Assembly: GCA_944383695.1 (NCBI GenBank)
Contig: CALWQP010000017.1
Coordinates: forward strand, 1 to 60,824
DNA length: 60,824 nt
Source of the DNA: an uncultured Mediterraneibacter sp.
GTDB taxonomy: Bacteria > Bacillota > Clostridia > Lachnospirales > Lachnospiraceae
Reading direction: 5' to 3'
Under the pieces are notes generated by a model. That model did not search any database and was not told the DNA's origin. It saw only the letters and a program-made list of their open reading frames with translations. This document shows, in pieces, positions 1-60,824 of the stretch. Both the position numbers and the translations under genes were made by a program. Positions within the stretch are counted from its first letter, which is position 1, and each line of letters starts with the position of its first letter.

Positions 1-20
1 AAGGTTCTCTGCCGTTCTTT

Positions 21-174
21 CAAAGCGACAGCTTTGATATTCTATCAAAGCGCTTTTCGTTTGTCAAGAACTTTTTTACTTTCTTTTCTGTCCTGTCTTC
101 TTTCCTCTCGATCTGCTCCAGGCGACAGCCTGTATAGGCTATCATATCGCTTTGCATTTGTCAACAACTTTTTC
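21..174 (-). repeat. Two ~57-nt direct repeat units (21-77 and 118-174, about 75% identical). On the minus strand each carries a TTGACA-17nt-TAnnnT promoter-like motif followed by a palindrome. Transcription would run leftward out of the window.
   Basis: Units align as GCGACAGC..TATCA..CGCTTT..TTTGTCAA..AACTTTTT. Minus strand reads TTGACAAACGAAAAGCGCTTTGATAGAAT (unit A) and TTGACAAATGCAAAGCGATATGATAGCCT (unit B). Palindromes are TTTGATAttcTATCAAA and AGCCTatacAGGCT. Confidence 0.45.
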
Positions 175-310
175 ACCACTTTACGCCATGGTTCATTATG
201 TTGTTTTCATCGATTTCCCGGGAGATTTCCTGCTGCCCTCCGGTCGTTCCGCCTCCGCGTCTCCGGTCGGTCAACTCTCTGGATTTTCTTCCCTCATCAG
301 CGACGAGTGC

Positions 311-340
311 TATCTTATCATCGGCGGAGCGAATTGTCAA
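311..340 (-). promoter_or_regulatory. Third leftward sigma70-like promoter (minus strand TTGACA-17-TAAGAT), flanked by the inverted repeat GCGAATTGTC / GACAATTCGC.
   Basis: Minus strand reads AAAAAACATTGACAATTCGCTCCGCCGATGATAAGATAGC. The 10-bp inverted repeat lies at 330-339 and 369-378. Confidence 0.35.
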
Positions 341-435
341 TGTTTTTTCCGTTTTTTATTTATTTCAGACAATTCGCACAATTCTATTGTTCTGATCGCT
401 TTTTCTGCCGTATCTGACGCCCTGTTCCAGAATTC

Positions 436-475
436 AAAAAGGATACCCGAGTATGTCTTTTAAGGTATCCTTTTT
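436..475. terminator. Bidirectional rho-independent terminator (12-bp perfect stem AAAAAGGATACC / GGTATCCTTTTT with T-tracts on both strands). It ends the TPM/zinc-ribbon/SPFH operon.
   Basis: aaaaaggatacccgagtatgtcttttaaggtatccttttt. Confidence 0.8.
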
Positions 476-564
476 ATCTTCACTATTATGTATGGTAATA
501 ACACATCATGCGAAGCGCTGCTTTTATTCGGTATGCCAGTGCCATTCTGTCCTCAATATAACAT

Positions 565-1437
565 TCAGAACTTCCCGCCGCGTCCGCCGTGGCTTCGCCC
601 TGACGAGGACCTGTGGGCGCTTGATCCGCTGCTGCTCTTAGGTCTTGCTCTTTTGCTCACATTTGCGTACAGGAAACGGTCTTCACTGTCTGTGATGTTC
701 ATGCTTCCGTTTTTTATATAGTTTCCCGCTGACCGCTGGGGCCGGACGCTTTTAAGGCTGCGCCGCATCGTTTCTACGATAAGCAGGGCTATGACTATCC
801 CGCCAATCAGAGCAATACCCCCATACTTAGCCAGGTTAAATGGAGCTTTGGGCATATTGCCATTATCATAGGCACGTCCATTTTTTGCCTGGGTGACAAA
901 CTGGTCACACAGATCCGCATATGTTTCAAAGGCTTTCATATAATCTCCATCTCTCATATAGGGCACGAAGATATCCGACATATAATCCAGCCCCGCGTCT
1001 GTGAACGCAGTGATCCCAAAACCGGCAGTCGAAATATGCCAGTCTCTCTCAGCCATGCTCACGAGCAGGAGCACTCCATCTGCATTCCCCCCCATTCCGA
1101 ATCCATTGTAATCGTAGTAATCATCTGCAAAAGCCTGCGGCGTCCTGCTGCCTGTACTGTCTACTGTTACGATTGCCACATCAAAATCCAGCTTATTGCT
1201 GATGTCATCCAGCTCCTTTTGCAGACTGTCTTCCTGTGTATCTGTCAGCAGATCCGCCTGATCTACCAGCCTGGGCTGCAGGCGTTCCTGAGGGATCGTG
1301 CCTCCGGAGGGAATGAGCTCTTCACCGCTCCCGGCAGCCGCATATGTCTGCAAAGGCACATACCAGAGGAGAGACAGCGCAGACAAAACAGCCATCCCAA
1401 ACAATACCAGTTTCTTCTTATGTATTTGTCTTTTCAA
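565..1437 (-). CDS. TPM-domain (TLP18.3/Psb32/MOLO-1 phosphatase-like) membrane-anchored protein, YdjH-like. The likely start is a TTG at 1437 after the RBS GGAGGGGAG; the annotated upstream ATG overlaps the previous gene.
   Basis: Has a signal peptide/TM (KKKLVLFGMAVLSALSLLWYV), a TPM core and a C-terminal TM plus Ser/Gly/Arg-rich tail. The RBS is 7 nt before the TTG. Confidence 0.7.
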   Translation of the reverse strand: MKRQIHKKKLVLFGMAVLSALSLLWYVPLQTYAAAGSGEELIPSGGTIPQERLQPRLVDQADLLTDTQEDSLQKELDDISNKLDFDVAIVTVDSTGSRTPQAFADDYYDYNGFGMGGNADGVLLLVSMAERDWHISTAGFGITAFTDAGLDYMSDIFVPYMRDGDYMKAFETYADLCDQFVTQAKNGRAYDNGNMPKAPFNLAKYGGIALIGGIVIALLIVETMRRSLKSVRPQRSAGNYIKNGSMNITDSEDRFLYANVSKRARPKSSSGSSAHRSSSGRSHGGRGGKF

Positions 1438-1450
1438 CTTTCTCCCCTCC

Positions 1451-2536
1451 TTATAACAGCCATAACAGATAGAGTCCGGCAAATGCGGCGGCGCCAATGG
1501 ATGCAGTCAGCCCAAGCAGCCACTTGACATAAGCGCCTGGATCAAGTGGCAGATTTCCCACAAATTTCCCGGTCTGCCCATTCATTGCAAATCTGTATTT
1601 CTCGCCATTCCACGTTGTATTTAATATCCACACCGGATAGAGCGCATATTTTGCACTGCTGTTTGACAGACGCACACCGCTGCTTTCCGGCACCACTGTG
1701 CTGTATCCTTTGACTGTAGATTTGAACGCTTCTTCTGTTCCTGTCTTAATTCTCTGGCTGGCCCGCTCTTCGCTCTGCTGTTCAGTGACATCATATTTAT
1801 CTGCCAGGTATCCTGCCAGATATGCGGTCTGGAAATCCACAGCCTCCCGGAAATCAAAAGGCTCCAGAGATTCCATAAGATCATCCGCCATTTTAGAGGA
1901 ACCGTCTACCGGTACTTTTTCAAAAGCGAGCTTCCCTCCTCTGCGCACGGAAAAATATCGGGTCTCTGTATAGTTATAACGGCTGTCAGACCAGCTTCGC
2001 ACTTTGGTCGCACGATACCGGATGTTCGCATCTACATCTGAGTCAAAAAGCCAAAATGGGACATAAACCCCTTTGATCTCATCAATATGGTTCTCTGTTT
2101 TAAACACTTTGGGGAGAAGCCGCTTCCCTTTCAGATGTTTCAAAAAGCCCGCTTTTGCCGCCTTTTTATCCAGCTTGAAGGGAATCACATAATCCGGTTT
2201 TAATTCACCGGAAAACTGCCCTTTCATTACAATCGGATTATCGCAATAGGGACAGCTTGACGCGGCTGTATTTTCGTCACATACGATCTCTCCGCCGCAG
2301 GACTGGCACATATAGACTTTCATGCCGTCCGCTTCGCCCTCATTCCACTGACCGCCGGCGTGGGTCTCCCATGTCAATTCGTCTGCATTTTCTTCTTTTA
2401 GTTCTTCATCGTATTTTTTCAGCGCCTCTACATCGAACTCCGCATCACAATACGGACATTTCATTTTCTGCAGGGAACTGTCAAACTCGATCGCACCACC
2501 GCAGTTCGGGCATTTGTATTGTAACAATTCTGACAT
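1451..2536 (-). CDS. Membrane protein with an N-terminal double zinc ribbon (CPNCGG...CPYCD; CQSCGG...CPYCD) and a C-terminal TM helix, YdjG-like.
   Basis: Four CxxC pairs, then a 22-residue C-terminal hydrophobic segment. RBS is AGGAGAAATTAAAATG. Confidence 0.6.
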   Translation of the reverse strand: MSELLQYKCPNCGGAIEFDSSLQKMKCPYCDAEFDVEALKKYDEELKEENADELTWETHAGGQWNEGEADGMKVYMCQSCGGEIVCDENTAASSCPYCDNPIVMKGQFSGELKPDYVIPFKLDKKAAKAGFLKHLKGKRLLPKVFKTENHIDEIKGVYVPFWLFDSDVDANIRYRATKVRSWSDSRYNYTETRYFSVRRGGKLAFEKVPVDGSSKMADDLMESLEPFDFREAVDFQTAYLAGYLADKYDVTEQQSEERASQRIKTGTEEAFKSTVKGYSTVVPESSGVRLSNSSAKYALYPVWILNTTWNGEKYRFAMNGQTGKFVGNLPLDPGAYVKWLLGLTASIGAAAFAGLYLLWLL

Positions 2537-2547
2537 TTTAATTTCTC

Positions 2548-3876
2548 CTATTGTATATCGTTGTCATCAAACATATCGCCGCATTCCGGGCAGAATTTCG
2601 GCGGATGGTGCGGATCTTCCGGCTTCCAGCCGCATTTATCGCAGCGGTACAGAGGCGCTCCCGCCGGCTTTGGCTTTCCACACTCCGTACAGAATCTCCC
2701 CTTATTCACTGCCCCACAGGCGCATGTCCACCCATCAGACGGCTTCGGCTTTCCGCACTCTGCGCAGAATTTCCCTTTATTCAATGCCCCGCAGGCACAC
2801 TGCCACTGTTCTTCTTTTGCCCCTTCCGGCGAAGACGGCCGTTCCTGCACAGGTTTTTCCTGCATGTGCTTCCGGTCCCCCATTGCATACAGATCCTGAA
2901 CATTCGTTCCCGCCCCGGAAACCATTCCCATTCCCATGAATCCGGTCATTGCCCCGGCGCTGTTTCCGGCAGCTGTTTTCAGCGCCTCCGCCTGTGCGCC
3001 TGCCATAGTTGCCGCCGCCATGGACGGATCTCGGAGCACCGCCGTTCTCTGAGCCTGTTTGATCAGCTCTGTATCTTCTTCGGGAAGCGTAAGAGAACTG
3101 ATCGCTACGGACATCACCTCCAGCCCTCTTAACTCCTTCCACTTCTTCGTAAGAGATTCATTCATCGCATCGCAGAGTTCCTCCACATGCCCGGGAATTG
3201 CGTTGGGGCGTATCTCCAGTTCGGATATTTTAGCAAAAGCCGGCTGGAGCGCGCTGATAAACTCTGATTTAAGCTGGGTCTCCAGCTGGTCCCTTGTATA
3301 TTCCCTCTCCACGTTCCCGCAGACATTTGCATAAAACAAAAGCGGATTTACGATTTTGTATGAGTATACGCCGCTGCATCGGATGGACACATCTATGTCC
3401 AGTCCCACGTTCCTGTCCACAACCCGGAACGGCACAGGATTTGGAGTTCCGAATTTATTATCTACCAGTTCTTTTGTATTAATATAGTAAACACGCTGGT
3501 CTTTCCCTGTATCGCCTCCATATGTAAAACGCTTTCCTATGGTATTGAACACTGCCTCCAGCGCCTCTCCCAGATTTCCGGAAAAGATACTCGGCTCTGT
3601 GGAGGCGTCATATGTAAATTCACCCGGCTCGGCACATACCTCAACGATCTTCCCCTGTTCTGTGATCAGCGCGCACTGGCCGTCCGCCACAACAATCCCG
3701 GAGCCGCTGGTAATGATATTATCTTCCCCCTTTAGATTGCTGGAACGGTTTCCAGTACGTTTTTGCCCTTTCACAGCCATGACATTTTTATCCATGGAAT
3801 CACAGTAGAAAAATTCCTTCCACTGATCTGCCAGAGTTCCCCCCAGGGCGCCTATTCCCGCCTTAATAAGTCCCAT
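2548..3876 (-). CDS. SPFH/band-7 domain protein with two C-terminal zinc ribbons (COG4260, YdjI-like).
   Basis: MGLIKAG... N-terminus, an SPFH core, and a C-terminal CACGALNKGKFCAECG / CACGAVNKGRFCTECG / CDKCG...CPECG. RBS is AAAGGAGATAAG. Confidence 0.75.
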   Translation of the reverse strand: MGLIKAGIGALGGTLADQWKEFFYCDSMDKNVMAVKGQKRTGNRSSNLKGEDNIITSGSGIVVADGQCALITEQGKIVEVCAEPGEFTYDASTEPSIFSGNLGEALEAVFNTIGKRFTYGGDTGKDQRVYYINTKELVDNKFGTPNPVPFRVVDRNVGLDIDVSIRCSGVYSYKIVNPLLFYANVCGNVEREYTRDQLETQLKSEFISALQPAFAKISELEIRPNAIPGHVEELCDAMNESLTKKWKELRGLEVMSVAISSLTLPEEDTELIKQAQRTAVLRDPSMAAATMAGAQAEALKTAAGNSAGAMTGFMGMGMVSGAGTNVQDLYAMGDRKHMQEKPVQERPSSPEGAKEEQWQCACGALNKGKFCAECGKPKPSDGWTCACGAVNKGRFCTECGKPKPAGAPLYRCDKCGWKPEDPHHPPKFCPECGDMFDDNDIQ

Positions 3877-3976
3877 ATCTTATCTCCTTTCTCTTCCTTT
3901 CACTTAAATTCTATGTTATCCTAATGCTACTATAAATGGGTTTTACTGGCAACTAAAAAGTAAAGGAGGCACAAAA

Positions 3977-4342
3977 ATGTCAAGCAGCCAGGAATTCGTT
4001 CAATATGCGGCAGACCAGTCTTCCGGAGCAGGCAGGATCACATATCGAAAAATGTTCGGGGAATACGGAATGTACTGTGACGGCAAGATTTTCGCTCTGA
4101 TCTGCGACGACCAGTTTTTTATCAAGATCACAGAAGCAGGCAGGCATCTTGCCCCTGGACTTGCGGAAGTCCCTCCCTACGAGGGGGCAAAACCATACTT
4201 TCTTATAGAAGATCTGGATGACAGAGATTTTCTCACTGAATTTATAACCGCCACATGCAGAGAACTGCCCATACCAAAGCCAAAAAACAAAAGAAAAAAG
4301 ACTGATACCGTCCCAAAAAGGAGGAAACGAAATGACATTTGA
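3977..4342 (+). CDS. TfoX N-terminal domain protein.
   Basis: FVQYAADQ...MFGEYGMYCDGKIFALICDDQFFIK is typical of the TfoX_N fold. RBS is AAAGGAGG. Confidence 0.7.
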   Translation: MSSSQEFVQYAADQSSGAGRITYRKMFGEYGMYCDGKIFALICDDQFFIKITEAGRHLAPGLAEVPPYEGAKPYFLIEDLDDRDFLTEFITATCRELPIPKPKNKRKKTDTVPKRRKRNDI

Positions 4343-4967
4343 TTATAAGAAGGAATACAAAGATTTCTATCTTCCGCCCAAGGCTCCCGGAATCGCAGAC
4401 ATACCGGAGATGAATTTTGTTGCCGTGCGCGGGAAGGGGAATCCAAACGATCCGAATGGGGAATATAAAAAGGCATTGAGCCTGCTCTATGGAATCTCAT
4501 TCACCATCAAGATGAGTTATAAGAGCATCCACAGAATCGAGGGCTATTTTCCTTATGTAGTCCCTCCTCTGGAAGGGCTGTGGTGGCAGGACGGTATGAC
4601 AGGAATCGACTACTCTCACAAAGAAAAGTTCCGGTGGATCTCCATGATCCGCCTGCCGGAGTTTGTGACAAAAGAAGAGTTTAACTGGGCGGTACGAGAA
4701 GCAGAGAAGAAAAAGGAGGCGGATCTTTCCCGCACAGAGTTCTTTACATATAAGGAAGGACTTTGTGTCCAGTGTATGCATATCGGAAGTTACGACGATG
4801 AACCCGCCACGCTCCGGAAGATGGATGAGTTTCTCTCTGAAAACGGATACCAGCCTGATTTATCCGGAGAGCGGCTGCACCACGAGATATACCTGAGCGA
4901 CCCAAGGCGGACCGCACCGGAAAGACTTAAAACTGTCATACGCCAGCCAATAAAAATCTGCAGGTGA
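4332..4967 (+). CDS. GyrI-like small-molecule-binding domain protein.
   Basis: The PEMNFVAVRGKGNP..PNGEYKKALSLLY pattern is typical of the GyrI-like/YdeE family. It overlaps the upstream gene by 11 nt; RBS is AAAGGAGGAAACG. Confidence 0.6.
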   Translation: MTFDYKKEYKDFYLPPKAPGIADIPEMNFVAVRGKGNPNDPNGEYKKALSLLYGISFTIKMSYKSIHRIEGYFPYVVPPLEGLWWQDGMTGIDYSHKEKFRWISMIRLPEFVTKEEFNWAVREAEKKKEADLSRTEFFTYKEGLCVQCMHIGSYDDEPATLRKMDEFLSENGYQPDLSGERLHHEIYLSDPRRTAPERLKTVIRQPIKICR

Positions 4968-5142
4968 AATGCCGCCAATAAAATCCGCTATTGATTTTCT
5001 CGTTTCCATATAGTATAAATATTAATAAGATTTGGCACTTCCTTGCCGCCGGGTAAGGAGTGGAGCGCCGGACTTTCTATCGGTAGGCCGTTGGAGATAG
5101 AAAGCTCTGACGCTATTTTTTTGTGATTTTAGGAGTGGAGAT

Positions 5143-6471
5143 ATGGAACAGAGATCTTATATGCGGGATTTTTCCCATTATACATTTTTGAGCGTGCTGG
5201 GGACACTGGGGGTGTCCTGCTATATTTTGGCCGATACTTTTTTCGTGTCAATGGGTCTGGGAGCAGACGGGCTTACCGCCTTAAATCTTGCCGTCCCTGT
5301 TTATAACTTTATACATGGGACAGGACTTATGCTGGGCATGGGCGGCGCGACGAAATTTTCCGTCAGCAAAAGCCAGGGCAGATCCGCGGAAGTGAACCGG
5401 ATCTATACGAATACCATTTATCTTGCCCTGCTTTTTTCAGTTGTATTTTTCCTGCCAGGTCTGTTTCTTTCGGAACATTTATCTGTTCTTTTGGGAGCGG
5501 ACGCCGCTGTTTTGGAAATGACAGACACTTACCTGAAATGGCTGCTGCTTTTTGCCCCTGCTTTTATCTTAAACGATGTACTGCTCTGCTTCGTCAGAAA
5601 CGACGGCAGTCCACAGCTGTCCATGGTCGCAATGCTGATCGGCAGTTTCTCGAATATCATATTGGATTATGTTTTCATTTTTCCGCTGGGAATGGGCATT
5701 TTCGGCGCTATTTTTGCCACCGGATTATCCCCGGTCATCAGCATCATCATGATGCTCCCTCACTGGATCAAAAAGAAAAATTCGTTCCACTTTGTAAAGA
5801 CAAGACTAAGCGCCGGCATCGCAAAACAGGATTTGTCTTTAGGCTTTCCGTCCCTGATCACGCAGAGTTCTTCCGGGATCGTGATGATCGTTTTCAATAT
5901 GATCATACTGGGGTTAGAAGGGAATACCGGCGTCGCCGCCTACGGCGTGGTCGCCAATATCTCTCTTGTGATTGTTGCAATATATACAGGCATCGCGCAG
6001 GGTGTCCAGCCTCTGATCAGTACATTTTACGGCGCCGGAAATAAGAAACAGACACAGGCAATGCTGAAATATGCTCTTATGACGATGCTGTCCGTATCCT
6101 TCATAGTCTACCTGATCATTTTTGTTTTCGCACTGCCGATCACTGAAGTCTTTAACAGTGAAAATAATATTCGACTGCAGCAAATCGCAGTAACAGGGCT
6201 GAAGCTGTATTTTACAGCTATCCCATTTATCGGATATAATACGGTCTTGGCAACGTTTTTCACTTCTATAGAAAAAGCTCTGCCCGCACATATCCTATCC
6301 ATTTTAAGAGGTCTGGCGCTGATCATACCTGTGGCATTTTTATTGTCTGTCCTGTGGGGAATGACCGGAGTATGGCTCACCTGCCCGATCGCAGAATTAT
6401 TTACTGCATTACTTGGATTTATCATGTATAATCATTATAACAGATCAACTATTACAGAAAAGAAAGGATGA
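5143..6471 (+). CDS. MATE family efflux transporter.
   Basis: About 12 TM segments with an N-terminus (LSVLGTLGVSCYILADTFFVSMGLGADGLTALNLAVP) typical of MATE/NorM proteins. Confidence 0.85.
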   Translation: MEQRSYMRDFSHYTFLSVLGTLGVSCYILADTFFVSMGLGADGLTALNLAVPVYNFIHGTGLMLGMGGATKFSVSKSQGRSAEVNRIYTNTIYLALLFSVVFFLPGLFLSEHLSVLLGADAAVLEMTDTYLKWLLLFAPAFILNDVLLCFVRNDGSPQLSMVAMLIGSFSNIILDYVFIFPLGMGIFGAIFATGLSPVISIIMMLPHWIKKKNSFHFVKTRLSAGIAKQDLSLGFPSLITQSSSGIVMIVFNMIILGLEGNTGVAAYGVVANISLVIVAIYTGIAQGVQPLISTFYGAGNKKQTQAMLKYALMTMLSVSFIVYLIIFVFALPITEVFNSENNIRLQQIAVTGLKLYFTAIPFIGYNTVLATFFTSIEKALPAHILSILRGLALIIPVAFLLSVLWGMTGVWLTCPIAELFTALLGFIMYNHYNRSTITEKKG

Positions 6472-6750
6472 ATGACCATGAATTTTACGCATGAAGAAAA
6501 CCAGATCGCATTATACTCAGACACAGGCAGTCTGCTTGCAGAGATCACGTTCCCGAATATAGACGAAAACACTGTGGACGTGAACCATACGTTTGTAGAC
6601 GCTTCTCTCAGAGGGCAGGGAATCGCTGGAAAGCTGATGCAGGAACTTGTTTCTGATCTGGAAAAGAAAGGACTTAAGGCTGTGCCCACCTGCTCGTATG
6701 CGCAGGGGTGGTTTGAGAAACATGAAGAGTATGCGCATCTTTTGAAATAG
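6472..6750 (+). CDS. Small GNAT-fold N-acetyltransferase (YjdC-like single domain).
   Basis: LRGQGIAGKLMQELVSDLEKKGLKAVPTCSY is an acetyl-CoA-binding motif region. Its start abuts the MATE stop (tgaATG). Confidence 0.6.
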   Translation: MTMNFTHEENQIALYSDTGSLLAEITFPNIDENTVDVNHTFVDASLRGQGIAGKLMQELVSDLEKKGLKAVPTCSYAQGWFEKHEEYAHLLK

Positions 6751-6940
6751 CGCGAAAAAGAAATAAATGTTCCCGATGTATATTATCTGCAGCATCAATA
6801 CGTTTCAGGCATTTACCGTGATTTAGGATAGGCATTAGACTTTTTTCATGCATGGGAGCTATAATTAGAACAAGACAGCAAAGATAATCTCATAAGGAGG
6901 CTTTTATAATGAAAATTATTATGACACTGATCCTGAATTT

Positions 6941-7597
6941 ATGGAGCGTTTTGAACATTTTGCTTTTGACGAGGTCGTCAATGAAGAAGGACAGCAGCTT
7001 GACGACGTGACCCGCCATATGGCGATCATCGCCACTCTTCTCGGATGTCAGGGCATTGATGAATTTCGCATAGAACTGCCCCTCGCTCTGGATGCGGGAC
7101 TGACTCCGGTCATGGTGAAAGAGATCGTGTATCAGGCAGTGGACTATCTCGGGATCGGACGTGTGCTTCCTTTCCTTGACGCCACGAACGAGATCCTGAC
7201 ATCCCGCAGAGTTGAACTTCCGCTGGAAGGCCAGGCGACAACAACCATGGAGGACCGTCTGGAAAAAGGAATCCAGGTGCAGGCTGACATCTTCGGCGAA
7301 CAGATGAAAGAGGCGTGGAAAGCGGGACATATCAACCGCTGGCTTGCCGCCAACTGCTTCGGAGACTACTATACCCGCACAGGTCTTGACTTGCGGCGGA
7401 GAGAAATGATCACTTTCTGTTTCATTGCCGCTCAGGGCGGGTGTGAACCACAGCTCACAGGCCACGCCCAGGGAAATATGAATATGGGGAATGATAAGGA
7501 TTTCCTCATTAAGGTCGTATCCCAGTGCCTGCCTTACATCGGATATCCCAGAAGCCTGAATGCGATCAACTGCATTAATAAAGCTGCAGAACAATAA
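6941..7597 (+). CDS. Carboxymuconolactone decarboxylase (CMD/AhpD-like) family protein. The true start is probably the ATG at 6909 with a +1 frameshift at an A-run (see findings).
   Basis: The protein is CMD-family over its full length. The RBS AAGGAGG at 6894-6900 serves the ATG at 6909, which is out of frame by one base with the ORF body. Confidence 0.7.
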   Translation: MERFEHFAFDEVVNEEGQQLDDVTRHMAIIATLLGCQGIDEFRIELPLALDAGLTPVMVKEIVYQAVDYLGIGRVLPFLDATNEILTSRRVELPLEGQATTTMEDRLEKGIQVQADIFGEQMKEAWKAGHINRWLAANCFGDYYTRTGLDLRRREMITFCFIAAQGGCEPQLTGHAQGNMNMGNDKDFLIKVVSQCLPYIGYPRSLNAINCINKAAEQ

Positions 7598-7646
7598 ACA
7601 GGCAATATGTATGAATGGACTGAAGACTCTGTTATCTCATAGCAGA

Positions 7647-7706
7647 TAAAAAACCCCGGTCAAAGGGAACTGGCTGACCGCACAGCTTTTCTCTGGCCGG
7701 GTTTTT
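7647..7706. terminator. Bidirectional terminator between convergent genes (AAAAAACCCCGG ... CCGGGTTTTT with an inner GGTCA..TGACC).
   Basis: aaaaaaccccggtcaaagggaactggctgaccgcacagcttttctctggccgggttttt. Confidence 0.6.
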
Positions 7707-7746
7707 GTCCATTCTTCACATTTTCCCGGAATGCATATCCGATTTC

Positions 7747-8286
7747 TTAAAACTCAAATTTTCTCAGCTCGCAGTTTCCGATCCCAAACTTCGCAAATTC
7801 CTCATTTGTCATATCCGTAAAATACGACTGCACCGCCCTTGCCACTCCGTTGTGCGCTACGAGCAGATATACTTTCTCATCCGCCTCATCTCTGATGTCG
7901 TCCAGCAGCCCATAAATTCTGTGGCAGAACCGGATCATGGATTCTCCGCCGCCATAGCTGTCTGCGAAGCAGGTTTTCGCGCGTCCGAACTCCTCTCCAT
8001 CCCGGGCCGTGCCCTCATATTTCCCAAAGTTCTGCTCTGTCAGGCGCTGTTCAACGCGCATAGGCACTCCGGTGGCCTCCGAGATATGCCTTGCCGTCTC
8101 CGCAGCGCGCACCAGCGGCGAGCAGATGATCTCGTCAATGTGTGTCCCCTCTTCCAGGATTTTTTCCGCAAGCTCTTCTGCCTGTCGGTGTCCTTTTTCC
8201 GTCAGCTCGATGTCTATTACACCACAGATTTTATTTTCCACATTCCATACCGTCTGCCCATGACGGGCGAAATAAAAATATCCCAT
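7747..8286 (-). CDS. Histidine phosphatase (phosphoglycerate mutase-like) family protein, with its own start at 8286 and RBS GGAGGGAA.
   Basis: FARHGQT (RHG catalytic motif), ...SPLVRAAETA..., ...LLVAHNGV.... The listed ORF runs upstream, in frame, into the transposase remnant. Confidence 0.8.
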   Translation of the reverse strand: MGYFYFARHGQTVWNVENKICGVIDIELTEKGHRQAEELAEKILEEGTHIDEIICSPLVRAAETARHISEATGVPMRVEQRLTEQNFGKYEGTARDGEEFGRAKTCFADSYGGGESMIRFCHRIYGLLDDIRDEADEKVYLLVAHNGVARAVQSYFTDMTNEEFAKFGIGNCELRKFEF

Positions 8287-8853
8287 AGGATTCCCTCCAT
8301 TCGTACCATACCTACTATTGTTTCTCTGACAGTTCCTTACCCGGACTGCTTTCTGCCTCAGTTCATACTCCAGCCTTTTCTGCTCGTCAAGACTCAATTT
8401 TTTCAATTCGTTGTAAACCTCTTCGATATACTCATCTTTCTTTGCCATGTCCTCGAACTCCTTCCGGTTCTTCCCTCCGAGGAATCTCATCCAGCTGACG
8501 ATGCCGTCTTCACTCTGATCTTTTGGCGGCAGCTTTTTAAGCTCCAGGATATACAGTTCCATCAGATCCGTATACTGTTCGCCCGACTCTGCATCACAGA
8601 AGACAATTTTTCGATAACATTTCTTATCCTTAGGAAAATGGACAAAATCCCCAGTTTGTCTTCTTCACTCTCTTTCCGAAGAGCTGTCAGGATCAGGGTT
8701 GTCCGTCGGATCGTTTCAGGCGGTTTTCCCAGTATTGCCGCAATAAATCCTTTTCGCACTTTTGGATTCTGCATCAGTTCTTTCTCCTTATTTTACCACG
8801 ATGCCCTTCGCTATGGAACACCACTTTTCAAGTTCTCCGTGTCCAAACACTGA
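8287..8853 (-). pseudogene. Decayed Rpn-family recombination-promoting nuclease/putative transposase (PD-(D/E)XK) remnant. N-terminal and C-terminal pieces are in different frames and the nuclease core is missing.
   Basis: Fragments NPKVRKGFIAAILGKPPETIRRTTLILTALRKESEEDKLGILSI (Rpn N-terminal region) and LELKKLPPKDQSEDGIVSWMRFLGGKNRKEFEDMAKKDEYIEEVYNELKKLSLDEQKRLEYELRQKAVR (Rpn C-terminal region). There is a frame change at 8562 (TGATG) and another upstream. Confidence 0.55.
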
Positions 8854-9263
8854 TTTCATTACCGTTCACATGGTTTTTTAATATAAATGCTGAAATTTCG
8901 GACGCCCCTGTCCATGAATCCTGTTGAGTTTTTAGAAGCGAATGTCTGAATGCATTCACAATACCACGGAAAAAGTCACTCTGCAATATGCATTACGCAG
9001 AAAATCAGGTTATCAACAAACTTACATGAATTGTAAAACGTTATCTGCGAATTGTTGAAACTGTCACCGTAGGGCAGCTATGCCCGGGGCACAGACCCGC
9101 TGACAGTATACAAACAGGTGCGGCATACACGGAATTTTTCCCGCGCATACCACACCTGTCTCCTGATATAAATATTATTGCCATTAGCCTCCCATTATCC
9201 GGGAGCCTCGTGGTCCTGCCGAGCTGTATTTCGGACAGACATCATTATTTTTCATAACTCATC

Positions 9264-9932
9264 TCAGAACTCTTTCTTCGCCATGATGTGCTGGCTGCAC
9301 AGATAGGAAATAATAACCACCGCAGCTGTAATGCCTGCGAACATACCCAGGATGCCGGCAGAGCTCAACCCGGAAAACCATTGCTTTCCTGTCCCTACAA
9401 TCTCCCCAGGCAGATAATCTATAGCGCTTGCTGCCAGAAAGGCCGCGATAATCACGCCTGCTATCACAATAAGATTCGCATACCTCGCTTTTTCTGATTC
9501 GAATTTCAATCTCAGCGGAAGCAGGATACTCACAAAAATCCATGCTGTAAAAACATACCCAAGACAGGTTTCTATCCATTCAACCGCATCTATCTTTGCG
9601 GAGGGCTGAATTACCAGCAAAACCGTTCCCAGCACCAATCCTACGCACCACGCAAAGATGATCGACAGCAGAGTAAAGAGATATTTTTCATTCACATATT
9701 CTTTCCTGGTGACAGGCAGTGTCATGAGAAACAGATAGCAGTTGTCAAACTCATCATAGCTTATCGTGGAAACCGTAAACATAGAAAAAATGATCGTAAT
9801 ATATCCGACGATAAAGGACGGTCCGACATCTGTCATCAAGTTCATAAATACGGCTATAACGAGGAGCATGAGAACCAATGTCTTCCCCTGATTTTTCAAA
9901 AGCCTGAAATCTTTTATCAGCATACCTTTCAT
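9264..9932 (-). CDS. ABC-2 family transporter permease.
   Basis: A six-TM integral membrane protein translationally coupled to the upstream ABC ATPase (overlap ATGA). Confidence 0.7.
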   Translation of the reverse strand: MKGMLIKDFRLLKNQGKTLVLMLLVIAVFMNLMTDVGPSFIVGYITIIFSMFTVSTISYDEFDNCYLFLMTLPVTRKEYVNEKYLFTLLSIIFAWCVGLVLGTVLLVIQPSAKIDAVEWIETCLGYVFTAWIFVSILLPLRLKFESEKARYANLIVIAGVIIAAFLAASAIDYLPGEIVGTGKQWFSGLSSAGILGMFAGITAAVVIISYLCSQHIMAKKEF

Positions 9933-10780
9933 AACTTCTCCCCTCCTATGATCATTGTTATCACTTCGTCCAGAGTCCCTCTCTCCACAACGACATCCGG
10001 ATAATTTTCCAGATAGTACTGTTTCTGATCTGTCAGGCAGGAGTATCCGAAGCTCTCCCGGCGTACTCTCAGCATGTACTCTTTGTCCAGTTTTCTGTAT
10101 TGGTCTTCATCAGCCTTGATCAGACCGTATTTGTTGCGCAGCACGTCAGTATCCTCATGGAAAACAATCCCGCCCTTGTGAATCATGTAGATGTCGTCGC
10201 ACAGGCTTTCCAAATCAGAAGAAATGTGGGAGCTGATCAGGATGCTTCTGTTCTCATCCTCTTCCATATATTCCCGGAACAGATTCAGGATACCTTCCCT
10301 CGCCATCACGTCAAGCCCTGTGGTTGGCTCATCCATAAGGAGAAAGTCCGCGCCGTGGGTGATCGCCGCAAGCACCTTCAGCTTTGCCTTCATTCCGGTA
10401 GAGAATTCTTTGATATATTTATCCTGAGGCACTCCGAACTTCCGGCACAGATCGAGAAACTTCGTCCTGTCAAAAGCAGGATACATAGCCTCGAGCACCG
10501 GCACCACATCCTTCACCTTCAGATAACCGCTGAATCCGGATTCTGCCAGGGTCACTCCGATCTTCTCTTTCTCTGTCTTCATAAGCTCCGCCGGTGTTTT
10601 CCCCATCAGGGTAATATTTCCTGCATCATATGTGATAAGCCCCAGAGCCGCCTTGAACGTAGTGCTCTTCCCGGCTCCATTCTCGCCCACAAGCCCGGTG
10701 ATGCGCCCCGACTCCACCTTCATCGTACAGTTCAGGGTAAAATCACCGTAATGTTTTACCAACCCATTGATCTCAAGCAT
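9929..10780 (-). CDS. ABC transporter ATP-binding protein.
   Basis: Walker A GENGAGKST, signature LSTGMKAKL, Walker B FLLMDEPTTGLD. Confidence 0.9.
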   Translation of the reverse strand: MLEINGLVKHYGDFTLNCTMKVESGRITGLVGENGAGKSTTFKAALGLITYDAGNITLMGKTPAELMKTEKEKIGVTLAESGFSGYLKVKDVVPVLEAMYPAFDRTKFLDLCRKFGVPQDKYIKEFSTGMKAKLKVLAAITHGADFLLMDEPTTGLDVMAREGILNLFREYMEEDENRSILISSHISSDLESLCDDIYMIHKGGIVFHEDTDVLRNKYGLIKADEDQYRKLDKEYMLRVRRESFGYSCLTDQKQYYLENYPDVVVERGTLDEVITMIIGGEKL

Positions 10781-10783
10781 CTT

Positions 10784-11155
10784 CTAGTCCTCCATTATCA
10801 AATCAAATAACTCCCTGATCTCCTCGTCCTTCAGCCCAAACCTGCGGCCCTTCTCAACCGCCTTCTCCATGTCGCTCTCCACTTCCCGGCGCTGTTCCTC
10901 CAGCATCCTCTCCGTGTCTGCAGCCGCCACATAAGTGCCTTTTCCGTGGACGGTCACTGTGTACCCTTCCTGTTCAAGATTATCGTACGCCTTCTTGACC
11001 GTCAGAGCACTGATCTTCAGGTCTTTCGCAAGAGTCCGGACAGAGGGGAGTACGTCGCTTTCTTTCAGATCGCCTGCAGTGATCTGCGCCTTGATCTGAT
11101 CCATGATCTGTTCATAGATCGGTACCATCGATGAACTGTTGATTATAATCTTCAT
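10784..11155 (-). CDS. GntR family (YtrA subfamily) transcriptional regulator, first gene of the GntR-ABC operon.
   Basis: N-terminal winged HTH (PIYEQIMDQIKAQITAGDL...LPSVRTLAKDLKISALTVKKAYDNLEQEGY) with a short C-terminus typical of YtrA. RBS is AGAGGAGGA; start is at 11155. Confidence 0.85.
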   Translation of the reverse strand: MKIIINSSSMVPIYEQIMDQIKAQITAGDLKESDVLPSVRTLAKDLKISALTVKKAYDNLEQEGYTVTVHGKGTYVAAADTERMLEEQRREVESDMEKAVEKGRRFGLKDEEIRELFDLIMED

Positions 11156-11174
11156 ATGCGTCCTCCTCTTATTA

Positions 11175-11221
11175 AACAGTATATAACAGTATACAACTGT
11201 TGTCAACTGTTATATGCTGTT
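11175..11221 (-). promoter_or_regulatory. Promoter (minus strand TTGACA-17-TATACT) embedded in nested inverted repeats (ACAGT..ACAGT..ACTGT..ACTGT); likely the YtrA autoregulatory operator.
   Basis: Plus strand reads AACAGTATATAACAGTATACAACTGTTGTCAACTGTTATATGCTGTT. The -35 lies at 11201-11206 and the -10 at 11178-11183. Confidence 0.55.
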
Positions 11222-11322
11222 TATTTAAAATAAAAAAGCGCATCCGAAGACAGGCCGCTTTGCAGGGCCGCTGTCCCGACACACTTTCTTTACTCATTTC
11301 TGATCTCCCGCCATCTATCTTT

Positions 11323-11742
11323 TCATTCTTCAGATTGCAACTTTTTCATTTCTTCATAAAACTTATTCATTTCTTTGTCAATAATCGCCGGTCTCCCATC
11401 TTTTTTCAGAAAACAATGGGTCGTCGTACCCCGGGCGCTTAAAACACCGCCCTCGGACATATTGTAGATGTCATACCGAAGAGTAAACTTCACCCTGCCG
11501 GCATCCTGAAGGCTCACGATGATCTTCACCTCATCATCAAATTTCACACTCTTCTTGTATTCACAGTCCACATGGAGCACCGGACTAATGTACCCCATCT
11601 CCTCAAAGCGGCGGTACGGATAACCGATCTGGTTCAGCATGTCCACCCGCGCTTCCTCCATCCAGCGGATATAGTTCGAGTGATGGATCACCCCCATCTG
11701 GTCTGTCTCATAATATTTTGCTGTTTTTACATATGGTTTCAT
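11323..11742 (-). CDS. Acyl-CoA thioesterase (YbgC/4HBT hotdog fold).
   Basis: YYETDQMGVIHHSNYIRWMEEAR is the 4HBT catalytic region. Confidence 0.8.
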   Translation of the reverse strand: MKPYVKTAKYYETDQMGVIHHSNYIRWMEEARVDMLNQIGYPYRRFEEMGYISPVLHVDCEYKKSVKFDDEVKIIVSLQDAGRVKFTLRYDIYNMSEGGVLSARGTTTHCFLKKDGRPAIIDKEMNKFYEEMKKLQSEE

Positions 11743-11805
11743 GCATATGCACCTCCCGGCTGATATTATCTGAATATTCTCCTCAAAGAGGTCTGATCCC
11801 TTTAC

Positions 11806-13182
11806 CTAAATTGTATTTACTGCATCGCTGATCGTCTTCACACCCACCAGTCTGATCCCGCTGATTCCTTTAACCATCTTGAGGCACACATCCGGCAGGA
11901 TGCAGGTCTGAAATCCCAGTTTCTTCGCCTCTGCCACCCGCTGTTCCGGCATGTTTACCGCACGGACCTCGCCGCTTAGCCCCACCTCTCCAAACACGAT
12001 CGTCCTTTCGTCGATGGGACGGTTCCGGTAACTGGATACCAGCGCCATAACGATCCCGAGATCGATGGCCGGCTCGTTCATGCGGATCCCTCCTGCGATA
12101 TTGACGTAGGCATCGGAATTACCGAGCGCCATGCCCAGCCGTTTTTCCAGGACTGCCATGAGCAGATTTACCCTGTTGTAATCCGTACCCGCGGCTGTCC
12201 GCCTCGGCATGCCGAAATTGCTGTGGCATACAAGCGCCTGTATTTCGATCAGGATGGGGCGGGTTCCTTCCATGGAGCACGCCACCACGGAACCGGACGC
12301 ATTCTCAGGCCGCCCACTGAGCATGTATTCCGAAGGATTCTCCACCTCTTCAAGACCGGTCTGACGCATCTCAAACACTCCGATCTCATTGGTAGAACCG
12401 AAGCGGTTCTTCACTGCCCGTAGGATCCGGTACGATGCATGACGGTCTCCTTCAAAATACAGGACCGTATCCACCATATGTTCCAATACCCTGGGTCCTG
12501 CTACAGTTCCTTCTTTTGTCACATGTCCCACGATAAAAATGGGTATGCAAAGCCCTTTTGCAAGCTGCATGAAAATATTCGTGGACTCCCTCACCTGGGA
12601 AACACTCCCCGGCGCTGAAGACACCTCTTCACTGTACATGGTCTGGATAGAATCAATGATCACCAGCTCCGGCTTCTCTTTCTCGATCACTCCCCGGATC
12701 GTCTCCAGGTTCGTCTCACACAAAAGGAAAAGTCCAGGTGCAAACGCGCCCATCCGGTTCGCCCGGAGCTTGATCTGCGCCTGTGATTCCTCCCCTGAGA
12801 TATACAGCACCTTTTTGTCTCCTGCCAGCCGCTGGCACACCTGGAGCAGCAGGGTGGATTTCCCGATTCCCGGATCTCCTCCCACAAGCACAAGAGACCC
12901 CGGCACGATACCTCCGCCCAGCACCCGGTCCAGCTCATGTATCCCGGTCCTGATCCTGGCATCGTCATCCGCTGCCACTTCATTCAGCGGGACTACCTTC
13001 GCTTCCCGGACAGATTCTCTTACAGAACGTGCCGAGGCTGTCGTCCCCTTTGTGACACCACTGCCTATTTTCTCTTCCACAAATGTATTCCATTCTCCGC
13101 ACGCCGGGCACTGACCCAGCCATTTTGATTCCTCATGCCCGCAGTTCTGGCAGAAAAATACACTCTTCTTCGCTTTTGCCAT
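11806..13182 (-). CDS. radA: DNA repair protein RadA/Sms.
   Basis: N-terminal C4 zinc finger (CQNCGHE..CPACGEW), a RecA-like ATPase (GGDPGIGKST), KNRFG motif, and a Lon-like C-terminal domain. Confidence 0.95.
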   Translation of the reverse strand: MAKAKKSVFFCQNCGHEESKWLGQCPACGEWNTFVEEKIGSGVTKGTTASARSVRESVREAKVVPLNEVAADDDARIRTGIHELDRVLGGGIVPGSLVLVGGDPGIGKSTLLLQVCQRLAGDKKVLYISGEESQAQIKLRANRMGAFAPGLFLLCETNLETIRGVIEKEKPELVIIDSIQTMYSEEVSSAPGSVSQVRESTNIFMQLAKGLCIPIFIVGHVTKEGTVAGPRVLEHMVDTVLYFEGDRHASYRILRAVKNRFGSTNEIGVFEMRQTGLEEVENPSEYMLSGRPENASGSVVACSMEGTRPILIEIQALVCHSNFGMPRRTAAGTDYNRVNLLMAVLEKRLGMALGNSDAYVNIAGGIRMNEPAIDLGIVMALVSSYRNRPIDERTIVFGEVGLSGEVRAVNMPEQRVAEAKKLGFQTCILPDVCLKMVKGISGIRLVGVKTISDAVNTI

Positions 13183-13225
13183 CCTTTTTCCTTTCCAGCC
13201 GATCGATCAGCACTGACATATCAGC

Positions 13226-13254
13226 GCAAAAATGGGGCGGACATGTCATCCACC
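13226..13254 (-). terminator. Terminator after the 137-aa gene, upstream of radA (GGGGTGGA..TCCGCCCC followed by ATTTTTG).
   Basis: Minus strand reads GGGGTGGATGACATGTCCGCCCCATTTTTG. Confidence 0.55.
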
Positions 13255-13324
13255 CCAGCTTGTTTTTATTTCTGCATGTTCCACGATATTTCATTTCCAC
13301 GCTGGCGTTCAGTCCTCTGTTTTA

Positions 13325-13738
13325 TCAGCACTTTACGACTTTCACCTGAACATTTTCGTCTGCCGCAAGCTCCACGCTGACGCTGAGCTTTCCGCTTAAA
13401 TTCGTACTCATCCTGCCTGCGGACTCCCCGCCGATAAACACTTCGTATTCACTCTCCGGCTCAAGCTCAAGCGTGAACTGTACGTCACCCTTTGCAGAGA
13501 CAGCAAACTCAACCTCCGTCTCTGTCTCCCTGTAATTCTCGACCGCGCTTCCCGGCACGGATTCATACACAAACATTCCGTTTTTCTCAAGCTTCGTGAT
13601 CTCTGCAAATGTCTTCACTTTATAGATATCGCCCTCAAATTCATAATTATCTTTCTTTGTTTTTGCTGAGAGAGTATAATCTCCAAAACTGAGTGTTCCG
13701 TCATTTTCTGCGCGCAATAATTCTTTCACTGCTGCCAT
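13325..13738 (-). CDS. Hypothetical acidic, beta-rich protein of 137 aa, located between clpC and radA.
   Basis: Clean ORF with an RBS (AGGAGGAAAAGCGACATG). No family recognised from sequence. Confidence 0.5.
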   Translation of the reverse strand: MAAVKELLRAENDGTLSFGDYTLSAKTKKDNYEFEGDIYKVKTFAEITKLEKNGMFVYESVPGSAVENYRETETEVEFAVSAKGDVQFTLELEPESEYEVFIGGESAGRMSTNLSGKLSVSVELAADENVQVKVVKC

Positions 13739-13835
13739 GTCGCTTTTCCTCCTAAGTATTCTCAGATATGATTCTGCTATGGCTATTATAATATAAAACC
13801 CTGCTTTTTTCTACCGAAATATTCTGCCATCCCCA

Positions 13836-16298
13836 TCACTTTTTATCCGGCTTTTTGTCCCCGCCGGGGGTTGTGATAAAATGGATTTCTTTCTTTGCTG
13901 TTCCTGCCTCTACATGATCTCCGGCTTTCACTTCACCGCTTAAGATCGCCTCAGCCAGCTTATCCTCCAGTTCTGTCTGAAGGGCGCGGCGCAATGGCCT
14001 TGCTCCGTATTTTGCGTCAGTCCCCTTCTCCACGATAAAGTTTTTCGCGGATTCTCTTAATGTCAGCCGGATGTCCATCTGCTCTGCCAGCCGCTTTGTA
14101 AAATCACGGCACATCAGAGTCACGATTTTCTTCATATGTGTCTTGTCAAGCGCATGGAACACGATGATCTCATCGATCCTGTTCAAGAATTCCGGCCGGA
14201 AGATCAGCTTCACTTCATCCATAACATTCTGCTTCATCCTTTTATAATCTCCCGCCGCATCCTCTTTCACGGCAAATCCCAGCTTCTTCGGATCAACGAA
14301 TGCTTTTGCACCGGCGTTGGAGGTAATGATGATGACCGTATTGGAAAAATCCACCTTCCTGCCCTGGGAATCTGTAATATGTCCATCATCCAGTACCTGA
14401 AGAAGGATGTTAAACACATCCGGATGCGCTTTTTCGATCTCATCAAACAGGATGACTGAATATGGATGCGTCCTCACCTGGTCACTGAGCTGTCCGCCCT
14501 CTTCATGTCCCACATACCCCGGAGGAGAGCCGATCATCTTTGCCACAGAATGCTTTTCCATATATTCTGACATATCGACCCGGATCATGGATTCCTCATT
14601 ACCAAACAATGCTTCTGCCAGAGCCTTGGACAGCTCTGTTTTTCCGACACCCGTAGGTCCTAAAAACAGAAACGAACCGATGGGACGTTTCGGGTCTTTT
14701 AATCCCACGCGACCTCTCCTGACCGCCCGCGCCACGGCGCTGACCGCCTCTTCCTGTCCGATCACTCTTTTATGCAGAACGCTCTCCAGCTTTCTCAGAC
14801 GCTCTGTATCGCTCTCCGCCAGCTTCTGCACCGGGACTTTCGTCCATGCGGAAACCACTTCCGCGATGTCATGCTCCGTCACTTCCGGCCGTGATGCTGC
14901 GGTCTTTTTCTGGAAACGTTTTTTTACGCTGTCCAGTTTCTCCTCCGCCTGTTCCTGCTCCTTCTGGATCAAAGAAGCCTCTGAAAAATCACCTCTTCGT
15001 ATGCTTTCTTCTTTTTGCGCCGCCAGTTCTCTCACAGTCTGTTCCAGTGCTGTCAGATTCTCCGGCACTTTATATCCTTTCAGGCTCACCTTTGAACACG
15101 CCTCGTCCAGCACGTCGATCGCCTTGTCCGGGAGATTCCGGTCCGTAATATACCGCTGCGACAACTGGACCGCCGCCTCCAGCGCTTTATCGCTTACCAT
15201 GACTTTATGGTGATTTTCATATTTTTCTTTCAGACCGCACAGGATCCGGCGGCACTGATCCTTCGTCGGCTCTTCCACGGAAACCGGCTGAAAACGCCGT
15301 TCCAGAGCCGCATCCTTTTCGATGTATTTCCGATATTCCGCGATCGTGGTAGCTCCGATGAGCTGCATCTCTCCCCGGGCAAGAGACGGCTTCAGGATAC
15401 TTGACGCATCGATGGCTCCCTCTGCGCCCCCTGCGCCGATCATCGTGTGGATCTCATCAAGGAACAGGATGATATTTCCCTTTGACTCTACCTCTGAGAT
15501 CAGACCCTTCATCCGCTCCTCAAACTCCCCGCGGTATTTCGATCCCGCGATCAGTCCGGGGAGGTCCAGCGTATAAATACGCTTATCTCTCATCTTTTCC
15601 GGAACGATCCCCGCAGAGATCCTCTGTGCAAGCCCTTCGATGATCGCGGTCTTTCCCACTCCCGGTTCGCCCACCAGACAGGGATTATTTTTGGTCCTCC
15701 GGCTCAATATCTGCATAAGCCGATACATCTCCTGTTCCCGTCCTACAACCGGATCCAGTTTTCCTTCCTCAGCCCGGGCTGTCATATCCGTGCAGAACTG
15801 CTCCGTCATAGACCCGGCGCCCTTCTGATTATCCTGTATCTCATCCTGGTATTCCTTGGCGTCCACACCCGCGGCATTCATGATATCCTGAAAAATCTTC
15901 TGGAGATTAATGTTCAGTGTGATCAGGATGCGAGTGGCCACACAGTCAACATCCCGTATCATGGACAAAAGCAGATGCTCCGTTCCCACACTTGCAGTAC
16001 GCAGCCGATGCGCCTCCTTCTCACTGTTTTCCAGAATATCTTTAAATCGCGGGCTCTCCTCCGGCTTCCGCCCCGCAAATGCATCCTCCGGCGGCACGAT
16101 CAGTTCATCCATAAGACGGAGCACATCTTTTTCCTCCACTCCGTTCTGGGCGAGGATCTGTCCCGCGACCCCCGAATATACTGACCGCAGTCCTAAAAGA
16201 AGATGCTCCGTCCCTATATATGGGTGCTGCATCTCCTTTGCTTTCTTCGAAGCATAACGGATCGCCTTCTCTGCCTGTTCTGTATATGAAATATGCAT
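13836..16298 (-). CDS. clpC: ATP-dependent Clp protease ATP-binding subunit ClpC (class III AAA+).
   Basis: Two Clp_N repeats, two AAA+ modules ([10 protein letters not shown]; [10 protein letters not shown]), a UVR-like linker, and a ClpB_D2-small C-terminus. Confidence 0.95.
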
Positions 16299-16318
16299 AA
16301 ACTCCTCCTGTATCCGTG

Positions 16319-16693
16319 TTATTGTAAGCTGTAATCATCAAATATTTCATCCACCAGGTCGTGTACCTCTTGGCGGGAAATATTCTTACAGACGCCTCGC
16401 GCCAGCACAATCTGAAGCTCCCGCCTCATCTCCTCCAGCTGCTCCAGCTTGTCAATGTCCAGAGCGATCACAGCGCCCCGCCTTTTGTCCAGACTGATAT
16501 ATCCTTCTCTCTTCAGCACGCTATATGCCTTATTCACTGTATGCATGTTCACCCCGATCATATCCGCAAGCTGCCGGACAGAAGGGAGCGAATCCCCTTC
16601 ACGGATCACAGACGCGGCAATCCCCATAATGATCTGATTGCATAATTGGATATAGATTGCCTCATCACTGTCAAAATCAACTTCTATCAGCAT
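16319..16693 (-). CDS. GntR-family (YtrA-like) small transcriptional regulator immediately upstream of clpC. It occupies the position usually held by ctsR.
   Basis: Winged HTH (IYIQLCNQIIMGIAASVIREGDSLPSVRQLADMIGVNMHTVNKAYSVLKREGYI). There is a 20-nt gap to clpC. Confidence 0.8.
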   Translation of the reverse strand: MLIEVDFDSDEAIYIQLCNQIIMGIAASVIREGDSLPSVRQLADMIGVNMHTVNKAYSVLKREGYISLDKRRGAVIALDIDKLEQLEEMRRELQIVLARGVCKNISRQEVHDLVDEIFDDYSLQ

Positions 16694-16781
16694 GGTACTC
16701 TTCCTTTCTGGCGTGTGTTATACAAATGATAGCACAAGTCGCAGAAACCTTCAATATCGTTCTCTGAAAATTGTTCTCTAA

Positions 16782-16825
16782 ATAAAAATCCGGAAATATG
16801 CTTTAAGCTGGGCATATTTCCGGGT
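16782..16825 (-). terminator. Strong rho-independent terminator after htpG (12-bp stem CCGGAAATATGC / GCATATTTCCGG followed by TTTTTATTT).
   Basis: Minus strand reads AACCCGGAAATATGCCCAGCTTAAAGCATATTTCCGGATTTTTATTT. Confidence 0.85.
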
Positions 16826-16842
16826 TTCTATAAATCCAGATT

Positions 16843-18924
16843 TTACTTCGTCAGAAGCATCATGATCTCATTACTTCTCTGCACGAATGCCGTCATCTCC
16901 TCCGGGCTCAGCGGCTTATGAGCCAGCATTGCCAGGTCATAGAGCTGTTTACAGATGATCGGTACGTTCTTGCTGCGCTTATGCTCTGTGAGGAACTTCA
17001 CCAGCGGATGATTTGCATTGAGCACCAGAGTTGCCTGGCTTCCGAACATGGACGCGTCCATTCCTCCCATGCCGTACATCTTCATCATCTCCGCCATACG
17101 CCGCTCCTGCTCGGACAGGACTGCCATGGAAGCCACCTTATCATCTTTCAGCTTTTCAACTTTGACATTCAGCTTGTCATTGTTCAGCTCTTTGCGGAAA
17201 ATTTCCACAAGGCTGTCCGCTGTCTTCTGGAAGGATTCCTTCTCATCTTCCGCGACTTCATCTTTCAGTGAACCATGCACATCTGCGTCAATCCTTAAGA
17301 ACTGGACATCCTGATGTTTCTGTTCCAGATAAGTTATGAATGCAGAGTCAATGTTGTGTGACAGAATAACAGCGTCCTGGCCCTGCTGCCTGAACATATT
17401 GATATACTGGCTCTGCTGTACCTCATCTGTCACATAGTAGATGCTGGTTTTTTCTCCCTCCACATTGTCATCAGAAGCTTTTGCTGTATCTGTCTGCGCG
17501 GTCTCAGCCGCGTCAGCTTCCTCAGCAGCGTTCTTCTCTCCTGCGCTCTCTTTGTTCTCCTCACTCTCTTTGATGATGTCATCCATCGTCAGATATTTGT
17601 GTTCCAGATTCTTATAGATCATAGAATCCTTCATCTTTTCGCCGAATTTCTCGTCTTTCAGGCACCCGAATTTGATGAATGGGCTGATATCGTCCCAGTA
17701 TTTCTCATAATTCTCGCGGTCTGTCTTGAACATTCCGGTCAGCTTGTCAGCCACTTTCTTAGAGATATAGTCCGCGACTTTATTGACGAATCCGTCGTTC
17801 TGAAGCGCGCTCCTGGACACGTTGAGAGGAAGGTCCGGACAGTCGATCACGCCTTTTAATACCATCAGGAATTCAGGGATCACTTCTTTGATATTGTCCG
17901 CGATGAACACCTGGTTATTATACAGCTTGATCGTTCCTTCAATGGACTCGTACTCTGTATTGATCTTTGGGAAATAAAGGATTCCCTTTAAGTTAAATGG
18001 GTAGTCCATGTTCAGATGGATCCAGAACAATGGCTCTTTATAATCCATAAATACCTTGCGGTAAAAGTCAATGTACTCTTCCTTTGTACATTCACTCGGG
18101 CTCTTGCCCCACAGTGGATGGGTATCATTGATCGGAACCGGACGTTTCACGATCTTAACTTTCTTTTTCGGCTCTGCCTTTTCGCCGTCCTTTTCTTCTC
18201 CATCCTTTTCCGGCGCTTCTTCGATATGCTCTACTACCTCGTCTGTGTCGAGAAGGTCTTCCTCATCGATGGTCTCGTACTCTGGCTCTGCATTTGCCTT
18301 TGACAGGTAAATCTCTACCGGCATGAAGGAGCAGTATTTCTCCAGAACCTCTCTTGTGCGGTACTCATTTGCAAACGCAAGACTGTCTTCGTTTAAGAAC
18401 AGGGTGATCTCTGTGCCCACTGTTGTCTTGCTGCCGTCCTGCATCTCATACTCTGTGCCGCCCTGGCTTGCCCAATGTACCGGCTCTGCGCCCTCTTTAT
18501 AGGAAAGGGTATCGATCTGCACTTCATCAGCAACCATAAATGCGGAATAAAATCCGAGACCGAAATGACCGATCATATCATCCTCAGTGGTCTTATCTTT
18601 ATATTTCTCAAGGAACTGTGTCGCTCCTGAAAATGCAATCTGCGTGATATACTCTTCCACCTCGTCAGATGTCATTCCGAGGCCATTGTCGATAAATTTC
18701 ATCGTCTTTTCTTCCGGATTCACAATCACTTCGATCTTCGGCTTATAATCCTCCGGAAGCTCATACTCGCCCACCATGTCCAGCTTCTTCAGCTTGGTGA
18801 TGGCGTCGCATCCGTTGGATACCATTTCCCGCACAAAAATATCATGATCCGAATATACCCATTTCTTTATGATCGGGAATATATTCTCACTGTCAATAGA
18901 TAAGTTGCCTTTTTTCACTGCCAT
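16843..18924 (-). CDS. htpG: Molecular chaperone HtpG (Hsp90).
   Basis: HATPase_c N-domain (FIRELVSNGCDA-like VREMVSNGCDAITKL), an Hsp90 middle domain and a C-terminal domain. RBS AAGGAG sits 8 nt before the ATG at 18924. Confidence 0.95.
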   Translation of the reverse strand: MAVKKGNLSIDSENIFPIIKKWVYSDHDIFVREMVSNGCDAITKLKKLDMVGEYELPEDYKPKIEVIVNPEEKTMKFIDNGLGMTSDEVEEYITQIAFSGATQFLEKYKDKTTEDDMIGHFGLGFYSAFMVADEVQIDTLSYKEGAEPVHWASQGGTEYEMQDGSKTTVGTEITLFLNEDSLAFANEYRTREVLEKYCSFMPVEIYLSKANAEPEYETIDEEDLLDTDEVVEHIEEAPEKDGEEKDGEKAEPKKKVKIVKRPVPINDTHPLWGKSPSECTKEEYIDFYRKVFMDYKEPLFWIHLNMDYPFNLKGILYFPKINTEYESIEGTIKLYNNQVFIADNIKEVIPEFLMVLKGVIDCPDLPLNVSRSALQNDGFVNKVADYISKKVADKLTGMFKTDRENYEKYWDDISPFIKFGCLKDEKFGEKMKDSMIYKNLEHKYLTMDDIIKESEENKESAGEKNAAEEADAAETAQTDTAKASDDNVEGEKTSIYYVTDEVQQSQYINMFRQQGQDAVILSHNIDSAFITYLEQKHQDVQFLRIDADVHGSLKDEVAEDEKESFQKTADSLVEIFRKELNNDKLNVKVEKLKDDKVASMAVLSEQERRMAEMMKMYGMGGMDASMFGSQATLVLNANHPLVKFLTEHKRSKNVPIICKQLYDLAMLAHKPLSPEEMTAFVQRSNEIMMLLTK

Positions 18925-19036
18925 ATTGAACACTCCTTTTTATCATTACCAGGGCAGCATATTTTCCTGATATCAGCCACTGCCCTTTCGTCTAAAAAGT
19001 ATTCTAGTACACCAGAATTTAAAAGTCAATAGAAAA

Positions 19037-19063
19037 TTAGCACTCTTTTCAATTGAGTGCTAA
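19037..19063. promoter_or_regulatory. CIRCE element (HrcA operator), a perfect match to TTAGCACTC-N9-GAGTGCTAA, upstream of htpG.
   Basis: ttagcactcttttcaattgagtgctaa. A TTGACT-17-TAGAAT promoter lies just downstream on the minus strand (-35 at 19024-19029, -10 at 19004-19009). Confidence 0.85.
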
Positions 19064-19152
19064 CAATTTGTTTTGCAGCCTCTTTTTCATCTGCGAAATA
19101 TAATTCTCTGTAATCGGCAGTTTCAGAATCCCCGATGTCCTGCAGTTTATAA

Positions 19153-19181
19153 TTGAGTATCTTAATAAAAAGCTGTATAAT
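19153..19181 (+). promoter_or_regulatory. sigma70 promoter for the SMR gene (TTGAGT-17-TATAAT).
   Basis: ttgagtatcttaataaaaagctgtataat. Confidence 0.6.
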
Positions 19182-19238
19182 CATCTTGACATTGTCGTTT
19201 CAGAAAGAAGCGGCATCTCAGAAAAATGACCCGGAGGG

Positions 19239-19571
19239 ATGATCATGCACTATATATTATTAGGAGCTGCCATTATATTTGAAATAATCGCCACAACCCT
19301 ATTAAAAGCATCGGAAGGATTTTCGAAACTCATACCTGCTGCCGGGTGTGTTATTTTTTATGTGCTGTGTTTCTATTCGTTTTCAAAAGCTCTGCTTAAG
19401 ATCAACTTAGGAGTGGCCTACGCGACATGGTGCGCCGGAGGGATCGTTGCTACGGCCGTTATTTCCTCCGTAGTGTTCGGGCAGAAACTGAACACGATCG
19501 GGATCATAGCGGTTATACTGATCGTGACAGGCTGTGTCATATTGAATCTTTACGGAACATCCGGTCACTGA
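19239..19571 (+). CDS. SMR family multidrug efflux transporter (EmrE/QacE-like, 4 TM).
   Basis: ILLGAAIIFEIIATTLLKASEGF...AYATWCAGGIVATAV is the SMR signature with the conserved Glu in TM1. Confidence 0.9.
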   Translation: MIMHYILLGAAIIFEIIATTLLKASEGFSKLIPAAGCVIFYVLCFYSFSKALLKINLGVAYATWCAGGIVATAVISSVVFGQKLNTIGIIAVILIVTGCVILNLYGTSGH

Positions 19572-19622
19572 GTAAACGTTCAGAACGGCTGAATGTCTGT
19601 CCAATAATAAAAAGGAGGATGC

Positions 19623-19754
19623 TATGAAAACATGTTTCACTCTGCCTGACGGCTACACTGAGCTGCAACAGCTCGATCTTCAGAAGAATCCTAAGCTGGC
19701 ACTGCTTATCAACGCGCTGGTTCTTCATATCATACGGTTTATCAGACTCAGTCA
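19623..19754 (+). pseudogene. Truncated DUF3267-like (putative zincin peptidase family) gene. Only the first 43 codons remain.
   Basis: MKTCFTLPDGYTELQQLDLQKNPKLALLINALVL matches the characteristic DUF3267 N-terminus (LPEGYxEI..IDLQKDKKxAL). Strong RBS AAAGGAGG; the ORF stops after 43 aa just before the next gene. Confidence 0.4.
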
Positions 19755-19769
19755 CAGGAGGTTTTTATC

Positions 19770-20276
19770 ATGAACACTGCATTCAAAGCAAAAAAAGCAG
19801 AAACCGCTGATCAGGTCCGCGAAATCGCTGACCTTGCCAAGATCATCTGGAACGAACATTTCACTCCCATTATCGGGAAAAATCAAGTGGATTATATGGT
19901 AGAAAAATTCCAGTCCTATCCGGCCCTGAACGAACAGATCGCAGACGGATATGAATATTATCAGATTTTTGATGACGGAGAATTCTGCGGGTACACAGGC
20001 ATCCACCCGGGGGAGGACAACAGGCTGTTCCTGAGCAAGCTCTACATCAAAAAAGAATGCCGCGGACGCCATCTGGCGACTCAGGCATTCAACTTCCTAA
20101 AAGATCTGTGCAGGGAACACGGATATTCCTCCATCTGGCTTACCTGCAACAAACATAACGATAATACACTCGGCGTGTACCGCCATCTCGGCTTTGAGAC
20201 GATCGGCACACAAGAGGCCGACATTGGCGGGGGCTTTATCATGGATGATTATATCATGGAATATAAAATTTCATAA
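19770..20276 (+). CDS. GNAT family N-acetyltransferase.
   Basis: Acetyl-CoA binding motif region (KECRGRHLATQAFNFLKD) and about 168 aa. RBS is CAGGAGG. Confidence 0.85.
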   Translation: MNTAFKAKKAETADQVREIADLAKIIWNEHFTPIIGKNQVDYMVEKFQSYPALNEQIADGYEYYQIFDDGEFCGYTGIHPGEDNRLFLSKLYIKKECRGRHLATQAFNFLKDLCREHGYSSIWLTCNKHNDNTLGVYRHLGFETIGTQEADIGGGFIMDDYIMEYKIS

Positions 20277-20371
20277 AATGTGAACAGCGCCAGACCCCAA
20301 AGAAAAAATTCTGACAATTTTCCTTAAGGGGTCTGCCTCCTTTTATGTTTGTTTTCTGAGTTTTCAGTCTT

Positions 20372-20890
20372 TTATACCGTCTCAGGTTCATCATATGCTT
20401 CGCCGAACAGCTCCACGGTCACTTTTTTCATTACCTGAGGCTCAAGCGGGCGGTCGCTGTAATCTGTAGCAGCCTCCGCGATTTTATTCACCACGCCCAT
20501 TCCGTCCGTGATCTTTCCAAACGCAGCGTATGCTCCGTCCAAGTGCGGCGCCTTCTCATGCATGATGAAAAACTGGCTTCCTGCGGAATCCGGATGCATT
20601 GCACGTGCCATGGAGAGCACCCCCGGATCGTGTGCAAGGGCGTTTTCAAAACCGTTCTGTGCGAATTCCCCTTTGATCGAATATCCCGGACCGCCCATCC
20701 CATTTCCGTCCGGACATCCGCCCTGGATCATAAAGCCGCGGATAACACGGTGAAAGATCAGGCCGTCATAAAACCCCTTATTGATCAGGGAAATAAAATT
20801 CTTTACTGTATTCGGGGCGACCTCGGGATAAAGCTCTGCCTTCATAATGTCGCCGTTTTCCATTTCAAATGTAACAACTGGATTTGCCAT
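20372..20890 (-). CDS. ppiB: Peptidylprolyl isomerase, cyclophilin type.
   Basis: FHRVIRGFMIQGGCP, ...GVLSMARAMHPDSAGSQFFI.... The start at MANPVV follows the RBS AGAGGAAAA. Confidence 0.9.
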   Translation of the reverse strand: MANPVVTFEMENGDIMKAELYPEVAPNTVKNFISLINKGFYDGLIFHRVIRGFMIQGGCPDGNGMGGPGYSIKGEFAQNGFENALAHDPGVLSMARAMHPDSAGSQFFIMHEKAPHLDGAYAAFGKITDGMGVVNKIAEAATDYSDRPLEPQVMKKVTVELFGEAYDEPETV

Positions 20891-21044
20891 GATTATTTTC
20901 CTCTTTTCCACTAAATTTATTGCGCCTTCATTGTATCGGATTTCTTTTCCCTCGTCAATCCAGATCGGTGTCACCATATAGATATTCCCCACATTGATGA
21001 CATCCTGACCGACGCCATCTGGCCCCTGTCATTCCAACCAGACA

Positions 21045-22208
21045 TTATAAATCTAAAGTTTTCCCATAAAAGCGGCTCTTCACTCCAAGCTGATGACAGA
21101 TCGTATTTGCCGCGCAGGTGAATCCATCGCATGTTCCGTATGATCTTCCTTTTGTATAGTTCTTATTATACATGAGTACAGGCACATCTTCTCTTGTGTG
21201 GTCAGTAGTTTTCATATACGCCGGGTCACAGCCGTGGTCTGCCGAAATGATCAGCAAGTCATCGTCTTTCATCGTTTCCATGAACCCGGTCAGAAAACCA
21301 TCGAATTCTGTCAAAGCCTGCGCATACCCATCCACATCTCTTCTGTGCCCGTACAGCATATCAAAGTCTACCAGGTTCAGAAAACATAAGCCCGAAAAAT
21401 CCCGCTCACTGATCATCCTCAACTTTTCCATGCCATCTGTATTACCCGCCGTTTTATATGATTCAGTAATTCCTTTTCCATTGAAGATATCGACGATCTT
21501 TCCAAGTGCTATTACATCTTTGCCATGACCAGCCAACAAATCCAGCATCGTAGGAGCCGGAGGCGACAGGGCAAAGTCATGCCGGTTGGATGTTCTGCGG
21601 AAGCTGTCCGAGGACGTTCCCACAAAAGGCCTTGCGATCACACGCCCGACCGCCATATCTCCGCTCAGTATCTTCCGTGCGGTCTCACAATACTCATATA
21701 ACTGCTCCACCGGAACGATGGATTCATTTGCCGCTATCTGGCAGACACTGTCAGCACTTGTATACAAGATCAGAGCTCCGGTCCTCAGATGTTCTTCTCC
21801 GTATTTTTTTATTACTTCTGTCCCGGAATAGGGCTTGTTGCATATACATTTCCTGCCGGTCCTTTTTTCAAACTCATCGGTAAATTCTTTCGGAAACCCA
21901 TCCGGGAACACAGGCATAGCCTTTTCACTGATAACTCCCGCCAGTTCCCAATGACCGATGATCGTGTCCTTTCCCCGGCTTTTCTCCCGCAGGCGCCCAT
22001 AATTTCCCACCGGCTGATCTACTGGAGTCCCGCAGCTTACTCCTTCAATATTAAATAACCCCAGTCTCTGCATGTTCGGACAGTAAAATTTTTCACTTTT
22101 CACAACACTTCCCAATGTATTTGCTTTTTCATCTCCAAATTCTGCAGCGTCAGGGGCAGCCCCGATCCCAAAACTGTCCAGCACAACCATAAATATTCGC
22201 TTCATCAT
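21045..22208 (-). CDS. deoB: Phosphopentomutase.
   Basis: MKRIFMVVLDSFGIGAAPDA, ...GHRRD... and ...SADHGCDP... are metalloenzyme phosphopentomutase motifs. Confidence 0.9.
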   Translation of the reverse strand: MMKRIFMVVLDSFGIGAAPDAAEFGDEKANTLGSVVKSEKFYCPNMQRLGLFNIEGVSCGTPVDQPVGNYGRLREKSRGKDTIIGHWELAGVISEKAMPVFPDGFPKEFTDEFEKRTGRKCICNKPYSGTEVIKKYGEEHLRTGALILYTSADSVCQIAANESIVPVEQLYEYCETARKILSGDMAVGRVIARPFVGTSSDSFRRTSNRHDFALSPPAPTMLDLLAGHGKDVIALGKIVDIFNGKGITESYKTAGNTDGMEKLRMISERDFSGLCFLNLVDFDMLYGHRRDVDGYAQALTEFDGFLTGFMETMKDDDLLIISADHGCDPAYMKTTDHTREDVPVLMYNKNYTKGRSYGTCDGFTCAANTICHQLGVKSRFYGKTLDL

Positions 22209-22415
22209 TTTCCCAGCTTTCCTGTTTTTACAGCTATTTTATCGCAGTCAGCCGCCTTATGCAAGCAAAGCAGAGAGCCTGACTTTGCTTTATAGTCGGA
22301 ATGTACATTTTTTTCTCTCTTTTTTAGTCACTCGTGACATTGTCCATTTCCTCATGAGAGATTATACTGTTTTCAGATTCAACGAAACTGATTTCATGAA
22401 GGAGGCTACATAACA

Positions 22416-23528
22416 ATGGCAAGTTTATCACTTGAAGGTATTCAGAAGATCTACCCGAACGGATTTCATGCGGTAAAGGATTTCAATCTTGATATCGAAG
22501 ATAAAGAGTTCATCATCTTCGTAGGACCGTCAGGATGCGGAAAATCTACGACGCTTCGTATGATCGCAGGTCTGGAGGACATCTCCGGCGGTACGCTTAA
22601 GATCGACGGCAAGGTCATGAACGATGTAGAGCCGAAGGACCGCGATATTGCTATGGTATTCCAGAACTACGCTCTGTACCCGCATATGACAGTATATGAT
22701 AACATGGCATTCGGACTGAAGCTTCGTAAAGTCCCGAAGGCTGAGATCGATAAGAAGGTAAAAGAGGCTGCAAAGATCCTTGACCTGGAAAAACTTCTTG
22801 ACCGCAAACCGAAGGCTCTCTCCGGCGGACAGAGACAGCGTGTTGCCATGGGACGTGCCATCGTCCGTAACCCGAAGGTATTCCTGATGGACGAGCCGCT
22901 CTCCAACCTGGATGCGAAACTGAGAGTCCAGATGCGTATCGAGATTTCCAAGCTTCACGAGAACCTGGGCGCTACAATCATCTATGTAACACATGACCAG
23001 ACAGAGGCTATGACCCTTGGTACAAGGATCGTTGTTATGAAGGACGGCGTTGTACAGCAGGTAGATACACCGCAGAACCTTTACAATACACCGTGCAATC
23101 TGTTCGTTGCAGGATTCATCGGCTCTCCACAGATGAACTTCCTTGATGCTGTATGCTCCGTCAAAGGCGAGGATGTTGCTCTGAAGGTTGGACAGTATGA
23201 ACTGAAAGTTCCTGCTTCCAAGAAGAAAGCGCTTATTGACGGAGGATATGACGGAAAAACTGTCGTTCTCGGAATCCGTCCTGAGGATGTCCATGATTCA
23301 GAGGCATTTATCAGCAACTCACCGGACAGCGTGATCGAGTCAACGATCAAAGTTTACGAGCTGCTCGGCGCAGAAGTGTTCCTGTACTTTGACGTAGAAG
23401 GCGTTCAGATGACAGCTCGCGTTAACCCGCGTACAACACTGAGAACAGGTGATAAAGCCGTATTTGCACTTGATATGGAGAAGATCCATCTCTTTGACAA
23501 AGAGACAGAGTTGACGATTACAAACTAA
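22416..23528 (+). CDS. msmK: Multiple-sugar ABC transporter ATP-binding protein (MsmK/MsmX/UgpC/MalK family).
   Basis: GPSGCGKST, LSGGQRQRVA, FLMDEPLSNLD, plus a C-terminal TOBE/MalK regulatory domain. Confidence 0.85.
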   Translation: MASLSLEGIQKIYPNGFHAVKDFNLDIEDKEFIIFVGPSGCGKSTTLRMIAGLEDISGGTLKIDGKVMNDVEPKDRDIAMVFQNYALYPHMTVYDNMAFGLKLRKVPKAEIDKKVKEAAKILDLEKLLDRKPKALSGGQRQRVAMGRAIVRNPKVFLMDEPLSNLDAKLRVQMRIEISKLHENLGATIIYVTHDQTEAMTLGTRIVVMKDGVVQQVDTPQNLYNTPCNLFVAGFIGSPQMNFLDAVCSVKGEDVALKVGQYELKVPASKKKALIDGGYDGKTVVLGIRPEDVHDSEAFISNSPDSVIESTIKVYELLGAEVFLYFDVEGVQMTARVNPRTTLRTGDKAVFALDMEKIHLFDKETELTITN

Positions 23529-23627
23529 TGCTATAAAATTGGAATAGCAGCGCAGCGGTTGCTAAGATGCTATTCTCAGCTGGTCGGATCTGACCGACAG
23601 CTGCCGCTTAATTATCATGTATATGAG

Positions 23628-23663
23628 GGGGCTGCACTTTTAGCGGGTGCAGCCCTTTTGTTC
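23628..23663 (+). terminator. Rho-independent terminator after the msmK-like gene (GGGGCTGCAC..GTGCAGCCC followed by TTTTGTTC).
   Basis: gggggctgcacttttagcgggtgcagcccttttgttc. Confidence 0.8.
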
Positions 23664-23678
23664 AAAACGAGGAAAAAG

Positions 23679-24584
23679 ATGGACCACACACAGGAATTGC
23701 AAAAGGCACTACAAGAATTGAGACGCATCACCGGCATTACCCTCGATGTGTCAGTTGATTCCCCCGGACAGGCAGAGCAGGCTATCTCTCAGATACGCTG
23801 TCTGTGCACAGCCTACAAAGAGAAATATAACAAGACTGATTTTCTCCAGAGTCTTCTGACCGGAGGGATTCCACCTTATGACATCCATGAACGCGCAGCC
23901 CGTCTCCATATAAGCACGGACGACAAACGCGTACTGTTTCTGCTCGAGACAAAAGCCACGGATGATACCGTGACAGAGATACTGAAAAGTCTGTTTCCAT
24001 CACAGACAAAGACTCATCTCGTCCCCATATCTGCGAATGCAGCAGCCATCCTGTGCACGATACGCTCGTCGGAAACTCCTGACGATATCCGGAATACAGC
24101 CCATGCCATTGTGGATACGCTGAACACCGAAGCGCTTGCCCAAGTCCGGCTCGCCTACAGTTCCGTTATCGACACGCTTGCCGGCCTTCCCGATGCTTTT
24201 CAGGAGGCAAGCCTTGCATTGAAAGTGGGAAAGCTTTTTTATTCGGAGCAGACGATTTTCCCATATAATGAACTTGGGATCGGACGGCTCATCTACCGGC
24301 TTCCCTTCCCTTTGTGTGAAAGTTTTCTGAGAGAAATCTTCGGCGAAGATATCCCTGATTCGTTTGATGAAGAAACTACTGCCACGATCAACCGTTTCTT
24401 TCAGAGCAACCTCAACATTGCCGAAACCTCTCGTCAGCTCCATATGCACCGGAACACTCTGATCTACCGTCTGGAACAGATACAGAAACGTACTGGTCTT
24501 GACCTCCGTCTCTTTGAAGACGCCATGACTTTTAAAGTTGCCACAATGGTAATAAACTATCTACATGCAGAAAGGAACCAGTAA
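23679..24584 (+). CDS. PucR/CdaR-family transcriptional regulator (C-terminal PucR HTH).
   Basis: C-terminal ETSRQLHMHRNTLIYRLEQIQKRTGLDLRLFEDAMTFKVA. The start at MDHTQ (23679) has the RBS GAGGAAAAAG. Confidence 0.7.
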   Translation: MDHTQELQKALQELRRITGITLDVSVDSPGQAEQAISQIRCLCTAYKEKYNKTDFLQSLLTGGIPPYDIHERAARLHISTDDKRVLFLLETKATDDTVTEILKSLFPSQTKTHLVPISANAAAILCTIRSSETPDDIRNTAHAIVDTLNTEALAQVRLAYSSVIDTLAGLPDAFQEASLALKVGKLFYSEQTIFPYNELGIGRLIYRLPFPLCESFLREIFGEDIPDSFDEETTATINRFFQSNLNIAETSRQLHMHRNTLIYRLEQIQKRTGLDLRLFEDAMTFKVATMVINYLHAERNQ

Positions 24585-24587
24585 ACC

Positions 24588-25088
24588 ATGAATGATGCAT
24601 TATACGAACTGATTGTAGCACGCAGACCCAAACCTTATGATTTGCCGGTGCGTATCCTGGTGATCCTGGCAGTTGTTGCCATAGCTGTCCTGGGAATGCC
24701 TTTCCTTGGCTTTTTTTCCTTTACGATCGCGCTATTAGCCGCAGTACTGGCATATTATTTTATCTTCCCGAAACTTAATGTAGAATATGAATACATACTG
24801 CTGAACCACGACATCCAGATCGATGTAATCTACAATCGCGCAAAAAGAAAGCCCCTGCAAAACTTTGATATCCAGACGGCTGAGATCATTGCCCCCAAGG
24901 GATCTCCCAGGCTGAATTCCTTCAAGCCGGACAAAGTATTTGACTTCAGTTCGGGAAATCCGTCCGCAAAGGTATACGCCATCATGATAGCGCTGAACAA
25001 AAACAATGCATGCGTCTATATCGAGCCGGACGAAAAGATGCTCGAGCATATGAAACGCTGGATGGGAATGAAAATGTACCAGGACTAA
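24588..25088 (+). CDS. Hypothetical two-TM membrane protein co-transcribed with the PucR regulator.
   Basis: 166-aa ORF. Hydrophobic segments LPVRILVILAVVAIAVLGMPFLGFFSFTIALLAAVLAYYFIF. Confidence 0.5.
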   Translation: MNDALYELIVARRPKPYDLPVRILVILAVVAIAVLGMPFLGFFSFTIALLAAVLAYYFIFPKLNVEYEYILLNHDIQIDVIYNRAKRKPLQNFDIQTAEIIAPKGSPRLNSFKPDKVFDFSSGNPSAKVYAIMIALNKNNACVYIEPDEKMLEHMKRWMGMKMYQD

Positions 25089-25139
25089 ATCTGAAATTGT
25101 CACGAGATTTCTCCAAGTTGAACATTAGCAGAAAGCAGC

Positions 25140-25189
25140 GGAGCGCATTATCGCACACCTTTCAGTGCAGGTGTGCGATAATGCGCTCC
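25140..25189. terminator. Very stable 20-bp perfect hairpin between convergent genes; a bidirectional terminator.
   Basis: ggagcgcattatcgcacacc tttcagtgca ggtgtgcgataatgcgctcc. Confidence 0.7.
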
Positions 25190-25239
25190 AAGATTTTCGG
25201 ATATTTTACTCAATCACAGCCTCCCCGGAAAATACAGAT

Positions 25240-26511
25240 TTACGCTTCATCTATGGCTTTTCCGATATCGTGTCTCATATATTTATTCCCGAACCGCACC
25301 CATTCTGTCGCAGCATAAGCGTTTTTCCGCGCTTCTTTCAGGTCTTTCCCCTTTGCGGTCACGCCGAGCACGCGCCCGCCGTTTGTGACGATCTGATCTC
25401 CGTCAAACTTTGTCCCTGCATGGAAACAGTAGTAACCGTCATGTTTCTTGAATTCATCAAGACCGCTGATAGGGAAGCCTTTCTCGTACTTCACCGGATA
25501 CCCATCTGACGCAAGCACCACGCACACAGCAGCGTTGTCCTCGAACTGAAGGTCAACCTGATCCAGCGTCCCGTCAATGCACGCCTCGACTACGTCTATG
25601 ATATCATTTTTCATTCGAGGGAGCACGACCTGCGCCTCCGGATCTCCGAATCTTGCATTGTACTCCAGCACCTTCGGTCCGTCGGCCGTAAGCATCAGCC
25701 CGAAGAAGATCACGCCTTTGAAGGGGCGTCCCTCGGCTGCCATCGCGTCAACTGTCGGCTGATAGATATATTTATCACAGAATGCTTCCACTTCTTTTGT
25801 GTAGAATGGGCTGGGGGAGAAGGTTCCCATGCCGCCTGTGTTCAGACCGGTATCGCCGTCCCCCGCGCGCTTATGGTCCTGCGCGCTGGTCATTGTTTTT
25901 ATTGTCTTCCCATCCACAAAGGAAAGTACGGACACCTCACGCCCAGTCATGAATTCTTCAATGACCATCTCATTTCCCGCTGTTCCGAACTTCTTATCCA
26001 GCATGATCGTTTTGACGCCTTCTCTTGCCTCTTCCATATCCTGGCAGATGAGAACGCCTTTTCCAAGCGCCAGACCGTCTGCCTTGAGGACAATAGGGAA
26101 TTTCGCTGTTTCCAGATAGGCAAGCGCTTTATCCGGATCAGTGAAGTTCTCATATGCCGCTGTGGGAATATTGTATTTTTTCATCAGGTCCTTGGAAAAT
26201 GCTTTCGAACCTTCCAGAATCGCGGCATTTTTCCGTGGTCCGAACGTACGGATACCTGCCGCTTCCAGTATATCCACAAGACCGCCCACCAGCGGGTCGT
26301 CCATTCCCACGATACACAGATCGATCTCCTTTTCTTTTGCAAATGCGGCAAGTTTCTCAAACTCCATGGGACCGATATCCACACATTCCGCATACTCCGC
26401 GATTCCCGCGTTTCCCGGCGCGCAATATATCTTATCCGCCCTCGGACTCTTTGCCACGCTCGCGGCAATCGCATGTTCTCTTCCTCCGCTTCCAACGATC
26501 AGTACTTTCAT
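25240..26511 (-). CDS. purD: Phosphoribosylamine--glycine ligase.
   Basis: MKVLIVGSGGREHAIA..., an ATP-grasp domain. The start at 26511 has the RBS AAAGGAGG and overlaps the purN stop. Confidence 0.95.
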   Translation of the reverse strand: MKVLIVGSGGREHAIAASVAKSPRADKIYCAPGNAGIAEYAECVDIGPMEFEKLAAFAKEKEIDLCIVGMDDPLVGGLVDILEAAGIRTFGPRKNAAILEGSKAFSKDLMKKYNIPTAAYENFTDPDKALAYLETAKFPIVLKADGLALGKGVLICQDMEEAREGVKTIMLDKKFGTAGNEMVIEEFMTGREVSVLSFVDGKTIKTMTSAQDHKRAGDGDTGLNTGGMGTFSPSPFYTKEVEAFCDKYIYQPTVDAMAAEGRPFKGVIFFGLMLTADGPKVLEYNARFGDPEAQVVLPRMKNDIIDVVEACIDGTLDQVDLQFEDNAAVCVVLASDGYPVKYEKGFPISGLDEFKKHDGYYCFHAGTKFDGDQIVTNGGRVLGVTAKGKDLKEARKNAYAATEWVRFGNKYMRHDIGKAIDEA

Positions 26512-27164
26512 AGAAAACCTCCTTTTATTATGGTCCGGTTTTTCTCTACATTCACCCTGCCGTTTGCGATCAGGTCGATCGCGCGGGGCAGAATCTTCCA
26601 TTCCGCCTGCTCCATCACTCTTCTCTGAAGCTTCTCCGGCGTGTCCCCCTGCTCTACTTCCACGGCTTTCTGCAGGATGATCGGACCGGTATCTGTACCT
26701 TCATCCACGAAATGCACAGTCGCGCCGGCTACCTTTACCCCACGCTCCAGCGCCGCCTCATGGACCTTCAGCCCATAGTAGCCTTTCCCGCAGAAAGAAG
26801 GGATCAGGGATGGGTGGATATTGATCATACGGTTTCGATATTCCGCGATCATGGCCGGCGGGATTACCACCAGAAACCCGGCCAGCACGACCAGATCCGG
26901 CTCATACTCTCTTACTGCCTGGAGAAGCTTTTCGTTAAATATCTCACGGGAATCATAGTCTTTCGGAGAGATACACCTTGCCCGGATTCCGTTTTCTTCA
27001 GCCCGAGTCAGCGCATAAGCATTTTTATTATTGCTGATCACTCCCACAATCTCCGTATTGGTGATATTTCCGTCGTTCACGCAGTCAATGATCGCCTGGA
27101 GGTTCGTACCTCCGCCGGATACCAGGACAACGACACGGCATGGACCTGAGCCTGTCTTTAACAT
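26508..27164 (-). CDS. purN: Phosphoribosylglycinamide formyltransferase.
   Basis: VVLVSGGGTNLQAIID and NIHPSLIPSFCGKGYYG...HEA...GATVHFVDEGTDTGPII motifs. Confidence 0.9.
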   Translation of the reverse strand: MLKTGSGPCRVVVLVSGGGTNLQAIIDCVNDGNITNTEIVGVISNNKNAYALTRAEENGIRARCISPKDYDSREIFNEKLLQAVREYEPDLVVLAGFLVVIPPAMIAEYRNRMINIHPSLIPSFCGKGYYGLKVHEAALERGVKVAGATVHFVDEGTDTGPIILQKAVEVEQGDTPEKLQRRVMEQAEWKILPRAIDLIANGRVNVEKNRTIIKGGFL

Positions 27165-28183
27165 AAGTCTACTCCTTTTTCTCCTGCCACGATGCTGCCG
27201 ACAACATAGGGTTCTTCCCCTGCCGCGCGGATTGCTTCCATTGTCCGCTCCACATCTGCTTCATCCACCGCAAGCACCATGCCCAGTCCCATATTGAAGG
27301 TATTGTACATCATATGCTCTTCCACATCGCCGTCCACGGAAAGCATGTGAAAGACCGGAGGAATCGGATAGCTGTCTTTTTTGATCACGGCCCTTGTCCC
27401 ATCTTTCAGCATACGCGGCACATTTTCGTAGAAGCCGCCGCCTGTAATGTGGCTGCACGCCTTTACGGTCACTCCGGCGTCCTTGATGCTCTTCAGCGCT
27501 TTCACATAAATCTTAGTCGGAGCAAGAAGCGCTTCCCCAAGCGTACACCCCAGACTGTCGTAGTATGTATCCAGGGCTTCCCTTTTCATATTGAATACTT
27601 TTCTCACAAGAGAGAATCCATTACTGTGCACGCCTGAAGACGCCATGCCGATCAGAACATCGCCGGGCTTCAAATTTTGACCTGTGATCATGTCCTTTTT
27701 GTCGCACACACCCACCGCGAAACCTGCCAGATCATATTCATCCTCTGCCATGAGTCCCGGATGCTCCGCTGTCTCCCCTCCGATCAGCGCCGCCCCGGAC
27801 TGGAGACATCCTTCTGCCACGCCTTTTACGATATCAGCGATCTTTTCCGGCTCATTCTTCCCGCACGCAATATAATCAAGGAAGAAGAGAGGCTCTCCGC
27901 CGGCACACGCAATATCATTTACACACATTGCCACCGCATCGATGCCGATCGTGTCATGCCTGTCCAGGATCATCGCCAGCTTGACCTTGGTCCCGCATCC
28001 GTCTGTTCCGGAAAGGAGCACCGGTTCATCCATTTCCTTGATCTTCGCAAGGGAGAACGCGCCTGAAAATCCGCCCAGTCCGCCCAGGACCTCCTCGCGC
28101 ATAGTCTTCTTCACATGCTCCTTCATCAGCTCAACCGATCTGTAGCCAGCCTCAATATCAACTCCTGCGTTTTTATAATCCAT
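27158..28183 (-). CDS. purM: Phosphoribosylformylglycinamidine cyclo-ligase (AIR synthetase).
   Basis: MDYKNAGVDIEAGY..., AIRS N-terminal and C-terminal domains. Confidence 0.95.
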   Translation of the reverse strand: MDYKNAGVDIEAGYRSVELMKEHVKKTMREEVLGGLGGFSGAFSLAKIKEMDEPVLLSGTDGCGTKVKLAMILDRHDTIGIDAVAMCVNDIACAGGEPLFFLDYIACGKNEPEKIADIVKGVAEGCLQSGAALIGGETAEHPGLMAEDEYDLAGFAVGVCDKKDMITGQNLKPGDVLIGMASSGVHSNGFSLVRKVFNMKREALDTYYDSLGCTLGEALLAPTKIYVKALKSIKDAGVTVKACSHITGGGFYENVPRMLKDGTRAVIKKDSYPIPPVFHMLSVDGDVEEHMMYNTFNMGLGMVLAVDEADVERTMEAIRAAGEEPYVVGSIVAGEKGVDLC

Positions 28184-28300
28184 AATCTGATCTCCTTATC
28201 ACGCCCGTCTTCTTGGCAGAGGGCAACTTTTATCAATACTGCCGATCCGGCAGACGGTCATTTCTCAACTCGTCCGTATCTCACAGACAGGGATTGATTC

Positions 28301-28810
28301 CTAGCTGTTCAGATATGCCTCATAACCGATCGCTTTTAATTTATCAGCTTTTGCCTGCACGGTATCTTTCATCTCTGCTGAATAGTCTTTCAGCTTCTGC
28401 AATACTTCAGCGTCAGAGGTTGCAAGAATCTTCGCCGCGAGGATCGCTGCGTTCATCCCTCCGTCGATCGCCACCGTAGCTACCGGGATTCCCGGCGGCA
28501 TCTGTACAATGGAGTAAAGCGCGTCCATTCCGTCCAGGTTCTTTCCTGACATGGGCACCCCGATGACCGGCATGGGGAAGAGCGCGGCACACATCCCGGG
28601 AAGATGAGCCGCCATGCCTGCTCCCGCGATGATCACCTTGATCCCCTTTCCTTCTGCTGCCTTTGCCCACTCAAAAAATGTATCCGGCATACGGTGCGCG
28701 GAGATGATGGTCATCTCATATTCGATCCCCAATTTCTCCAGCATAGATGCAGCCTTGCTCATCACCTTCAGGTCAGAGTCGCTGCCCATAACGATTCCTA
28801 CTTTTGGCAT
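28301..28810 (-). CDS. purE: 5-(carboxyamino)imidazole ribonucleotide mutase.
   Basis: VGIVMGSDSDL..., ...IAGAGMAAHLPGM..., about 169 aa. Confidence 0.95.
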   Translation of the reverse strand: MPKVGIVMGSDSDLKVMSKAASMLEKLGIEYEMTIISAHRMPDTFFEWAKAAEGKGIKVIIAGAGMAAHLPGMCAALFPMPVIGVPMSGKNLDGMDALYSIVQMPPGIPVATVAIDGGMNAAILAAKILATSDAEVLQKLKDYSAEMKDTVQAKADKLKAIGYEAYLNS

Positions 28811-28866
28811 TTCATTTCCTCCTTAGAATGTGTTTTCCAGCTTTCAATGCTCTTTGAAAAGTTCTT

Positions 28867-31014
28867 TCACTGTTCCAGTTCCCTCAATGGTTCATTTAGG
28901 AGCTCTGTTCCCGGAAGTACGAATTTTCCGTCTTTTATTAGTATAATGTGTTTACCGCCGTTTGTCACTACACTTATTTCTTCTAACTCTTCATAAGGCA
29001 CGGTTATATCTGTATGGCAGTTGAAATATGCTTTTGACACATCTTCCTTCCTCCTCAGGGAGATGGAGTTGTCCTTTGCCACAATTTCCTTGCCGCACGG
29101 ATTGTATACCCGTATCTCCTCGCTCCATGAGTAGCATGTATCTCCCACAGCAAAATGGGGACCTGTCTTTTCGGCGATCAGGATGGGCATCTTATTCTCT
29201 ATGCCGTATTTTTTTGCTGCGACATATGCCGTCGTGTTCGTGCCGATGGCGAACTCACCGAGGGGAAGCGTCTCATGATTTTTCAGAACATTGTCGTAAA
29301 TATACCTGCGGCCCTGCTCCTCATCCTGAAAATTTCCACACCTGTAATCTGTGATCATGCCGTCCTTAAAGGTCAGTTCCAGATCGTTATATTCCAATCC
29401 GTTCAGATAAACCCTGCTCACGTGCAGCACTCCGTTGGTCCCTTCCAGCACCGGAGAGGTAAACACCTCGCCCACAGGGATATTTACGTCTGCCACGCAG
29501 TTTTCAAACTTCGTCTCTTTCGCCGGGTCTTTCAGCGCATGGAGATGGATGCAGATGTCCGTACGATTTCCTCCCCTGCCTGTCACATGGACATATTCGC
29601 CCTGGTCAAGAGCGTCGATCATCGTCTGCTGTACCTTCTCATACACCTTTGCGTCCAGCGTATTAATCTTGATCACTTCGTCAAATATCTTCGGATATTT
29701 TTCACCGATCTCCGGTATGGGATACGCCACGATCGTGAAGCTCCGCTCCTCTCCCTTGATATATTCATTCGTCAGCTGACCGGAGCGGCTGTCATACTGG
29801 AGCGCCAGCTCCCGCTGCTCATCGGTATAGGACGGAGCTTCAGATACTGCCTTCGGAGAGAAGGGTTTTTCCCCGAACGTCTCCATTACGGCAGGACCCG
29901 CGAACTGCGCCGCGAGCTCTCTGTGCTGCTCATACACCGTTCTCATGACTTCCAGCCTGCGCTCTATATACCGTTTATCCATGAAAAGCGCCTGGTCCTG
30001 GCGATGGTCATACTCATACTGCCAGTTTGCGACCGCGCCGCAGAATCCGATCTTGTGGTGCTCCCTCTTTGTGACCACTCCGGAAGCCGCCCGGTAAATG
30101 ACCGGCTTTAAGCCCATCTCGCGGAAATTGTCAATGGCAATGCGGACGACCTTTTCAAATCCCAGAGTGTACCGGATGTTCACCACCGATTTTTTTGACA
30201 GATCCTTCCCTGTGTTGATGAAACCGATGCGGTAACCTTCCGTGTACACATCCGCCATCTTCCGGATCGTCTCCTCTGGCAGGGTACGCAGATGCCTCGC
30301 AGTCCCCAGCTCATTTTCTGTGATGTATTCCCCGAACCGGTACAGATAGCGGTCATTTTCCAGATCCGCATGTTCAATGATATCCACTGCAAATGAACAG
30401 TCCGGGTCGATCTGTTCCATGATCCGGTCCGCGAGAAACACGTCGCAGTAATCGCTGGCATACCAGTAAATGATATCACGGATTTCCTTCACCTGGGGAA
30501 CGCCGCCTTTTTTATCTTCCCGGCTTCCCTCCCTGCTGCCGGCCGCCGTTTTCACACATTCTTCTTCCGCACGCTCAAAACAGTTGTATACCTCGATAAA
30601 AAGCTCATACAAGATCGTCAGATAATCCATCCTGTCCTCGAAACCATAAGGGATACCTGACCGCATTTCCGCATAGAGCAGACATAAGAGCCTGCCCATA
30701 TCCAGTCCCAGCTTTTCAGCCGCAAACGTGGGATTGGCATAACTCTTCTCATAGCGTTCCCCGATAATGTCGCTGTACAGGATTTCATTCAGGCTGTGCA
30801 TTTCCTCCAGGCTGTATCTCTCCCACTCTCCAGAAGAGACTTTGCGCCTCACATTTTCTACTTCCAGGAGAAAGAGCGCTACATCCTGAAAATAATTTAC
30901 ATATGGGACGGATACCGTCTCCTCGGAAACGATCCCCCGCAGTCGTCCCACCGCAAGCACATGCCTCTCCTTGTACTGCTCGTTTCTTTCTTTTTGTATT
31001 TCTTTTCTGTCCAT
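28867..31014 (-). CDS. M29-family (AmpS/PepS-type) aminopeptidase with an N-terminal extension of roughly 300 aa.
   Basis: The C-terminal ~410 aa resembles aminopeptidase T/S (...HVTGRGGNRTDICIH..., ...GEFAIGTN..., ...HFAVGDTCYS...). The N-terminal ~300 aa has no recognised family. Confidence 0.65.
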   Translation of the reverse strand: MDRKEIQKERNEQYKERHVLAVGRLRGIVSEETVSVPYVNYFQDVALFLLEVENVRRKVSSGEWERYSLEEMHSLNEILYSDIIGERYEKSYANPTFAAEKLGLDMGRLLCLLYAEMRSGIPYGFEDRMDYLTILYELFIEVYNCFERAEEECVKTAAGSREGSREDKKGGVPQVKEIRDIIYWYASDYCDVFLADRIMEQIDPDCSFAVDIIEHADLENDRYLYRFGEYITENELGTARHLRTLPEETIRKMADVYTEGYRIGFINTGKDLSKKSVVNIRYTLGFEKVVRIAIDNFREMGLKPVIYRAASGVVTKREHHKIGFCGAVANWQYEYDHRQDQALFMDKRYIERRLEVMRTVYEQHRELAAQFAGPAVMETFGEKPFSPKAVSEAPSYTDEQRELALQYDSRSGQLTNEYIKGEERSFTIVAYPIPEIGEKYPKIFDEVIKINTLDAKVYEKVQQTMIDALDQGEYVHVTGRGGNRTDICIHLHALKDPAKETKFENCVADVNIPVGEVFTSPVLEGTNGVLHVSRVYLNGLEYNDLELTFKDGMITDYRCGNFQDEEQGRRYIYDNVLKNHETLPLGEFAIGTNTTAYVAAKKYGIENKMPILIAEKTGPHFAVGDTCYSWSEEIRVYNPCGKEIVAKDNSISLRRKEDVSKAYFNCHTDITVPYEELEEISVVTNGGKHIILIKDGKFVLPGTELLNEPLRELEQ

Positions 31015-31389
31015 TTAGCTCAAGCCTCCTATAAATATCGCAAGAAAAAGGATCAGAGCCACCGCATTTACCGGAAGGCCGATCTTGCACGTCAGATAAT
31101 TGCGCTCCCGCTCGTGGAATCCCTGTATCGCGCAGCGGATGCCCCATACTGATAAAAGAAATGAAATAATAACGATCCCGCCTACGATTCCTGCTGCTTC
31201 CCCTCTTGCGGCAAACGCATACAGCACGCATCCCATGAGGATCAGAAGCGCCCCTGCCCCGCTTATACAAGATAATGTCCCTTTTCGGGACTGCTTAAAT
31301 TTGGCTCTGCCATACTTTCTTGCGCCCCTCTGTTTTCTCTCTTTTTCCTTCTGGCGCTGTTCAGCGCTTTTTTCCATTCCGAACATCAT
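31015..31389 (-). CDS. Hypothetical small membrane protein (basic N-terminus, 2-3 TM).
   Basis: 124-aa ORF directly abutting the aminopeptidase start. Confidence 0.45.
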   Translation of the reverse strand: MMFGMEKSAEQRQKEKERKQRGARKYGRAKFKQSRKGTLSCISGAGALLILMGCVLYAFAARGEAAGIVGGIVIISFLLSVWGIRCAIQGFHERERNYLTCKIGLPVNAVALILFLAIFIGGLS

Positions 31390-31837
31390 GTTTTCTCCTC
31401 ACCCCATTGCATATCAAAAAGATGATATATCCGCTCACGCCCCCGATCGTGTTCAGAAGGATATCATCCACGTCAAAGCTTCCCACTCTTGTAAAAAGCT
31501 GTGTAACCTCAACGCACAGACTCAGCCCCATGCTGAAAAACAAGGTCTTAAAAAAGCCTCTTGACCGGCTTGCCATGGAAATAAAAAATCCATACGGCAC
31601 AAAAATCACTATATTCCCCGCGAGATTCGTGAGCACCGCAAAGGTCCCCAGCTGCTCCCTGTAAGTAATAAAGCGTTTTATCTCCCTGAACAATTCCAGA
31701 TTGTACCGGTATTCTTCCGAAACCCCTGTCCTGCCATACCACTCGGCAAGGAACAGAAAATAAATCAAAAATATAACATATAACAAAAACAGGACCTTTC
31801 CCATTGTCCTGAATATTTTCTTTTTCCTTACACTCAA
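31361..31837 (-). CDS. VanZ-family membrane protein.
   Basis: NLELFREIKRF..., GNIVIFVPYGFF, SFDVDDILLNTIGGVSGY are VanZ-like motifs. Confidence 0.8.
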   Translation of the reverse strand: MSVRKKKIFRTMGKVLFLLYVIFLIYFLFLAEWYGRTGVSEEYRYNLELFREIKRFITYREQLGTFAVLTNLAGNIVIFVPYGFFISMASRSRGFFKTLFFSMGLSLCVEVTQLFTRVGSFDVDDILLNTIGGVSGYIIFLICNGVRRKHDVRNGKKR

Positions 31838-31979
31838 AGTATTACCTCTTTATAAATGATCAGACGATTCTCTTCAGGGGGGCAGTCCCCTTTCAGCTAA
31901 GTCATCTGAATATTCAACCAATGAGGGACAGACCTGTCTCTGATCTGTCCCCCATAACAGACTGGCGGATATCCGGCAG

Positions 31980-32129
31980 TCAAAATGTAATCTCTCTCTT
32001 ATGTTTCAGCAGGTTCGCGCCGCTCACAATGGAAAGCACTCCCACCGTGATCCCCACGACCAGAACGATGATCCCTAAAGCGATGTTGCCTGCGCCGCTG
32101 TTCTTCATTGTAAGATATGCTTTTTCCAT
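31980..32129 (-). CDS. 49-aa single-TM peptide immediately downstream of pyrE, with its own strong RBS. It is absent from the ORF track because it is under 60 aa.
   Basis: MEKAYLTMKNSGAGNIALGIIVLVVGITVGVLSIVSGANLLKHKREITF. The RBS AAGGAGG is 8 nt before the ATG and overlaps the pyrE stop. Confidence 0.5.
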   Translation of the reverse strand: MEKAYLTMKNSGAGNIALGIIVLVVGITVGVLSIVSGANLLKHKREITF

Positions 32130-32142
32130 AAAATGCGCCTCC

Positions 32143-32823
32143 TTATTTTACTCCATATGTTTCATAGTATGTATCGATCGCTGCTTTTAATGTATCATCA
32201 ATGATAACTTTGCCTTTGTATTCTTTATTGTACAGGCACTCCACGACCTCTTCCATAGTGACGATCGCCGCCGTGTCAAATCCGTACAAGTCTTTCACTT
32301 CATCAAGCGCGCATTTCTCGCCGCCTTTCCCGACTTCCATACGGTTTAAAGATACCATAAGCCCCACGATCTCCACATCCGCCGCGCCTTTTACCTTGGG
32401 CACTGTCTCTTCCATGGACTTCCCGGATGTAGTCACATCCTCGATCATGATGACCCTGTCTCCGTCTTTTAATGGGCTTCCGAGAAAGCTGCCCTTGTCT
32501 GCACCGTGATCTTTCTCTTCTTTGCGGTCAGAACAGTAGCGTACCTCTTTTCCGTATAACTCGCTGTACGCAATGGCTGTCACAACCCCCAGCGGTATTC
32601 CTTTGTAAGCCGGTCCGAACAAAACATCAAAGTCATCCCCATATGTATTATGAATCGCTTTCGCATAATACTCTCCAAGCTTTTTTAACTGAGAGCCTGT
32701 CACATAGCCTCCCGCGTTCATGAAGAATGGAGATTTACGTCCGCTCTTTAAAGTAAACTCTCCGAATTTGAGCACATTACTGTCTACCATAAACTCGATA
32801 AATTCTTTCTTATATTGCTCCAT
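32143..32823 (-). CDS. pyrE: Orotate phosphoribosyltransferase.
   Basis: FKFGEFTLKSGRKSPFF... and the PRPP-binding VIMIEDVTTSGKS. The start at MEQYKKEF has the RBS GGAGG. Confidence 0.9.
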   Translation of the reverse strand: MEQYKKEFIEFMVDSNVLKFGEFTLKSGRKSPFFMNAGGYVTGSQLKKLGEYYAKAIHNTYGDDFDVLFGPAYKGIPLGVVTAIAYSELYGKEVRYCSDRKEEKDHGADKGSFLGSPLKDGDRVIMIEDVTTSGKSMEETVPKVKGAADVEIVGLMVSLNRMEVGKGGEKCALDEVKDLYGFDTAAIVTMEEVVECLYNKEYKGKVIIDDTLKAAIDTYYETYGVK

Positions 32824-32916
32824 ACGCAACCTCCTGCTGCTTGATTTTCGTCTCAATTTTACCATAACTCATACACATTTTCAATTGAGTAATCTCCTCG
32901 GCGCGGGTAGTCCGGC

Positions 32917-33345
32917 TCACATCCCTGCCTCATCCGCCTGCACTGCTTTTTTCAGCGATATGAACAGCAGGATGAAAGACACAAACAATAAAATGTGCGA
33001 TATCCCTGCAATCCCTGAAATTGCGGCGTCCCAGCTTCCGATGCCCCTGACATCCAATACCTGCACGATCCCCCTGACCAGAAGCATGATCACCATGAGA
33101 GGCAGGGCAATATTATGTAAAACCAGAAAGCGCTTAAACTGTCTGGTTACCTGTATGTCCATCACTTTGCAGGCCAGGGTTAGAAACAGGAATAAAAACG
33201 TTCCCAGCACAAGGAGATGAGTATGGAGCACGCTCAATGCCGTAGTGCCTGTATAGCTATGAAATTTTGTGAACTCTCTATAGAAAACACCACCCACCAT
33301 AGCAAATATGAAATATACCAAAGCAATATTCACCATCTTTTTCAT
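32917..33345 (-). CDS. DUF2871-family integral membrane protein inserted between pyrD and pyrE.
   Basis: MKKMVNIALVYFIFAMVGGVFYREFTKF... matches the DUF2871 N-terminus; four TM segments. Confidence 0.6.
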   Translation of the reverse strand: MKKMVNIALVYFIFAMVGGVFYREFTKFHSYTGTTALSVLHTHLLVLGTFLFLFLTLACKVMDIQVTRQFKRFLVLHNIALPLMVIMLLVRGIVQVLDVRGIGSWDAAISGIAGISHILLFVSFILLFISLKKAVQADEAGM

Positions 33346-33352
33346 TTGTCTT

Positions 33353-34255
33353 TCACCTCACAATTCCCACCATATCAGACACCGTCTCAAATCCCTGCTC
33401 TTTCATATAGGCCTCTATTCCGTCCATGATCTCCATGGTCACTGTCGGATTATAGAAATTTGCCGTGCCTACGGACACAGCACTGGCCCCGGCAAGGATC
33501 ATCTCAATGGCGTCTTCAGCCGAGGCGATACCTCCCATGCCGATGACCGGGACTTTCACCGCGTTTGCCGCCTCATATACCATGCGCACTGCAATCGGAT
33601 GGATCGCAGGGCCGGATACGCCTCCGGTCCTATTGGCCAGCAGGAACGATTTCCTGTGAATGTCGATCTTCATCCCTGTGATCGTGTTGATAAGGGAAAC
33701 CGCATCTGCGCCTCCAGCTTCCACAGCCTTTGCCATCTCGGCAATGCTGGTCACGTTGGGACTTAATTTCATGATCACCGGCTGAGCTGCATATTTCCTG
33801 ACAGCTTTTGTTATCGTCTCGGCTGCTTTTGTATCCTGTCCGAAAGCGATGCCCCCCTCTTTCACATTGGGGCAGGAAATATTGATTTCCAGCATGTCCA
33901 CGTCTTCATCCGCCAGACGTTCAACGACTTCACAGTAATCCGCTTCGGATTTTCCACACACATTTACAATGATTTTTGTATCATACTGTCTGAGAAAAGG
34001 GATATCTCTCTCGCAGAACACATCGATCCCCGGATTCTGGAGCCCAACAGCGTTCATCATACCGCCGTAGGTTTCCGCCACTCTCGGCGTCGGATTTCCA
34101 GACCACGGCACATTGGCCACGCCTTTCGTAGTCACCGCCCCAAGCCGGTTCAGATCCACAAAATCCGCAAACTCCGCCCCGGACCCAAAAGTGCCTGATG
34201 CAACCGTCACCGGATTTTTCCACTCTACCCCTGCGATATTTACTCTCATATCCAT
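33353..34255 (-). CDS. pyrD: Dihydroorotate dehydrogenase, class 1B catalytic subunit.
   Basis: ...NPVTVASGTFG..., ...INISCPNV..., ...GMGGI.... The start at 34255 (TGATG coupling with pyrK) has the RBS GGAGGTGG. Confidence 0.9.
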   Translation of the reverse strand: MDMRVNIAGVEWKNPVTVASGTFGSGAEFADFVDLNRLGAVTTKGVANVPWSGNPTPRVAETYGGMMNAVGLQNPGIDVFCERDIPFLRQYDTKIIVNVCGKSEADYCEVVERLADEDVDMLEINISCPNVKEGGIAFGQDTKAAETITKAVRKYAAQPVIMKLSPNVTSIAEMAKAVEAGGADAVSLINTITGMKIDIHRKSFLLANRTGGVSGPAIHPIAVRMVYEAANAVKVPVIGMGGIASAEDAIEMILAGASAVSVGTANFYNPTVTMEIMDGIEAYMKEQGFETVSDMVGIVR

Positions 34256-35037
34256 CAGATTTCCACCTCCGTTGACAGAAATACCGGACCATCCTTGCAG
34301 ATCCTCTTGTTGTTGACATTGCTGTGGTGGTCTTTCTCCTTTGTCTGACAGACGCAGGCAAGACACGCGCCGATGCCGCATGCCATCCGCTCTTCCAGAG
34401 AAATGTAGCACTCGATATGGTTCGCCTCTGCATATTCTTTGATCGCCCGGAGCATGGGCGTGGGTCCGCACGCATAGATCACATCAGCAGCAAGCCCGTT
34501 CTCCTGGATCGCATCCATTACATTTCCTTTCGTCCCTGCACTTCCGTCCTCGGTGGAGATATAGACTTCCCCATTCTGCTCAAATTCGTCTTTCAGGAAT
34601 GTCTCTTCATTTCTGTATCCCATGATGATCTGCTTCTTTTCACAGTTCATCTGCTTTGCCAGTTCCAGTATGGGCGGAACCCCGATGCCCCCTCCCATGA
34701 GGAACGCGCGCTTTCCTTCTGCCCTCTCATACGGAAATCCATTTCCAAGCGGTCCGATGACCGGTATGATATCGCCGGCTTTCATCTGAGAAAATTGCTC
34801 CGTTCCCGTGTTCTTTCCTGTCACACGGTATACCACACGTAGACTTCCCCCAGCCTTATCAATCTCACAGATGCTGATCGGACGCGGAAGGAGCTTGCTC
34901 CCATCGTTCGTGTACATGGAAATAAACTGCCCCGGTTTCGCCTCTCCTGCTGCATCCGTTTTGATCCACATGCTGTAAATATCCTCTGCGATCTTCTCCT
35001 GGGAGAGTACGACCGCATTTTCCTTTTTCCTCGCCAT
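34255..35037 (-). CDS. pyrK: Dihydroorotate dehydrogenase electron-transfer subunit (FAD/NAD plus 2Fe-2S).
   Basis: FAD-binding beta-barrel and a C-terminal CGIGACLACVC cluster. RBS is AAGAGGAG. Confidence 0.9.
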   Translation of the reverse strand: MARKKENAVVLSQEKIAEDIYSMWIKTDAAGEAKPGQFISMYTNDGSKLLPRPISICEIDKAGGSLRVVYRVTGKNTGTEQFSQMKAGDIIPVIGPLGNGFPYERAEGKRAFLMGGGIGVPPILELAKQMNCEKKQIIMGYRNEETFLKDEFEQNGEVYISTEDGSAGTKGNVMDAIQENGLAADVIYACGPTPMLRAIKEYAEANHIECYISLEERMACGIGACLACVCQTKEKDHHSNVNNKRICKDGPVFLSTEVEI

Positions 35038-35059
35038 ATGTGCTCCTCTTACTATTGTC

Positions 35060-35992
35060 TTATTTTCCTGCAAGCGCGCCGCTGATATCTGCGATCATCG
35101 CCTCTACTGCCGCTCTCGACGCGTCTCCAAAGTTCTCTGCGCCGAATCGTGCATATGCCTCCTGCTTATATGCCGCAATGATCCCGCGGGAAGAATTCAC
35201 GATCGCCCCGAGTCCGTCCTCATTGAAGAAGTGTGCAAGGTCCTTGCCCTGTCCGCCCTGTGCTCCGTAGCCCGGCACAAGGATATAGGATTTCGGCATG
35301 ATCTTTCTGAGTATTTTACCCATCTCCGGATATGTTGCGCCGACCACTGCCCCGATATAGCTGTATTCATCACCCATGCAGTCCTCACCCCATTGAGCGA
35401 CCTTCTCGCCTACCAGCTCGTAGAGCGGACGCCCGTCAATAAGACGGTCCTGGAACTCACCGCTGGATGGATTGGATGTCTTTACAAGGATAAACAGACC
35501 CTTTTTCTCCTCTTTGCATACCTCGACAAAAGGCTTGACTCCGTCTGTTCCAAAATATGGGTTCACTGTTGCAAAATCCTCGTCAAACGGAACATATTCT
35601 TTGCTTCCTACCTTTACTCTGCCAAGATGCCCCACCGCATACGCCGCTGAAGTGGAACCGATATCTCCACGCTTGATATCTCCGATCACAACGAGATCTT
35701 TTGACTTACAGTAATCCACAGTCTTTTTGAACGCTTCAAGCCCCGGCACGCCGAACTGTTCGTACATTGCAATCTGCGGTTTCACGGCCGGGATCAAGTC
35801 ATATGTTTTATCCACGATCTCTTTATTGAACTGCCAGATCGCTTCCGCCGCTCCTTCCAAAGTCTCCCCGTACTCTGCAAAAGCTTTGTCCTGCACATGC
35901 TGCGGTATATAACTGAGCATCGGATCCAGTCCTACAACGATAGGCGCTCCTGTTTTCTTTATCTTCTCCACTAATTTGTTGATCATATCCAT
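35060..35992 (-). CDS. pyrF: Orotidine 5'-phosphate decarboxylase (type 2, about 310 aa).
   Basis: IVVGLDP..., ...VIGDIKRGDIGST... are ODCase motifs. Confidence 0.9.
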   Translation of the reverse strand: MDMINKLVEKIKKTGAPIVVGLDPMLSYIPQHVQDKAFAEYGETLEGAAEAIWQFNKEIVDKTYDLIPAVKPQIAMYEQFGVPGLEAFKKTVDYCKSKDLVVIGDIKRGDIGSTSAAYAVGHLGRVKVGSKEYVPFDEDFATVNPYFGTDGVKPFVEVCKEEKKGLFILVKTSNPSSGEFQDRLIDGRPLYELVGEKVAQWGEDCMGDEYSYIGAVVGATYPEMGKILRKIMPKSYILVPGYGAQGGQGKDLAHFFNEDGLGAIVNSSRGIIAAYKQEAYARFGAENFGDASRAAVEAMIADISGALAGK

Positions 35993-36095
35993 TTCCTCCG
36001 TTTACTGATAATTCAGACAATTCTGCCCAACGGGGCCTGACTCCTCTCACTATACCATAAGATTCCCGCATAGTAAAATAAAATCGGGAATCCGG

Positions 36096-36140
36096 CACAC
36101 CGCAAATCCCCGGAGAATATGATTCCTGCAGACAGGAGGC
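36096..36140 (-). terminator. Long imperfect hairpin (13-bp stem) after the DUF4234 gene; a possible terminator or leader structure upstream of pyrF.
   Basis: Minus strand reads CCCCGGAGATATGCCTCCTGTCTGCAGGAATCATATTCTCCGGGG. Confidence 0.4.
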
Positions 36141-36172
36141 ATATCTCCGGGGAAGTATTTGCTTTTATTTTG

Positions 36173-36706
36173 TTATACTGCTCTATTCAGCGTATCCTGC
36201 ATCAGACAATAACTGATGATAGCGAATCCTACAAATCCCAGAATCAGGTAAAGGATGCCTGAATTCCCGCTCATACCTTTGATCCTGTCACAGCGCTCAC
36301 CCATCTTGTAAAGCCAGTACAGTGCATAGATTCCGCATGTGATAATTGAGAGGAGAAGTACGATCCCTCCGGACGTTGCATTAGGCTCGCCGGACAGTAT
36401 ATTGACTTCATCGTTTAATTTGATCATCCAGTAAATCCCATAAATCCCGCATGTGATAAGAGTTAATATAATACACAGGGGGATGCTTCTCGGTGTGATT
36501 CCAAACTGGGATGCCGAATAATTCTGCGGGCGGCCGTAATCAGCTCCACTGCCATACTGCTGTTGTGTATTATTATACTGATTCTGCGCATTATTATACT
36601 GGCCCTGTGCATCGCTGTACTGCTGCTGCGGAAGAGGAGTCCCGCATTCCGGACAAAAAGTAGTATTGTCATCGCATTGCTTGTTGCATTTCATGCATAT
36701 TTTCAT
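36173..36706 (-). CDS. Zinc-ribbon protein with a Q/N-rich low-complexity linker and a C-terminal DUF4234 membrane domain.
   Basis: CMKCNKQ...CPECG; QQQYSDAQGQYNNAQNQYNNTQQQY; and CGIYGIYWMIKLND...CGIYALYWLYKMG (duplicated DUF4234 motif). RBS is AAGGAGAAAT. Confidence 0.65.
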   Translation of the reverse strand: MKICMKCNKQCDDNTTFCPECGTPLPQQQYSDAQGQYNNAQNQYNNTQQQYGSGADYGRPQNYSASQFGITPRSIPLCIILTLITCGIYGIYWMIKLNDEVNILSGEPNATSGGIVLLLSIITCGIYALYWLYKMGERCDRIKGMSGNSGILYLILGFVGFAIISYCLMQDTLNRAV

Positions 36707-36717
36707 ATATTTCTCCT

Positions 36718-37185
36718 TTATAATATCTGCCAGAATCCCTCCGGTGCCAGCAGTGTAAATGGAAATACCGGGATATTCCTCAGTACCCCATATATCAACA
36801 CGACTACCAGCACTCCGGTAAGGAACTTGACATTGATTTTCTTGTCTATATGATTTCTGCCGGTAATGATCCAGTCCAGTGCGCGTGCTGCAATGTACAG
36901 CCCGATCAGCGGAAGGAGGGCTGTCATAAGCGGGTTATAACAGAAGGCATCCAAAAACCTCCCATGCAGGATAGAATAGCAGGCGCGGCCCGTGCCGCAC
37001 CCTGGACAGTACAGTCCTGTTACTGAGTTAAAAACGCATACCAGAGGAACTCCCTGGGGTGTAGAAAAGTACAGGTACAGTGCCGCGGCACATACCGCAG
37101 CCGCGGCGCATACTGCCACTCCAATCCTTGCCTTTCTGCTCTCACGAAGCCGGCTGCCCATATATCTATATTGATCTCTCCACAT
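36718..37185 (-). CDS. DUF2752-family membrane protein.
   Basis: The CPGCGTGRACYSILHG motif is typical of DUF2752. Its start is 3 nt after the upstream stop. Confidence 0.65.
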   Translation of the reverse strand: MWRDQYRYMGSRLRESRKARIGVAVCAAAAVCAAALYLYFSTPQGVPLVCVFNSVTGLYCPGCGTGRACYSILHGRFLDAFCYNPLMTALLPLIGLYIAARALDWIITGRNHIDKKINVKFLTGVLVVVLIYGVLRNIPVFPFTLLAPEGFWQIL

Positions 37186-37188
37186 GGC

Positions 37189-37845
37189 TTAATAATAATA
37201 ATAGTAAGTGCCTTCATAAATCAGGCTTCCAACCGCCACAGAAATAATCATTGAAACAACAGCCGCTGCAGCTGCTACTATAAGCCAGATTTTTGCCATC
37301 TTTGCTGCTTTTTTTGCCGCTTCCATATCCCCTGCAGTTACTGCACTGTTAATCTTGGCAGAATATACGATCGCAACTATACCAAACGGTATAGCTAATG
37401 AACAACAGCATATTGTAGAAATAACCGTTAAAACAATTGACATAACCAAATATGGCGTTCCATTGACCAACTCTCCCTGCCCCTGCTGATAAGGCGCCTG
37501 ATAATTTCCATTCTGATAATTATTTTGGTAGCCGTTCTGGTAATTATTCTGATAGCCATTCTGATAATTATTCTGCTGGGCATCATTCTGATAGCCGCTT
37601 CCATATCCGGATGTTCCCTGATAACCAGCGTTATAGCTCTGCGTATCCTGATACTGCATGCTTGTTTCCGGCTGTACAGTATCCGGACGCACATTCTCCT
37701 CCGGCTGCACGGTATTTGGCTGAGCTGCCGGTTCTGCCTGCGTATCCGCCGTCCCTGTCTCCGGCACTGCCACCTGCGCAGCGCCGCAGTAAGGACAGAA
37801 CTTGGATCCGTCCGGAATTTCCTGATAACATTTAATACAATTCAT
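37189..37845 (-). CDS. Zinc-ribbon protein with a Q/N/Y-rich repeat linker and a C-terminal CD225/dispanin (IFITM-like) membrane domain.
   Basis: CIKCYQEI...CPYCG; the NYQNGYQNNYQNGYQNNYQNGNYQ repeats; and ...CCCSLAIPFGIVAIVYSAKINSA... (CD225 motif region). Confidence 0.65.
   Translation of the reverse strand: MNCIKCYQEIPDGSKFCPYCGAAQVAVPETGTADTQAEPAAQPNTVQPEENVRPDTVQPETSMQYQDTQSYNAGYQGTSGYGSGYQNDAQQNNYQNGYQNNYQNGYQNNYQNGNYQAPYQQGQGELVNGTPYLVMSIVLTVISTICCCSLAIPFGIVAIVYSAKINSAVTAGDMEAAKKAAKMAKIWLIVAAAAAVVSMIISVAVGSLIYEGTYYYYY
37505..37585 (-). repeat. In-frame tandem nucleotide repeats (CTGATAATTATT-like units) that encode the NYQNGYQ repeats of the CD225 protein.
   Basis: tctgataattattttggtagccgttctggtaattattctgatagccattctgataattattctg. 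Confidence 0.7.
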
Positions 37846-37980
37846 CTTTCTTACCTCGCTCTCATGATTGTTATAAAATATTATGCCGCTTCACTAATAA
37901 TACCATTGAAGGAGGTAAAAAGTCACCAGAAAAATGCTAATTTTTGTAATTTTTTGCCTTTTTTTGAATTATTCCGCATA

Positions 37981-38598
37981 TCAGCCAAGTGTATGCGCCG
38001 TTTTCGATCCCGCTGAATGTATCATGCCGGTTTTCATCAGCACCGGACGCAGTGCGTTGTACAGTACGCCCACCAGCAGGACAGAAACCACTGCATTGAC
38101 AAACGTGGTGGCTGTGCTCCACTTTGCAAGGACTTCCGCCATCTGCTGAGGCTGCCCGAGAATATACAGCTTATAGAAATACCCCGCCAGCGGGTCTGCG
38201 ATCACATTGAAGCCAAGGCCTGCTACTGAGGCGAGCACACTCCAGCGTAAAATATATTTTTTGTCAGCGCTCTCGTTGATCCTGGCAATACGGTGAGCAA
38301 CCAGCCCTGCGATCAGCCCGATGCACAGCTTGAGCACAAACGTCTTCGGCGCCCCGACGATATACACCGGATCGAGGATATCAGCGATCGTCATGCCGAC
38401 CGCTCCCGCCAGGCCACCGTACCAGCCGCCCAGGATAAGCGCTCCCAGCACGCAGAATGCATTTCCGATATGGAGAGACGTGGCGTCTCCCCCGGGCATC
38501 GGTATCTTGATCTGCAAAAATGTAAACGATACAAAACAAAGAGCAGCCATCAGCGCTGTCTGTGCAAGCTTTCTCACAGTTTCATTTCTTTTTTCCAT
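37981..38598 (-). CDS. ECF transporter S component (substrate-capture subunit; substrate unknown).
   Basis: Five to six TM segments with the pattern ...LHIGNAFCVLGALILGGWYGGLAGAVGMTIADIL.... RBS is AAGAGGA; start is at MEKRNE. Confidence 0.65.
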   Translation of the reverse strand: MEKRNETVRKLAQTALMAALCFVSFTFLQIKIPMPGGDATSLHIGNAFCVLGALILGGWYGGLAGAVGMTIADILDPVYIVGAPKTFVLKLCIGLIAGLVAHRIARINESADKKYILRWSVLASVAGLGFNVIADPLAGYFYKLYILGQPQQMAEVLAKWSTATTFVNAVVSVLLVGVLYNALRPVLMKTGMIHSAGSKTAHTLG

Positions 38599-38693
38599 GT
38601 AAATGTCCTCTTTTCCTGTCATTGATACAGGTATATTAACATTGATCTGGTCATATTAAAATGTCCAGTTGTGAGTTTTTTGCACATGCCAGT

Positions 38694-41429
38694 TTATTCA
38701 TCTTTTCCAAGCCGCACCCGCTCCATTTCTCTTGCGTCATCTTCTTCGAGATGATCAAACAGATAATGACTGAGCCGACCGCTTTTGCCGAAATGCTCTG
38801 ACTTAAGTTCTTTCCGGGCAAGTTCGACTTCTTCTTTTAACCCCGCGGCAGACATTCTCCGGGCGCCCTGTCCCAGGATGATGACCTGCTCCAGCGCGTC
38901 TGAGGTGGCAACCGTCACTTCATGATGCCTTGAAATCCTTCTCACGGTCTTTTCTATATACTGGTCCGCTGTCTCTGCTTCTCTCGTATACACGATATGG
39001 ATGTTGTGATACCGGGCCACTTCCCCCGGATTCCCCTCCACCTTATAGGCGTCAAACACAAGGATCAGCGTGCATTGCCGACAGCCCTGGTAATCGCACA
39101 GGATGTCAGCCAGCTTTCCCCGCGCCGCCGCAAGGTCCGCTTCAGAAAGCTCTCTCAGTTCATCCCACGCAAAAATGATATTGTATCCGTCTACGAGAAG
39201 ATATTCTTCACGGTCTCCTTTCGTCTTCCTGCGTACGCTGCCGAATCTTTCTCCATTTTTATCAGACGCTCCGTTCCTTGCTGTTCCGCCGTCCCCGGAA
39301 AAATCCGCCGACACGGTCACCGGACGGCTGCTGGCCTTCCTCTTCACCGGATCAGGAGTCCGGACATAGATCGCATCCAGCTCCTCCTGGGTCAGCTCGA
39401 CCGTATGCCTCACCGGGCGCACTGCTGCCACAGGCGCCAGCTCCTGACCGGAGACTGTCGCTTTTACCCCGCTTTCCACATGCATGTGTTCTTCCACCTC
39501 ATACCATGGCACGATAATTCCCGCACCGTGGGAACAAAACACAGAATCCGCTGTATTTTCCACATCTGCGTCTGCATCATACCCGATCCTGCTGACTACT
39601 TCCTCACTGTTATGGCAGACGTCGTAGCCCTTGAGTGTGCAGAACATCCTCCCAAATCCTCCTGTGTACGCGGCAAATTCTTTCTGATATCCCCGCATTT
39701 CCGACACCGGAGCGCAGCCTGTCAGCACTGCCTGCCCATTCTCCGCCTCAGGTCCTTTAAAGCTGCCATTCATCCGCTGGATATCGGACATCGCCCGCCC
39801 CACATTTTCCATAGGAAGCTCCATGCGGAACTCATAATAGGGCTCCAGCAGAAGACTCTCTGCTTTCCGCAGCCCCTGACGGACCGCCCGGTAAGTCGCC
39901 TGACGGAAATCTCCGCCCTCTGTATGTTTCTGATGTGCCCGCCCGGTCAGGAGTGTGATCCGCATATCCGTCACTGCTGACCCTGTCAGGACTCCCTTGT
40001 GTTCTCTCTCTTCCATGTGAGTCAGGATCAGCCTCTGCCAGTTCCGGTCCAGGACGTCCTCGGCACATTCCGATAAGAACTGCATCCCGTACCCCCGCTC
40101 TCCCGGCTCCAGCAGAAGGTGCACCTCTGCATAATGACGGAGCGGCTCAAAATGCCCGATGCCTTCCACCGGAGCTTTGATCGTTTCCTTGTAGACAATA
40201 TTTCCTTCTCCAAAACCGATGAGCACGCCAAAACGTTGTTTCACCATCTGTTGGAGGACTTCTGTCTGCACCTCTCCCATGAGCTGGATGTGTATCTCAG
40301 ACGTCTCCTCCGCCCATACTACATGGAGCTGCGGCTCTTCTTCCTCGATCTGCCGGAGATTCCTGAGCATTGTATGCACATCGCACCCATCCGGCAGTTC
40401 GATCCGGTATGTAAGCACCGGCTCCAGCACCGGCAGCTCCGACGCCTTTTCACAGCCAATCCCCTGCCCGGGATGTGTATCTTCCAGCCCGGTCACAGCG
40501 CACACTGTCCCTGCCTGTGCCTCCTGCACCATCTCGTATTTCTCGCCGGAATAAATCCGGATCTGGTTGACTTTGCCCGGAACGTCCGGAAGCGACTCCT
40601 TCACCCGCAGGACACCGCCCATTATCTTAAGCCAGGTCAAACGGTTCCCCTGAGCGTCACGGGATATCTTATATACTTTCGCGCCAAAATCCTGTCCATA
40701 CTGCGGGCAGGGGGAGAGCTCTGTAAGCCCATCCAGCAGTTCTGTGATCCCCTCTGCCCTCAAAGCTGATCCGAACCAGCACGGGAAAACCTTTCGCTCA
40801 GACACTCCCCTGCGCAGCGTCTCTCTCCCGACGGTGCCCTTCTCCAGATATTCTTCCAGCATAGCTTCGTCACAGACAGCCAGGCTTTCTATCTTATCCT
40901 CATCACCGGCATAAACCCCTTCAATGTCTGCACACCCCTCGCCAAACCTTTCTCGCAATTTTTCCATGAGTTTTTCCCTGTCCGCGTCATCCCTGTCCAT
41001 CTTATTGACAAAGAGAAACACCGGGATCTCATACCTTTTCAAAAGCCTCCAGAGCGTCAGGGTATGGCTCTGTACACCGTCAGCCGCATTGATCACGAGC
41101 ACCGCGCAGTCCAGCACTTGAAGCACACGCTCCATCTCCGCAGAAAAATCCACATGTCCGGGAGTGTCAAGAAGCGTTACTTCCATATCCTTCCACTGGA
41201 ACATCGCCTGTTTAGAAAAGATCGTAATGCCGCGTTCCCGCTCAAGTTCGTATGTATCAAGGAATGCATCCCCATGATCCACGCGCCCCATGCTGCGTAT
41301 CCGGCCGCTCAAATAGAGCATGCCCTCTGTCAATGTGGTCTTGCCCGCATCTACATGAGCGAGAATCCCGATGCAGATATGCCTTTCCCCTGCTGTCTTA
41401 TTTTCTTTATTGTCAGACGTATTTCCCAT
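38694..41429 (-). CDS. Fusion protein: a complete TetM/EF-G-like translational GTPase (G domain plus domains II-V, about 640 aa), a low-complexity basic/Ser-rich linker, and a C-terminal YacP/Rae1-like NYN (PIN-like) ribonuclease domain.
   Basis: G1 AHVDAGKTT, G2 RGITI, G3 DTPGHVDF, G4 NKMD. Domain II reads GAKVYKISRDAQGNRLTWLKIMGGVL, like Tet(M) [25 protein letters not shown]. The C-terminus EYLLVDGYNIIFAWDEL...LVFDAYKVEG...IVYTREAETADQYIEK...VTVATSDALEQVIILGQGARRMSAAGL aligns with B. subtilis Rae1/YacP along its length. The start at MGNTSD (41429) has the RBS GGAAAGGGG. Confidence 0.8.
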   Translation of the reverse strand: MGNTSDNKENKTAGERHICIGILAHVDAGKTTLTEGMLYLSGRIRSMGRVDHGDAFLDTYELERERGITIFSKQAMFQWKDMEVTLLDTPGHVDFSAEMERVLQVLDCAVLVINAADGVQSHTLTLWRLLKRYEIPVFLFVNKMDRDDADREKLMEKLRERFGEGCADIEGVYAGDEDKIESLAVCDEAMLEEYLEKGTVGRETLRRGVSERKVFPCWFGSALRAEGITELLDGLTELSPCPQYGQDFGAKVYKISRDAQGNRLTWLKIMGGVLRVKESLPDVPGKVNQIRIYSGEKYEMVQEAQAGTVCAVTGLEDTHPGQGIGCEKASELPVLEPVLTYRIELPDGCDVHTMLRNLRQIEEEEPQLHVVWAEETSEIHIQLMGEVQTEVLQQMVKQRFGVLIGFGEGNIVYKETIKAPVEGIGHFEPLRHYAEVHLLLEPGERGYGMQFLSECAEDVLDRNWQRLILTHMEEREHKGVLTGSAVTDMRITLLTGRAHQKHTEGGDFRQATYRAVRQGLRKAESLLLEPYYEFRMELPMENVGRAMSDIQRMNGSFKGPEAENGQAVLTGCAPVSEMRGYQKEFAAYTGGFGRMFCTLKGYDVCHNSEEVVSRIGYDADADVENTADSVFCSHGAGIIVPWYEVEEHMHVESGVKATVSGQELAPVAAVRPVRHTVELTQEELDAIYVRTPDPVKRKASSRPVTVSADFSGDGGTARNGASDKNGERFGSVRRKTKGDREEYLLVDGYNIIFAWDELRELSEADLAAARGKLADILCDYQGCRQCTLILVFDAYKVEGNPGEVARYHNIHIVYTREAETADQYIEKTVRRISRHHEVTVATSDALEQVIILGQGARRMSAAGLKEEVELARKELKSEHFGKSGRLSHYLFDHLEEDDAREMERVRLGKDE

Positions 41430-41468
41430 AGAAAATACCCCTTTCCGTTTTATAATCATACATCCGTA

Positions 41469-41497
41469 ATCATATCACAGAAAGAGATATAAGTCGA
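41469..41497 (-). promoter_or_regulatory. Predicted promoter of the GTPase-NYN gene (minus strand TCGACT-17-TGaTATGAT, an extended -10).
   Basis: Minus strand reads TCGACTTATATCTCTTTCTGTGATATGAT. Confidence 0.45.
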
Positions 41498-41699
41498 TAA
41501 AGCATTCCTCATACTCAGTAAACAATTTACAACTTTAACACCATTCTATTCTTTTGTTAGATTTATTGTTTCAATCATAATATTTGTTTATTCCACACCT
41601 GCATCTTATATTTTATATAACTGCTTTCTTTGGAACCGCAGAAAGCTGCCTGCTCGCATATGGGCGAGGAAATCCGTACAAATATACTTTGTACGTTTC

Positions 41700-42389
41700 T
41701 CAGTCTCCCACTCCGAAATCCGTATTTTCATAAAGGACTTCCACCACCGGGTCTTCCCGCAGCCACTCGTATTCCCGGACAAACCACTCCACCAGCTCCG
41801 GATCCTGACGGATGGGCGTTGTATTGTCCGTAAATACATTAATTGTCCCAAGCCGGAAATATTTCTTCAGGATCTGTATATCTGTGTCGATCATCTGCTT
41901 GGTCTGTCCCCGGATCCCGACCATAATGCAGGGAGAGTCAAAATATTCTGCCACTTCCTCCGGCGTCTTAAAATCCGCATGCTTGTTGAGCACCTTTTCC
42001 CGAAAATCATTGTCAAACGTTTCCACGCCAATCTTATAAGTGATCGGAACACCCATAAAATACCGCATTTCCTCAAGGTGTTTTCGGTACATCCAGTGGC
42101 TTTCAAAAAACAGCCGCCCAATGCCCTTCTTTCGGACCACTTTTCTGATCTCCTCTCTGGTGCCGGCGGGCAGTTCAAAACAGCTTCCCGAATTGATGAC
42201 TTCCAGTACTCCCATTTCCCCGGTGACCCGGGAGAGAATGTGGGAATTGAGCGCCAGCATCTCGTGCTCGTTCCGGGAGTTGTCATCAATATAATCGCAG
42301 AAGGTACATTTTCCCCACGCGCAGGGGTAGGACTTTAGCAGCACGATTTCCCGTTGATTCTTCTCCCGGATCACATTATACCTTTCCAT
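41700..42389 (-). CDS. Small radical-SAM-like Fe-S protein with an unusual Cx4Cx2C motif; a candidate queuine lyase (QueL-like) of the queuosine salvage cluster.
   Basis: YPCAWGKCTFCDY cysteine triad near the N-terminus; 229 aa; last gene of the preQ1-riboswitch operon. RBS is AAAGGGGA. Confidence 0.5.
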   Translation of the reverse strand: MERYNVIREKNQREIVLLKSYPCAWGKCTFCDYIDDNSRNEHEMLALNSHILSRVTGEMGVLEVINSGSCFELPAGTREEIRKVVRKKGIGRLFFESHWMYRKHLEEMRYFMGVPITYKIGVETFDNDFREKVLNKHADFKTPEEVAEYFDSPCIMVGIRGQTKQMIDTDIQILKKYFRLGTINVFTDNTTPIRQDPELVEWFVREYEWLREDPVVEVLYENTDFGVGD

Positions 42390-42951
42390 CCGCGCGTCCC
42401 CTTTGCAAATGCATTTTCAGTCGGCTCCCAAGGCTTGCCGACAGCGCCAGCACCATCAGCACTGAGATCAGCCGGTCAGCATAATCCGTCACGATCTGTA
42501 CGAGAAAGGCGCTGACCGTCATGTTCAGACCAAGGTGGTAGAAAAGCTGAACGAGCAGGGAGGAACCGGAGGACGTCACGCCGCCGAACACAAATGCGGA
42601 AACAGACGCGCTCATCGCGGTCCCGGGCACAGTCAGAGCCAGACTTCCGGGAACCACCTTCCAGCCTTTTAACAGCCCTCTCCGGAACAGCAGACCCGAC
42701 ATCAGACCCGTGACCGCGCCCGCCGGCATAAAATACAGGGAATAGATATCCGTTGTCATTCCGGTGATCAGACCACTTCCCACAGCAGCAGCCATCCCAT
42801 ACCATGGTCCCATCAGAGCGCCTGCCAGGATGGTTCCGATGCTGTCCAGATAGATGGGCAGCCGCAACATCAGCGCAAGATCCGCTCCCACAATATTCAC
42901 AACAATGCACAGCGCTGCCACGGACAGGCACAATATATTAGTTTTTTTCAT
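42376..42951 (-). CDS. ECF transporter S component, QueT-like (queuosine/precursor transporter candidate).
   Basis: Five to six TM segments, Gly/Ala-rich helices. Sits between a nucleoside hydrolase and a radical SAM gene under a preQ1 riboswitch. RBS is GAGGAG. Confidence 0.55.
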   Translation of the reverse strand: MKKTNILCLSVAALCIVVNIVGADLALMLRLPIYLDSIGTILAGALMGPWYGMAAAVGSGLITGMTTDIYSLYFMPAGAVTGLMSGLLFRRGLLKGWKVVPGSLALTVPGTAMSASVSAFVFGGVTSSGSSLLVQLFYHLGLNMTVSAFLVQIVTDYADRLISVLMVLALSASLGSRLKMHLQRGRADGKV

Positions 42952-43936
42952 ACCGTATCTTCTCCTCTGTCATGATCTGCCCAAGGATTTTCCTGATCTC
43001 TCTTACGTCTCCTCCGCAGAGCCGTTCCAGAAACAGCTCCATAAATCCTCTCTCATCCACCTCTGCCAGTATATGGCTGTTGGGTTCTTTTTTCCAGAAA
43101 TTTTCCCTGTCCACCAGTGTCTGTCCAATGGATATGCCCTCTGTCTCCACCGCGGTATAAGCGTCAAAGCCCTGGCATAAATGGGGCTTACACATATATG
43201 CCACTGCCAGAGGATCATTGATGACACAGCCGATGAGCCCTTCCTGCTTCCAGTGGAAATCAAGATAAAAACGGGTGATTTCCTCCGTAAATCCCCCCAC
43301 CCTTTGGTTCAATCGTTTCATATACTCCAGCAGATTGGGCGTCAGGACGATTTTTCTCGTCACATCCAGCCCCACCATATTAATGGGTGATGTCAGCTTC
43401 TCATAGACATATGCCGCTGCGTCCGGGTCACACCAGTAATTATACTCCGCTACGGGGGAACAGTTGCCGTGGCTCTTATAGCTGCCGCCCATGGATACCA
43501 GTTCATCCAGATTTTCAAAAACCTCCGGCTCTTTTTTAAGCGCCAGCGCCACGTTAGTCAGCGGTCCGATTGCCAGCAGGGAGATCCCTTTCTCCTTTTT
43601 CAGTGTATCCAGAATAAATTCCACTGCCTGGGGATGTATCTTCTCATCCTGCACATCCTCAAGCCCGGATTCTCCCAGCCCGTCTTTCCCATGGGTATCC
43701 TGGGCGCTGATATACTCCCGCCTCAGAGGCTTATCTGCTCCCTGATATACCGGGATATCAAGCCGCCCCATAAAACGCAGCACTTTCAGGGCATTTTTTG
43801 TCCCCAGATCTACCGGAACATTGCCGCACACCGCAGTAATGCCCACCACCTCAAGTTCCGGAGAGGACAGCGCGAGCATCAGAGCCAGGCTGTCATCAAT
43901 CCCCGGATCGCAGTCAATGATTACTTTTTTCTTCAT
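42938..43936 (-). CDS. Nucleoside hydrolase (IU-NH family); a candidate queuosine hydrolase.
   Basis: The N-terminal VIIDCDPGIDDSLALMLAL is the DXDXXXDD Ca-binding fingerprint of nucleoside hydrolases. The start at MKKKVII has the RBS GAGGAAAGGAAGG. Confidence 0.85.
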   Translation of the reverse strand: MKKKVIIDCDPGIDDSLALMLALSSPELEVVGITAVCGNVPVDLGTKNALKVLRFMGRLDIPVYQGADKPLRREYISAQDTHGKDGLGESGLEDVQDEKIHPQAVEFILDTLKKEKGISLLAIGPLTNVALALKKEPEVFENLDELVSMGGSYKSHGNCSPVAEYNYWCDPDAAAYVYEKLTSPINMVGLDVTRKIVLTPNLLEYMKRLNQRVGGFTEEITRFYLDFHWKQEGLIGCVINDPLAVAYMCKPHLCQGFDAYTAVETEGISIGQTLVDRENFWKKEPNSHILAEVDERGFMELFLERLCGGDVREIRKILGQIMTEEKIRYEKN

Positions 43937-43977
43937 AGTCCTTCCTTTCCTCATTCTCAAAAATAACGAGAAAAAAG

Positions 43978-44011
43978 CCATGCCCTTTTCTAAGGACATG
44001 GCTGACAGCGC
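43978..44011 (-). terminator. Intrinsic terminator forming the expression platform of the preQ1 riboswitch. Its 5' arm contains UCCUUAG, complementary to the riboswitch 3' tail CUAAGGA (an anti-terminator alternative).
   Basis: Minus strand reads AGCCATGTCCTTAGAAAAGGGCATGGCTTTTTTCT. Confidence 0.7.
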
Positions 44012-44041
44012 CGGAAGGCGCACTTTTCTGCAATTGTATCC

Positions 44042-44075
44042 TTAGTTTTTTATACTGGGAAGTTCTCGAACCAGT
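44042..44075 (-). promoter_or_regulatory. preQ1-I riboswitch aptamer (34 nt).
   Basis: Minus strand reads ACUGGUUCGAGAACUUCCCAGUAUAAAAAACUAA, against B. subtilis queC ACUAGG-type AGAGGUUCUAGCUACACCCUCUAUAAAAAACUAA. Same length, identical 3' tail UAUAAAAAACUAA, conserved GGUUC and CCC, and P1 with compensatory changes (ACUGG/CCAGU versus AGAGG/CCUCU). Confidence 0.85.
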
Positions 44076-44112
44076 CCGGGGCAATCCCCGGGTTCCAATG
44101 CAATTCCGGTTA

Positions 44113-44141
44113 AGTATACCAGAACAGCACAGCCTTTGCAA
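44113..44141 (-). promoter_or_regulatory. sigma70 promoter of the riboswitch operon (TTGCAA-17-TATACT).
   Basis: Minus strand reads TTGCAAAGGCTGTGCTGTTCTGGTATACT. The TSS is about 30 nt upstream of the aptamer. Confidence 0.65.
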
Positions 44142-44197
44142 ATCTTTTTCCATCAGAACCTGCATCTCTCCAAACCCCGAAATCCATCACCGGAAAT

Positions 44198-45601
44198 TCA
44201 GAACCGGAAGTACCTGACTGCATTGTCGTAGCAGATATCCTTTATCAGTTTTCCAAGCACCCTCCGGTCGTGGGGATATTCTCCATTGTCCACGATGGTT
44301 CCGATATAATTGCACAATATCCTGCGGAAGTATTCATGCCTGGGGAAGGACAAAAAGCTTCTTGAATCAGTGAGCATCCCGATAAAGGAGGAAATCAGCC
44401 CCACGTCAGAGAGCGCCTTCATCTGATTCTCCATCCCGTTTTTGTGGTCGCAGAACCACCATGCACTCCCAAGCTGCACCTTCCCCCGGATTCCCTGGGA
44501 GTTGGACTGGAAATCCCCTGCCATGGCAGCGAGCATCTCCGCATCCTTCGGATTCAGATAGTACAGCACTGTCTTTGGCAGCTTATCCTCCCGGTCCATA
44601 GCGTCGAGAAGGGCTGACAGCTGAGCCGCATAGTTGAAATCATTCAGGCTGTCCAATCCGCTGTCCGGGCCAAGCTTTCGGAACATCCTCGTGGAATTAT
44701 TGCGGAGCGCCCCGATATGGAGCTGCATGACCAGGTTTTTCTGTGCGTATTCTTTCCCCAGTTCTGTCAGGAGAAAGCCTCTGTACTTTGTACATTCTTC
44801 CTCCGTGAGTTGTTTTTCCTCAAGCTTCTTCCGATAGATCTGATCCGCTTCCTCATAAGAGGAGGGCAGGTAAAAGGAGCTTTCCAGACTGTGGTCGCTA
44901 ACCCGGCATCCGGCTTCTGTGAAATACTCCAGCCGCTGCTTCAGCCCATTAATGAGCTCCTCCAGAGATTCCGGCATCTTCCCGGTCACTTTGCCCAGCT
45001 TCTCAATGTAAGCCGCAAAATCCGGCTTCTCGATGCCCAGCGCCTTCTCCGGGCGGAAGGTAGGCAGCACCTGGATTTCAAAGGCATCCTCCTTAAGCTT
45101 TTTATGCCAGCACAGGTCATCCGCAGGGTCGTCTGTGGTGCACAGCACCCGGACGTTCTGCATCCGAAGGAGGCTGCGCGCGGAATATCCGGGAGATGCC
45201 AGCTTTTCATTGCACCGCTCCCATATTTCCCGGGCAGAATCCGGAGTGAGCACTGTGTTAATACCAAAGTAGCGTTTCAGCTCCAGATGGGTCCAGTGGT
45301 AGAGCGGGTTGCCGATGGCATTCTGGACAGTATCCGCCCATGCAATGAATTTTTCGTACGAATCGCCGTCTCCTGTGATGAGATACTCGGGAATCCCATT
45401 TGCGCGCATTGCCCGCCATTTATAATGGTCCGCCCCAAGCCATATGTCCGTGATCGTGCCAAAGGAGGCGTCCTCGCAGATTTCCTGTGGATTCAGGTGA
45501 TTGTGAAAATCCGCTATGGGCATCTCTTTCGCAAAATCGTGGTACAGTTCCTTTGAGGTCTTCGTGCTCAGCAGAAAATCATCATTCATAAATTCTGTCA
45601 T
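44198..45601 (-). CDS. uxaC: Glucuronate isomerase.
   Basis: Full-length similarity to E. coli UxaC (MTEFMNDDFLL..YHD.AK..PI.D.H.HL, ...GNPLYHWTHLEL..., ...SFLSY.RHEYFRRILC...). Confidence 0.95.
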   Translation of the reverse strand: MTEFMNDDFLLSTKTSKELYHDFAKEMPIADFHNHLNPQEICEDASFGTITDIWLGADHYKWRAMRANGIPEYLITGDGDSYEKFIAWADTVQNAIGNPLYHWTHLELKRYFGINTVLTPDSAREIWERCNEKLASPGYSARSLLRMQNVRVLCTTDDPADDLCWHKKLKEDAFEIQVLPTFRPEKALGIEKPDFAAYIEKLGKVTGKMPESLEELINGLKQRLEYFTEAGCRVSDHSLESSFYLPSSYEEADQIYRKKLEEKQLTEEECTKYRGFLLTELGKEYAQKNLVMQLHIGALRNNSTRMFRKLGPDSGLDSLNDFNYAAQLSALLDAMDREDKLPKTVLYYLNPKDAEMLAAMAGDFQSNSQGIRGKVQLGSAWWFCDHKNGMENQMKALSDVGLISSFIGMLTDSRSFLSFPRHEYFRRILCNYIGTIVDNGEYPHDRRVLGKLIKDICYDNAVRYFRF

Positions 45602-45613
45602 ATCCCGCTCCTC

Positions 45614-47227
45614 CTATACATATTTCTCCAGTGTTGCCCTCACTGCTCCAGGTCCGGCGATCATTTCTTTAAAATATCCGCAAACCTTCTCTGCCATTCC
45701 CACCTGATAGAGATTTACTCCGAAAATAGATTCATTTTCAAGAATGGGCTTTAATATCTCCTCTGCGTTCACATCCTGTCCAAGCCGGATATGCTCCACC
45801 CGCGGGCATACGGTTCCAAGCAGGGGGTCCGGGCTGAGTTCAAAGGGCTTTCCGGCATCATCCACTCCCATCAGGTAGCGAAGCCATCCTGCGAACACAA
45901 GGGGGATGAGCTTCAGGCTGTCCACGGACAGTTTGTCAGAAGCGGCATATGCTTTGACCGTCTCCCCAAAACGGATAGCCAGCTTTTGAGAAGTATCTGT
46001 GGCTATGCGCTGGGGCGTATCCGGCATGAATGGGTTGGGGATGCGGACATTCACCACTGTGTCCAGGAACTTCTCCGGGTCAAGGATTCCCGGGTCGACC
46101 ACCACAGGAAGCCCTTCTTTATAGCCGATGCCCTCCACCAGCTTCTTTAGCGTCTCGTCTTTCATCTCCTCGGAAATGAGCTCATACCCAAGCACACACC
46201 CGAACACTGCCAGCGCCGTGTGAAGGGGGTTAAGACAGGTGCAGACTTTCATCTTCTCCACCTTGTCGACTGTCTCCCGCTCTGTAAACATGAGACCGCC
46301 TTTCTCCAGCCTGCTCCTCCCATTTGGAAATGCGTCCTCGATTACCAGATACTCACATTCTTCCGCGTTGACAAAAGGCGCAATATATGTGTTCTTCCCG
46401 GTGACTACCGGTTCCGGCGCTTCCACGCCGTCTTGTCTTAGCATCTCCTCCACAGATGGGTCCGGACGGGGCGTGATCTTATCGATCATCGTCCATGGGA
46501 ACGAGACTTTCTCTCTGTCCTTTACATAGGCTGCAAACCCGGCTTGTGCCAGCCCGCTCTGCTCCCATTTCTCCGCAAATGCGCGGACTGCCTCGTACAG
46601 CTTTGTGCCGTTGTGGGAACAGTTGTCCATGCTCACCATAGCAATGGGTTTTTTGCCTGCAAGGTAACGTGTATAGAGAAGGGATGCGACTTTTCCGATA
46701 TAGCTCTCCGGCTTTTGAGGACCGGACTGCATATCCTTTGAGACAGCCGGAAGGAGCGCCCCGCTCCCATCAGTTAAGCTGTAGCCTTTTTCCGTGATAG
46801 TAAAGCTTGCCATCTGGAGGGAATCCGCTGAGAAAATCTCGTTCAGGCGCCCGAAGTCCTTCTGGTCGCCGGAATCCAATGTAAGCGACTCCACAACACT
46901 TCCCACCACCGTCTTTTCCACCGTGCCGTCTGCTTTTAAAGTGACAAGGATGCTGTATCCGTCATGGGGATGGTTCATTTTTTCGATGATTTCATAGTCA
47001 TAGCCTTCCGCAACGATCAGTCCTGTATCAAGTACCCCTTCATTTAACAGGTTCTGCACTACATTTGCCTGAAATGCCCGAAAGATATTGCCCGCGCCGA
47101 AATGAATCCATTCCGGCGCATTCTTTGTCCTCTCTGCCACCAGATCCCGGTCATAACGTGGGAGAGAATAGCCCTTGCTCTCCCACTCCTGTCTGTTTTT
47201 CAGTCCCTCTTCGTTTAAACGCATCAC
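45614..47227 (-). CDS. uxuB: Long-chain mannitol-dehydrogenase-family oxidoreductase; probably fructuronate reductase (D-mannonate oxidoreductase).
   Basis: WIHFGAGNIFRAF Rossmann N-terminus and the mannitol_dh N-terminal and C-terminal domains. Lies between uxaC and uxuA. Confidence 0.7.
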   Translation of the reverse strand: MMRLNEEGLKNRQEWESKGYSLPRYDRDLVAERTKNAPEWIHFGAGNIFRAFQANVVQNLLNEGVLDTGLIVAEGYDYEIIEKMNHPHDGYSILVTLKADGTVEKTVVGSVVESLTLDSGDQKDFGRLNEIFSADSLQMASFTITEKGYSLTDGSGALLPAVSKDMQSGPQKPESYIGKVASLLYTRYLAGKKPIAMVSMDNCSHNGTKLYEAVRAFAEKWEQSGLAQAGFAAYVKDREKVSFPWTMIDKITPRPDPSVEEMLRQDGVEAPEPVVTGKNTYIAPFVNAEECEYLVIEDAFPNGRSRLEKGGLMFTERETVDKVEKMKVCTCLNPLHTALAVFGCVLGYELISEEMKDETLKKLVEGIGYKEGLPVVVDPGILDPEKFLDTVVNVRIPNPFMPDTPQRIATDTSQKLAIRFGETVKAYAASDKLSVDSLKLIPLVFAGWLRYLMGVDDAGKPFELSPDPLLGTVCPRVEHIRLGQDVNAEEILKPILENESIFGVNLYQVGMAEKVCGYFKEMIAGPGAVRATLEKYV

Positions 47228-48294
47228 GATCTGGCTCCTTTCTCAATGGCTTCCCACAGCCCGTTTATATATGTGGCGCCCAGCGCCCGGTCATAGAGGC
47301 CGTATCCGGGCATTGCCACCTCGCCCCATATCATTCGCCCATGGTCTGGTCTGATAGGGCCGTTAAATCCAATCTCATACAGCGCTTTGACGATCTCGTA
47401 CATATCAAAGTTCCCATCCGAGGAAAGGTGCGCCGCCTCCTCAAAATTCGTGGGTGAATGGAATTTCAGGTTGCGGACATGGGCAAAATGGATTCTCCCT
47501 TTCAGCGAGCGTATCATGTCCGGCAGGTCATTTTCCAGATTGGTGCCGTATGAACCGGAGCAGAAGGTAACGCCGTTATGGGGGTTGTCCACCATCTTCA
47601 TCAGGCGCAGGATATTCGTTTTATTAATGATGATCCTGGGCAGCCCGAACACGCTCCATGCAGGGTCATCCGGGTGGATCGCCATATTGATGTCATACTG
47701 GTCGCAGACCGGCATGATGCGCTCAAGAAAATATTTCAGGTTGGCAAACAGCTTCTCGCCATCAATGTCTCGGTACATTGCAAAAAGCTCTTTCACACGC
47801 TCCATCCTCTCCGGCTCCCACCCGGGCATCACTGTCCCGTTCATGTCTCCGGCAATAGAGTCAAACATCTTTTCCGGATCAAGGGCGTCTACAGCTTCCT
47901 GGGTGTAGGCAAGGACTGTGGAGCCATCCGGACGCACCCGCGCCAGCTCTGTCCTCGTCCAGTCAAAGACCGGCATGAAATTGTAACACACAAGATGAAT
48001 GTCCTCCTCGCCGAGATTTTCCAGTGTCTGAATGTAGTTGTCGATATACTGATCCCTTTCCGGTGCCCCTGTCTTGATGGCGTCATGAACGTTCACGCTC
48101 TCGATCCCGGCTACATGGAGCCCGGCTTCTTCTACCTCTGCTTTCATGGCCCGAATCCGCTCTCTGCTCCACACCTCGCCTGGGGCAGTGTCATACAGCG
48201 TTGTGATCACGCCTGTCACGCCCGGTATCTGGCGTATCTGCTGGAGCGTCACTGTGTCAAATTTGCTTCCGTACCATCTTAAAGTCATTTCCAT
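47224..48294 (-). CDS. uxuA: Mannonate dehydratase.
   Basis: MEMTLRWYG...; full-length UxuA similarity (xylose isomerase-like TIM barrel). Confidence 0.9.
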   Translation of the reverse strand: MEMTLRWYGSKFDTVTLQQIRQIPGVTGVITTLYDTAPGEVWSRERIRAMKAEVEEAGLHVAGIESVNVHDAIKTGAPERDQYIDNYIQTLENLGEEDIHLVCYNFMPVFDWTRTELARVRPDGSTVLAYTQEAVDALDPEKMFDSIAGDMNGTVMPGWEPERMERVKELFAMYRDIDGEKLFANLKYFLERIMPVCDQYDINMAIHPDDPAWSVFGLPRIIINKTNILRLMKMVDNPHNGVTFCSGSYGTNLENDLPDMIRSLKGRIHFAHVRNLKFHSPTNFEEAAHLSSDGNFDMYEIVKALYEIGFNGPIRPDHGRMIWGEVAMPGYGLYDRALGATYINGLWEAIEKGARS

Positions 48295-48312
48295 ATGTCT
48301 GTATCTTCTCCT

Positions 48313-50127
48313 TCACTTCTTATATTCGAAATCCGGTATACTATGCCACCTGTCCCTGAAATAGTGGGCGGCAAGCTTTGGCTTTCTGTCCCTTGTAAAA
48401 ATCCCCTTTTTGTTGCCCTGGATCCTGAGAAGGCTCTGGCTTGTGGCAAAGTCCGCAAAGTTCCAGACCTGCTCTCCGATCACGAAATCATAGTCATCGA
48501 ACACTTTGTTGTTCATTTTGTAATAATCCAGCTGATATTCTTCCGTGTACATGACTGGCGTGGTGTCATGCATCCCCATGACAGTGTCCGCGCCGTATTC
48601 TGTGAAGATCACAGGTTTTCCGATCTCTCTCCACTGATCCAGCTCCGCGCGCAGCGCCTTCTCCGGACCTTCCAGGTCGGGTCCCCCGAAGTACCAGCCA
48701 TAGTAACGGTTCAGGCAGATCACGTCACTGAGCTTTGAGGAACAGTCTGTCTGGGGCGTGGTCGCCATCTGCACGCTCACCAGTGTACAGGGGCGCTTCT
48801 GGGGATCCAACTCCCTCGCCAGTTCATAAAGGGGGGCAAAATATTCATACGCGCCCTCTCCGGCAGAATCCGGCTCATTGGCAATGCTCCACATAACGAC
48901 GCAGGCATGGTTCTTATCCCTGGCGATCAGTTCTCTTATGACGTCCTTGTGGTGCTCCTGGGTCTGCACTCCGTGCTCTTTATCATATGTGCCGATCTTC
49001 TGGCCGTTAAAGTTCGCCCCTCCGCCGAATTTAAGGTTGATGCCTACCGCTGTCGTCTCATCGATGACTACAAAGCCTTCTTCGTCGCAGAGCCGCATCA
49101 TCTCCTCGCTGTATGGGTAATGGCTTGTGCGGAAGCTGTTTGCCCCCTGCCACTTCATCAGCGACATATCCTTTGTATTCATGGGAAGATTCATGCCCCT
49201 TCCATTTGGGAATGTGTCCTCATGCCTGCCGTAGCCTTTGAAATAGAACGGTTTTTCATTGATCAGGAATTTCATTCCCTCTACCCGGACTGTCCTGACA
49301 CCGTAGGGCAGAGTGTACACGTCACTTCCAAACGTGACCTTTACATCATAGAGATATGCGTTGAGCGGCTGCCACAGGCGTACATCCCTGATTTCCAGCA
49401 CGCCTTGTTCTCCCTCTGCCTGCGCCGCAAGATTCCCATCTCTGTCAAACACCTCCACTTTGCACGCGCCCTGTCCCACAGTCTCCACCTGATAAGTCAG
49501 ACGCGCGGTCGTGCCGTTCACTTCCGGCACAAGGGAAATGTCCGCGATATAGTCCTTTGGCGTTGTATAGATCTTTACCGGTCTTGTGACTCCGCAGTAG
49601 TTAAAAAAGTCAAAATTCGGATTGTTTTTCGGTTTTCCTGTGTCTGCCCCTGCGCCAAAGCCGGTCATTCCTCCCAGCATATCTGATTTCCCGCCGACCG
49701 GAAGCGTAGTGTAGTCGATCACATTGTTGACCGCTATGGTGAGCAGATTGTCCTTTCCGTCCTCCAGTTTGTCAGTGATCTCCACTTCAAAAGGAAGGAA
49801 GCCTCCTTTATGCTGGCAGATCAGGCTGCCATTCAGATAGATTTTTGCCTCGTGAGTGACCGCCGCACATCGGAGTACAATTCGTTGGTCTTTTACGAAT
49901 GCGGGCATGGAGATGCTTCTCTGGTAGAATACCCATCCGTAATGATCGCGGAAGTCCACTCCTTCCTTCAGGTCGTTGTAGGAAGCCGGGACCGGCATGG
50001 TCATGGGCGCCTCCAGGGGCGCCTTGTACCATTCTTCTTTAAACCCGTTTCCGTCATCCAGTTTAAAATCCCACACTCCGCTTAAATCTGTTAAAAGTCT
50101 TGAAGGTGTCAAAATCGGATACAACAT
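48313..50127 (-). CDS. uidA: Beta-glucuronidase (GH2).
   Basis: GH2 sugar-binding, immunoglobulin-like and TIM-barrel domains. ...NSFRTSHYPYSEE... and ...WSIANEP... are catalytic motifs typical of GUS. Confidence 0.9.
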   Translation of the reverse strand: MLYPILTPSRLLTDLSGVWDFKLDDGNGFKEEWYKAPLEAPMTMPVPASYNDLKEGVDFRDHYGWVFYQRSISMPAFVKDQRIVLRCAAVTHEAKIYLNGSLICQHKGGFLPFEVEITDKLEDGKDNLLTIAVNNVIDYTTLPVGGKSDMLGGMTGFGAGADTGKPKNNPNFDFFNYCGVTRPVKIYTTPKDYIADISLVPEVNGTTARLTYQVETVGQGACKVEVFDRDGNLAAQAEGEQGVLEIRDVRLWQPLNAYLYDVKVTFGSDVYTLPYGVRTVRVEGMKFLINEKPFYFKGYGRHEDTFPNGRGMNLPMNTKDMSLMKWQGANSFRTSHYPYSEEMMRLCDEEGFVVIDETTAVGINLKFGGGANFNGQKIGTYDKEHGVQTQEHHKDVIRELIARDKNHACVVMWSIANEPDSAGEGAYEYFAPLYELARELDPQKRPCTLVSVQMATTPQTDCSSKLSDVICLNRYYGWYFGGPDLEGPEKALRAELDQWREIGKPVIFTEYGADTVMGMHDTTPVMYTEEYQLDYYKMNNKVFDDYDFVIGEQVWNFADFATSQSLLRIQGNKKGIFTRDRKPKLAAHYFRDRWHSIPDFEYKK

Positions 50128-50187
50128 AATGCATTTTCCTCTCTTTTCATAATTATAGTTTTAGCCAATCACTCTCTTAAAATAATT

Positions 50188-51579
50188 TTACGCGTTTTCT
50201 CTTCTCTTCTGGAGCTCGGCTACATTTGCCCTTACCTTGTTCCTTCCAAGAGGATAGAGCACTGCCAGCGCCAGCGCCACTGCTGCAAGCCCCACTGCCG
50301 GGACAATGCAGGATATGCGGAAAATGTTAAGGGTAACATCCGGATCAAAGGCAGTTGCCTGTGTGTAGCCTACCATGCTTACCAGACCTCCCACAAGACC
50401 GGATGAGAGCGCCTGCCCGATCTTGCGGGCAAAAGAGTATACGGAATAGATCGTACCGTCCTCGCGCACTCCGTTTTTTACTTCCGCGTCATCAATAACA
50501 TCTGTGATCATTGCCCATATCACTGTGTTGAAAAATCCCAGGCAGATGTAAGCCAGCGCATAGAAAGCCACATAGACATATGGATTTTCCGGCTGCAGGA
50601 TGAAGCAGATCACATAGACTACTGCCCCCGCAAAGCAGGCAACGGCAGACACTTCCTTCTTTCCGAATTTTGCGGAAAGCTTTGACGCAAGCGGCGCACA
50701 GATCAAAAGAACGCCGATGCTGCCTGCCATGGACGAAACTGACTGCGCCGCAGCCGAACCGTAAAAGTTAGGGAACACATATGCAGCGATTCCCTGCATC
50801 CCGAGCATGGCAAGAAGCAGGAGGATTGCCGCAACGATAATTCCGATCAGGGACCGGTTCGTCACAAGGCTTTTTACAAGGTGCCCTACCTGAAGCTTAT
50901 TTGTATTGGCCGGCACCGGAACCCTCTCCTTTACTAACTTAAAGCAGAGTACATAGCAGATGATGGCGCAGACGCTGAACACTCCGGCGATCGTTGTCAT
51001 GCGGCTTCCGGACATTACTGTGTTGCCGTCTACCACTACATATGCCACCATGGGGGTTCCCACTCCGATAGCAAGCCCTGCCAGCGTTGCGCCGATAGAA
51101 CGCCACGTCGACAGCTGTGTCCTGTGGTCCGGGTCTGCTGACACTGCTGACGCCATTGAACCATACGGAATGTTGATCGCCGTATAGAAAATGGAGCCCC
51201 ACAGAAGATATGTAACGACCATCCATACCACCTTAAATCCGTATGCCATGTCAGCAAAGCCGGACTGGTAGATCAGAAATGACGCGATCGCCACCGGACC
51301 GCACATCCGCTTGATCCATGGTTTGAATTTTCCGTCCTTCGTAGGTTTCGACCGGTCCACGATCTGCCCCATCGTCACATCCGTGACCGCGTCCACAAAC
51401 CTGGATATCATCATCAGGATACCTACTACGACTCCGTCAATACCCATCACATCCGTATAAAACTTCAGCATAAAGCTGGATGACAGGATGAAAGTAAAAT
51501 CATTTCCGAAATCACCGAACATATACCCGAGCTTATCTGCCCATCCAAAAGGTTTAACTTTTGTATTCTCTTGTCCCAT
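50188..51579 (-). CDS. Glycoside-pentoside-hexuronide (GPH):cation symporter (MFS); a glucuronide transporter candidate.
   Basis: KLGYMFGDFGNDFTFILSSSFMLKFYTDVMGI matches the MelB/UidB N-terminal signature; 12 TM. Confidence 0.8.
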   Translation of the reverse strand: MGQENTKVKPFGWADKLGYMFGDFGNDFTFILSSSFMLKFYTDVMGIDGVVVGILMMISRFVDAVTDVTMGQIVDRSKPTKDGKFKPWIKRMCGPVAIASFLIYQSGFADMAYGFKVVWMVVTYLLWGSIFYTAINIPYGSMASAVSADPDHRTQLSTWRSIGATLAGLAIGVGTPMVAYVVVDGNTVMSGSRMTTIAGVFSVCAIICYVLCFKLVKERVPVPANTNKLQVGHLVKSLVTNRSLIGIIVAAILLLLAMLGMQGIAAYVFPNFYGSAAAQSVSSMAGSIGVLLICAPLASKLSAKFGKKEVSAVACFAGAVVYVICFILQPENPYVYVAFYALAYICLGFFNTVIWAMITDVIDDAEVKNGVREDGTIYSVYSFARKIGQALSSGLVGGLVSMVGYTQATAFDPDVTLNIFRISCIVPAVGLAAVALALAVLYPLGRNKVRANVAELQKRRENA

Positions 51580-51617
51580 TTACAATACCTCCTTTTTCCT
51601 CATCCGTAAACCGTATT

Positions 51618-53327
51618 TTAAAACCTTGTCTCCCATCTCCCACAGAAGACGTTTTCATTGTATCTGCCCTTGAATTCACTCTTGCCCATCATTTTACGGA
51701 GGACTGCTTCAAATGCCTCATGATGATCCATGTACGCATTGATATAGCACCTTGCCATGGGAACGTCGATCAGGTTGTTTGTGTAGCTGAGCGAAACGAC
51801 AAAGGTGGGAAGTTCTGACATATACCAGGGCTGCTTTGTGGGCTCGTCCCATTTCACCCGCATGGTATTAAACTGGGCAAAGCCCTGAACGTTCAGCACC
51901 AGCAGCACACAGTCATATTTCTTTTTAAATTCTTCCATTTTCCCTTTTTTGTTCTCGGTCTCTGCGTCCACTTCAAAGCCTGCAGCCTCAAGCTGGGAAA
52001 CAATGTCCCTGATGATGTTTTCGTCATTGGACTTGAACTTTGTTCCCGCGATCACAACTGCCTCGGAACCGATGTAGACCAGTTTGATCTTCTTATACTT
52101 CTCCGGCGTCATAGGCAGATAATTAAGGCGGTCTTTTACAAGGGTCACATACTGGTCTGCCATCTCGGCGGCTGCTTTGTGATGATCCTCGCATCCCACA
52201 ACGCTGAGATTCTCTTTTGGCTGCATCAGCCTCTGCTCTTTTTGGAGCGTGTGAAGATTCAGCGCTGCTTTTACACCCAGTATCCTGTGCAGCGCGTCAT
52301 TTAAACGTTCTTCCGTGATGATCCCGTTTTTATACCCATCCATCATGTAGCCGAAGTCCTCTTCTCTGTCATTAAAGAAAAGATACATATCACAGCCTGC
52401 CGCGATCGCCCGGGGAACCTGTTCGCATCTTGGGATGGTAGCGCCGAACATCCCGATCATATGGGATGCATCTGTTACGACCAATCCGTTAAACCCAAGC
52501 TGTCCTTTTAAAAGATCTGTGATCAGTTCCGGTGCCAGCGTTGCCGGGAGGATATCCTCATCTTTGATCCCGGGTCTTAATTTCCTTGAATACTCGGGAA
52601 GCGCGATATGCCCAGCCATGATCGTCATGGCTCCATCATCGATCAGTGCTTTATACACTTTACCGAAGGTAGCGTCCCATTTCTCACAGTCGTATTCGTT
52701 GATTCCCATGATCAGGTGCTGGTCGTTCTCCTCTGTGCCGTCTCCGGGGAAATGTTTCATGCAGGTGGCAATATTCTGTGTCCGCATCCCTTTAAAGAAT
52801 GCTTTTGAATAACGGATGACATCATCCGGCTCATCATTGAACGCCCGGAGCTGTACGATCGTGTTCCTCCAGTTGTATGTCAGGTCAACAATGGGTGCAA
52901 AGTTCCAGTTGCAGCCTACCGCCGCAGCTTCTCTCGCAGATATTTCCGCCATCTTACGGACCATTTCCTCTGAATCCATGGCAGCCATGGCAGCTCCGTT
53001 TGCCAGGGCAGTGCCTCCCTGCATCCCGCCGTTTCCTCCTGCCTCGCAGTTGGAGGCGATCAGGAGCGGGACTTTTGATGTTTTCTGCAGACAGTCCGCC
53101 ATGTCCCATAGTTCTTCTTTGGGCGCGTTGTGGTAGCGGATCGCCCCCGGATGGTATGTATCCAGCACTTTTTTGATGTTTTCCGGTTTTCTCTCCTCTT
53201 CGTTGGCTACCATATTTACGAACAGCTGTCCGATCTTTTCCTCGGCCGACATGGAGGCGATAGTGTCCTCCACCCACTGTATCTGCTCGTCATTGAGGTA
53301 GTACGGTTTTTCTTTCAGGTTGACCAT
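51618..53327 (-). CDS. Glycoside hydrolase family 3 protein (NagZ/BglX-like N-terminal domain).
   Basis: ...KIGQLF..., ...KHFPGDG..., ...GFNGLVVTDA... are GH3 motifs. Confidence 0.8.
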   Translation of the reverse strand: MVNLKEKPYYLNDEQIQWVEDTIASMSAEEKIGQLFVNMVANEEERKPENIKKVLDTYHPGAIRYHNAPKEELWDMADCLQKTSKVPLLIASNCEAGGNGGMQGGTALANGAAMAAMDSEEMVRKMAEISAREAAAVGCNWNFAPIVDLTYNWRNTIVQLRAFNDEPDDVIRYSKAFFKGMRTQNIATCMKHFPGDGTEENDQHLIMGINEYDCEKWDATFGKVYKALIDDGAMTIMAGHIALPEYSRKLRPGIKDEDILPATLAPELITDLLKGQLGFNGLVVTDASHMIGMFGATIPRCEQVPRAIAAGCDMYLFFNDREEDFGYMMDGYKNGIITEERLNDALHRILGVKAALNLHTLQKEQRLMQPKENLSVVGCEDHHKAAAEMADQYVTLVKDRLNYLPMTPEKYKKIKLVYIGSEAVVIAGTKFKSNDENIIRDIVSQLEAAGFEVDAETENKKGKMEEFKKKYDCVLLVLNVQGFAQFNTMRVKWDEPTKQPWYMSELPTFVVSLSYTNNLIDVPMARCYINAYMDHHEAFEAVLRKMMGKSEFKGRYNENVFCGRWETRF

Positions 53328-53350
53328 AGTATTTTCTCCTTTTCTTCTTT

Positions 53351-54190
53351 CTATGACAGGTTTTCGATAAACCTTGTCTTTAATTTTTGCTGATATTCCC
53401 CCTCATACGTCCCACTCTTAAGATGTTCCACCCCTTCCAGGATTCCTTCCCAGCTCTCTTTCTCATGTCTGGCAAGAATGGGATAATACAGCACGTCGTT
53501 TCTGTCCGCTGCTTCCATGTCGCCCAGCGCATCCCCGCTCATCAGTACCTTGTCCCTGTCGTACCCGGACTCCAGCAGCGCCTTGATGCAGTTTGTCTTT
53601 GTCCCTGCGTTTTGAGCCAGGACTGCGTCCGTGTACTCCAGCAGCCCAAACCTGCTCCACTCTTCTGCCACTGCCTCTGGATTTGCGGAGGATACCACTG
53701 CAATGTCACAGGTTTCGTGCAGTGTCCTGATGGCTTCTTTTACCCCGGGAAAAGGCCTGATTGCCTCAGGAGGAAGCTCACGGATGCTGCAGTTCACTGC
53801 CTCGGACCAGCGCAGGGCTTTCCTGAGACACTCGCTGTCCCTCTCCTCTGCCGCCCGAAAAATGGCAGCATTGGAAAGCTCGTCCGTCTCCTCCACCCAG
53901 CTCAGCAGGGAATCCAGATCCCGGACCGGCGCGATCTTCTCGTGAATCTCCTTTAATATCACTGCCAGCCCTTTAAACCGGTTGATTCCCCTTGTCAGGG
54001 AATAGAGGTTGATCTCATTCCATCGTTTCAGCAGCTCTGATCTGTATGGCTTAAGATTCCATTCATCGACCATACACGGACCAAAGCATCGGATATGCTT
54101 GATATCCATAGAGTCAATGGCGCATCCGTCAGAGTCAATGCAGACCAGATAATCTTTCTTCCTGGCATACCCTTCAAGAGGACTGCTCAT
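53351..54190 (-). CDS. HAD superfamily hydrolase.
   Basis: DSDGC motif (DxDxT-like) in LVCIDSDGCAIDS, a C-terminal GDALGDM motif; 279 aa. Confidence 0.6.
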   Translation of the reverse strand: MSSPLEGYARKKDYLVCIDSDGCAIDSMDIKHIRCFGPCMVDEWNLKPYRSELLKRWNEINLYSLTRGINRFKGLAVILKEIHEKIAPVRDLDSLLSWVEETDELSNAAIFRAAEERDSECLRKALRWSEAVNCSIRELPPEAIRPFPGVKEAIRTLHETCDIAVVSSANPEAVAEEWSRFGLLEYTDAVLAQNAGTKTNCIKALLESGYDRDKVLMSGDALGDMEAADRNDVLYYPILARHEKESWEGILEGVEHLKSGTYEGEYQQKLKTRFIENLS

Positions 54191-54430
54191 AACATCACAT
54201 CCTTTCTGTCTGGGCTAACGATAAACTGTTTTCTTCTAACTTTCTATAATAATTTGTGTTGAAAATCGCATGATATTATGATATTATTTTTGAACAATAA
54301 AATTTGTGCTATTTTGAAGATATATTGTGCTAACTGGATTTGCCGCGTCACTGCACAGAACGCGGGACGCTGCCGTGTACACCGGCAATGGCTGTTTGTG
54401 TACCGGCTCTTTGCAGAAAGGATAAAAGAA

Positions 54431-55678
54431 ATGGGATTGAACAGACTGGATATATTCCAAAAGACGCTTACAGCGACAAATGTGAATGTGACTGTCCTGA
54501 AAAAGGACGGCTCTAATTTTTCGGAGACGGACAATGGATTCAGAAAACACTTGTTTGAGAATTTTGATTACAGTAAAACCTATGATTTTCTGACGCCTCA
54601 CTTTGTGCCCGGCACATTGATCCACTATATAGATGAGTTCAGCCTCCACTACATTTTCGTGGATATACCGGAGGAATTTCTCGGCTGTGATGACCTGCGC
54701 ATCACTGCCATCGGTCCTTTTTCGGATTACCGGATGGAGTATGACAGCATCCATGAGATCATGCGGAAAAACAAGATACCGGACCGCCTTTTTATTGATT
54801 TTTCCACCTTTTATAACTCCGTGCCCCTCATCCAGAAGGCAGACAACCTGCTGGGCATTGTACTGAATCTGGCGTCAGGGCTGTTTGAGCAGGAATATTC
54901 TATTTCCTTTTTCCCGCTCCAGGACAATCCATTCGGCAGTCTGGACTTTCAGGCAGACCAGCTCATGATCTATCCCCAGGTTGCCTCCTCCAGCATTGAG
55001 GAGCGCTATGATATTGAAAGCAAGCTGATGAGCGCGATCTCTGCCGGAAATTATGAACAGGCGCACAATTATCACCAGAAATTCACCAGCTATTATATCC
55101 AGCCAAGGACAAAGAACATGATCCGCAACCAGCAGAATTTCACGATCATTTTAAATACCCTGTGCCGGAAGGCAGTGCAGGCGGGCGGGGTCCACCCTCT
55201 GTACATCGACAGTCTGTCAACTAAGTTTGCCATCTCCATCAACAACACACTCTCCTTGAAAGAGTTCCCGGCGCTTTGCAGCAAAATGATCCACAAATAC
55301 TGCCTTTTAGTAAAAAATCATGCGATGAAGGGCTACTCTCCTGTCATTCGGGAGATTGTATCCTATATTGATTTTTGCTATATGGAAGATCTGAGCCTGA
55401 ATGTGTTCGCAGAGAAATTTAATATGACGAAGTCATACCTTTCGGCATTGTTTAAAAAAGAAACCGGCAGCACCCTGACAGATTATATTCATACGGTCAG
55501 GATGCGCCGCGCGATCACACTCATCAATTCATCCTCATCACCCATGGCTTCCATTGCCGCGGCGTGCGGGTATAATGATATCAACTATTTTATCAGAATG
55601 TTCAAGCGGGCGTACGGACTTTCACCTAAGCAGTATCAGAAAAGCGTGCTGTCTGCCCATACACAGGCACAGTTCTGA
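54431..55678 (+). CDS. AraC-family transcriptional regulator (N-terminal sensing domain plus C-terminal AraC HTH).
   Basis: C-terminal ...FAEKFNMTKSYLSALFKKETGSTLTDYIHTVRMRRAITLI...GYNDINYFIRMFKRAYGLSPKQY. The start at MGLNRLD has the RBS AAAGGA. Confidence 0.8.
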   Translation: MGLNRLDIFQKTLTATNVNVTVLKKDGSNFSETDNGFRKHLFENFDYSKTYDFLTPHFVPGTLIHYIDEFSLHYIFVDIPEEFLGCDDLRITAIGPFSDYRMEYDSIHEIMRKNKIPDRLFIDFSTFYNSVPLIQKADNLLGIVLNLASGLFEQEYSISFFPLQDNPFGSLDFQADQLMIYPQVASSSIEERYDIESKLMSAISAGNYEQAHNYHQKFTSYYIQPRTKNMIRNQQNFTIILNTLCRKAVQAGGVHPLYIDSLSTKFAISINNTLSLKEFPALCSKMIHKYCLLVKNHAMKGYSPVIREIVSYIDFCYMEDLSLNVFAEKFNMTKSYLSALFKKETGSTLTDYIHTVRMRRAITLINSSSSPMASIAAACGYNDINYFIRMFKRAYGLSPKQYQKSVLSAHTQAQF

Positions 55679-55705
55679 TCGTGTCATACTGAGAAAGAGT
55701 GGCTG

Positions 55706-56467
55706 CTAAAGCTGCCACTCTTTCATTAATTCAGCCTTTATTTTCAAAATATATCCTGCCAGTTCGCGGATTCTCTCCTCGCTCATCCGTCCCGCCGGAG
55801 CGGAGATGCTGAAAGCATACCTTCCATCCCCCGCAGGGATCTCAAACGCTGTGGCAATGCACCGGACGCCGACCTCATTTTCTTCGTTGTCCAGCGCATA
55901 GTCTCTCCGGCGTATCTCATGGATTTCCTCCTGAAACCGCTCGTAGTCAGTGATCGTGTGCTCCGTCAGAGCGCGGACGTCACTGTGCTCCCATATCTCT
56001 CTGACTTCCTGATCTTCCATCCGGGCAAGCATAGCCTTTCCAACACCTGAACAGTAAAGGGGCAGCCTGCTGCCGATCCTCGATACCATCTGGATGCCGT
56101 TGCCGGGAGCTTCTACTTTGTCTATATAAACTGCTTCGCACCCCTCCAGCCTGACGAAATGGACGGTCTCTACAGACATTTCCATCAGCCTGCGCAGATA
56201 CGGTCTTACGGTCTGGATCACGTCAATCCTTCCCATTATCTTGTTCGCTGTGGCAACGGTCTTTAATGTAGGCTCATACCGCCCATTTTCTTTATTCTGC
56301 TTCGCGTACCCCATGTAGATCAGGGAGTTTAAGACTCTGTGGGCGGTGCTCTTGTTAAGCCCCAGCATCTCGCTTACTTCTACCAGCCCCATGTCTCCGT
56401 GCTCGGCAAGCAGTTCCAGAGCGCCGAACAGCCGGTCCGCCACCTGTATGGGATTTTTGTTTTCCAT
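55706..56467 (-). CDS. kdgR: IclR-family transcriptional regulator (KdgR-like).
   Basis: IclR HTH (GLNKSTAHRVLNSLIYMGY) plus an effector domain. Divergent from eda-kdgK. Confidence 0.8.
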   Translation of the reverse strand: MENKNPIQVADRLFGALELLAEHGDMGLVEVSEMLGLNKSTAHRVLNSLIYMGYAKQNKENGRYEPTLKTVATANKIMGRIDVIQTVRPYLRRLMEMSVETVHFVRLEGCEAVYIDKVEAPGNGIQMVSRIGSRLPLYCSGVGKAMLARMEDQEVREIWEHSDVRALTEHTITDYERFQEEIHEIRRRDYALDNEENEVGVRCIATAFEIPAGDGRYAFSISAPAGRMSEERIRELAGYILKIKAELMKEWQL

Positions 56468-56484
56468 GATCCAGCCTCCAGTTT

Positions 56485-56651
56485 CATATTATGGAATGTA
56501 TTCTACCACAGCTTCCTTTCCCTTACAAGCGCTCGCTATTTTGAATTTGCCATGAGCAAGACATTTTTTAACGCTTGACATTTTCTGTTTCCATTGTATA
56601 CTTAAAAGCAGATATTCCATATTACAGAATACAGTTCCATATTACGAAACA
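56485..56651. promoter_or_regulatory. Divergent kdgR / eda-kdgK control region. An inverted pair of ~21-nt sites (ATGGAATGTATTCTA at 56494-56508 and CAGAATACAGTTCCAT at 56630-56645) lies with direct TTCCATATTAC repeats and an eda promoter TTGACA-16-TATACT.
   Basis: catattatggaatgtattcta ... atattccatattacagaatacagttccatattacg. Confidence 0.5.
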
Positions 56652-56660
56652 AAAGGAGAG

Positions 56661-57308
56661 GTGAAGATGAACGAAATATTAACGCAGATTGAAAACACCG
56701 GCATAGTACCGGTCGTTGTCCTGGATGATCCGAAAGACGCAGAACCGCTGGCGGAAGCGCTGTGCAGCGGAGGACTCCCCTGTGCGGAGGTGACCTTCCG
56801 CACCCCTGCCGCCGCCCAGTCCATCCGCATCATGTCGGAGAAATTTCCCCATATGCTCATCGGCGCCGGGACTGTCCTTACCACAGAGCAGGTAGACAGC
56901 GCTGTGGACGCCGGGGCGAAATTTATCGTAAGCCCCGGCTTGAATCCCCGCATTGTCAAATACTGCACAGAGCGGAACATCGTCATAACGCCGGGCTGTG
57001 CAAACCCAAGCGATGTGGAACAGGCGATCGAGAATGGCCTGGATGTGGTAAAGTTTTTCCCTGCTGAGCAGGCAGGCGGACTTGCCTATATCAAAGCCAT
57101 CGCAGCGCCCTACGCAGGGATAAAGTTCATGCCCACAGGCGGTATCAATCCCAAAAATGTCCGGGACTACCTTGCATATGACCGTATCCTCGCCTGCGGC
57201 GGAAGCTGGATGGTAAAGGGCGATCTGATCAGAGACGGAAAATTTGACGAAATCCGGGAACTTGTAAAAGAAGCAGTAAACATCGTAAAAGAAAGTCGGG
57301 GGAAATAA
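56661..57308 (+). CDS. eda: 2-dehydro-3-deoxy-phosphogluconate / 4-hydroxy-2-oxoglutarate aldolase.
   Basis: ...GLPCAEVTFRT..., ...GAGTVLT..., ...KFFPA... are KDPG aldolase class I motifs. Confidence 0.9.
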   Translation: MKMNEILTQIENTGIVPVVVLDDPKDAEPLAEALCSGGLPCAEVTFRTPAAAQSIRIMSEKFPHMLIGAGTVLTTEQVDSAVDAGAKFIVSPGLNPRIVKYCTERNIVITPGCANPSDVEQAIENGLDVVKFFPAEQAGGLAYIKAIAAPYAGIKFMPTGGINPKNVRDYLAYDRILACGGSWMVKGDLIRDGKFDEIRELVKEAVNIVKESRGK

Positions 57309-57309
57309 A

Positions 57310-58335
57310 ATGGCAAAAAGAATCGTTACTTTTGGTGAGATTATGTTGAGGCTTGCTCCTGAAGGATACAGCCGCTTTGTCCAGGCGGACACTTTCGGAG
57401 CCACATACGGCGGCGGAGAGGCAAATGTTGCGGTCTCTCTTGCCAACTATGGATTTGACGCCAGCTTTGTCACACGCCTCCCGGCTCATGAAATCGGACA
57501 GGCTGCTGTAAATTCTCTCAGGAAATATGGCGTTGACACTTCCCGCATCACTCGGGGCGGTGACAGGATCGGTATCTATTTTCTGGAAAAAGGTGCCTCC
57601 CAGCGCCCCTCCAAGGTCATTTATGACCGCGCTGGTTCTTCCATTGCAACGGCATCCCAGGATGATTTCAACTGGAAGGAAATCTTTGATGGGGCTGACT
57701 GGTTCCATTTCACAGGGATCACTCCTGCTCTTGGCGATAATGTGGCCGCCATCTGTCTGGATGCCTGCAAAGCGGCGCGCGCAGCCGGCGTCACCGTTTC
57801 CTGCGACCTGAATTACAGAAACAAACTGTGGTCCAAAGAAAAGGCAGGCAGAATCATGGGCGAACTGTGCAAATATGTGGATGTGTGCATTGCCAATGAG
57901 GAGGATGCTTTTGATGTATTCGGGATAAAATCAGCGGGCACTGATGTGACAAAAGGCGAGGTGAACCATCAGGGCTATGTGGACGTTGCCCGACAGCTGA
58001 CAGAAAGGTTCGGGTTCTCTAAAGTAGCCATCACCCTCAGAGAGTCGCTTTCCGCAAATGACAACAATTGGTCCGCCATGCTCTTTGACCGTACGGACGC
58101 ATTTTTCAGCAAAAAGTATAAGATACATATCGTGGACCGGGTAGGCGGAGGCGACAGCTTTGGCGGAAGTCTGATCTGCGCTCTGCTTAACGGCTATGAA
58201 CCCCGGAAGGCGATTGAATTTGCAGTTGCCGCGTCCTGTCTGAAACACTCCATCGAAGGGGATTACAATCTTGTGTCAGTTGAAGAAGTGCTGAAGCTTG
58301 CCGGGGGTGATGGATCGGGACGAGTGCAGAGATAG
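57310..58335 (+). CDS. kdgK: 2-dehydro-3-deoxygluconokinase (PfkB family).
   Basis: FGEIMLRL..., GGEANVA, the C-terminal GGGDSFGG anion hole and DTVGAGD-like motif. Confidence 0.9.
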   Translation: MAKRIVTFGEIMLRLAPEGYSRFVQADTFGATYGGGEANVAVSLANYGFDASFVTRLPAHEIGQAAVNSLRKYGVDTSRITRGGDRIGIYFLEKGASQRPSKVIYDRAGSSIATASQDDFNWKEIFDGADWFHFTGITPALGDNVAAICLDACKAARAAGVTVSCDLNYRNKLWSKEKAGRIMGELCKYVDVCIANEEDAFDVFGIKSAGTDVTKGEVNHQGYVDVARQLTERFGFSKVAITLRESLSANDNNWSAMLFDRTDAFFSKKYKIHIVDRVGGGDSFGGSLICALLNGYEPRKAIEFAVAASCLKHSIEGDYNLVSVEEVLKLAGGDGSGRVQR

Positions 58336-58512
58336 GGGATAGATAAGATTTTCAGAAAGGCTTAGGGTCTCTTCAGCCTCTGCATCCTGGACTAGACTAT
58401 TCGAGGAAATGTTTCCTTTCTATTCCATAAGGGTATAATAATGAAGTAAACCCCTTTTGTTAGACAACAATCTAATGAAAGGGGTTCACTTCGATCCTTT
58501 GACGTGGGGCGG

Positions 58513-58605
58513 TTACTTTTTCGTATGATTTATATATGCGATCAGAATCGTTACCACGATACTCAGTATCATTAGTACAAGGAAAAGCATTTCAAAATCA
58601 CTCAT
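58513..58605 (-). CDS. 30-aa hydrophobic peptide with a C-terminal KK, resembling type I toxin / holin-like toxin peptides. It is preceded by a very strong RBS and lies in an AT-rich island.
   Basis: MSDFEMLFLVLMILSIVVTILIAYINHTKK. The RBS GGAAAGGAGGG is 7 nt before the ATG. The 90-aa ORF in the track extends upstream in frame, probably spuriously. Confidence 0.45.
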   Translation of the reverse strand: MSDFEMLFLVLMILSIVVTILIAYINHTKK

Positions 58606-59257
58606 AAGCTTGCCCTCCTTTCCCGGATTTCTCCTTGTGGAGATTTCTATGTCCCTCACATTCCGTTCAAGGCAGTCTCCATTGTCTGCAATTGCATTTA
58701 CCTGATGAATCACCGCATTTCGTTCTTTCACCTTTTCCAGAAGTTTTACCTCGTTTAGATTCCGTTCGTATTTTGAAAAATACATAAGAAAGAAGGTATG
58801 GAAAATGTCAAGTAATTCAAGAATTACGGCACTTTAAAAGCCTATGCTTTCAAAATACGGAAGATACGAAAGAAATATTTGAAGGAACACAAGAGAATTT
58901 TATATTATCAGTTGCTCACCAGCGGAAAGTTATATGAACACCTTGCTCATATTGATATTTCTGCCTGTAATATGTCAAAATATCTCATCGGAGAAATGCC
59001 AAAAATCAAGGTGTAACGGAAAAATTGAAAGCTATGGATATGCTGAAATGGGTAGGAATGATGAATAACCTCCGCTCTTGTGCTGATGAAATTGTATTGG
59101 ATGATATTGTCTATGCTAAAAAATACTTTTAAGTTTTTTGTCATATAACAGTTAATATTTATCGTAATACAATAAATTTTTATTGCAAATTATAAGTTTG
59201 AGTGCTATTATGTAAGTAAAGATAATGATCTACTATTGTAACTGGAGGTAAATAGTT

Positions 59258-59737
59258 ATGGAACAAAAAACTTTATCAAAATGGTTAAAATGTATTTTGA
59301 TTGGTATTGGAATCTGTGGATTGGTTTTTTATGCGGTAGTAATCCCCATCTTTGGAATAGACTTACGATCACAATATCCCGAATTCTCAAATAGATTTTG
59401 GCCTTGGTTTGCTTTTATCTTAGTATCAGGTATTCCCTGTTTTGTAGTTCTTTCGCTTTCTTGGAAAATAGCTTCAAATATTGGACGGGACCAATCTTTT
59501 TCAGAAGCTAACGCTAAACTACTTAAATGGATTTCTGGTTGGTCGGCAGGAGATGCTATTTTCTTTTTCGTCGGTAATATTTTGTTGCTTTTATTTAATA
59601 TGAGCCATCCCAGTGTGGTACTTGCATCATTTGTTGTAGTATTTATAGGTGTTGCGGTTTCAGTAACTTCTGCAATATTATCGCATTTGGTAAAAAAAGC
59701 AGCTATATTACAGGATCAGAGTGACTGGACAATATAG
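59258..59737 (+). CDS. DUF2975-family membrane protein.
   Basis: Four TM segments. The gene order with a downstream short XRE HTH regulator is the characteristic DUF2975/YozG-like pair. RBS is TGGAGG. Confidence 0.65.
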   Translation: MEQKTLSKWLKCILIGIGICGLVFYAVVIPIFGIDLRSQYPEFSNRFWPWFAFILVSGIPCFVVLSLSWKIASNIGRDQSFSEANAKLLKWISGWSAGDAIFFFVGNILLLLFNMSHPSVVLASFVVVFIGVAVSVTSAILSHLVKKAAILQDQSDWTI

Positions 59738-59745
59738 GGGGGATT

Positions 59746-59964
59746 ATGATGGAAGGAGAAATCATTTTTAACATAGATGTTATGCTTGCAAAAAGAAAGA
59801 TGAGTGTTACAGAACTTGCCGAGCGTGTTGGAATAACGATTACAAATGTATCCGTGTTAAAAAACGGTAAGGCGAAAGCTATAAAAATTTCTACTCTTAT
59901 AAAATTATGCGAAGCTTTAAATTGTCAGCCTGGTGATATTTTAGAATACAGAAAGGACAAATGA
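59746..59964 (+). CDS. Small XRE-family helix-turn-helix transcriptional regulator (YozG-like).
   Basis: IIFNIDVMLAKRKMSVTELAERVGITITNVSVLKNGKAKAIKISTLIKLCEALNCQPGDILEY. Confidence 0.8.
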   Translation: MMEGEIIFNIDVMLAKRKMSVTELAERVGITITNVSVLKNGKAKAIKISTLIKLCEALNCQPGDILEYRKDK

Positions 59965-59965
59965 T

Positions 59966-60460
59966 GTGAAAAAAAGAATTAAATTTAAGATACCTTTGAT
60001 TGGGATATTACTTTCTTTTACGCTTTGCTTAAATGCCTGTAGTTCAGCAAATGCGTTCACAATTGTATCAAAGTCATTGAACATTGATATTTCTAATGCT
60101 GAAGAAATATCACATAAAGATAGTCACGGTGGATTTCACAATGACGGTATAACTTATATTGTTTTGAAATTTTCAGATGATAATTTGCTGAAACAATTGA
60201 GAGAAAACAAACAATGGAGTTCATTTCGTTTAGATGATAACATACAGACATTGGCATATGGTATGTCGAATGATGATAAAAGCATAGGACCTTTTTTAGG
60301 AGATATTGAATTGCCTGAAATCTATAATGGTTATTATTGTCTCATTGATAGACACAGCGATAAAGAAACTAACATTTTAGAGCGATCTTCCTTTAATTTT
60401 ACATTGGCTTTGTATGATATAGATACAAAAACTTTACATTTTTGTAAAGTGGACACTTAA
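59966..60460 (+). CDS. Hypothetical lipoprotein (signal peptide with an LNAC lipobox).
   Basis: MKKRIKFKIPLIGILLSFTLCLNAC...; AT-rich codon usage. Confidence 0.55.
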   Translation: MKKRIKFKIPLIGILLSFTLCLNACSSANAFTIVSKSLNIDISNAEEISHKDSHGGFHNDGITYIVLKFSDDNLLKQLRENKQWSSFRLDDNIQTLAYGMSNDDKSIGPFLGDIELPEIYNGYYCLIDRHSDKETNILERSSFNFTLALYDIDTKTLHFCKVDT

Positions 60461-60824
60461 AACACAGTGCCCCCTATTAACTGCATTTTTTCTACTACTT
60501 GCATTTGCGTCATATTTCTGGACATTCTGATTGTCTGGATATTTCTCCCTAAAGGTATATCTTGTAAAATCCACTGCATAATTGCTCTATCTCCATTTGT
60601 GGCTGTTTAGTAACTTACTGTTTTCAGTATATTTTCTAAACAAAAAACTCCTGCCACCTACTAGAAACAATCCTTAAACTGCTAGAGAACGATACAGAAT
60701 ATCAGAAAACTGCTGAAAAAGAGGGTATCGCTGAAAAAGCCTTTCTCGAATGCAATCAGCGGGCTCAAACAGACGGTTTTGCGGAGCAAAACGGACGCGA
60801 TGCGGAGCGAGCGGACTTAACCTG

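Follow-up and report, generated by a model that had tools for sequence, protein, structure and literature searches.

A translational GTPase fused to a Rae1-type nuclease in Mediterraneibacter, a further member of a fusion family common in gut Clostridia

We analyzed a 60,824-nucleotide window of DNA from an uncultured Mediterraneibacter sp. and focused on a minus-strand gene for a GTPase fused to an NYN_YacP nuclease. The complete coding sequence lies at 38694..41429 (-) and encodes 911 amino acids plus a stop codon, as indicated by the list of open reading frames, by Pfam and by the single reading frame present in 80 of 80 homologous loci. The longest version of the frame, from the first ATG, covers 38694..41459 (-) and 921 amino acids. 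The ATG at 41429 is the likely start because a Shine-Dalgarno sequence, GGAAAGGGG at 41438..41446 (-), sits 8 nt ahead of it, so the limits given to the coding sequence in a preliminary description of this DNA are likely right. That description also assigned the gene its own extended -10 promoter, and a consensus scan together with inspection of the sequence did find a promoter-like site, TCGACT-17-TGaTATGAT with the upstream TG, at 41469..41497 (-), which is a consensus match only. This candidate promoter would yield a 5' untranslated region of about 30 nt, too short for a tet(M)-style leader. The surrounding genes are as previously described: a PreQ1 riboswitch (44036-44080 (-), 53 bits), followed by genes for a nucleoside hydrolase, an ECF S-component and a radical-SAM protein, precedes the fusion gene, and an ECF S-component gene (37981-38622) comes after it. 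A link to the queuosine operon had been raised as speculation from this arrangement; the adjacency is conserved in 0 of 80 related loci and is incidental.

Domains were assigned with Pfam, the fold was predicted with AlphaFold2, and structural relatives were identified with Foldseek. Pfam matches for both halves fall within one reading frame, bearing out the proposed two-module architecture. The GTPase half matches GTP_EFTU (residues 15-238, E 3.7e-55), EFG_III (336-404), EFG_IV (410-524) and EFG_C (527-608), with EF-G_D2 (249-318) scoring 24.2 bits, slightly under its gathering cut-off of 27. The C-terminal half matches NYN_YacP at residues 744-906 (E 3.6e-51), and its score of 173.9 bits (cut-off 24.6), over model positions 1-165 of 166, agrees with the likeness to Rae1 first noticed there. 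The AlphaFold2 model of the 911-residue protein has a mean pLDDT of 90.2. It folds residues 15-661 and 740-882 with confidence and leaves 662-679 and 691-737 disordered. All five EF-G domains of the GTPase module exceed a pLDDT of 90, and the best structural matches of this module are ribosome-bound EF-G chains (E 1e-53).

The G domain (residues 15-238, 40716..41387 (-)) carries G1 AHVDAGKT, G2 RGITI, G3 DTPGH and G4 NKMD, and the His of G3 is the catalytic His92. As the preliminary description held, these motifs are intact: the residues of G1 to G4 and His92 are invariant or nearly so, being kept in 131 to 139 of 139 members of the fusion family. A beta-barrel domain II follows at residues 249-325 (40455..40685 (-)), identified by the EF-G_D2 match below cut-off and by beta strands in the AlphaFold2 model, and then come domain III (336-404, 40218..40424 (-)), domain IV (410-524, 39858..40202 (-)) and domain V (527-600, 39630..39851 (-)). 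Domain IV bears two family-specific tip loops, G423-x-GHFEPLRHYAEV436 and G496-RAH-x-KHTEGGDFR509, which are the most conserved segments across the whole family. The GTPase ends in a folded extension (601-661, 39447..39629 (-), pLDDT 95-97) with the pattern GY.pCHN..EV....YDP..D..N...SVFC.HGAG..V.W..V...MH. No Pfam family matches these residues, and the extension is kept in fused and unfused members of the subfamily.

Beyond the extension lies a disordered linker (residues 662-739, 39213..39446 (-), pLDDT <50). A basic, Ser-rich linker of about 70 residues had been described between the modules; the spacer spans about 90 (653-743). The folded extension of 50 to 60 residues had been counted as linker or GTPase, and the spacer begins only after it. 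Across the family the linker varies from 45 to 142 residues, is basic in the part directly ahead of the nuclease, and has a positive net charge in 96% of 118 members. Within it is a conserved short motif, E-[LI]-x-x-I-F-x-R-T-[YF]-G (residues 681-693, 39351..39389 (-)), in which, out of 119 members, 102 have E683 and 107 have I687; AlphaFold2 predicts a helix at 681-689 with a pLDDT of about 66. We also considered whether the two halves were joined in assembly. The frame is continuous, and because a single reading frame (847-1080 amino acids) covers both halves in 80 of 80 loci from different species, the fusion is not an assembly artifact.

The nuclease core (residues 740-882, 38784..39212 (-)) was delimited by Pfam and by alignment to the B. 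subtilis YacP/Rae1 chains 5MQ8/5MQ9, which match the C-terminal part of the protein over residues 3-135 (E 1e-22). It is followed by a C-terminal tail (883-911, 38697..38783 (-)) with a predicted helix at 896-906, part of which also aligns with the stand-alone Rae1 of C. difficile. In tblastn, the nuclease is 40% identical to this stand-alone homolog over 171 of 175 residues, and fused NYN domains are 36 to 50% identical to it over up to all 175. The fusion thus shares with Rae1 (PF05991) the full-length nuclease domain and the four acidic active-site residues: D7, D53, D81 and D104 of Rae1 correspond to D747, D793, D822 and D844. All four are kept in 137 to 139 of 139 members. The motif VFDAY, which had been equated with D81, contains the counterpart of D53, and D81 corresponds to D822 within ETAD. 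The catalytic sites of both modules are therefore intact under purifying conservation. The D7N D81N double mutant is the published catalytically dead form of Rae1 (PMC10351889). The fused domain would be expected to cleave mRNA in a translation-coupled manner, as Rae1 does. The two differ in setting: Rae1 stands alone, with about 170 amino acids, and is encoded beside rlmB and sigH, in the canonical order cysS-mrnC-rlmB-rae1-sigH seen in C. difficile, whereas the fused nuclease is the C-terminus of a 911-residue protein encoded elsewhere, in an unrelated context.

The GTPase half had been likened to Tet(M) and Tet(O), and the general resemblance is real: the five-domain EF-G-like fold, the G motifs, the domain order and a reduced G' region are common to both, and domain IV of the fusion GTPase should likewise reach the decoding center. 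The best NCBIfam model is tet_protect (NF012153), and RefSeq names many members TetM/TetW/TetO/TetS family. A ribosomal protection protein for tetracycline or another A-site drug, whose GTPase would eject the drug while an accessory RNase modifies rRNA or clears blocked mRNA, has accordingly been entertained, and a novel resistance mechanism was suggested by Atkinson 2015 (PMC4342817). However, the tet_protect score of 429 bits is far under the cut-off of 775, as are 290 bits against 1100 for NF033148 and 238 against 1420 for NF012155. Tet(M)/Tet(O) match at only 31% identity and TetB(P) at 34%, and a distance tree places TetB(P) with Tet(M)/Tet(O), apart from the fusion family. Loop III of the Tet proteins, L505-YYSPV-510, which is key to their function, aligns to R497-A-H-Q-K501-H, so that Pro509 of Tet(M), which touches C1054 in the drug site (PMC8161019, PMC4750697), is replaced by K501; 129 of 139 members have Lys at this position, and its four commonest residues do not include Pro. 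Loop I is 2 residues longer than in Tet(M)/Tet(O), and the short tails of those proteins, which in Tet(M) include a functional C-terminal helix, do not align with the unrelated folded extension of about 60 residues that stands in their place here. The fusion gene, unlike tet genes, is not on mobile elements: true tet genes dominate the matches in IMG/VR, 6 loci there come from the fusion family, several of which lie at contig ends, and the chromosomal contexts of the family vary by genus. The assignment to the Tet(M)/Tet(O) type thus fails in the very residues that define ribosomal protection, loop III and the C-terminal extension, and we consider a resistance role very unlikely. These comparisons indicate a distinct GTPase subfamily rather than a Tet ribosomal protection protein. 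Canonical EF-G was also rejected as an assignment (TIGR00484, 331 bits where the cut-off is 659; about 40 G' residues absent). Relative to EF-G of T. thermophilus, loop I is 4 residues shorter, and the His aligned to H573 of EF-G is kept in 121 of 139 family members.

The preliminary description did not recognize this architecture as a characterized family. A fusion of a Tet-like GTPase with a YacP-like NYN domain in Clostridia had, in fact, already been described by Atkinson 2015 (BMC Genomics, PMC4342817) and, as TetM-NYN_YacP, by Matelska 2017 (NAR, PMC5499597), in about ten species between them, and it is routinely annotated in RefSeq. Our gene belongs to this group and differs from it in nothing of kind, taxon and domain order being alike. 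What we add is that the family is much larger than reported, forming 136 or more clusters at 50% identity, with no fewer than 599 hits among species-representative genomes, and that it is separable from genuine Tet proteins. The architecture recurs in the top 120 homologs, and the closest named relatives, from Mediterraneibacter or Ruminococcus, are 74 to 75% identical. The 80 genome loci are nearly all titled Clostridia, with one metagenome-assembled genome titled 'uncultured Bacteroides'. Divergence roughly tracks taxonomy, with 74% identity in the genus group and 50 to 60% across families. Settings are chromosomal and differ between genera, and no conserved partner gene was found among the 80 loci. 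The best recurring neighbors, MatE transporters and response regulators, occur at 13 of 80 loci, which we judge to be near chance since both families are abundant, and the loci examined lack any neighborhood link to tmRNA, SmpB, RqcH or MutS2. We found no experimental characterization of a family member in the literature searched. On our preferred reading, the fusion protein is a translation factor that Clostridia encode on the chromosome and inherit vertically.

This distribution also bears on the proposal that the protein is a translation-targeting toxin, a stress effector or an anti-phage abortive-infection protein that cuts ribosome-bound RNA. Such a role would suit a nuclease joined to a ribosome-targeting module by a variable linker, and the gene has a GC content of 54.3% against 48.6% for the window. 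PADLOC, however, gave no match; no antitoxin, immunity gene or regulator is a conserved neighbor in the 80 loci; and the family is nearly absent from viral contigs. Presence in so many species-representative genomes, diverging roughly with taxonomy, is a pattern of the housekeeping type, and the apparent promoter is plain and sigma-70-like, with no leader. The toxin or stress-effector reading put forward earlier is unsupported by these data, and we regard it as extremely improbable.

The same GTPase subfamily occurs unfused across Lactobacillaceae, under inconsistent names (EF-G, TetM or GTP-binding protein); Companilactobacillus, Levilactobacillus and the megaplasmids of L. salivarius are examples. 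These 'translation factor GTPase family' proteins of 640 to 665 amino acids are 49% identical to our protein and share its GHFEPLRHY and HT.GGDFR loops and the C-terminal extension, ending in ...MH.E, but they have neither linker nor nuclease. Because the unfused form is widespread on Lactobacillaceae chromosomes, the GTPase should be functional without the nuclease. It could therefore have a function of its own, releasing or remodeling stalled ribosomes like a paralog of EF-G, RF3 or BipA, with the NYN domain a secondary add-on coupled loosely through its long, disordered linker. Set against this, all 80 Clostridia loci keep the two modules in one reading frame, both catalytic centers are conserved, the linker contains a conserved motif, and the persistence of the fusion over long times speaks for modules that act together. 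We consider an independent GTPase function unlikely as the main explanation, although it overlaps with the reading that we prefer.

The two halves are also connected by where they occur apart. Lactobacillaceae have the separate GTPase, and at least one of them, Latilactobacillus curvatus, has a stand-alone, rlmB-linked NYN gene, which together suggest a Rosetta-stone-type link between the GTPase and Rae1. The link is only suggestive because the unfused Lactobacillaceae GTPase genes examined have no NYN neighbor. Among Clostridia outside Peptostreptococcales, the rlmB-rae1 slot contains no rae1 in Monoglobus, Vescimonas and Subdoligranulum, and in Monoglobus the fusion is the sole NYN_YacP match within the incomplete set of records examined. 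This would fit a fusion that is itself the Rae1 ortholog in these Clostridia.

The substrate of the nuclease could in principle be rRNA. In eukaryotes, the PIN-domain nuclease Nob1 works with the GTPase eIF5B in the pre-40S test-drive, and by analogy the fusion might serve in ribosome biogenesis or quality control, docking on immature or damaged ribosomes and trimming or cutting 16S or 23S rRNA, or it might inactivate ribosomes under stress. A basic tether would fit rRNA as well as mRNA, and NYN_YacP was first predicted to act in rRNA/tRNA maturation on the basis of an operon shared with mrnC and rlmB (PMC5499597), an arrangement also found at the C. difficile locus. Yet in all experimental work on Rae1 the substrate is mRNA rather than rRNA (PMC12407103, PMC10351889, PMC13622287), the fused domain is a close, full-length homolog of Rae1, and no ribosome-biogenesis genes are linked to the fusion at the loci examined. 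An rRNA-directed role is thus quite improbable.

The best reading, to which we assign a probability of about 50%, is that the protein is a form of Rae1 that is tethered to a GTPase and cleaves mRNA where ribosomes have stalled. The EF-G/Tet-like module would dock in a GTP-dependent manner at the ribosomal factor-binding site, with the tip of domain IV in the decoding center, and the Rae1-type endoribonuclease would hang off its C-terminus on the basic, flexible tether. The conservation of the tip loops is as expected if sensing at the decoding center is the key function: the module may sense a particular non-productive ribosome, either stalled with an open factor site or collided. In ribosome-bound structures of EF-G and Tet(M), domain IV occupies the A site. 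Because domain IV fills this site, the tethered nuclease could not sit in the A site of the same ribosome. Docking would instead raise the local concentration of nuclease, and mRNA would be cut just outside the bound ribosome, probably on the mRNA entry side or in the inter-ribosome segment of a disome. The truncated mRNA would then be open to tmRNA rescue and to decay, and GTP hydrolysis via His92 would free the factor. The fusion would thereby do what Rae1 does as a separate protein, but with the means of targeting the ribosome built in. We infer ribosome binding, the mRNA substrate, the ribosome state recognized, the place of the cut and the connection to tmRNA; as to the geometry, both the ribosome concerned and the side of the mRNA that is cut are pure conjecture. 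The earlier premise of an A-site GTPase joined to an A-site nuclease is outdated, given the place of domain IV and the finding that Rae1 is tied to collided ribosomes, which it is reported to feed to trans-translation (Tetreault 2026, PMC13622287).

A GTPase-tethered Rae1 would have analogs in function only. In yeast, collisions or stalls trigger the mRNA nuclease Cue2, which acts with Hbs1-Dom34 in GTPase-driven rescue. Like E. coli SmrB, which has been described as an analog of Rae1 (PMC13622287), Cue2 is an mRNA nuclease that acts at stalled or collided ribosomes before rescue. These nucleases, however, have the SMR fold, unrelated to the NYN/PIN-like fold, and in their systems nuclease and GTPase are separate proteins. 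A more specific proposal, possible but doubtful, is that the GTPase subfamily with the GHFEPLRHY loop is, whether fused as in Clostridia or free as in Lactobacillaceae, a ribosome-state sensor that licenses Rae1-type mRNA cleavage on stalled or collided ribosomes, a factor of bacterial GTPase-coupled no-go decay, and that in Clostridia the fusion has replaced stand-alone Rae1.

The gene described here is a further member of a fusion family that was already reported and is common in gut Clostridia, and its labeling has practical consequences. Fusion members and their unfused Lactobacillaceae relatives carry names in RefSeq and elsewhere that in some cases read "TetM from transposon Tn916". Gut resistome surveys are affected by such mislabeling as tetracycline-resistance genes; counts that rely on Tet names would be inflated, as members fail the defining Tet features tested. 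A role in the rescue of collided ribosomes has been assigned to Rae1 only recently. Its ribosome binding is transient, which is why, according to the authors of PMC13622287, there is no structure of it on the ribosome, whereas the fused nuclease is covalently tethered to a GTPase predicted to occupy the factor site. The fusion may therefore offer a trappable Rae1-ribosome complex for cryo-EM. If the GTPase is indeed a ribosome-state sensor, a GTPase-dead or GDPNP-locked form should stay on the ribosome and provide the first structural handle on how Rae1 engages it. That hundreds of Clostridia species have Rae1 fused to such a GTPase suggests the part of the ribosome at which this nuclease works, and the family defines an unstudied subfamily of translational GTPases, with an extremely conserved decoding-center loop, in dominant commensals of the human gut.

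We took the coding sequence of the fusion gene to be 38694-41429 on the minus strand, with the ATG at 41429 as its start and 911 amino acids as its product, because a Shine-Dalgarno sequence (GGAAAGGGG, 8-nt spacer) precedes this ATG. The first in-frame ATG, at 41459, extends the single minus-strand ORF in the ORF list to 38694..41459, but it lacks a Shine-Dalgarno sequence and falls approximately 10 nt past the putative -10 element of a sigma-70-like promoter (extended -10; TCGACT, 17 nt, TGaTATGAT; 41497-41469, minus strand; a consensus match only). Pfam models identify GTP_EFTU (residues 15-238), EFG_III, EFG_IV, and EFG_C in the protein, with EF-G domain 2 near threshold, followed by a full-length NYN_YacP domain (residues 744-906, E = 3.6e-51) that supports the YacP assignment in the preliminary description. 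The C-terminal part also aligns with the Bacillus subtilis YacP/Rae1 crystal chains 5MQ8/5MQ9 (E = 1e-22). An AlphaFold2 model, generated from an alignment of 119 diverse members of the fusion family (mean pLDDT 90.2, pTM 0.75), has confident folds at residues 15-661 and in the NYN domain at 740-882, disorder at 662-679 and 691-737, and a weakly predicted helix at 681-689. When we searched with the whole model in Foldseek, the top matches were EF-G chains, both ribosome-bound and free (E about 1e-53). Together, these data bear out the description of a two-module fusion of a translational GTPase and an NYN nuclease. Long ORFs also lie antisense within the gene (e.g., 38997-39980, plus strand, 327 aa), with similar ones in 58 of 80 homologous loci; rather than being genes, these are most likely a side effect of codon composition.

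The fusion is widespread across the class Clostridia and is both genuine and old. Every protein among the top 120 matches of a word-indexed homologue search has the same architecture; the nearest are 99% identical to the query, and a big group at 75% identity belongs to Mediterraneibacter. When we searched 50%-identity cluster representatives exhaustively, 136 of the best 150 matches are proteins of 820 to 1010 aa, nearly all of which align over both halves of the query at 41 to 61% identity. Scanning one genome per GTDB species yielded at least 599 confirmed matches, and the best 80 loci include Lachnospiraceae, Acutalibacteraceae, Anaerovorax, Fusibacter, Herbinix, Mobilitalea, and the Oscillospiraceae members Flavonifractor, Intestinimonas, Faecalibacterium, and Dysosmobacter, among others. 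A single uninterrupted ORF of 847 to 1080 aa spans both modules in 80/80 loci, which rules out an assembly join or frameshift as the origin of the fusion, a concern that had been raised about the reading frame. At the Intestinimonas butyriciproducens locus, a second translational-GTPase-like segment (7198-7581), 42% identical to query residues 20-149, is found on the opposite strand, about 2.4 kb upstream of the fusion gene.

The preliminary description implied that the architecture had gone unrecognised, but two earlier papers, one of them by Matelska et al., report it (PMC4342817; PMC5499597). The query is a further member of a family known in the literature and in RefSeq, not an unprecedented architecture. 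Calling the family uncharacterised was right, as our full-text literature searches found no functional study of the fusion; the recent papers on Rae1 do not mention it.

The GTPase half had been described as Tet(M)/EF-G-type, with a domain II strongly resembling that of the ribosomal protection proteins Tet(M) and Tet(O). The G motifs are intact and the domains are EF-G-like: across 139 aligned fusion proteins, G1 (AHVDAGKT), G2 (RGITI), G3 (DTPGH), and G4 (NKxD) are invariant or nearly so, and the catalytic His92 in G3 is present in 138. On the basis of these motifs, we expect the fusion GTPase to be working and ribosome-activated. The Tet part of the assignment fails each specific test. Although tet_protect is the best NCBIfam model, the query scores 429 bits against its cut-off of 775; scores with the TetM/W/O/S and Tet(M) models are 290 bits against 1100 and 238 bits against 1420, respectively. 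The query is 31% identical to authentic Tet(M) and Tet(O) and 34% identical to TetB(P). Neighbour-joining on domains I to V places the family at distances of 0.69 to 0.80 from Tet(M), compared to at most 0.5 among the sampled family members, and TetB(P) clusters with Tet(M)/Tet(O).

The tip of domain IV separates the two groups further. In loop III of Tet(M), L505-Y-Y-S-P509-V, the proline occupies the drug site at C1054 (PMC8161019; PMC4750697), whereas the aligned residues of the query are R497-A-H-Q-K501-H; position 501 is Lys in 129/139 members, and its four most frequent residues do not include Pro. The tip loops of the family, G423-x-G-H-F-E-P-L-R-H-Y-A-E-V and G496-R-A-H-x-K-H-T-E-G-G-D-F-R, belong to the best-conserved parts of the protein, with many positions conserved at 95% or more. 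Compared to Thermus thermophilus EF-G, loop I of the fusion is four residues shorter; a His aligned to EF-G H573 is kept in 121/139 members. After domain V, the family carries an extension of about 60 residues (601-661; 39447-39629, minus strand) that is predicted to fold with confidence and has conserved residues Y617, D622, S629-V-F-C, G635, W642, and H650. Tet(M) and Tet(O) lack this extension, and their own C-terminal extension does not align with it. No Pfam model covers the segment, and the Foldseek search, which returned only EF-G-type chains, gave no match showing what it resembles. The NCBIfam scores, the 31 to 34% identity, the tree, loop III, and the C-terminal extension rule out a Tet assignment, and a role for the fusion in protecting ribosomes from antibiotics appears very unlikely. 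Among the 139 members, several Cys and His residues of the extension are partly conserved (C605 in 123, H606 in 84, C632 in 120, H634 in 104, and H650 in 128), and these might form a metal site or merely pack the core. Public names for the subfamily are inconsistent and often wrong, including 'TetM/TetW/TetO/TetS family tetracycline resistance ribosomal protection protein', 'TetO', 'elongation factor G', and 'Tetracycline resistance protein TetM from transposon Tn916'. Labels of this kind are likely to give rise to false positives when resistomes are surveyed.

The same GTPase also occurs without a nuclease. Megaplasmids of Ligilactobacillus salivarius encode an unfused protein of 644 aa, 49% identical to the query, which has the loops and C-terminal extension of the fusion and stops straight after the extension. 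Chromosomal copies (640 to 665 aa) are found in Companilactobacillus, Levilactobacillus, and Paucilactobacillus, and proteins of the same length range in Pediococcus and Lactiplantibacillus fabifermentans; their source names are "elongation factor G", "GTP-binding protein", "TetM from transposon Tn916", and "translation factor GTPase family protein". We examined the neighbours of the unfused Lactobacillaceae genes and found no adjacent NYN gene and no conserved partner. Because the unfused members share the loops and extension and nest inside the fusion family in the distance tree, the family forms a translational GTPase subfamily of its own, with free-standing members in Lactobacillaceae and Rae1-fused members in Clostridia. 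A GTPase that functions autonomously, with the nuclease only loosely coupled to it, is a minor possibility in our estimation. On the L. salivarius megaplasmid (4399-6917), the unfused GTPase gene, whose product has conserved Cys and His positions in the C-terminal extension, divergently adjoins a copy of rpsN (ribosomal protein S14) and a gene for a 35-aa 'putative metal homeostasis protein', an arrangement that is reminiscent of zinc-starvation ribosomal-protein paralogue loci.

Alignment of the nuclease half to B. subtilis Rae1 pairs D7 with D747 (LLVDGYN), D53 with D793 (VFDAY), D81 with D822 (ETAD), and D104 with D844 (ATSD). The preliminary description had paired D81 with VFDAY, which corresponds to D53. 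The conservation of the catalytic Asp residues, which it had proposed to check, holds: the four PIN-type acidic residues are kept in 137, 138, 137, and 139 of the 139 fusion proteins, respectively. The published catalytic-dead Rae1 is D7N D81N (PMC10351889). Given this conservation and the 36 to 50% identity of the fused NYN domain to the stand-alone Rae1 of Clostridioides difficile, over up to all 175 residues, the fused nuclease is very probably active and Rae1-like.

A linker of 45 to 142 residues (median 87), disordered in the AlphaFold2 prediction, joins the extension to the nuclease and holds one conserved short motif, E683-[LI]-x-x-I687-F-x-R-T-[YF]-G (E in 102/119 members and I in 107/119). 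In 96% of members, the segment past this motif has a net positive charge; its median content is 10.5 Lys+Arg in 35 residues. Such properties would be expected of a leash that is flexible and RNA-friendly and carries one docking element. That such a tethered nuclease would cleave rRNA, or act in quality control of ribosome biogenesis, seems to us rather unlikely.

For stand-alone Rae1, the NYN gene directly follows rlmB in C. difficile, in Acetoanaerobium, and in those Bacilli that we examined, and rlmB-rae1-sigH linkage is typical of Bacilli and C. difficile. Three further informative rlmB regions came from PLSDB records that are mislabelled chromosome pieces. In all three, from Monoglobus pectinilyticus, Vescimonas fastidiosa, and Subdoligranulum variabile, this linkage is broken: other genes follow rlmB, and no NYN gene was detected beside it at E values up to 10. 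Monoglobus encodes the fusion at another locus (862 aa, 57% identical in its GTPase part), and it is the sole NYN_YacP match in the incomplete set of PLSDB records for this organism. This pattern, from very few and incomplete genomes, fits the fusion being the Rae1 orthologue in these lineages. No second NYN gene lies within about 10 kb of the fusion in the window or at any locus.

The surroundings of the gene had been described correctly. Upstream, a PreQ1-I riboswitch (RF00522, 53 bits; 44036-44080) heads a three-gene stretch, all on the minus strand, that encodes a queK-like nucleoside hydrolase (42938-43936), a qrtT-like ECF S-component (42376-42951), and a queL-like, radical-SAM-like protein of 229 aa (41700-42389) with no Pfam match and only a weak RaSEA match. 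In order and content, 41700-44080 matches the queK-qrtT-queL operon for preQ1/queuosine salvage known from C. difficile (PMC11477304). Another ECF S-component gene lies downstream of the fusion gene. We searched 80 homologous loci by tblastn with the three queuosine genes and seven other neighbours from the window. The queuosine genes adjoin the fusion in 0/80 loci, and the adjacency, which had been noted as intriguing, is coincidental; the downstream ECF-S, DUF2752, and pyrF/pyrK genes are shared solely with the closest relative (74% identity). De novo clustering of neighbours across the 80 loci revealed no operon partner, as the recurring neighbours, in 13 loci or fewer, are abundant families only (MatE, response regulators, ABC ATPases, and histidine kinases). 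Three consecutive small membrane proteins, two with N-terminal zinc ribbons, are encoded at 36173-37845 on the minus strand: a zinc ribbon-CD225 protein (218 aa) with a Q/N/Y-rich repeat region, a DUF2752 protein (155 aa) that the closest relative also has downstream of its fusion gene, and a zinc ribbon-DUF4234 protein (177 aa).

The preliminary description had also considered a translation-targeting toxin or stress effector. PADLOC gave no match, and a scan of IMG/VR found six loci of the fusion's GTPase subfamily, several at contig ends, versus dozens of tet genes; the other IMG/VR loci are mostly genuine tet(M)/tet(O)-like genes, 29 to 32% identical to the query, on contigs that are presumably integrative elements or prophage-adjacent regions. 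These results reject a toxin or defence role, which we regard as hardly plausible. The GC content of the fusion gene is 54.3% (59.6% in the linker region) against a window average of 48.6%. This is at the upper limit of what 2.7-kb windows span (mean 48.9%, sd 2.7) and is not enough to indicate transfer. The gene appears to be solitary, chromosomal, and vertically inherited, and it resembles neither a resistance cassette nor a toxin-antitoxin pair nor a defence island.

In ribosome structures of EF-G and Tet(M), domain IV of such factors fills the A site; therefore, a C-terminally tethered nuclease of the same molecule cannot sit there. In addition, Rae1 cuts at the trailing edge of the ribosome and not, as was originally suggested, in the A site (PMC12407103), and the suggestion of an A-site scaffold carrying an A-site nuclease is outdated on both steric and factual grounds. 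The rise in tmRNA tagging caused by ribosome collisions requires Rae1, of which no ribosome-bound structure exists (PMC13622287). Overall, we read the fusion as a GTPase-delivered Rae1 for mRNA cleavage at stalled ribosomes, with a probability of about 0.5. The GTPase module would dock on a non-productive ribosome via the factor site, where its conserved loops would sense the decoding centre; the leash would give the nuclease reach to mRNA just outside the bound ribosome, and GTP hydrolysis would free the factor. One attractive geometry, which is inferred, would place the fusion on the trailing, collided ribosome, whose mRNA entry side meets the stalled leader at its exit side, the position of the -12 cut.

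Going beyond the published architecture, our computational analysis separates the family from true Tet proteins, defines a GTPase subfamily that has an unfused branch in Lactobacillaceae, describes a conserved extension and a conserved motif in the linker, reports how large the family is and how it is distributed, finds no operon context, and reconciles the fusion with the revised mechanism of Rae1. Experimental follow-up is worthwhile because genes of this family are mislabelled as tetracycline-resistance determinants, and because it could yield a trappable Rae1-ribosome complex.

Follow-up and report, generated by a model that had tools for sequence, protein, structure and literature searches.

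What is the task of three overlapping genes that stand, in an uncultured Lachnospiraceae bacterium, behind a preQ1-I aptamer, and how does the RNA leader control them? The locus lies within a 60.8-kb stretch of DNA, all of which was analysed and which is called the window here. Downstream of the aptamer lie three overlapping minus-strand ORFs of 332, 191 and 229 amino acids. We read the locus with high confidence as a preQ1-repressed operon for the indirect salvage of queuosine, of the C. difficile kind. This reading starts from what was observed directly: an aptamer, two helices that exclude each other, the families to which the genes belong and a conserved operon order. An earlier note on this DNA had already recognized in it a C. 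difficile-type queuosine salvage set, a view borne out by two published accounts (PMC11477304; 10.1101/2023.12.05.570228) and by a full-length match to the structure PDB 6p78. The sequence features listed in that note are all found where it placed them. A queK-qrtT-queL operon behind a preQ1-I riboswitch is already known from gut bacteria, and the present one is an ordinary copy of it.

The leader belongs to the preQ1-I riboswitch class. On the minus strand, the Rfam model RF00522 significantly matches positions 44036..44080 over all of its positions 1-45 (53.2 bits, gathering score 39, E 5.4e-8); no other Rfam family exceeds its gathering score anywhere in the 60.8-kb window. This confirms the 34-nt aptamer described in the earlier note. 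Its core (44075..44042, minus strand) reads ACUGGUUCGAGAACUUCCCAGUAUAAAAAACUAA. In P1, ACUGG (44075..44071) pairs with CCAGU (44058..44054), making 5 bp with no non-canonical pair, and in the Rfam alignment the conserved positions are all identical to the consensus, including those of the loop and of the A-rich tail. This tail, UAUAAAAAACUAAGG as in the Rfam consensus, comprises the heptanucleotide CUAAGGA (44045..44039), ends at 44039 and can form the P2 pseudoknot. Selective binding of preQ1 is predicted. Directly 5' of the aptamer, a P0 hairpin, CCGGGG-AUUG-CCCCGG (44076..44091, minus strand), folds at -11.6 kcal/mol. A hairpin is kept at this position in related loci with different stems (for example CAGGC/GCCUG, CAGGG/CCCUG and GCGUGCC/GGCACGC). 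The promoter TTGCAA-17-TATACT that had been proposed upstream is present at 44113..44141 (minus strand), with a TG before the -10 hexamer, as a putative sigma-70-like element known only as a consensus match (9/12). A similar ttgcaa...tatact arrangement is found in close relatives, equally far from the aptamer.

The last gene, queL (41700..42389, minus strand), is predicted to encode a radical SAM queuine lyase of 229 residues. When compared with the described queuine lyase, residues 1-229 align to residues 23-251 of PDB 6p78_A ('Queuine lyase') with 53% identity and no gaps (E 7.5e-77). By this homology, the window QueL is predicted to convert queuine to preQ1. Its cysteines are arranged as C23-x4-C28-x2-C31, a spacing which had been regarded as atypical and in need of confirmation. 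That doubt is refuted: the triad is invariant in ten sequences, among them the crystallised queuine lyase 6p78, and Cx4Cx2C is the normal motif of the QueL family, not an oddity. The general radical SAM model, PF04055, has no match in the window QueL even at E up to 1; it is matched by six of ten close QueL homologues (best E 8.9e-7), and many QueL homologues in the databases carry a precomputed match to it. In addition, the archaeosine enzyme model TIGR01210 (RaSEA) matches the N-terminal 135 residues of QueL, including the region of the cysteine motif (E 1.2e-13), with 50.9 bits where the cut-off is 212, over only the first half of its 313 positions. As read from the sequence, queL overlaps the stop codon of the preceding gene by 14 nt. 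The terminator scan gave no consensus terminator downstream of queL. An 8-bp hairpin lies past the gene at 41695..41675, without a good U-tract.

A relative of QueL occurs in 406 stretches of a collection that holds one genome per species. The comparison covered the 80 loci nearest to the window, with no C. difficile locus among them. The order hydrolase - S component - lyase, and with it the neighbourhood of the hydrolase gene, is kept in 72 of these 80 loci, a homologue of the S component standing between the two enzymes. A simple sequence pattern detected the aptamer upstream in 24 of the 80. Of 14 further loci without a pattern match, 11 have it according to Rfam, so that the pattern under-counts; the pattern matches are almost invariant in sequence. 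When a protein search was seeded with the 6p78 sequence, Thomasclavelia spiroformis and its relatives were among the 120 matches listed, and C. difficile was not among them.

The second gene (42376..42951, minus strand) encodes a qrtT-like ECF transporter S component of 191 residues. As read from the sequence, it overlaps the stop codon of the hydrolase gene by 14 nt, with GAGGAG 10 nt before its ATG. Residues 11-170 match PF12822, the cut-off being only just reached (30.8 bits against 30.7). QrtT has been placed in this family (PMC11130926). The protein had been described as QueT-like, but PF06177, the QueT family, gives no match at E up to 0.1, and a QrtT-type assignment takes its place. The only specific NCBIfam model that the S component matches is NF045596, the CD3073 family, full length and with an E-value of 1e-24, but at 87 bits where the cut-off is 180. 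That no other specific model is matched, and this one below its cut-off, and that its name comes from a C. difficile gene which is not CD1683, the one in the operon, would suit a narrower transporter in the same operon. Such a transporter would take up preQ1 alone (or the q base alone), in the manner of one of the two QrtT paralogues of C. difficile, leaving QueK and QueL mostly to recycle intracellular queuosine from tRNA turnover instead of acting on imported Q. We consider this joint reading unlikely. In the operon, the gene stands where C. difficile has an S component supporting the uptake of Q at 100 nM (10.1101/2023.12.05.570228), and a Q hydrolase adjoins the transporter in the 72 loci of conserved order, which points to Q as the form taken up.

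Salvage of the C. difficile kind, the reading we prefer, calls for a hydrolase acting on Q, and the first gene of the operon (42938..43936, minus strand) encodes a queK-like nucleoside hydrolase of 332 residues. It matches PF01156 over residues 5-300 with 330 bits and carries the inosine-uridine hydrolase motif DxDxxxDD as DCDPGIDD at residues 8-15. Translation is assigned to the ATG at 43936, which follows a purine-rich Shine-Dalgarno sequence at 43950..43940. A longer candidate for this gene, a 361-aa ORF from the GTG at 44023, was rejected: it extends across the terminator, and the alignment with the orthologues begins only at MKKK. The protein falls below the NCBIfam equivalog cut-offs of RihA, RihB, RihC and UriH. 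It is 51-74% identical to the queL-linked hydrolases of 69 other loci and 36% identical to E. coli RihA and RihC. The queL-linked hydrolases as a group share a pairwise identity of at least 45% (median 58%), and are 31-38% identical to the same two E. coli enzymes. A QueK subgroup of IPR023186 has been delimited by means of a sequence-similarity network (PMC12632869), and the validated C. difficile QueK is YP_001088185.1 (10.1101/2023.12.05.570228). Since the S component stays well short of the cut-off of every specific family and the hydrolases are only 45-74% identical within their group, a substrate range different from that of the C. difficile system is conceivable for this Lachnospiraceae branch of the operon, in its S component and its hydrolase. 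Q-monophosphates would be one example, other 7-deazaguanine nucleosides set free in the gut another; all would still lead to preQ1, the shared end product sensed by the riboswitch. We regard this combined proposal as very improbable.

The leader between the aptamer and queK would account for the control of a preQ1-repressed salvage operon. The terminator scan located an intrinsic terminator at 43968..44003 (minus strand), made of a 12-bp stem with an AGAA loop followed by UUUUUUCU. The hairpin proper (44003..43976), with its 12 pairs, runs into the U-tract TTTTTTCT; alone it folds at -18.8 kcal/mol, and the full-length leader contains it in its minimum-free-energy fold (-50.0 kcal/mol). Its 5' arm contains UCCUUAG (43990..43996, minus strand), the exact 7-nt complement of the aptamer tail CUAAGGA, and this heptanucleotide can therefore pair either with the tail, forming an antiterminator, or within the terminator stem. 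In a transcript lacking the 3' arm of the terminator, the antiterminator is the minimum-free-energy fold (-38.4 kcal/mol). Folding thus yields two mutually exclusive structures, and the pairing between terminator 5' arm and aptamer tail that the earlier note had suggested is upheld by the exact complement and by the fold of the partial transcript. Within the antiterminator loop, a small hairpin, GCGCC-UUCC-GGCGC (44008..44021, minus strand), appears in all leader folds and is probably merely structural. In 11 related leaders (L001-5, 8, 10, 20, 34, 39 and 46), the terminators all contain TCCTTAG unchanged and the flanks of the terminator stem covary, CCATG/CATGG being replaced by CCGTG/CACGG, CCGCA/TGCGG or TCATG/CATGA. 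Because the aptamer tail is exactly complementary to a segment of the terminator 5' arm, the leader is interpreted as a transcriptional OFF switch. In two related loci, L009 and L071, the first ORF begins just 10 nt past the aptamer and the tail AAGGAG is itself the Shine-Dalgarno sequence, so that translational preQ1-I switches do exist in this operon family. There is nevertheless little chance that the window riboswitch controls translation, by masking the ribosome binding site, rather than transcription termination: about 100 nt separate the aptamer from the Shine-Dalgarno sequence and ATG of queK, which lie beyond the 12-bp terminator and its U-tract, and the sole strong partner of the aptamer tail is the terminator 5' arm.

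That the locus might serve generic nucleoside salvage, with a nucleosidase for pyrimidines or purines, a vitamin transporter and a radical SAM enzyme, both unrelated, and an incidental riboswitch match, is scarcely credible and already contradicted: RihC and RihA are the best named NCBIfam matches of the hydrolase, and RihA and YbeK its best matches among solved structures, but the Rih matches lie far below the equivalog cut-offs with only 36% identity to RihA and RihC, the lyase matches the crystallised queuine lyase along its whole length, the riboswitch exceeds its gathering score by 14 bits, and the four-part arrangement is kept across many genera.

Under queuosine salvage controlled by transcription termination, the reading retained here, the operon would work as follows, where we infer ligand binding, the transported substrates and the activities of QueK and QueL from homology and the literature. 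The QrtT-type S component would dock on an ECF energising module from elsewhere in the genome and import queuosine (Q), queuine (q) and/or preQ1. QueK would split the ribose off Q, freeing q, and QueL, as a radical SAM enzyme with an iron-sulfur site at Cx4Cx2C, would strip the cyclopentenediol side chain from q to give preQ1, which an ordinary bacterial TGT could then put into tRNA. As the product of the pathway, preQ1 would also act back on the leader RNA. When it is bound, the CUAAGGA tail would be locked in the pseudoknot, the 12-bp terminator would form and transcription would end before queK. When preQ1 is lacking, the tail would pair with UCCUUAG of the terminator 5' arm, the terminator would be blocked and the three translationally coupled genes would be transcribed. 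Neither tgt, queA and queG/H nor ecfA/A'/T (EcfA, EcfA' and EcfT, the ECF energising module) were found within the 60.8-kb window.

The practical value of these results is one of annotation. The genes can be named queK, qrtT and queL, in place of the generic labels "nucleoside hydrolase", "ECF S component" and "radical SAM protein", and the start of the hydrolase set at 43936. The locus adds one further example of the indirect queuine salvage used by gut Clostridia instead of de novo preQ1 synthesis, in agreement with published surveys that find QueK and QueL in many species of the large intestine.

The closest known counterpart is the three-gene operon queK-qrtT-queL (CD1682-CD1684) of C. difficile 630, which has a preQ1-I riboswitch upstream (PMC11477304). 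Its description goes back to Yuan et al. 2019 (PNAS), whose work is cited here after PMC11477304 and PMC11130926. The queuosine hydrolase, ECF-S protein and queuine lyase have the consecutive accessions YP_001088185.1, YP_001088186.1 and YP_001088187.1 (10.1101/2023.12.05.570228), and the chemistry leads from Q to q to preQ1 (PMC11477304; PMC11130926; 10.1101/2023.12.05.570228). Compared by family and order, the two systems share the aptamer, a hydrolase of the inosine-uridine family, a PF12822-type S component and a radical SAM queuine lyase in the same succession, as well as, by prediction for the window host, an ECF core encoded elsewhere and the same preQ1 feedback logic. They differ in their hosts, C. 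difficile being one of the Peptostreptococcaceae and the window host one of the Lachnospiraceae. The crystallised lyase, 6p78, is a protein of Thomasclavelia (Clostridium) spiroformis (locus L081). The 53% identity of the two lyases extends over 229 residues without gaps and with the same Cx4Cx2C motif, and the T. spiroformis queL locus also stands behind an RF00522 aptamer; but there, a QueT (PF06177) S component lies upstream of queL with no adjacent hydrolase, whereas in the window the S component is of the PF12822 type and a hydrolase is present. QueL also resembles RaSEA in its N-terminal match, and both act on 7-deazaguanine derivatives, if the predicted activity of the window enzyme is accepted; QueL, with about 80 residues fewer than RaSEA, forms a distinct family.

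At the level of RNA, the window aptamer resembles the preQ1-I riboswitch of B. subtilis queCDEF: a minimal 34-nt aptamer with the same UAUAAAAAACUAAGG tail and a 5' P0 hairpin, whose P1 presumably differs from that of the window through compensatory changes. The B. subtilis aptamer sequence and its P0 reportedly stem from the work of Roth et al. in 2007. The B. subtilis element is a transcriptional OFF switch with a terminator/antiterminator platform like that seen in the window, and it governs the genes of de novo preQ1 synthesis, whereas the window switch would govern those of salvage.

The leader of the operon carries a preQ1-I aptamer. An Rfam scan of the whole window places RF00522 at 44080..44036 (minus strand) scoring 53.2 bits where 39 is the threshold (E 5.4e-8), the sole match above gathering score in the 60,824 bases. 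The alignment spans all 45 model positions and P1 contains no non-canonical pairs, which bears out the aptamer proposed from sequence in the earlier note. Its 34-nt core (44075..44042, minus strand) reads ACUGGUUCGAGAACUUCCCAGUAUAAAAAACUAA. A promoter-like site, TTGCAA-17-TATACT with a TG ahead of the -10 hexamer, is found at 44141..44113 (minus strand); it is promoter-like by consensus only, matching at 9 of 12 positions. Immediately 5' of the aptamer there is a 6-bp hairpin, CCGGGG-AUUG-CCCCGG (44091..44076, minus strand), which presumably corresponds to the P0 stem of the B. subtilis queC leader; in related leaders the equivalent site likewise forms a hairpin, with different stem sequences.

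A 12-bp terminator hairpin (-18.8 kcal/mol alone), followed by UUUUUUCU, occupies 44003..43968 (minus strand). Two alternative helices are evident in the leader sequence, since the aptamer tail CUAAGGA (44045..44039) can pair at every position with UCCUUAG (43996..43990), which lies within the 5' arm and loop of the terminator. Folding agrees with the terminator/antiterminator arrangement proposed earlier: when the 3' arm of the terminator is omitted, the minimum free energy structure pairs the tail with UCCUUAG in a 9-bp antiterminator (total -38.4 kcal/mol), and the full-length leader favours the terminator (-50.0 kcal/mol versus -42.5 with the antiterminator forced). The same design recurs in 11 related leaders (L001-5, 8, 10, 20, 34, 39 and 46): all of them keep TCCTTAG unchanged, and compensatory changes mark the terminator stem that flanks it (CCATG/CATGG, CCGTG/CACGG, CCGCA/TGCGG, TCATG/CATGA). 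The complementarity, the alternative folds and these like leaders make a transcriptional OFF switch the best reading of the window copy; its ligand dependence would be expected from its family membership. At two other loci, L009 (about 3341..3400) and L071 (about 4201..4250), the first ORF starts 10 nt past the aptamer and the tail doubles as the Shine-Dalgarno sequence. These platforms probably act on translation, and therefore both transcriptional and translational preQ1-I platforms appear to exist within one operon family.

The first gene encodes a nucleoside hydrolase of 332 aa (43936..42938, minus strand), with its ATG at 43936 behind a purine-rich Shine-Dalgarno sequence. A longer ORF from GTG 44023 runs through the terminator and was discarded as an artefact of ORF listing. 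The protein matches PF01156 (330 bits), with DCDPGIDD at residues 8-15, and scores under the equivalog cut-offs of RihA, RihB, RihC and UriH. The queL-linked hydrolases are at least 45% identical to one another (median 58%), whereas their identity to RihA and RihC of E. coli is just 31-38%, and thus form a coherent group tied to queuosine genes rather than generic Rih-type enzymes. The gene that follows, for an ECF S component (191 aa, 42951..42376, minus strand), shares 14 nt with the end of the hydrolase gene, stop codon included, and is preceded by GAGGAG as its ribosome-binding site. The transporter had been called QueT-like; it is instead of the QrtT type, as it matches PF12822, although it barely attains the threshold (30.8 versus 30.7), and a Pfam search gave no match to PF06177 (QueT). 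The sole specific NCBIfam model that it hits, for the CD3073-family S component, is matched end to end (E 1e-24) but with 87 bits, the cut-off being 180. The hydrolase is putatively assigned to the QueK subgroup, and the S component grouped with CD1683, from their gene context and from indirect comparisons.

The third gene, queL (229 aa, 42389..41700, minus strand), overlaps the preceding one by 14 nt. Its product aligns from first to last residue, without gaps and with 53% identity (E 7.5e-77), with chain A of PDB 6p78, deposited as "Queuine lyase", a radical SAM protein of Thomasclavelia spiroformis. The triad C23-x4-C28-x2-C31 had been considered atypical. It is invariant among ten aligned family members, 6p78 included, so that Cx4Cx2C is what this lyase family normally carries. 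In a Pfam search the window lyase itself had no PF04055 match, and 6 of 10 close homologues had one; a match to TIGR01210, the archaeosine radical SAM family (E 1.2e-13), covers the N-terminal half of the window lyase.

Across 185,579 species, each represented by one genome in the collection scanned, 406 stretches encode a QueL relative, the closest (85%) being that of Candidatus Scatomonas merdavium, also of the Lachnospiraceae. Among the best 80 of these 406, which were fetched, 72 have hydrolase and S-component homologues ahead of queL in the same order. A strict pattern search located the upstream aptamer at 24 loci, and Rfam located it at 11 of another 14. In the remaining three (L011, L012 and L013) nothing reached the gathering score of RF00522, preQ1-II or preQ1-III; L012 and L013 retain the hydrolase-S component-lyase order, and L011 retains the S component and lyase with no hydrolase match. 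In T. spiroformis no hydrolase gene adjoins queL, which lies behind RF00522 and an S component of the QueT family (PF06177); lineages thus differ in the transporter that accompanies the lyase.

The operon is flanked upstream by a cluster for the utilisation of glucuronate and mannonate and downstream by a gene for an EF-G-like GTPase, neither of them queuosine-related. In a Pfam survey of the window's other large ORFs, tgt, queA, queG/H, queCDEF and the ECF core genes were all absent. The hexuronate/glucuronide cluster (44198..53327, minus strand), directly upstream of the riboswitch promoter on the same strand, comprises uxaC, a mannitol-dehydrogenase-family gene, uxuA, a GH2 beta-glucuronidase-like gene, an MFS_2 transporter and a GH3 gene. 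Inspection by eye of the ~57 nt that separate the -35 hexamer from the uxaC stop (44198) showed no terminator-like hairpin, and therefore read-through into the riboswitch leader is possible. Downstream, 38694..41459 (minus strand) encodes a 921-aa fusion protein that combines a translational GTPase (residues 25-618: GTP_EFTU and EF-G domains III, IV and C) with, at the C-terminal end, an NYN nuclease domain like that of YacP (residues 754-916, PF05991, 174 bits). Its best NCBIfam match is the tetracycline ribosomal-protection family (429 bits versus a cut-off of 775); with its RNase domain of the Rae1/YacP type, this EF-G/Tet-like factor could be a nuclease that acts on ribosomes. At 37981..38622 (minus strand) lies the gene for a second ECF S component, which is of the riboflavin type (PF07155, 121 bits), with no Rfam riboswitch nearby at gathering score. 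EcfA and EcfT genes are absent from the window, in keeping with an energising module that is shared and encoded at another site. Further along the minus strand are three consecutive genes for small membrane/zinc-ribbon proteins (36173..37845: CD225 plus zinc ribbon, DUF2752, and DUF4234 plus zinc ribbon) and a 715-aa ORF (28867..31014) that matches no NCBIfam model and resembles Peptidase_M29 only in part (residues 439-627, 54.5 bits).

In C. difficile, a preQ1-I riboswitch lies upstream of the queK-qrtT-queL operon (CD1682-84); QrtT imports preQ1, queuosine (Q) and queuine (q), QueK hydrolyses Q to q, and QueL converts q to preQ1 (PMC11477304). That species has two QrtTs, one carrying preQ1 only and the other preQ1, q and Q; QrtT is assigned to PF12822, and QueK and QueL plus transporters are frequent in large-intestine species, replacing queDECF (PMC11130926). 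In C. difficile the accessions of hydrolase, ECF-S and lyase are consecutive, and these proteins are reported to bring about Q salvage when expressed in E. coli (bioRxiv 10.1101/2023.12.05.570228). The observation made in the earlier note is thus confirmed and its interpretation supported, with two corrections, the QrtT-type transporter and the cysteine motif. The window operon matches the queK-qrtT-queL system of C. difficile part for part, and is a copy of an already known, widespread queuosine salvage system.
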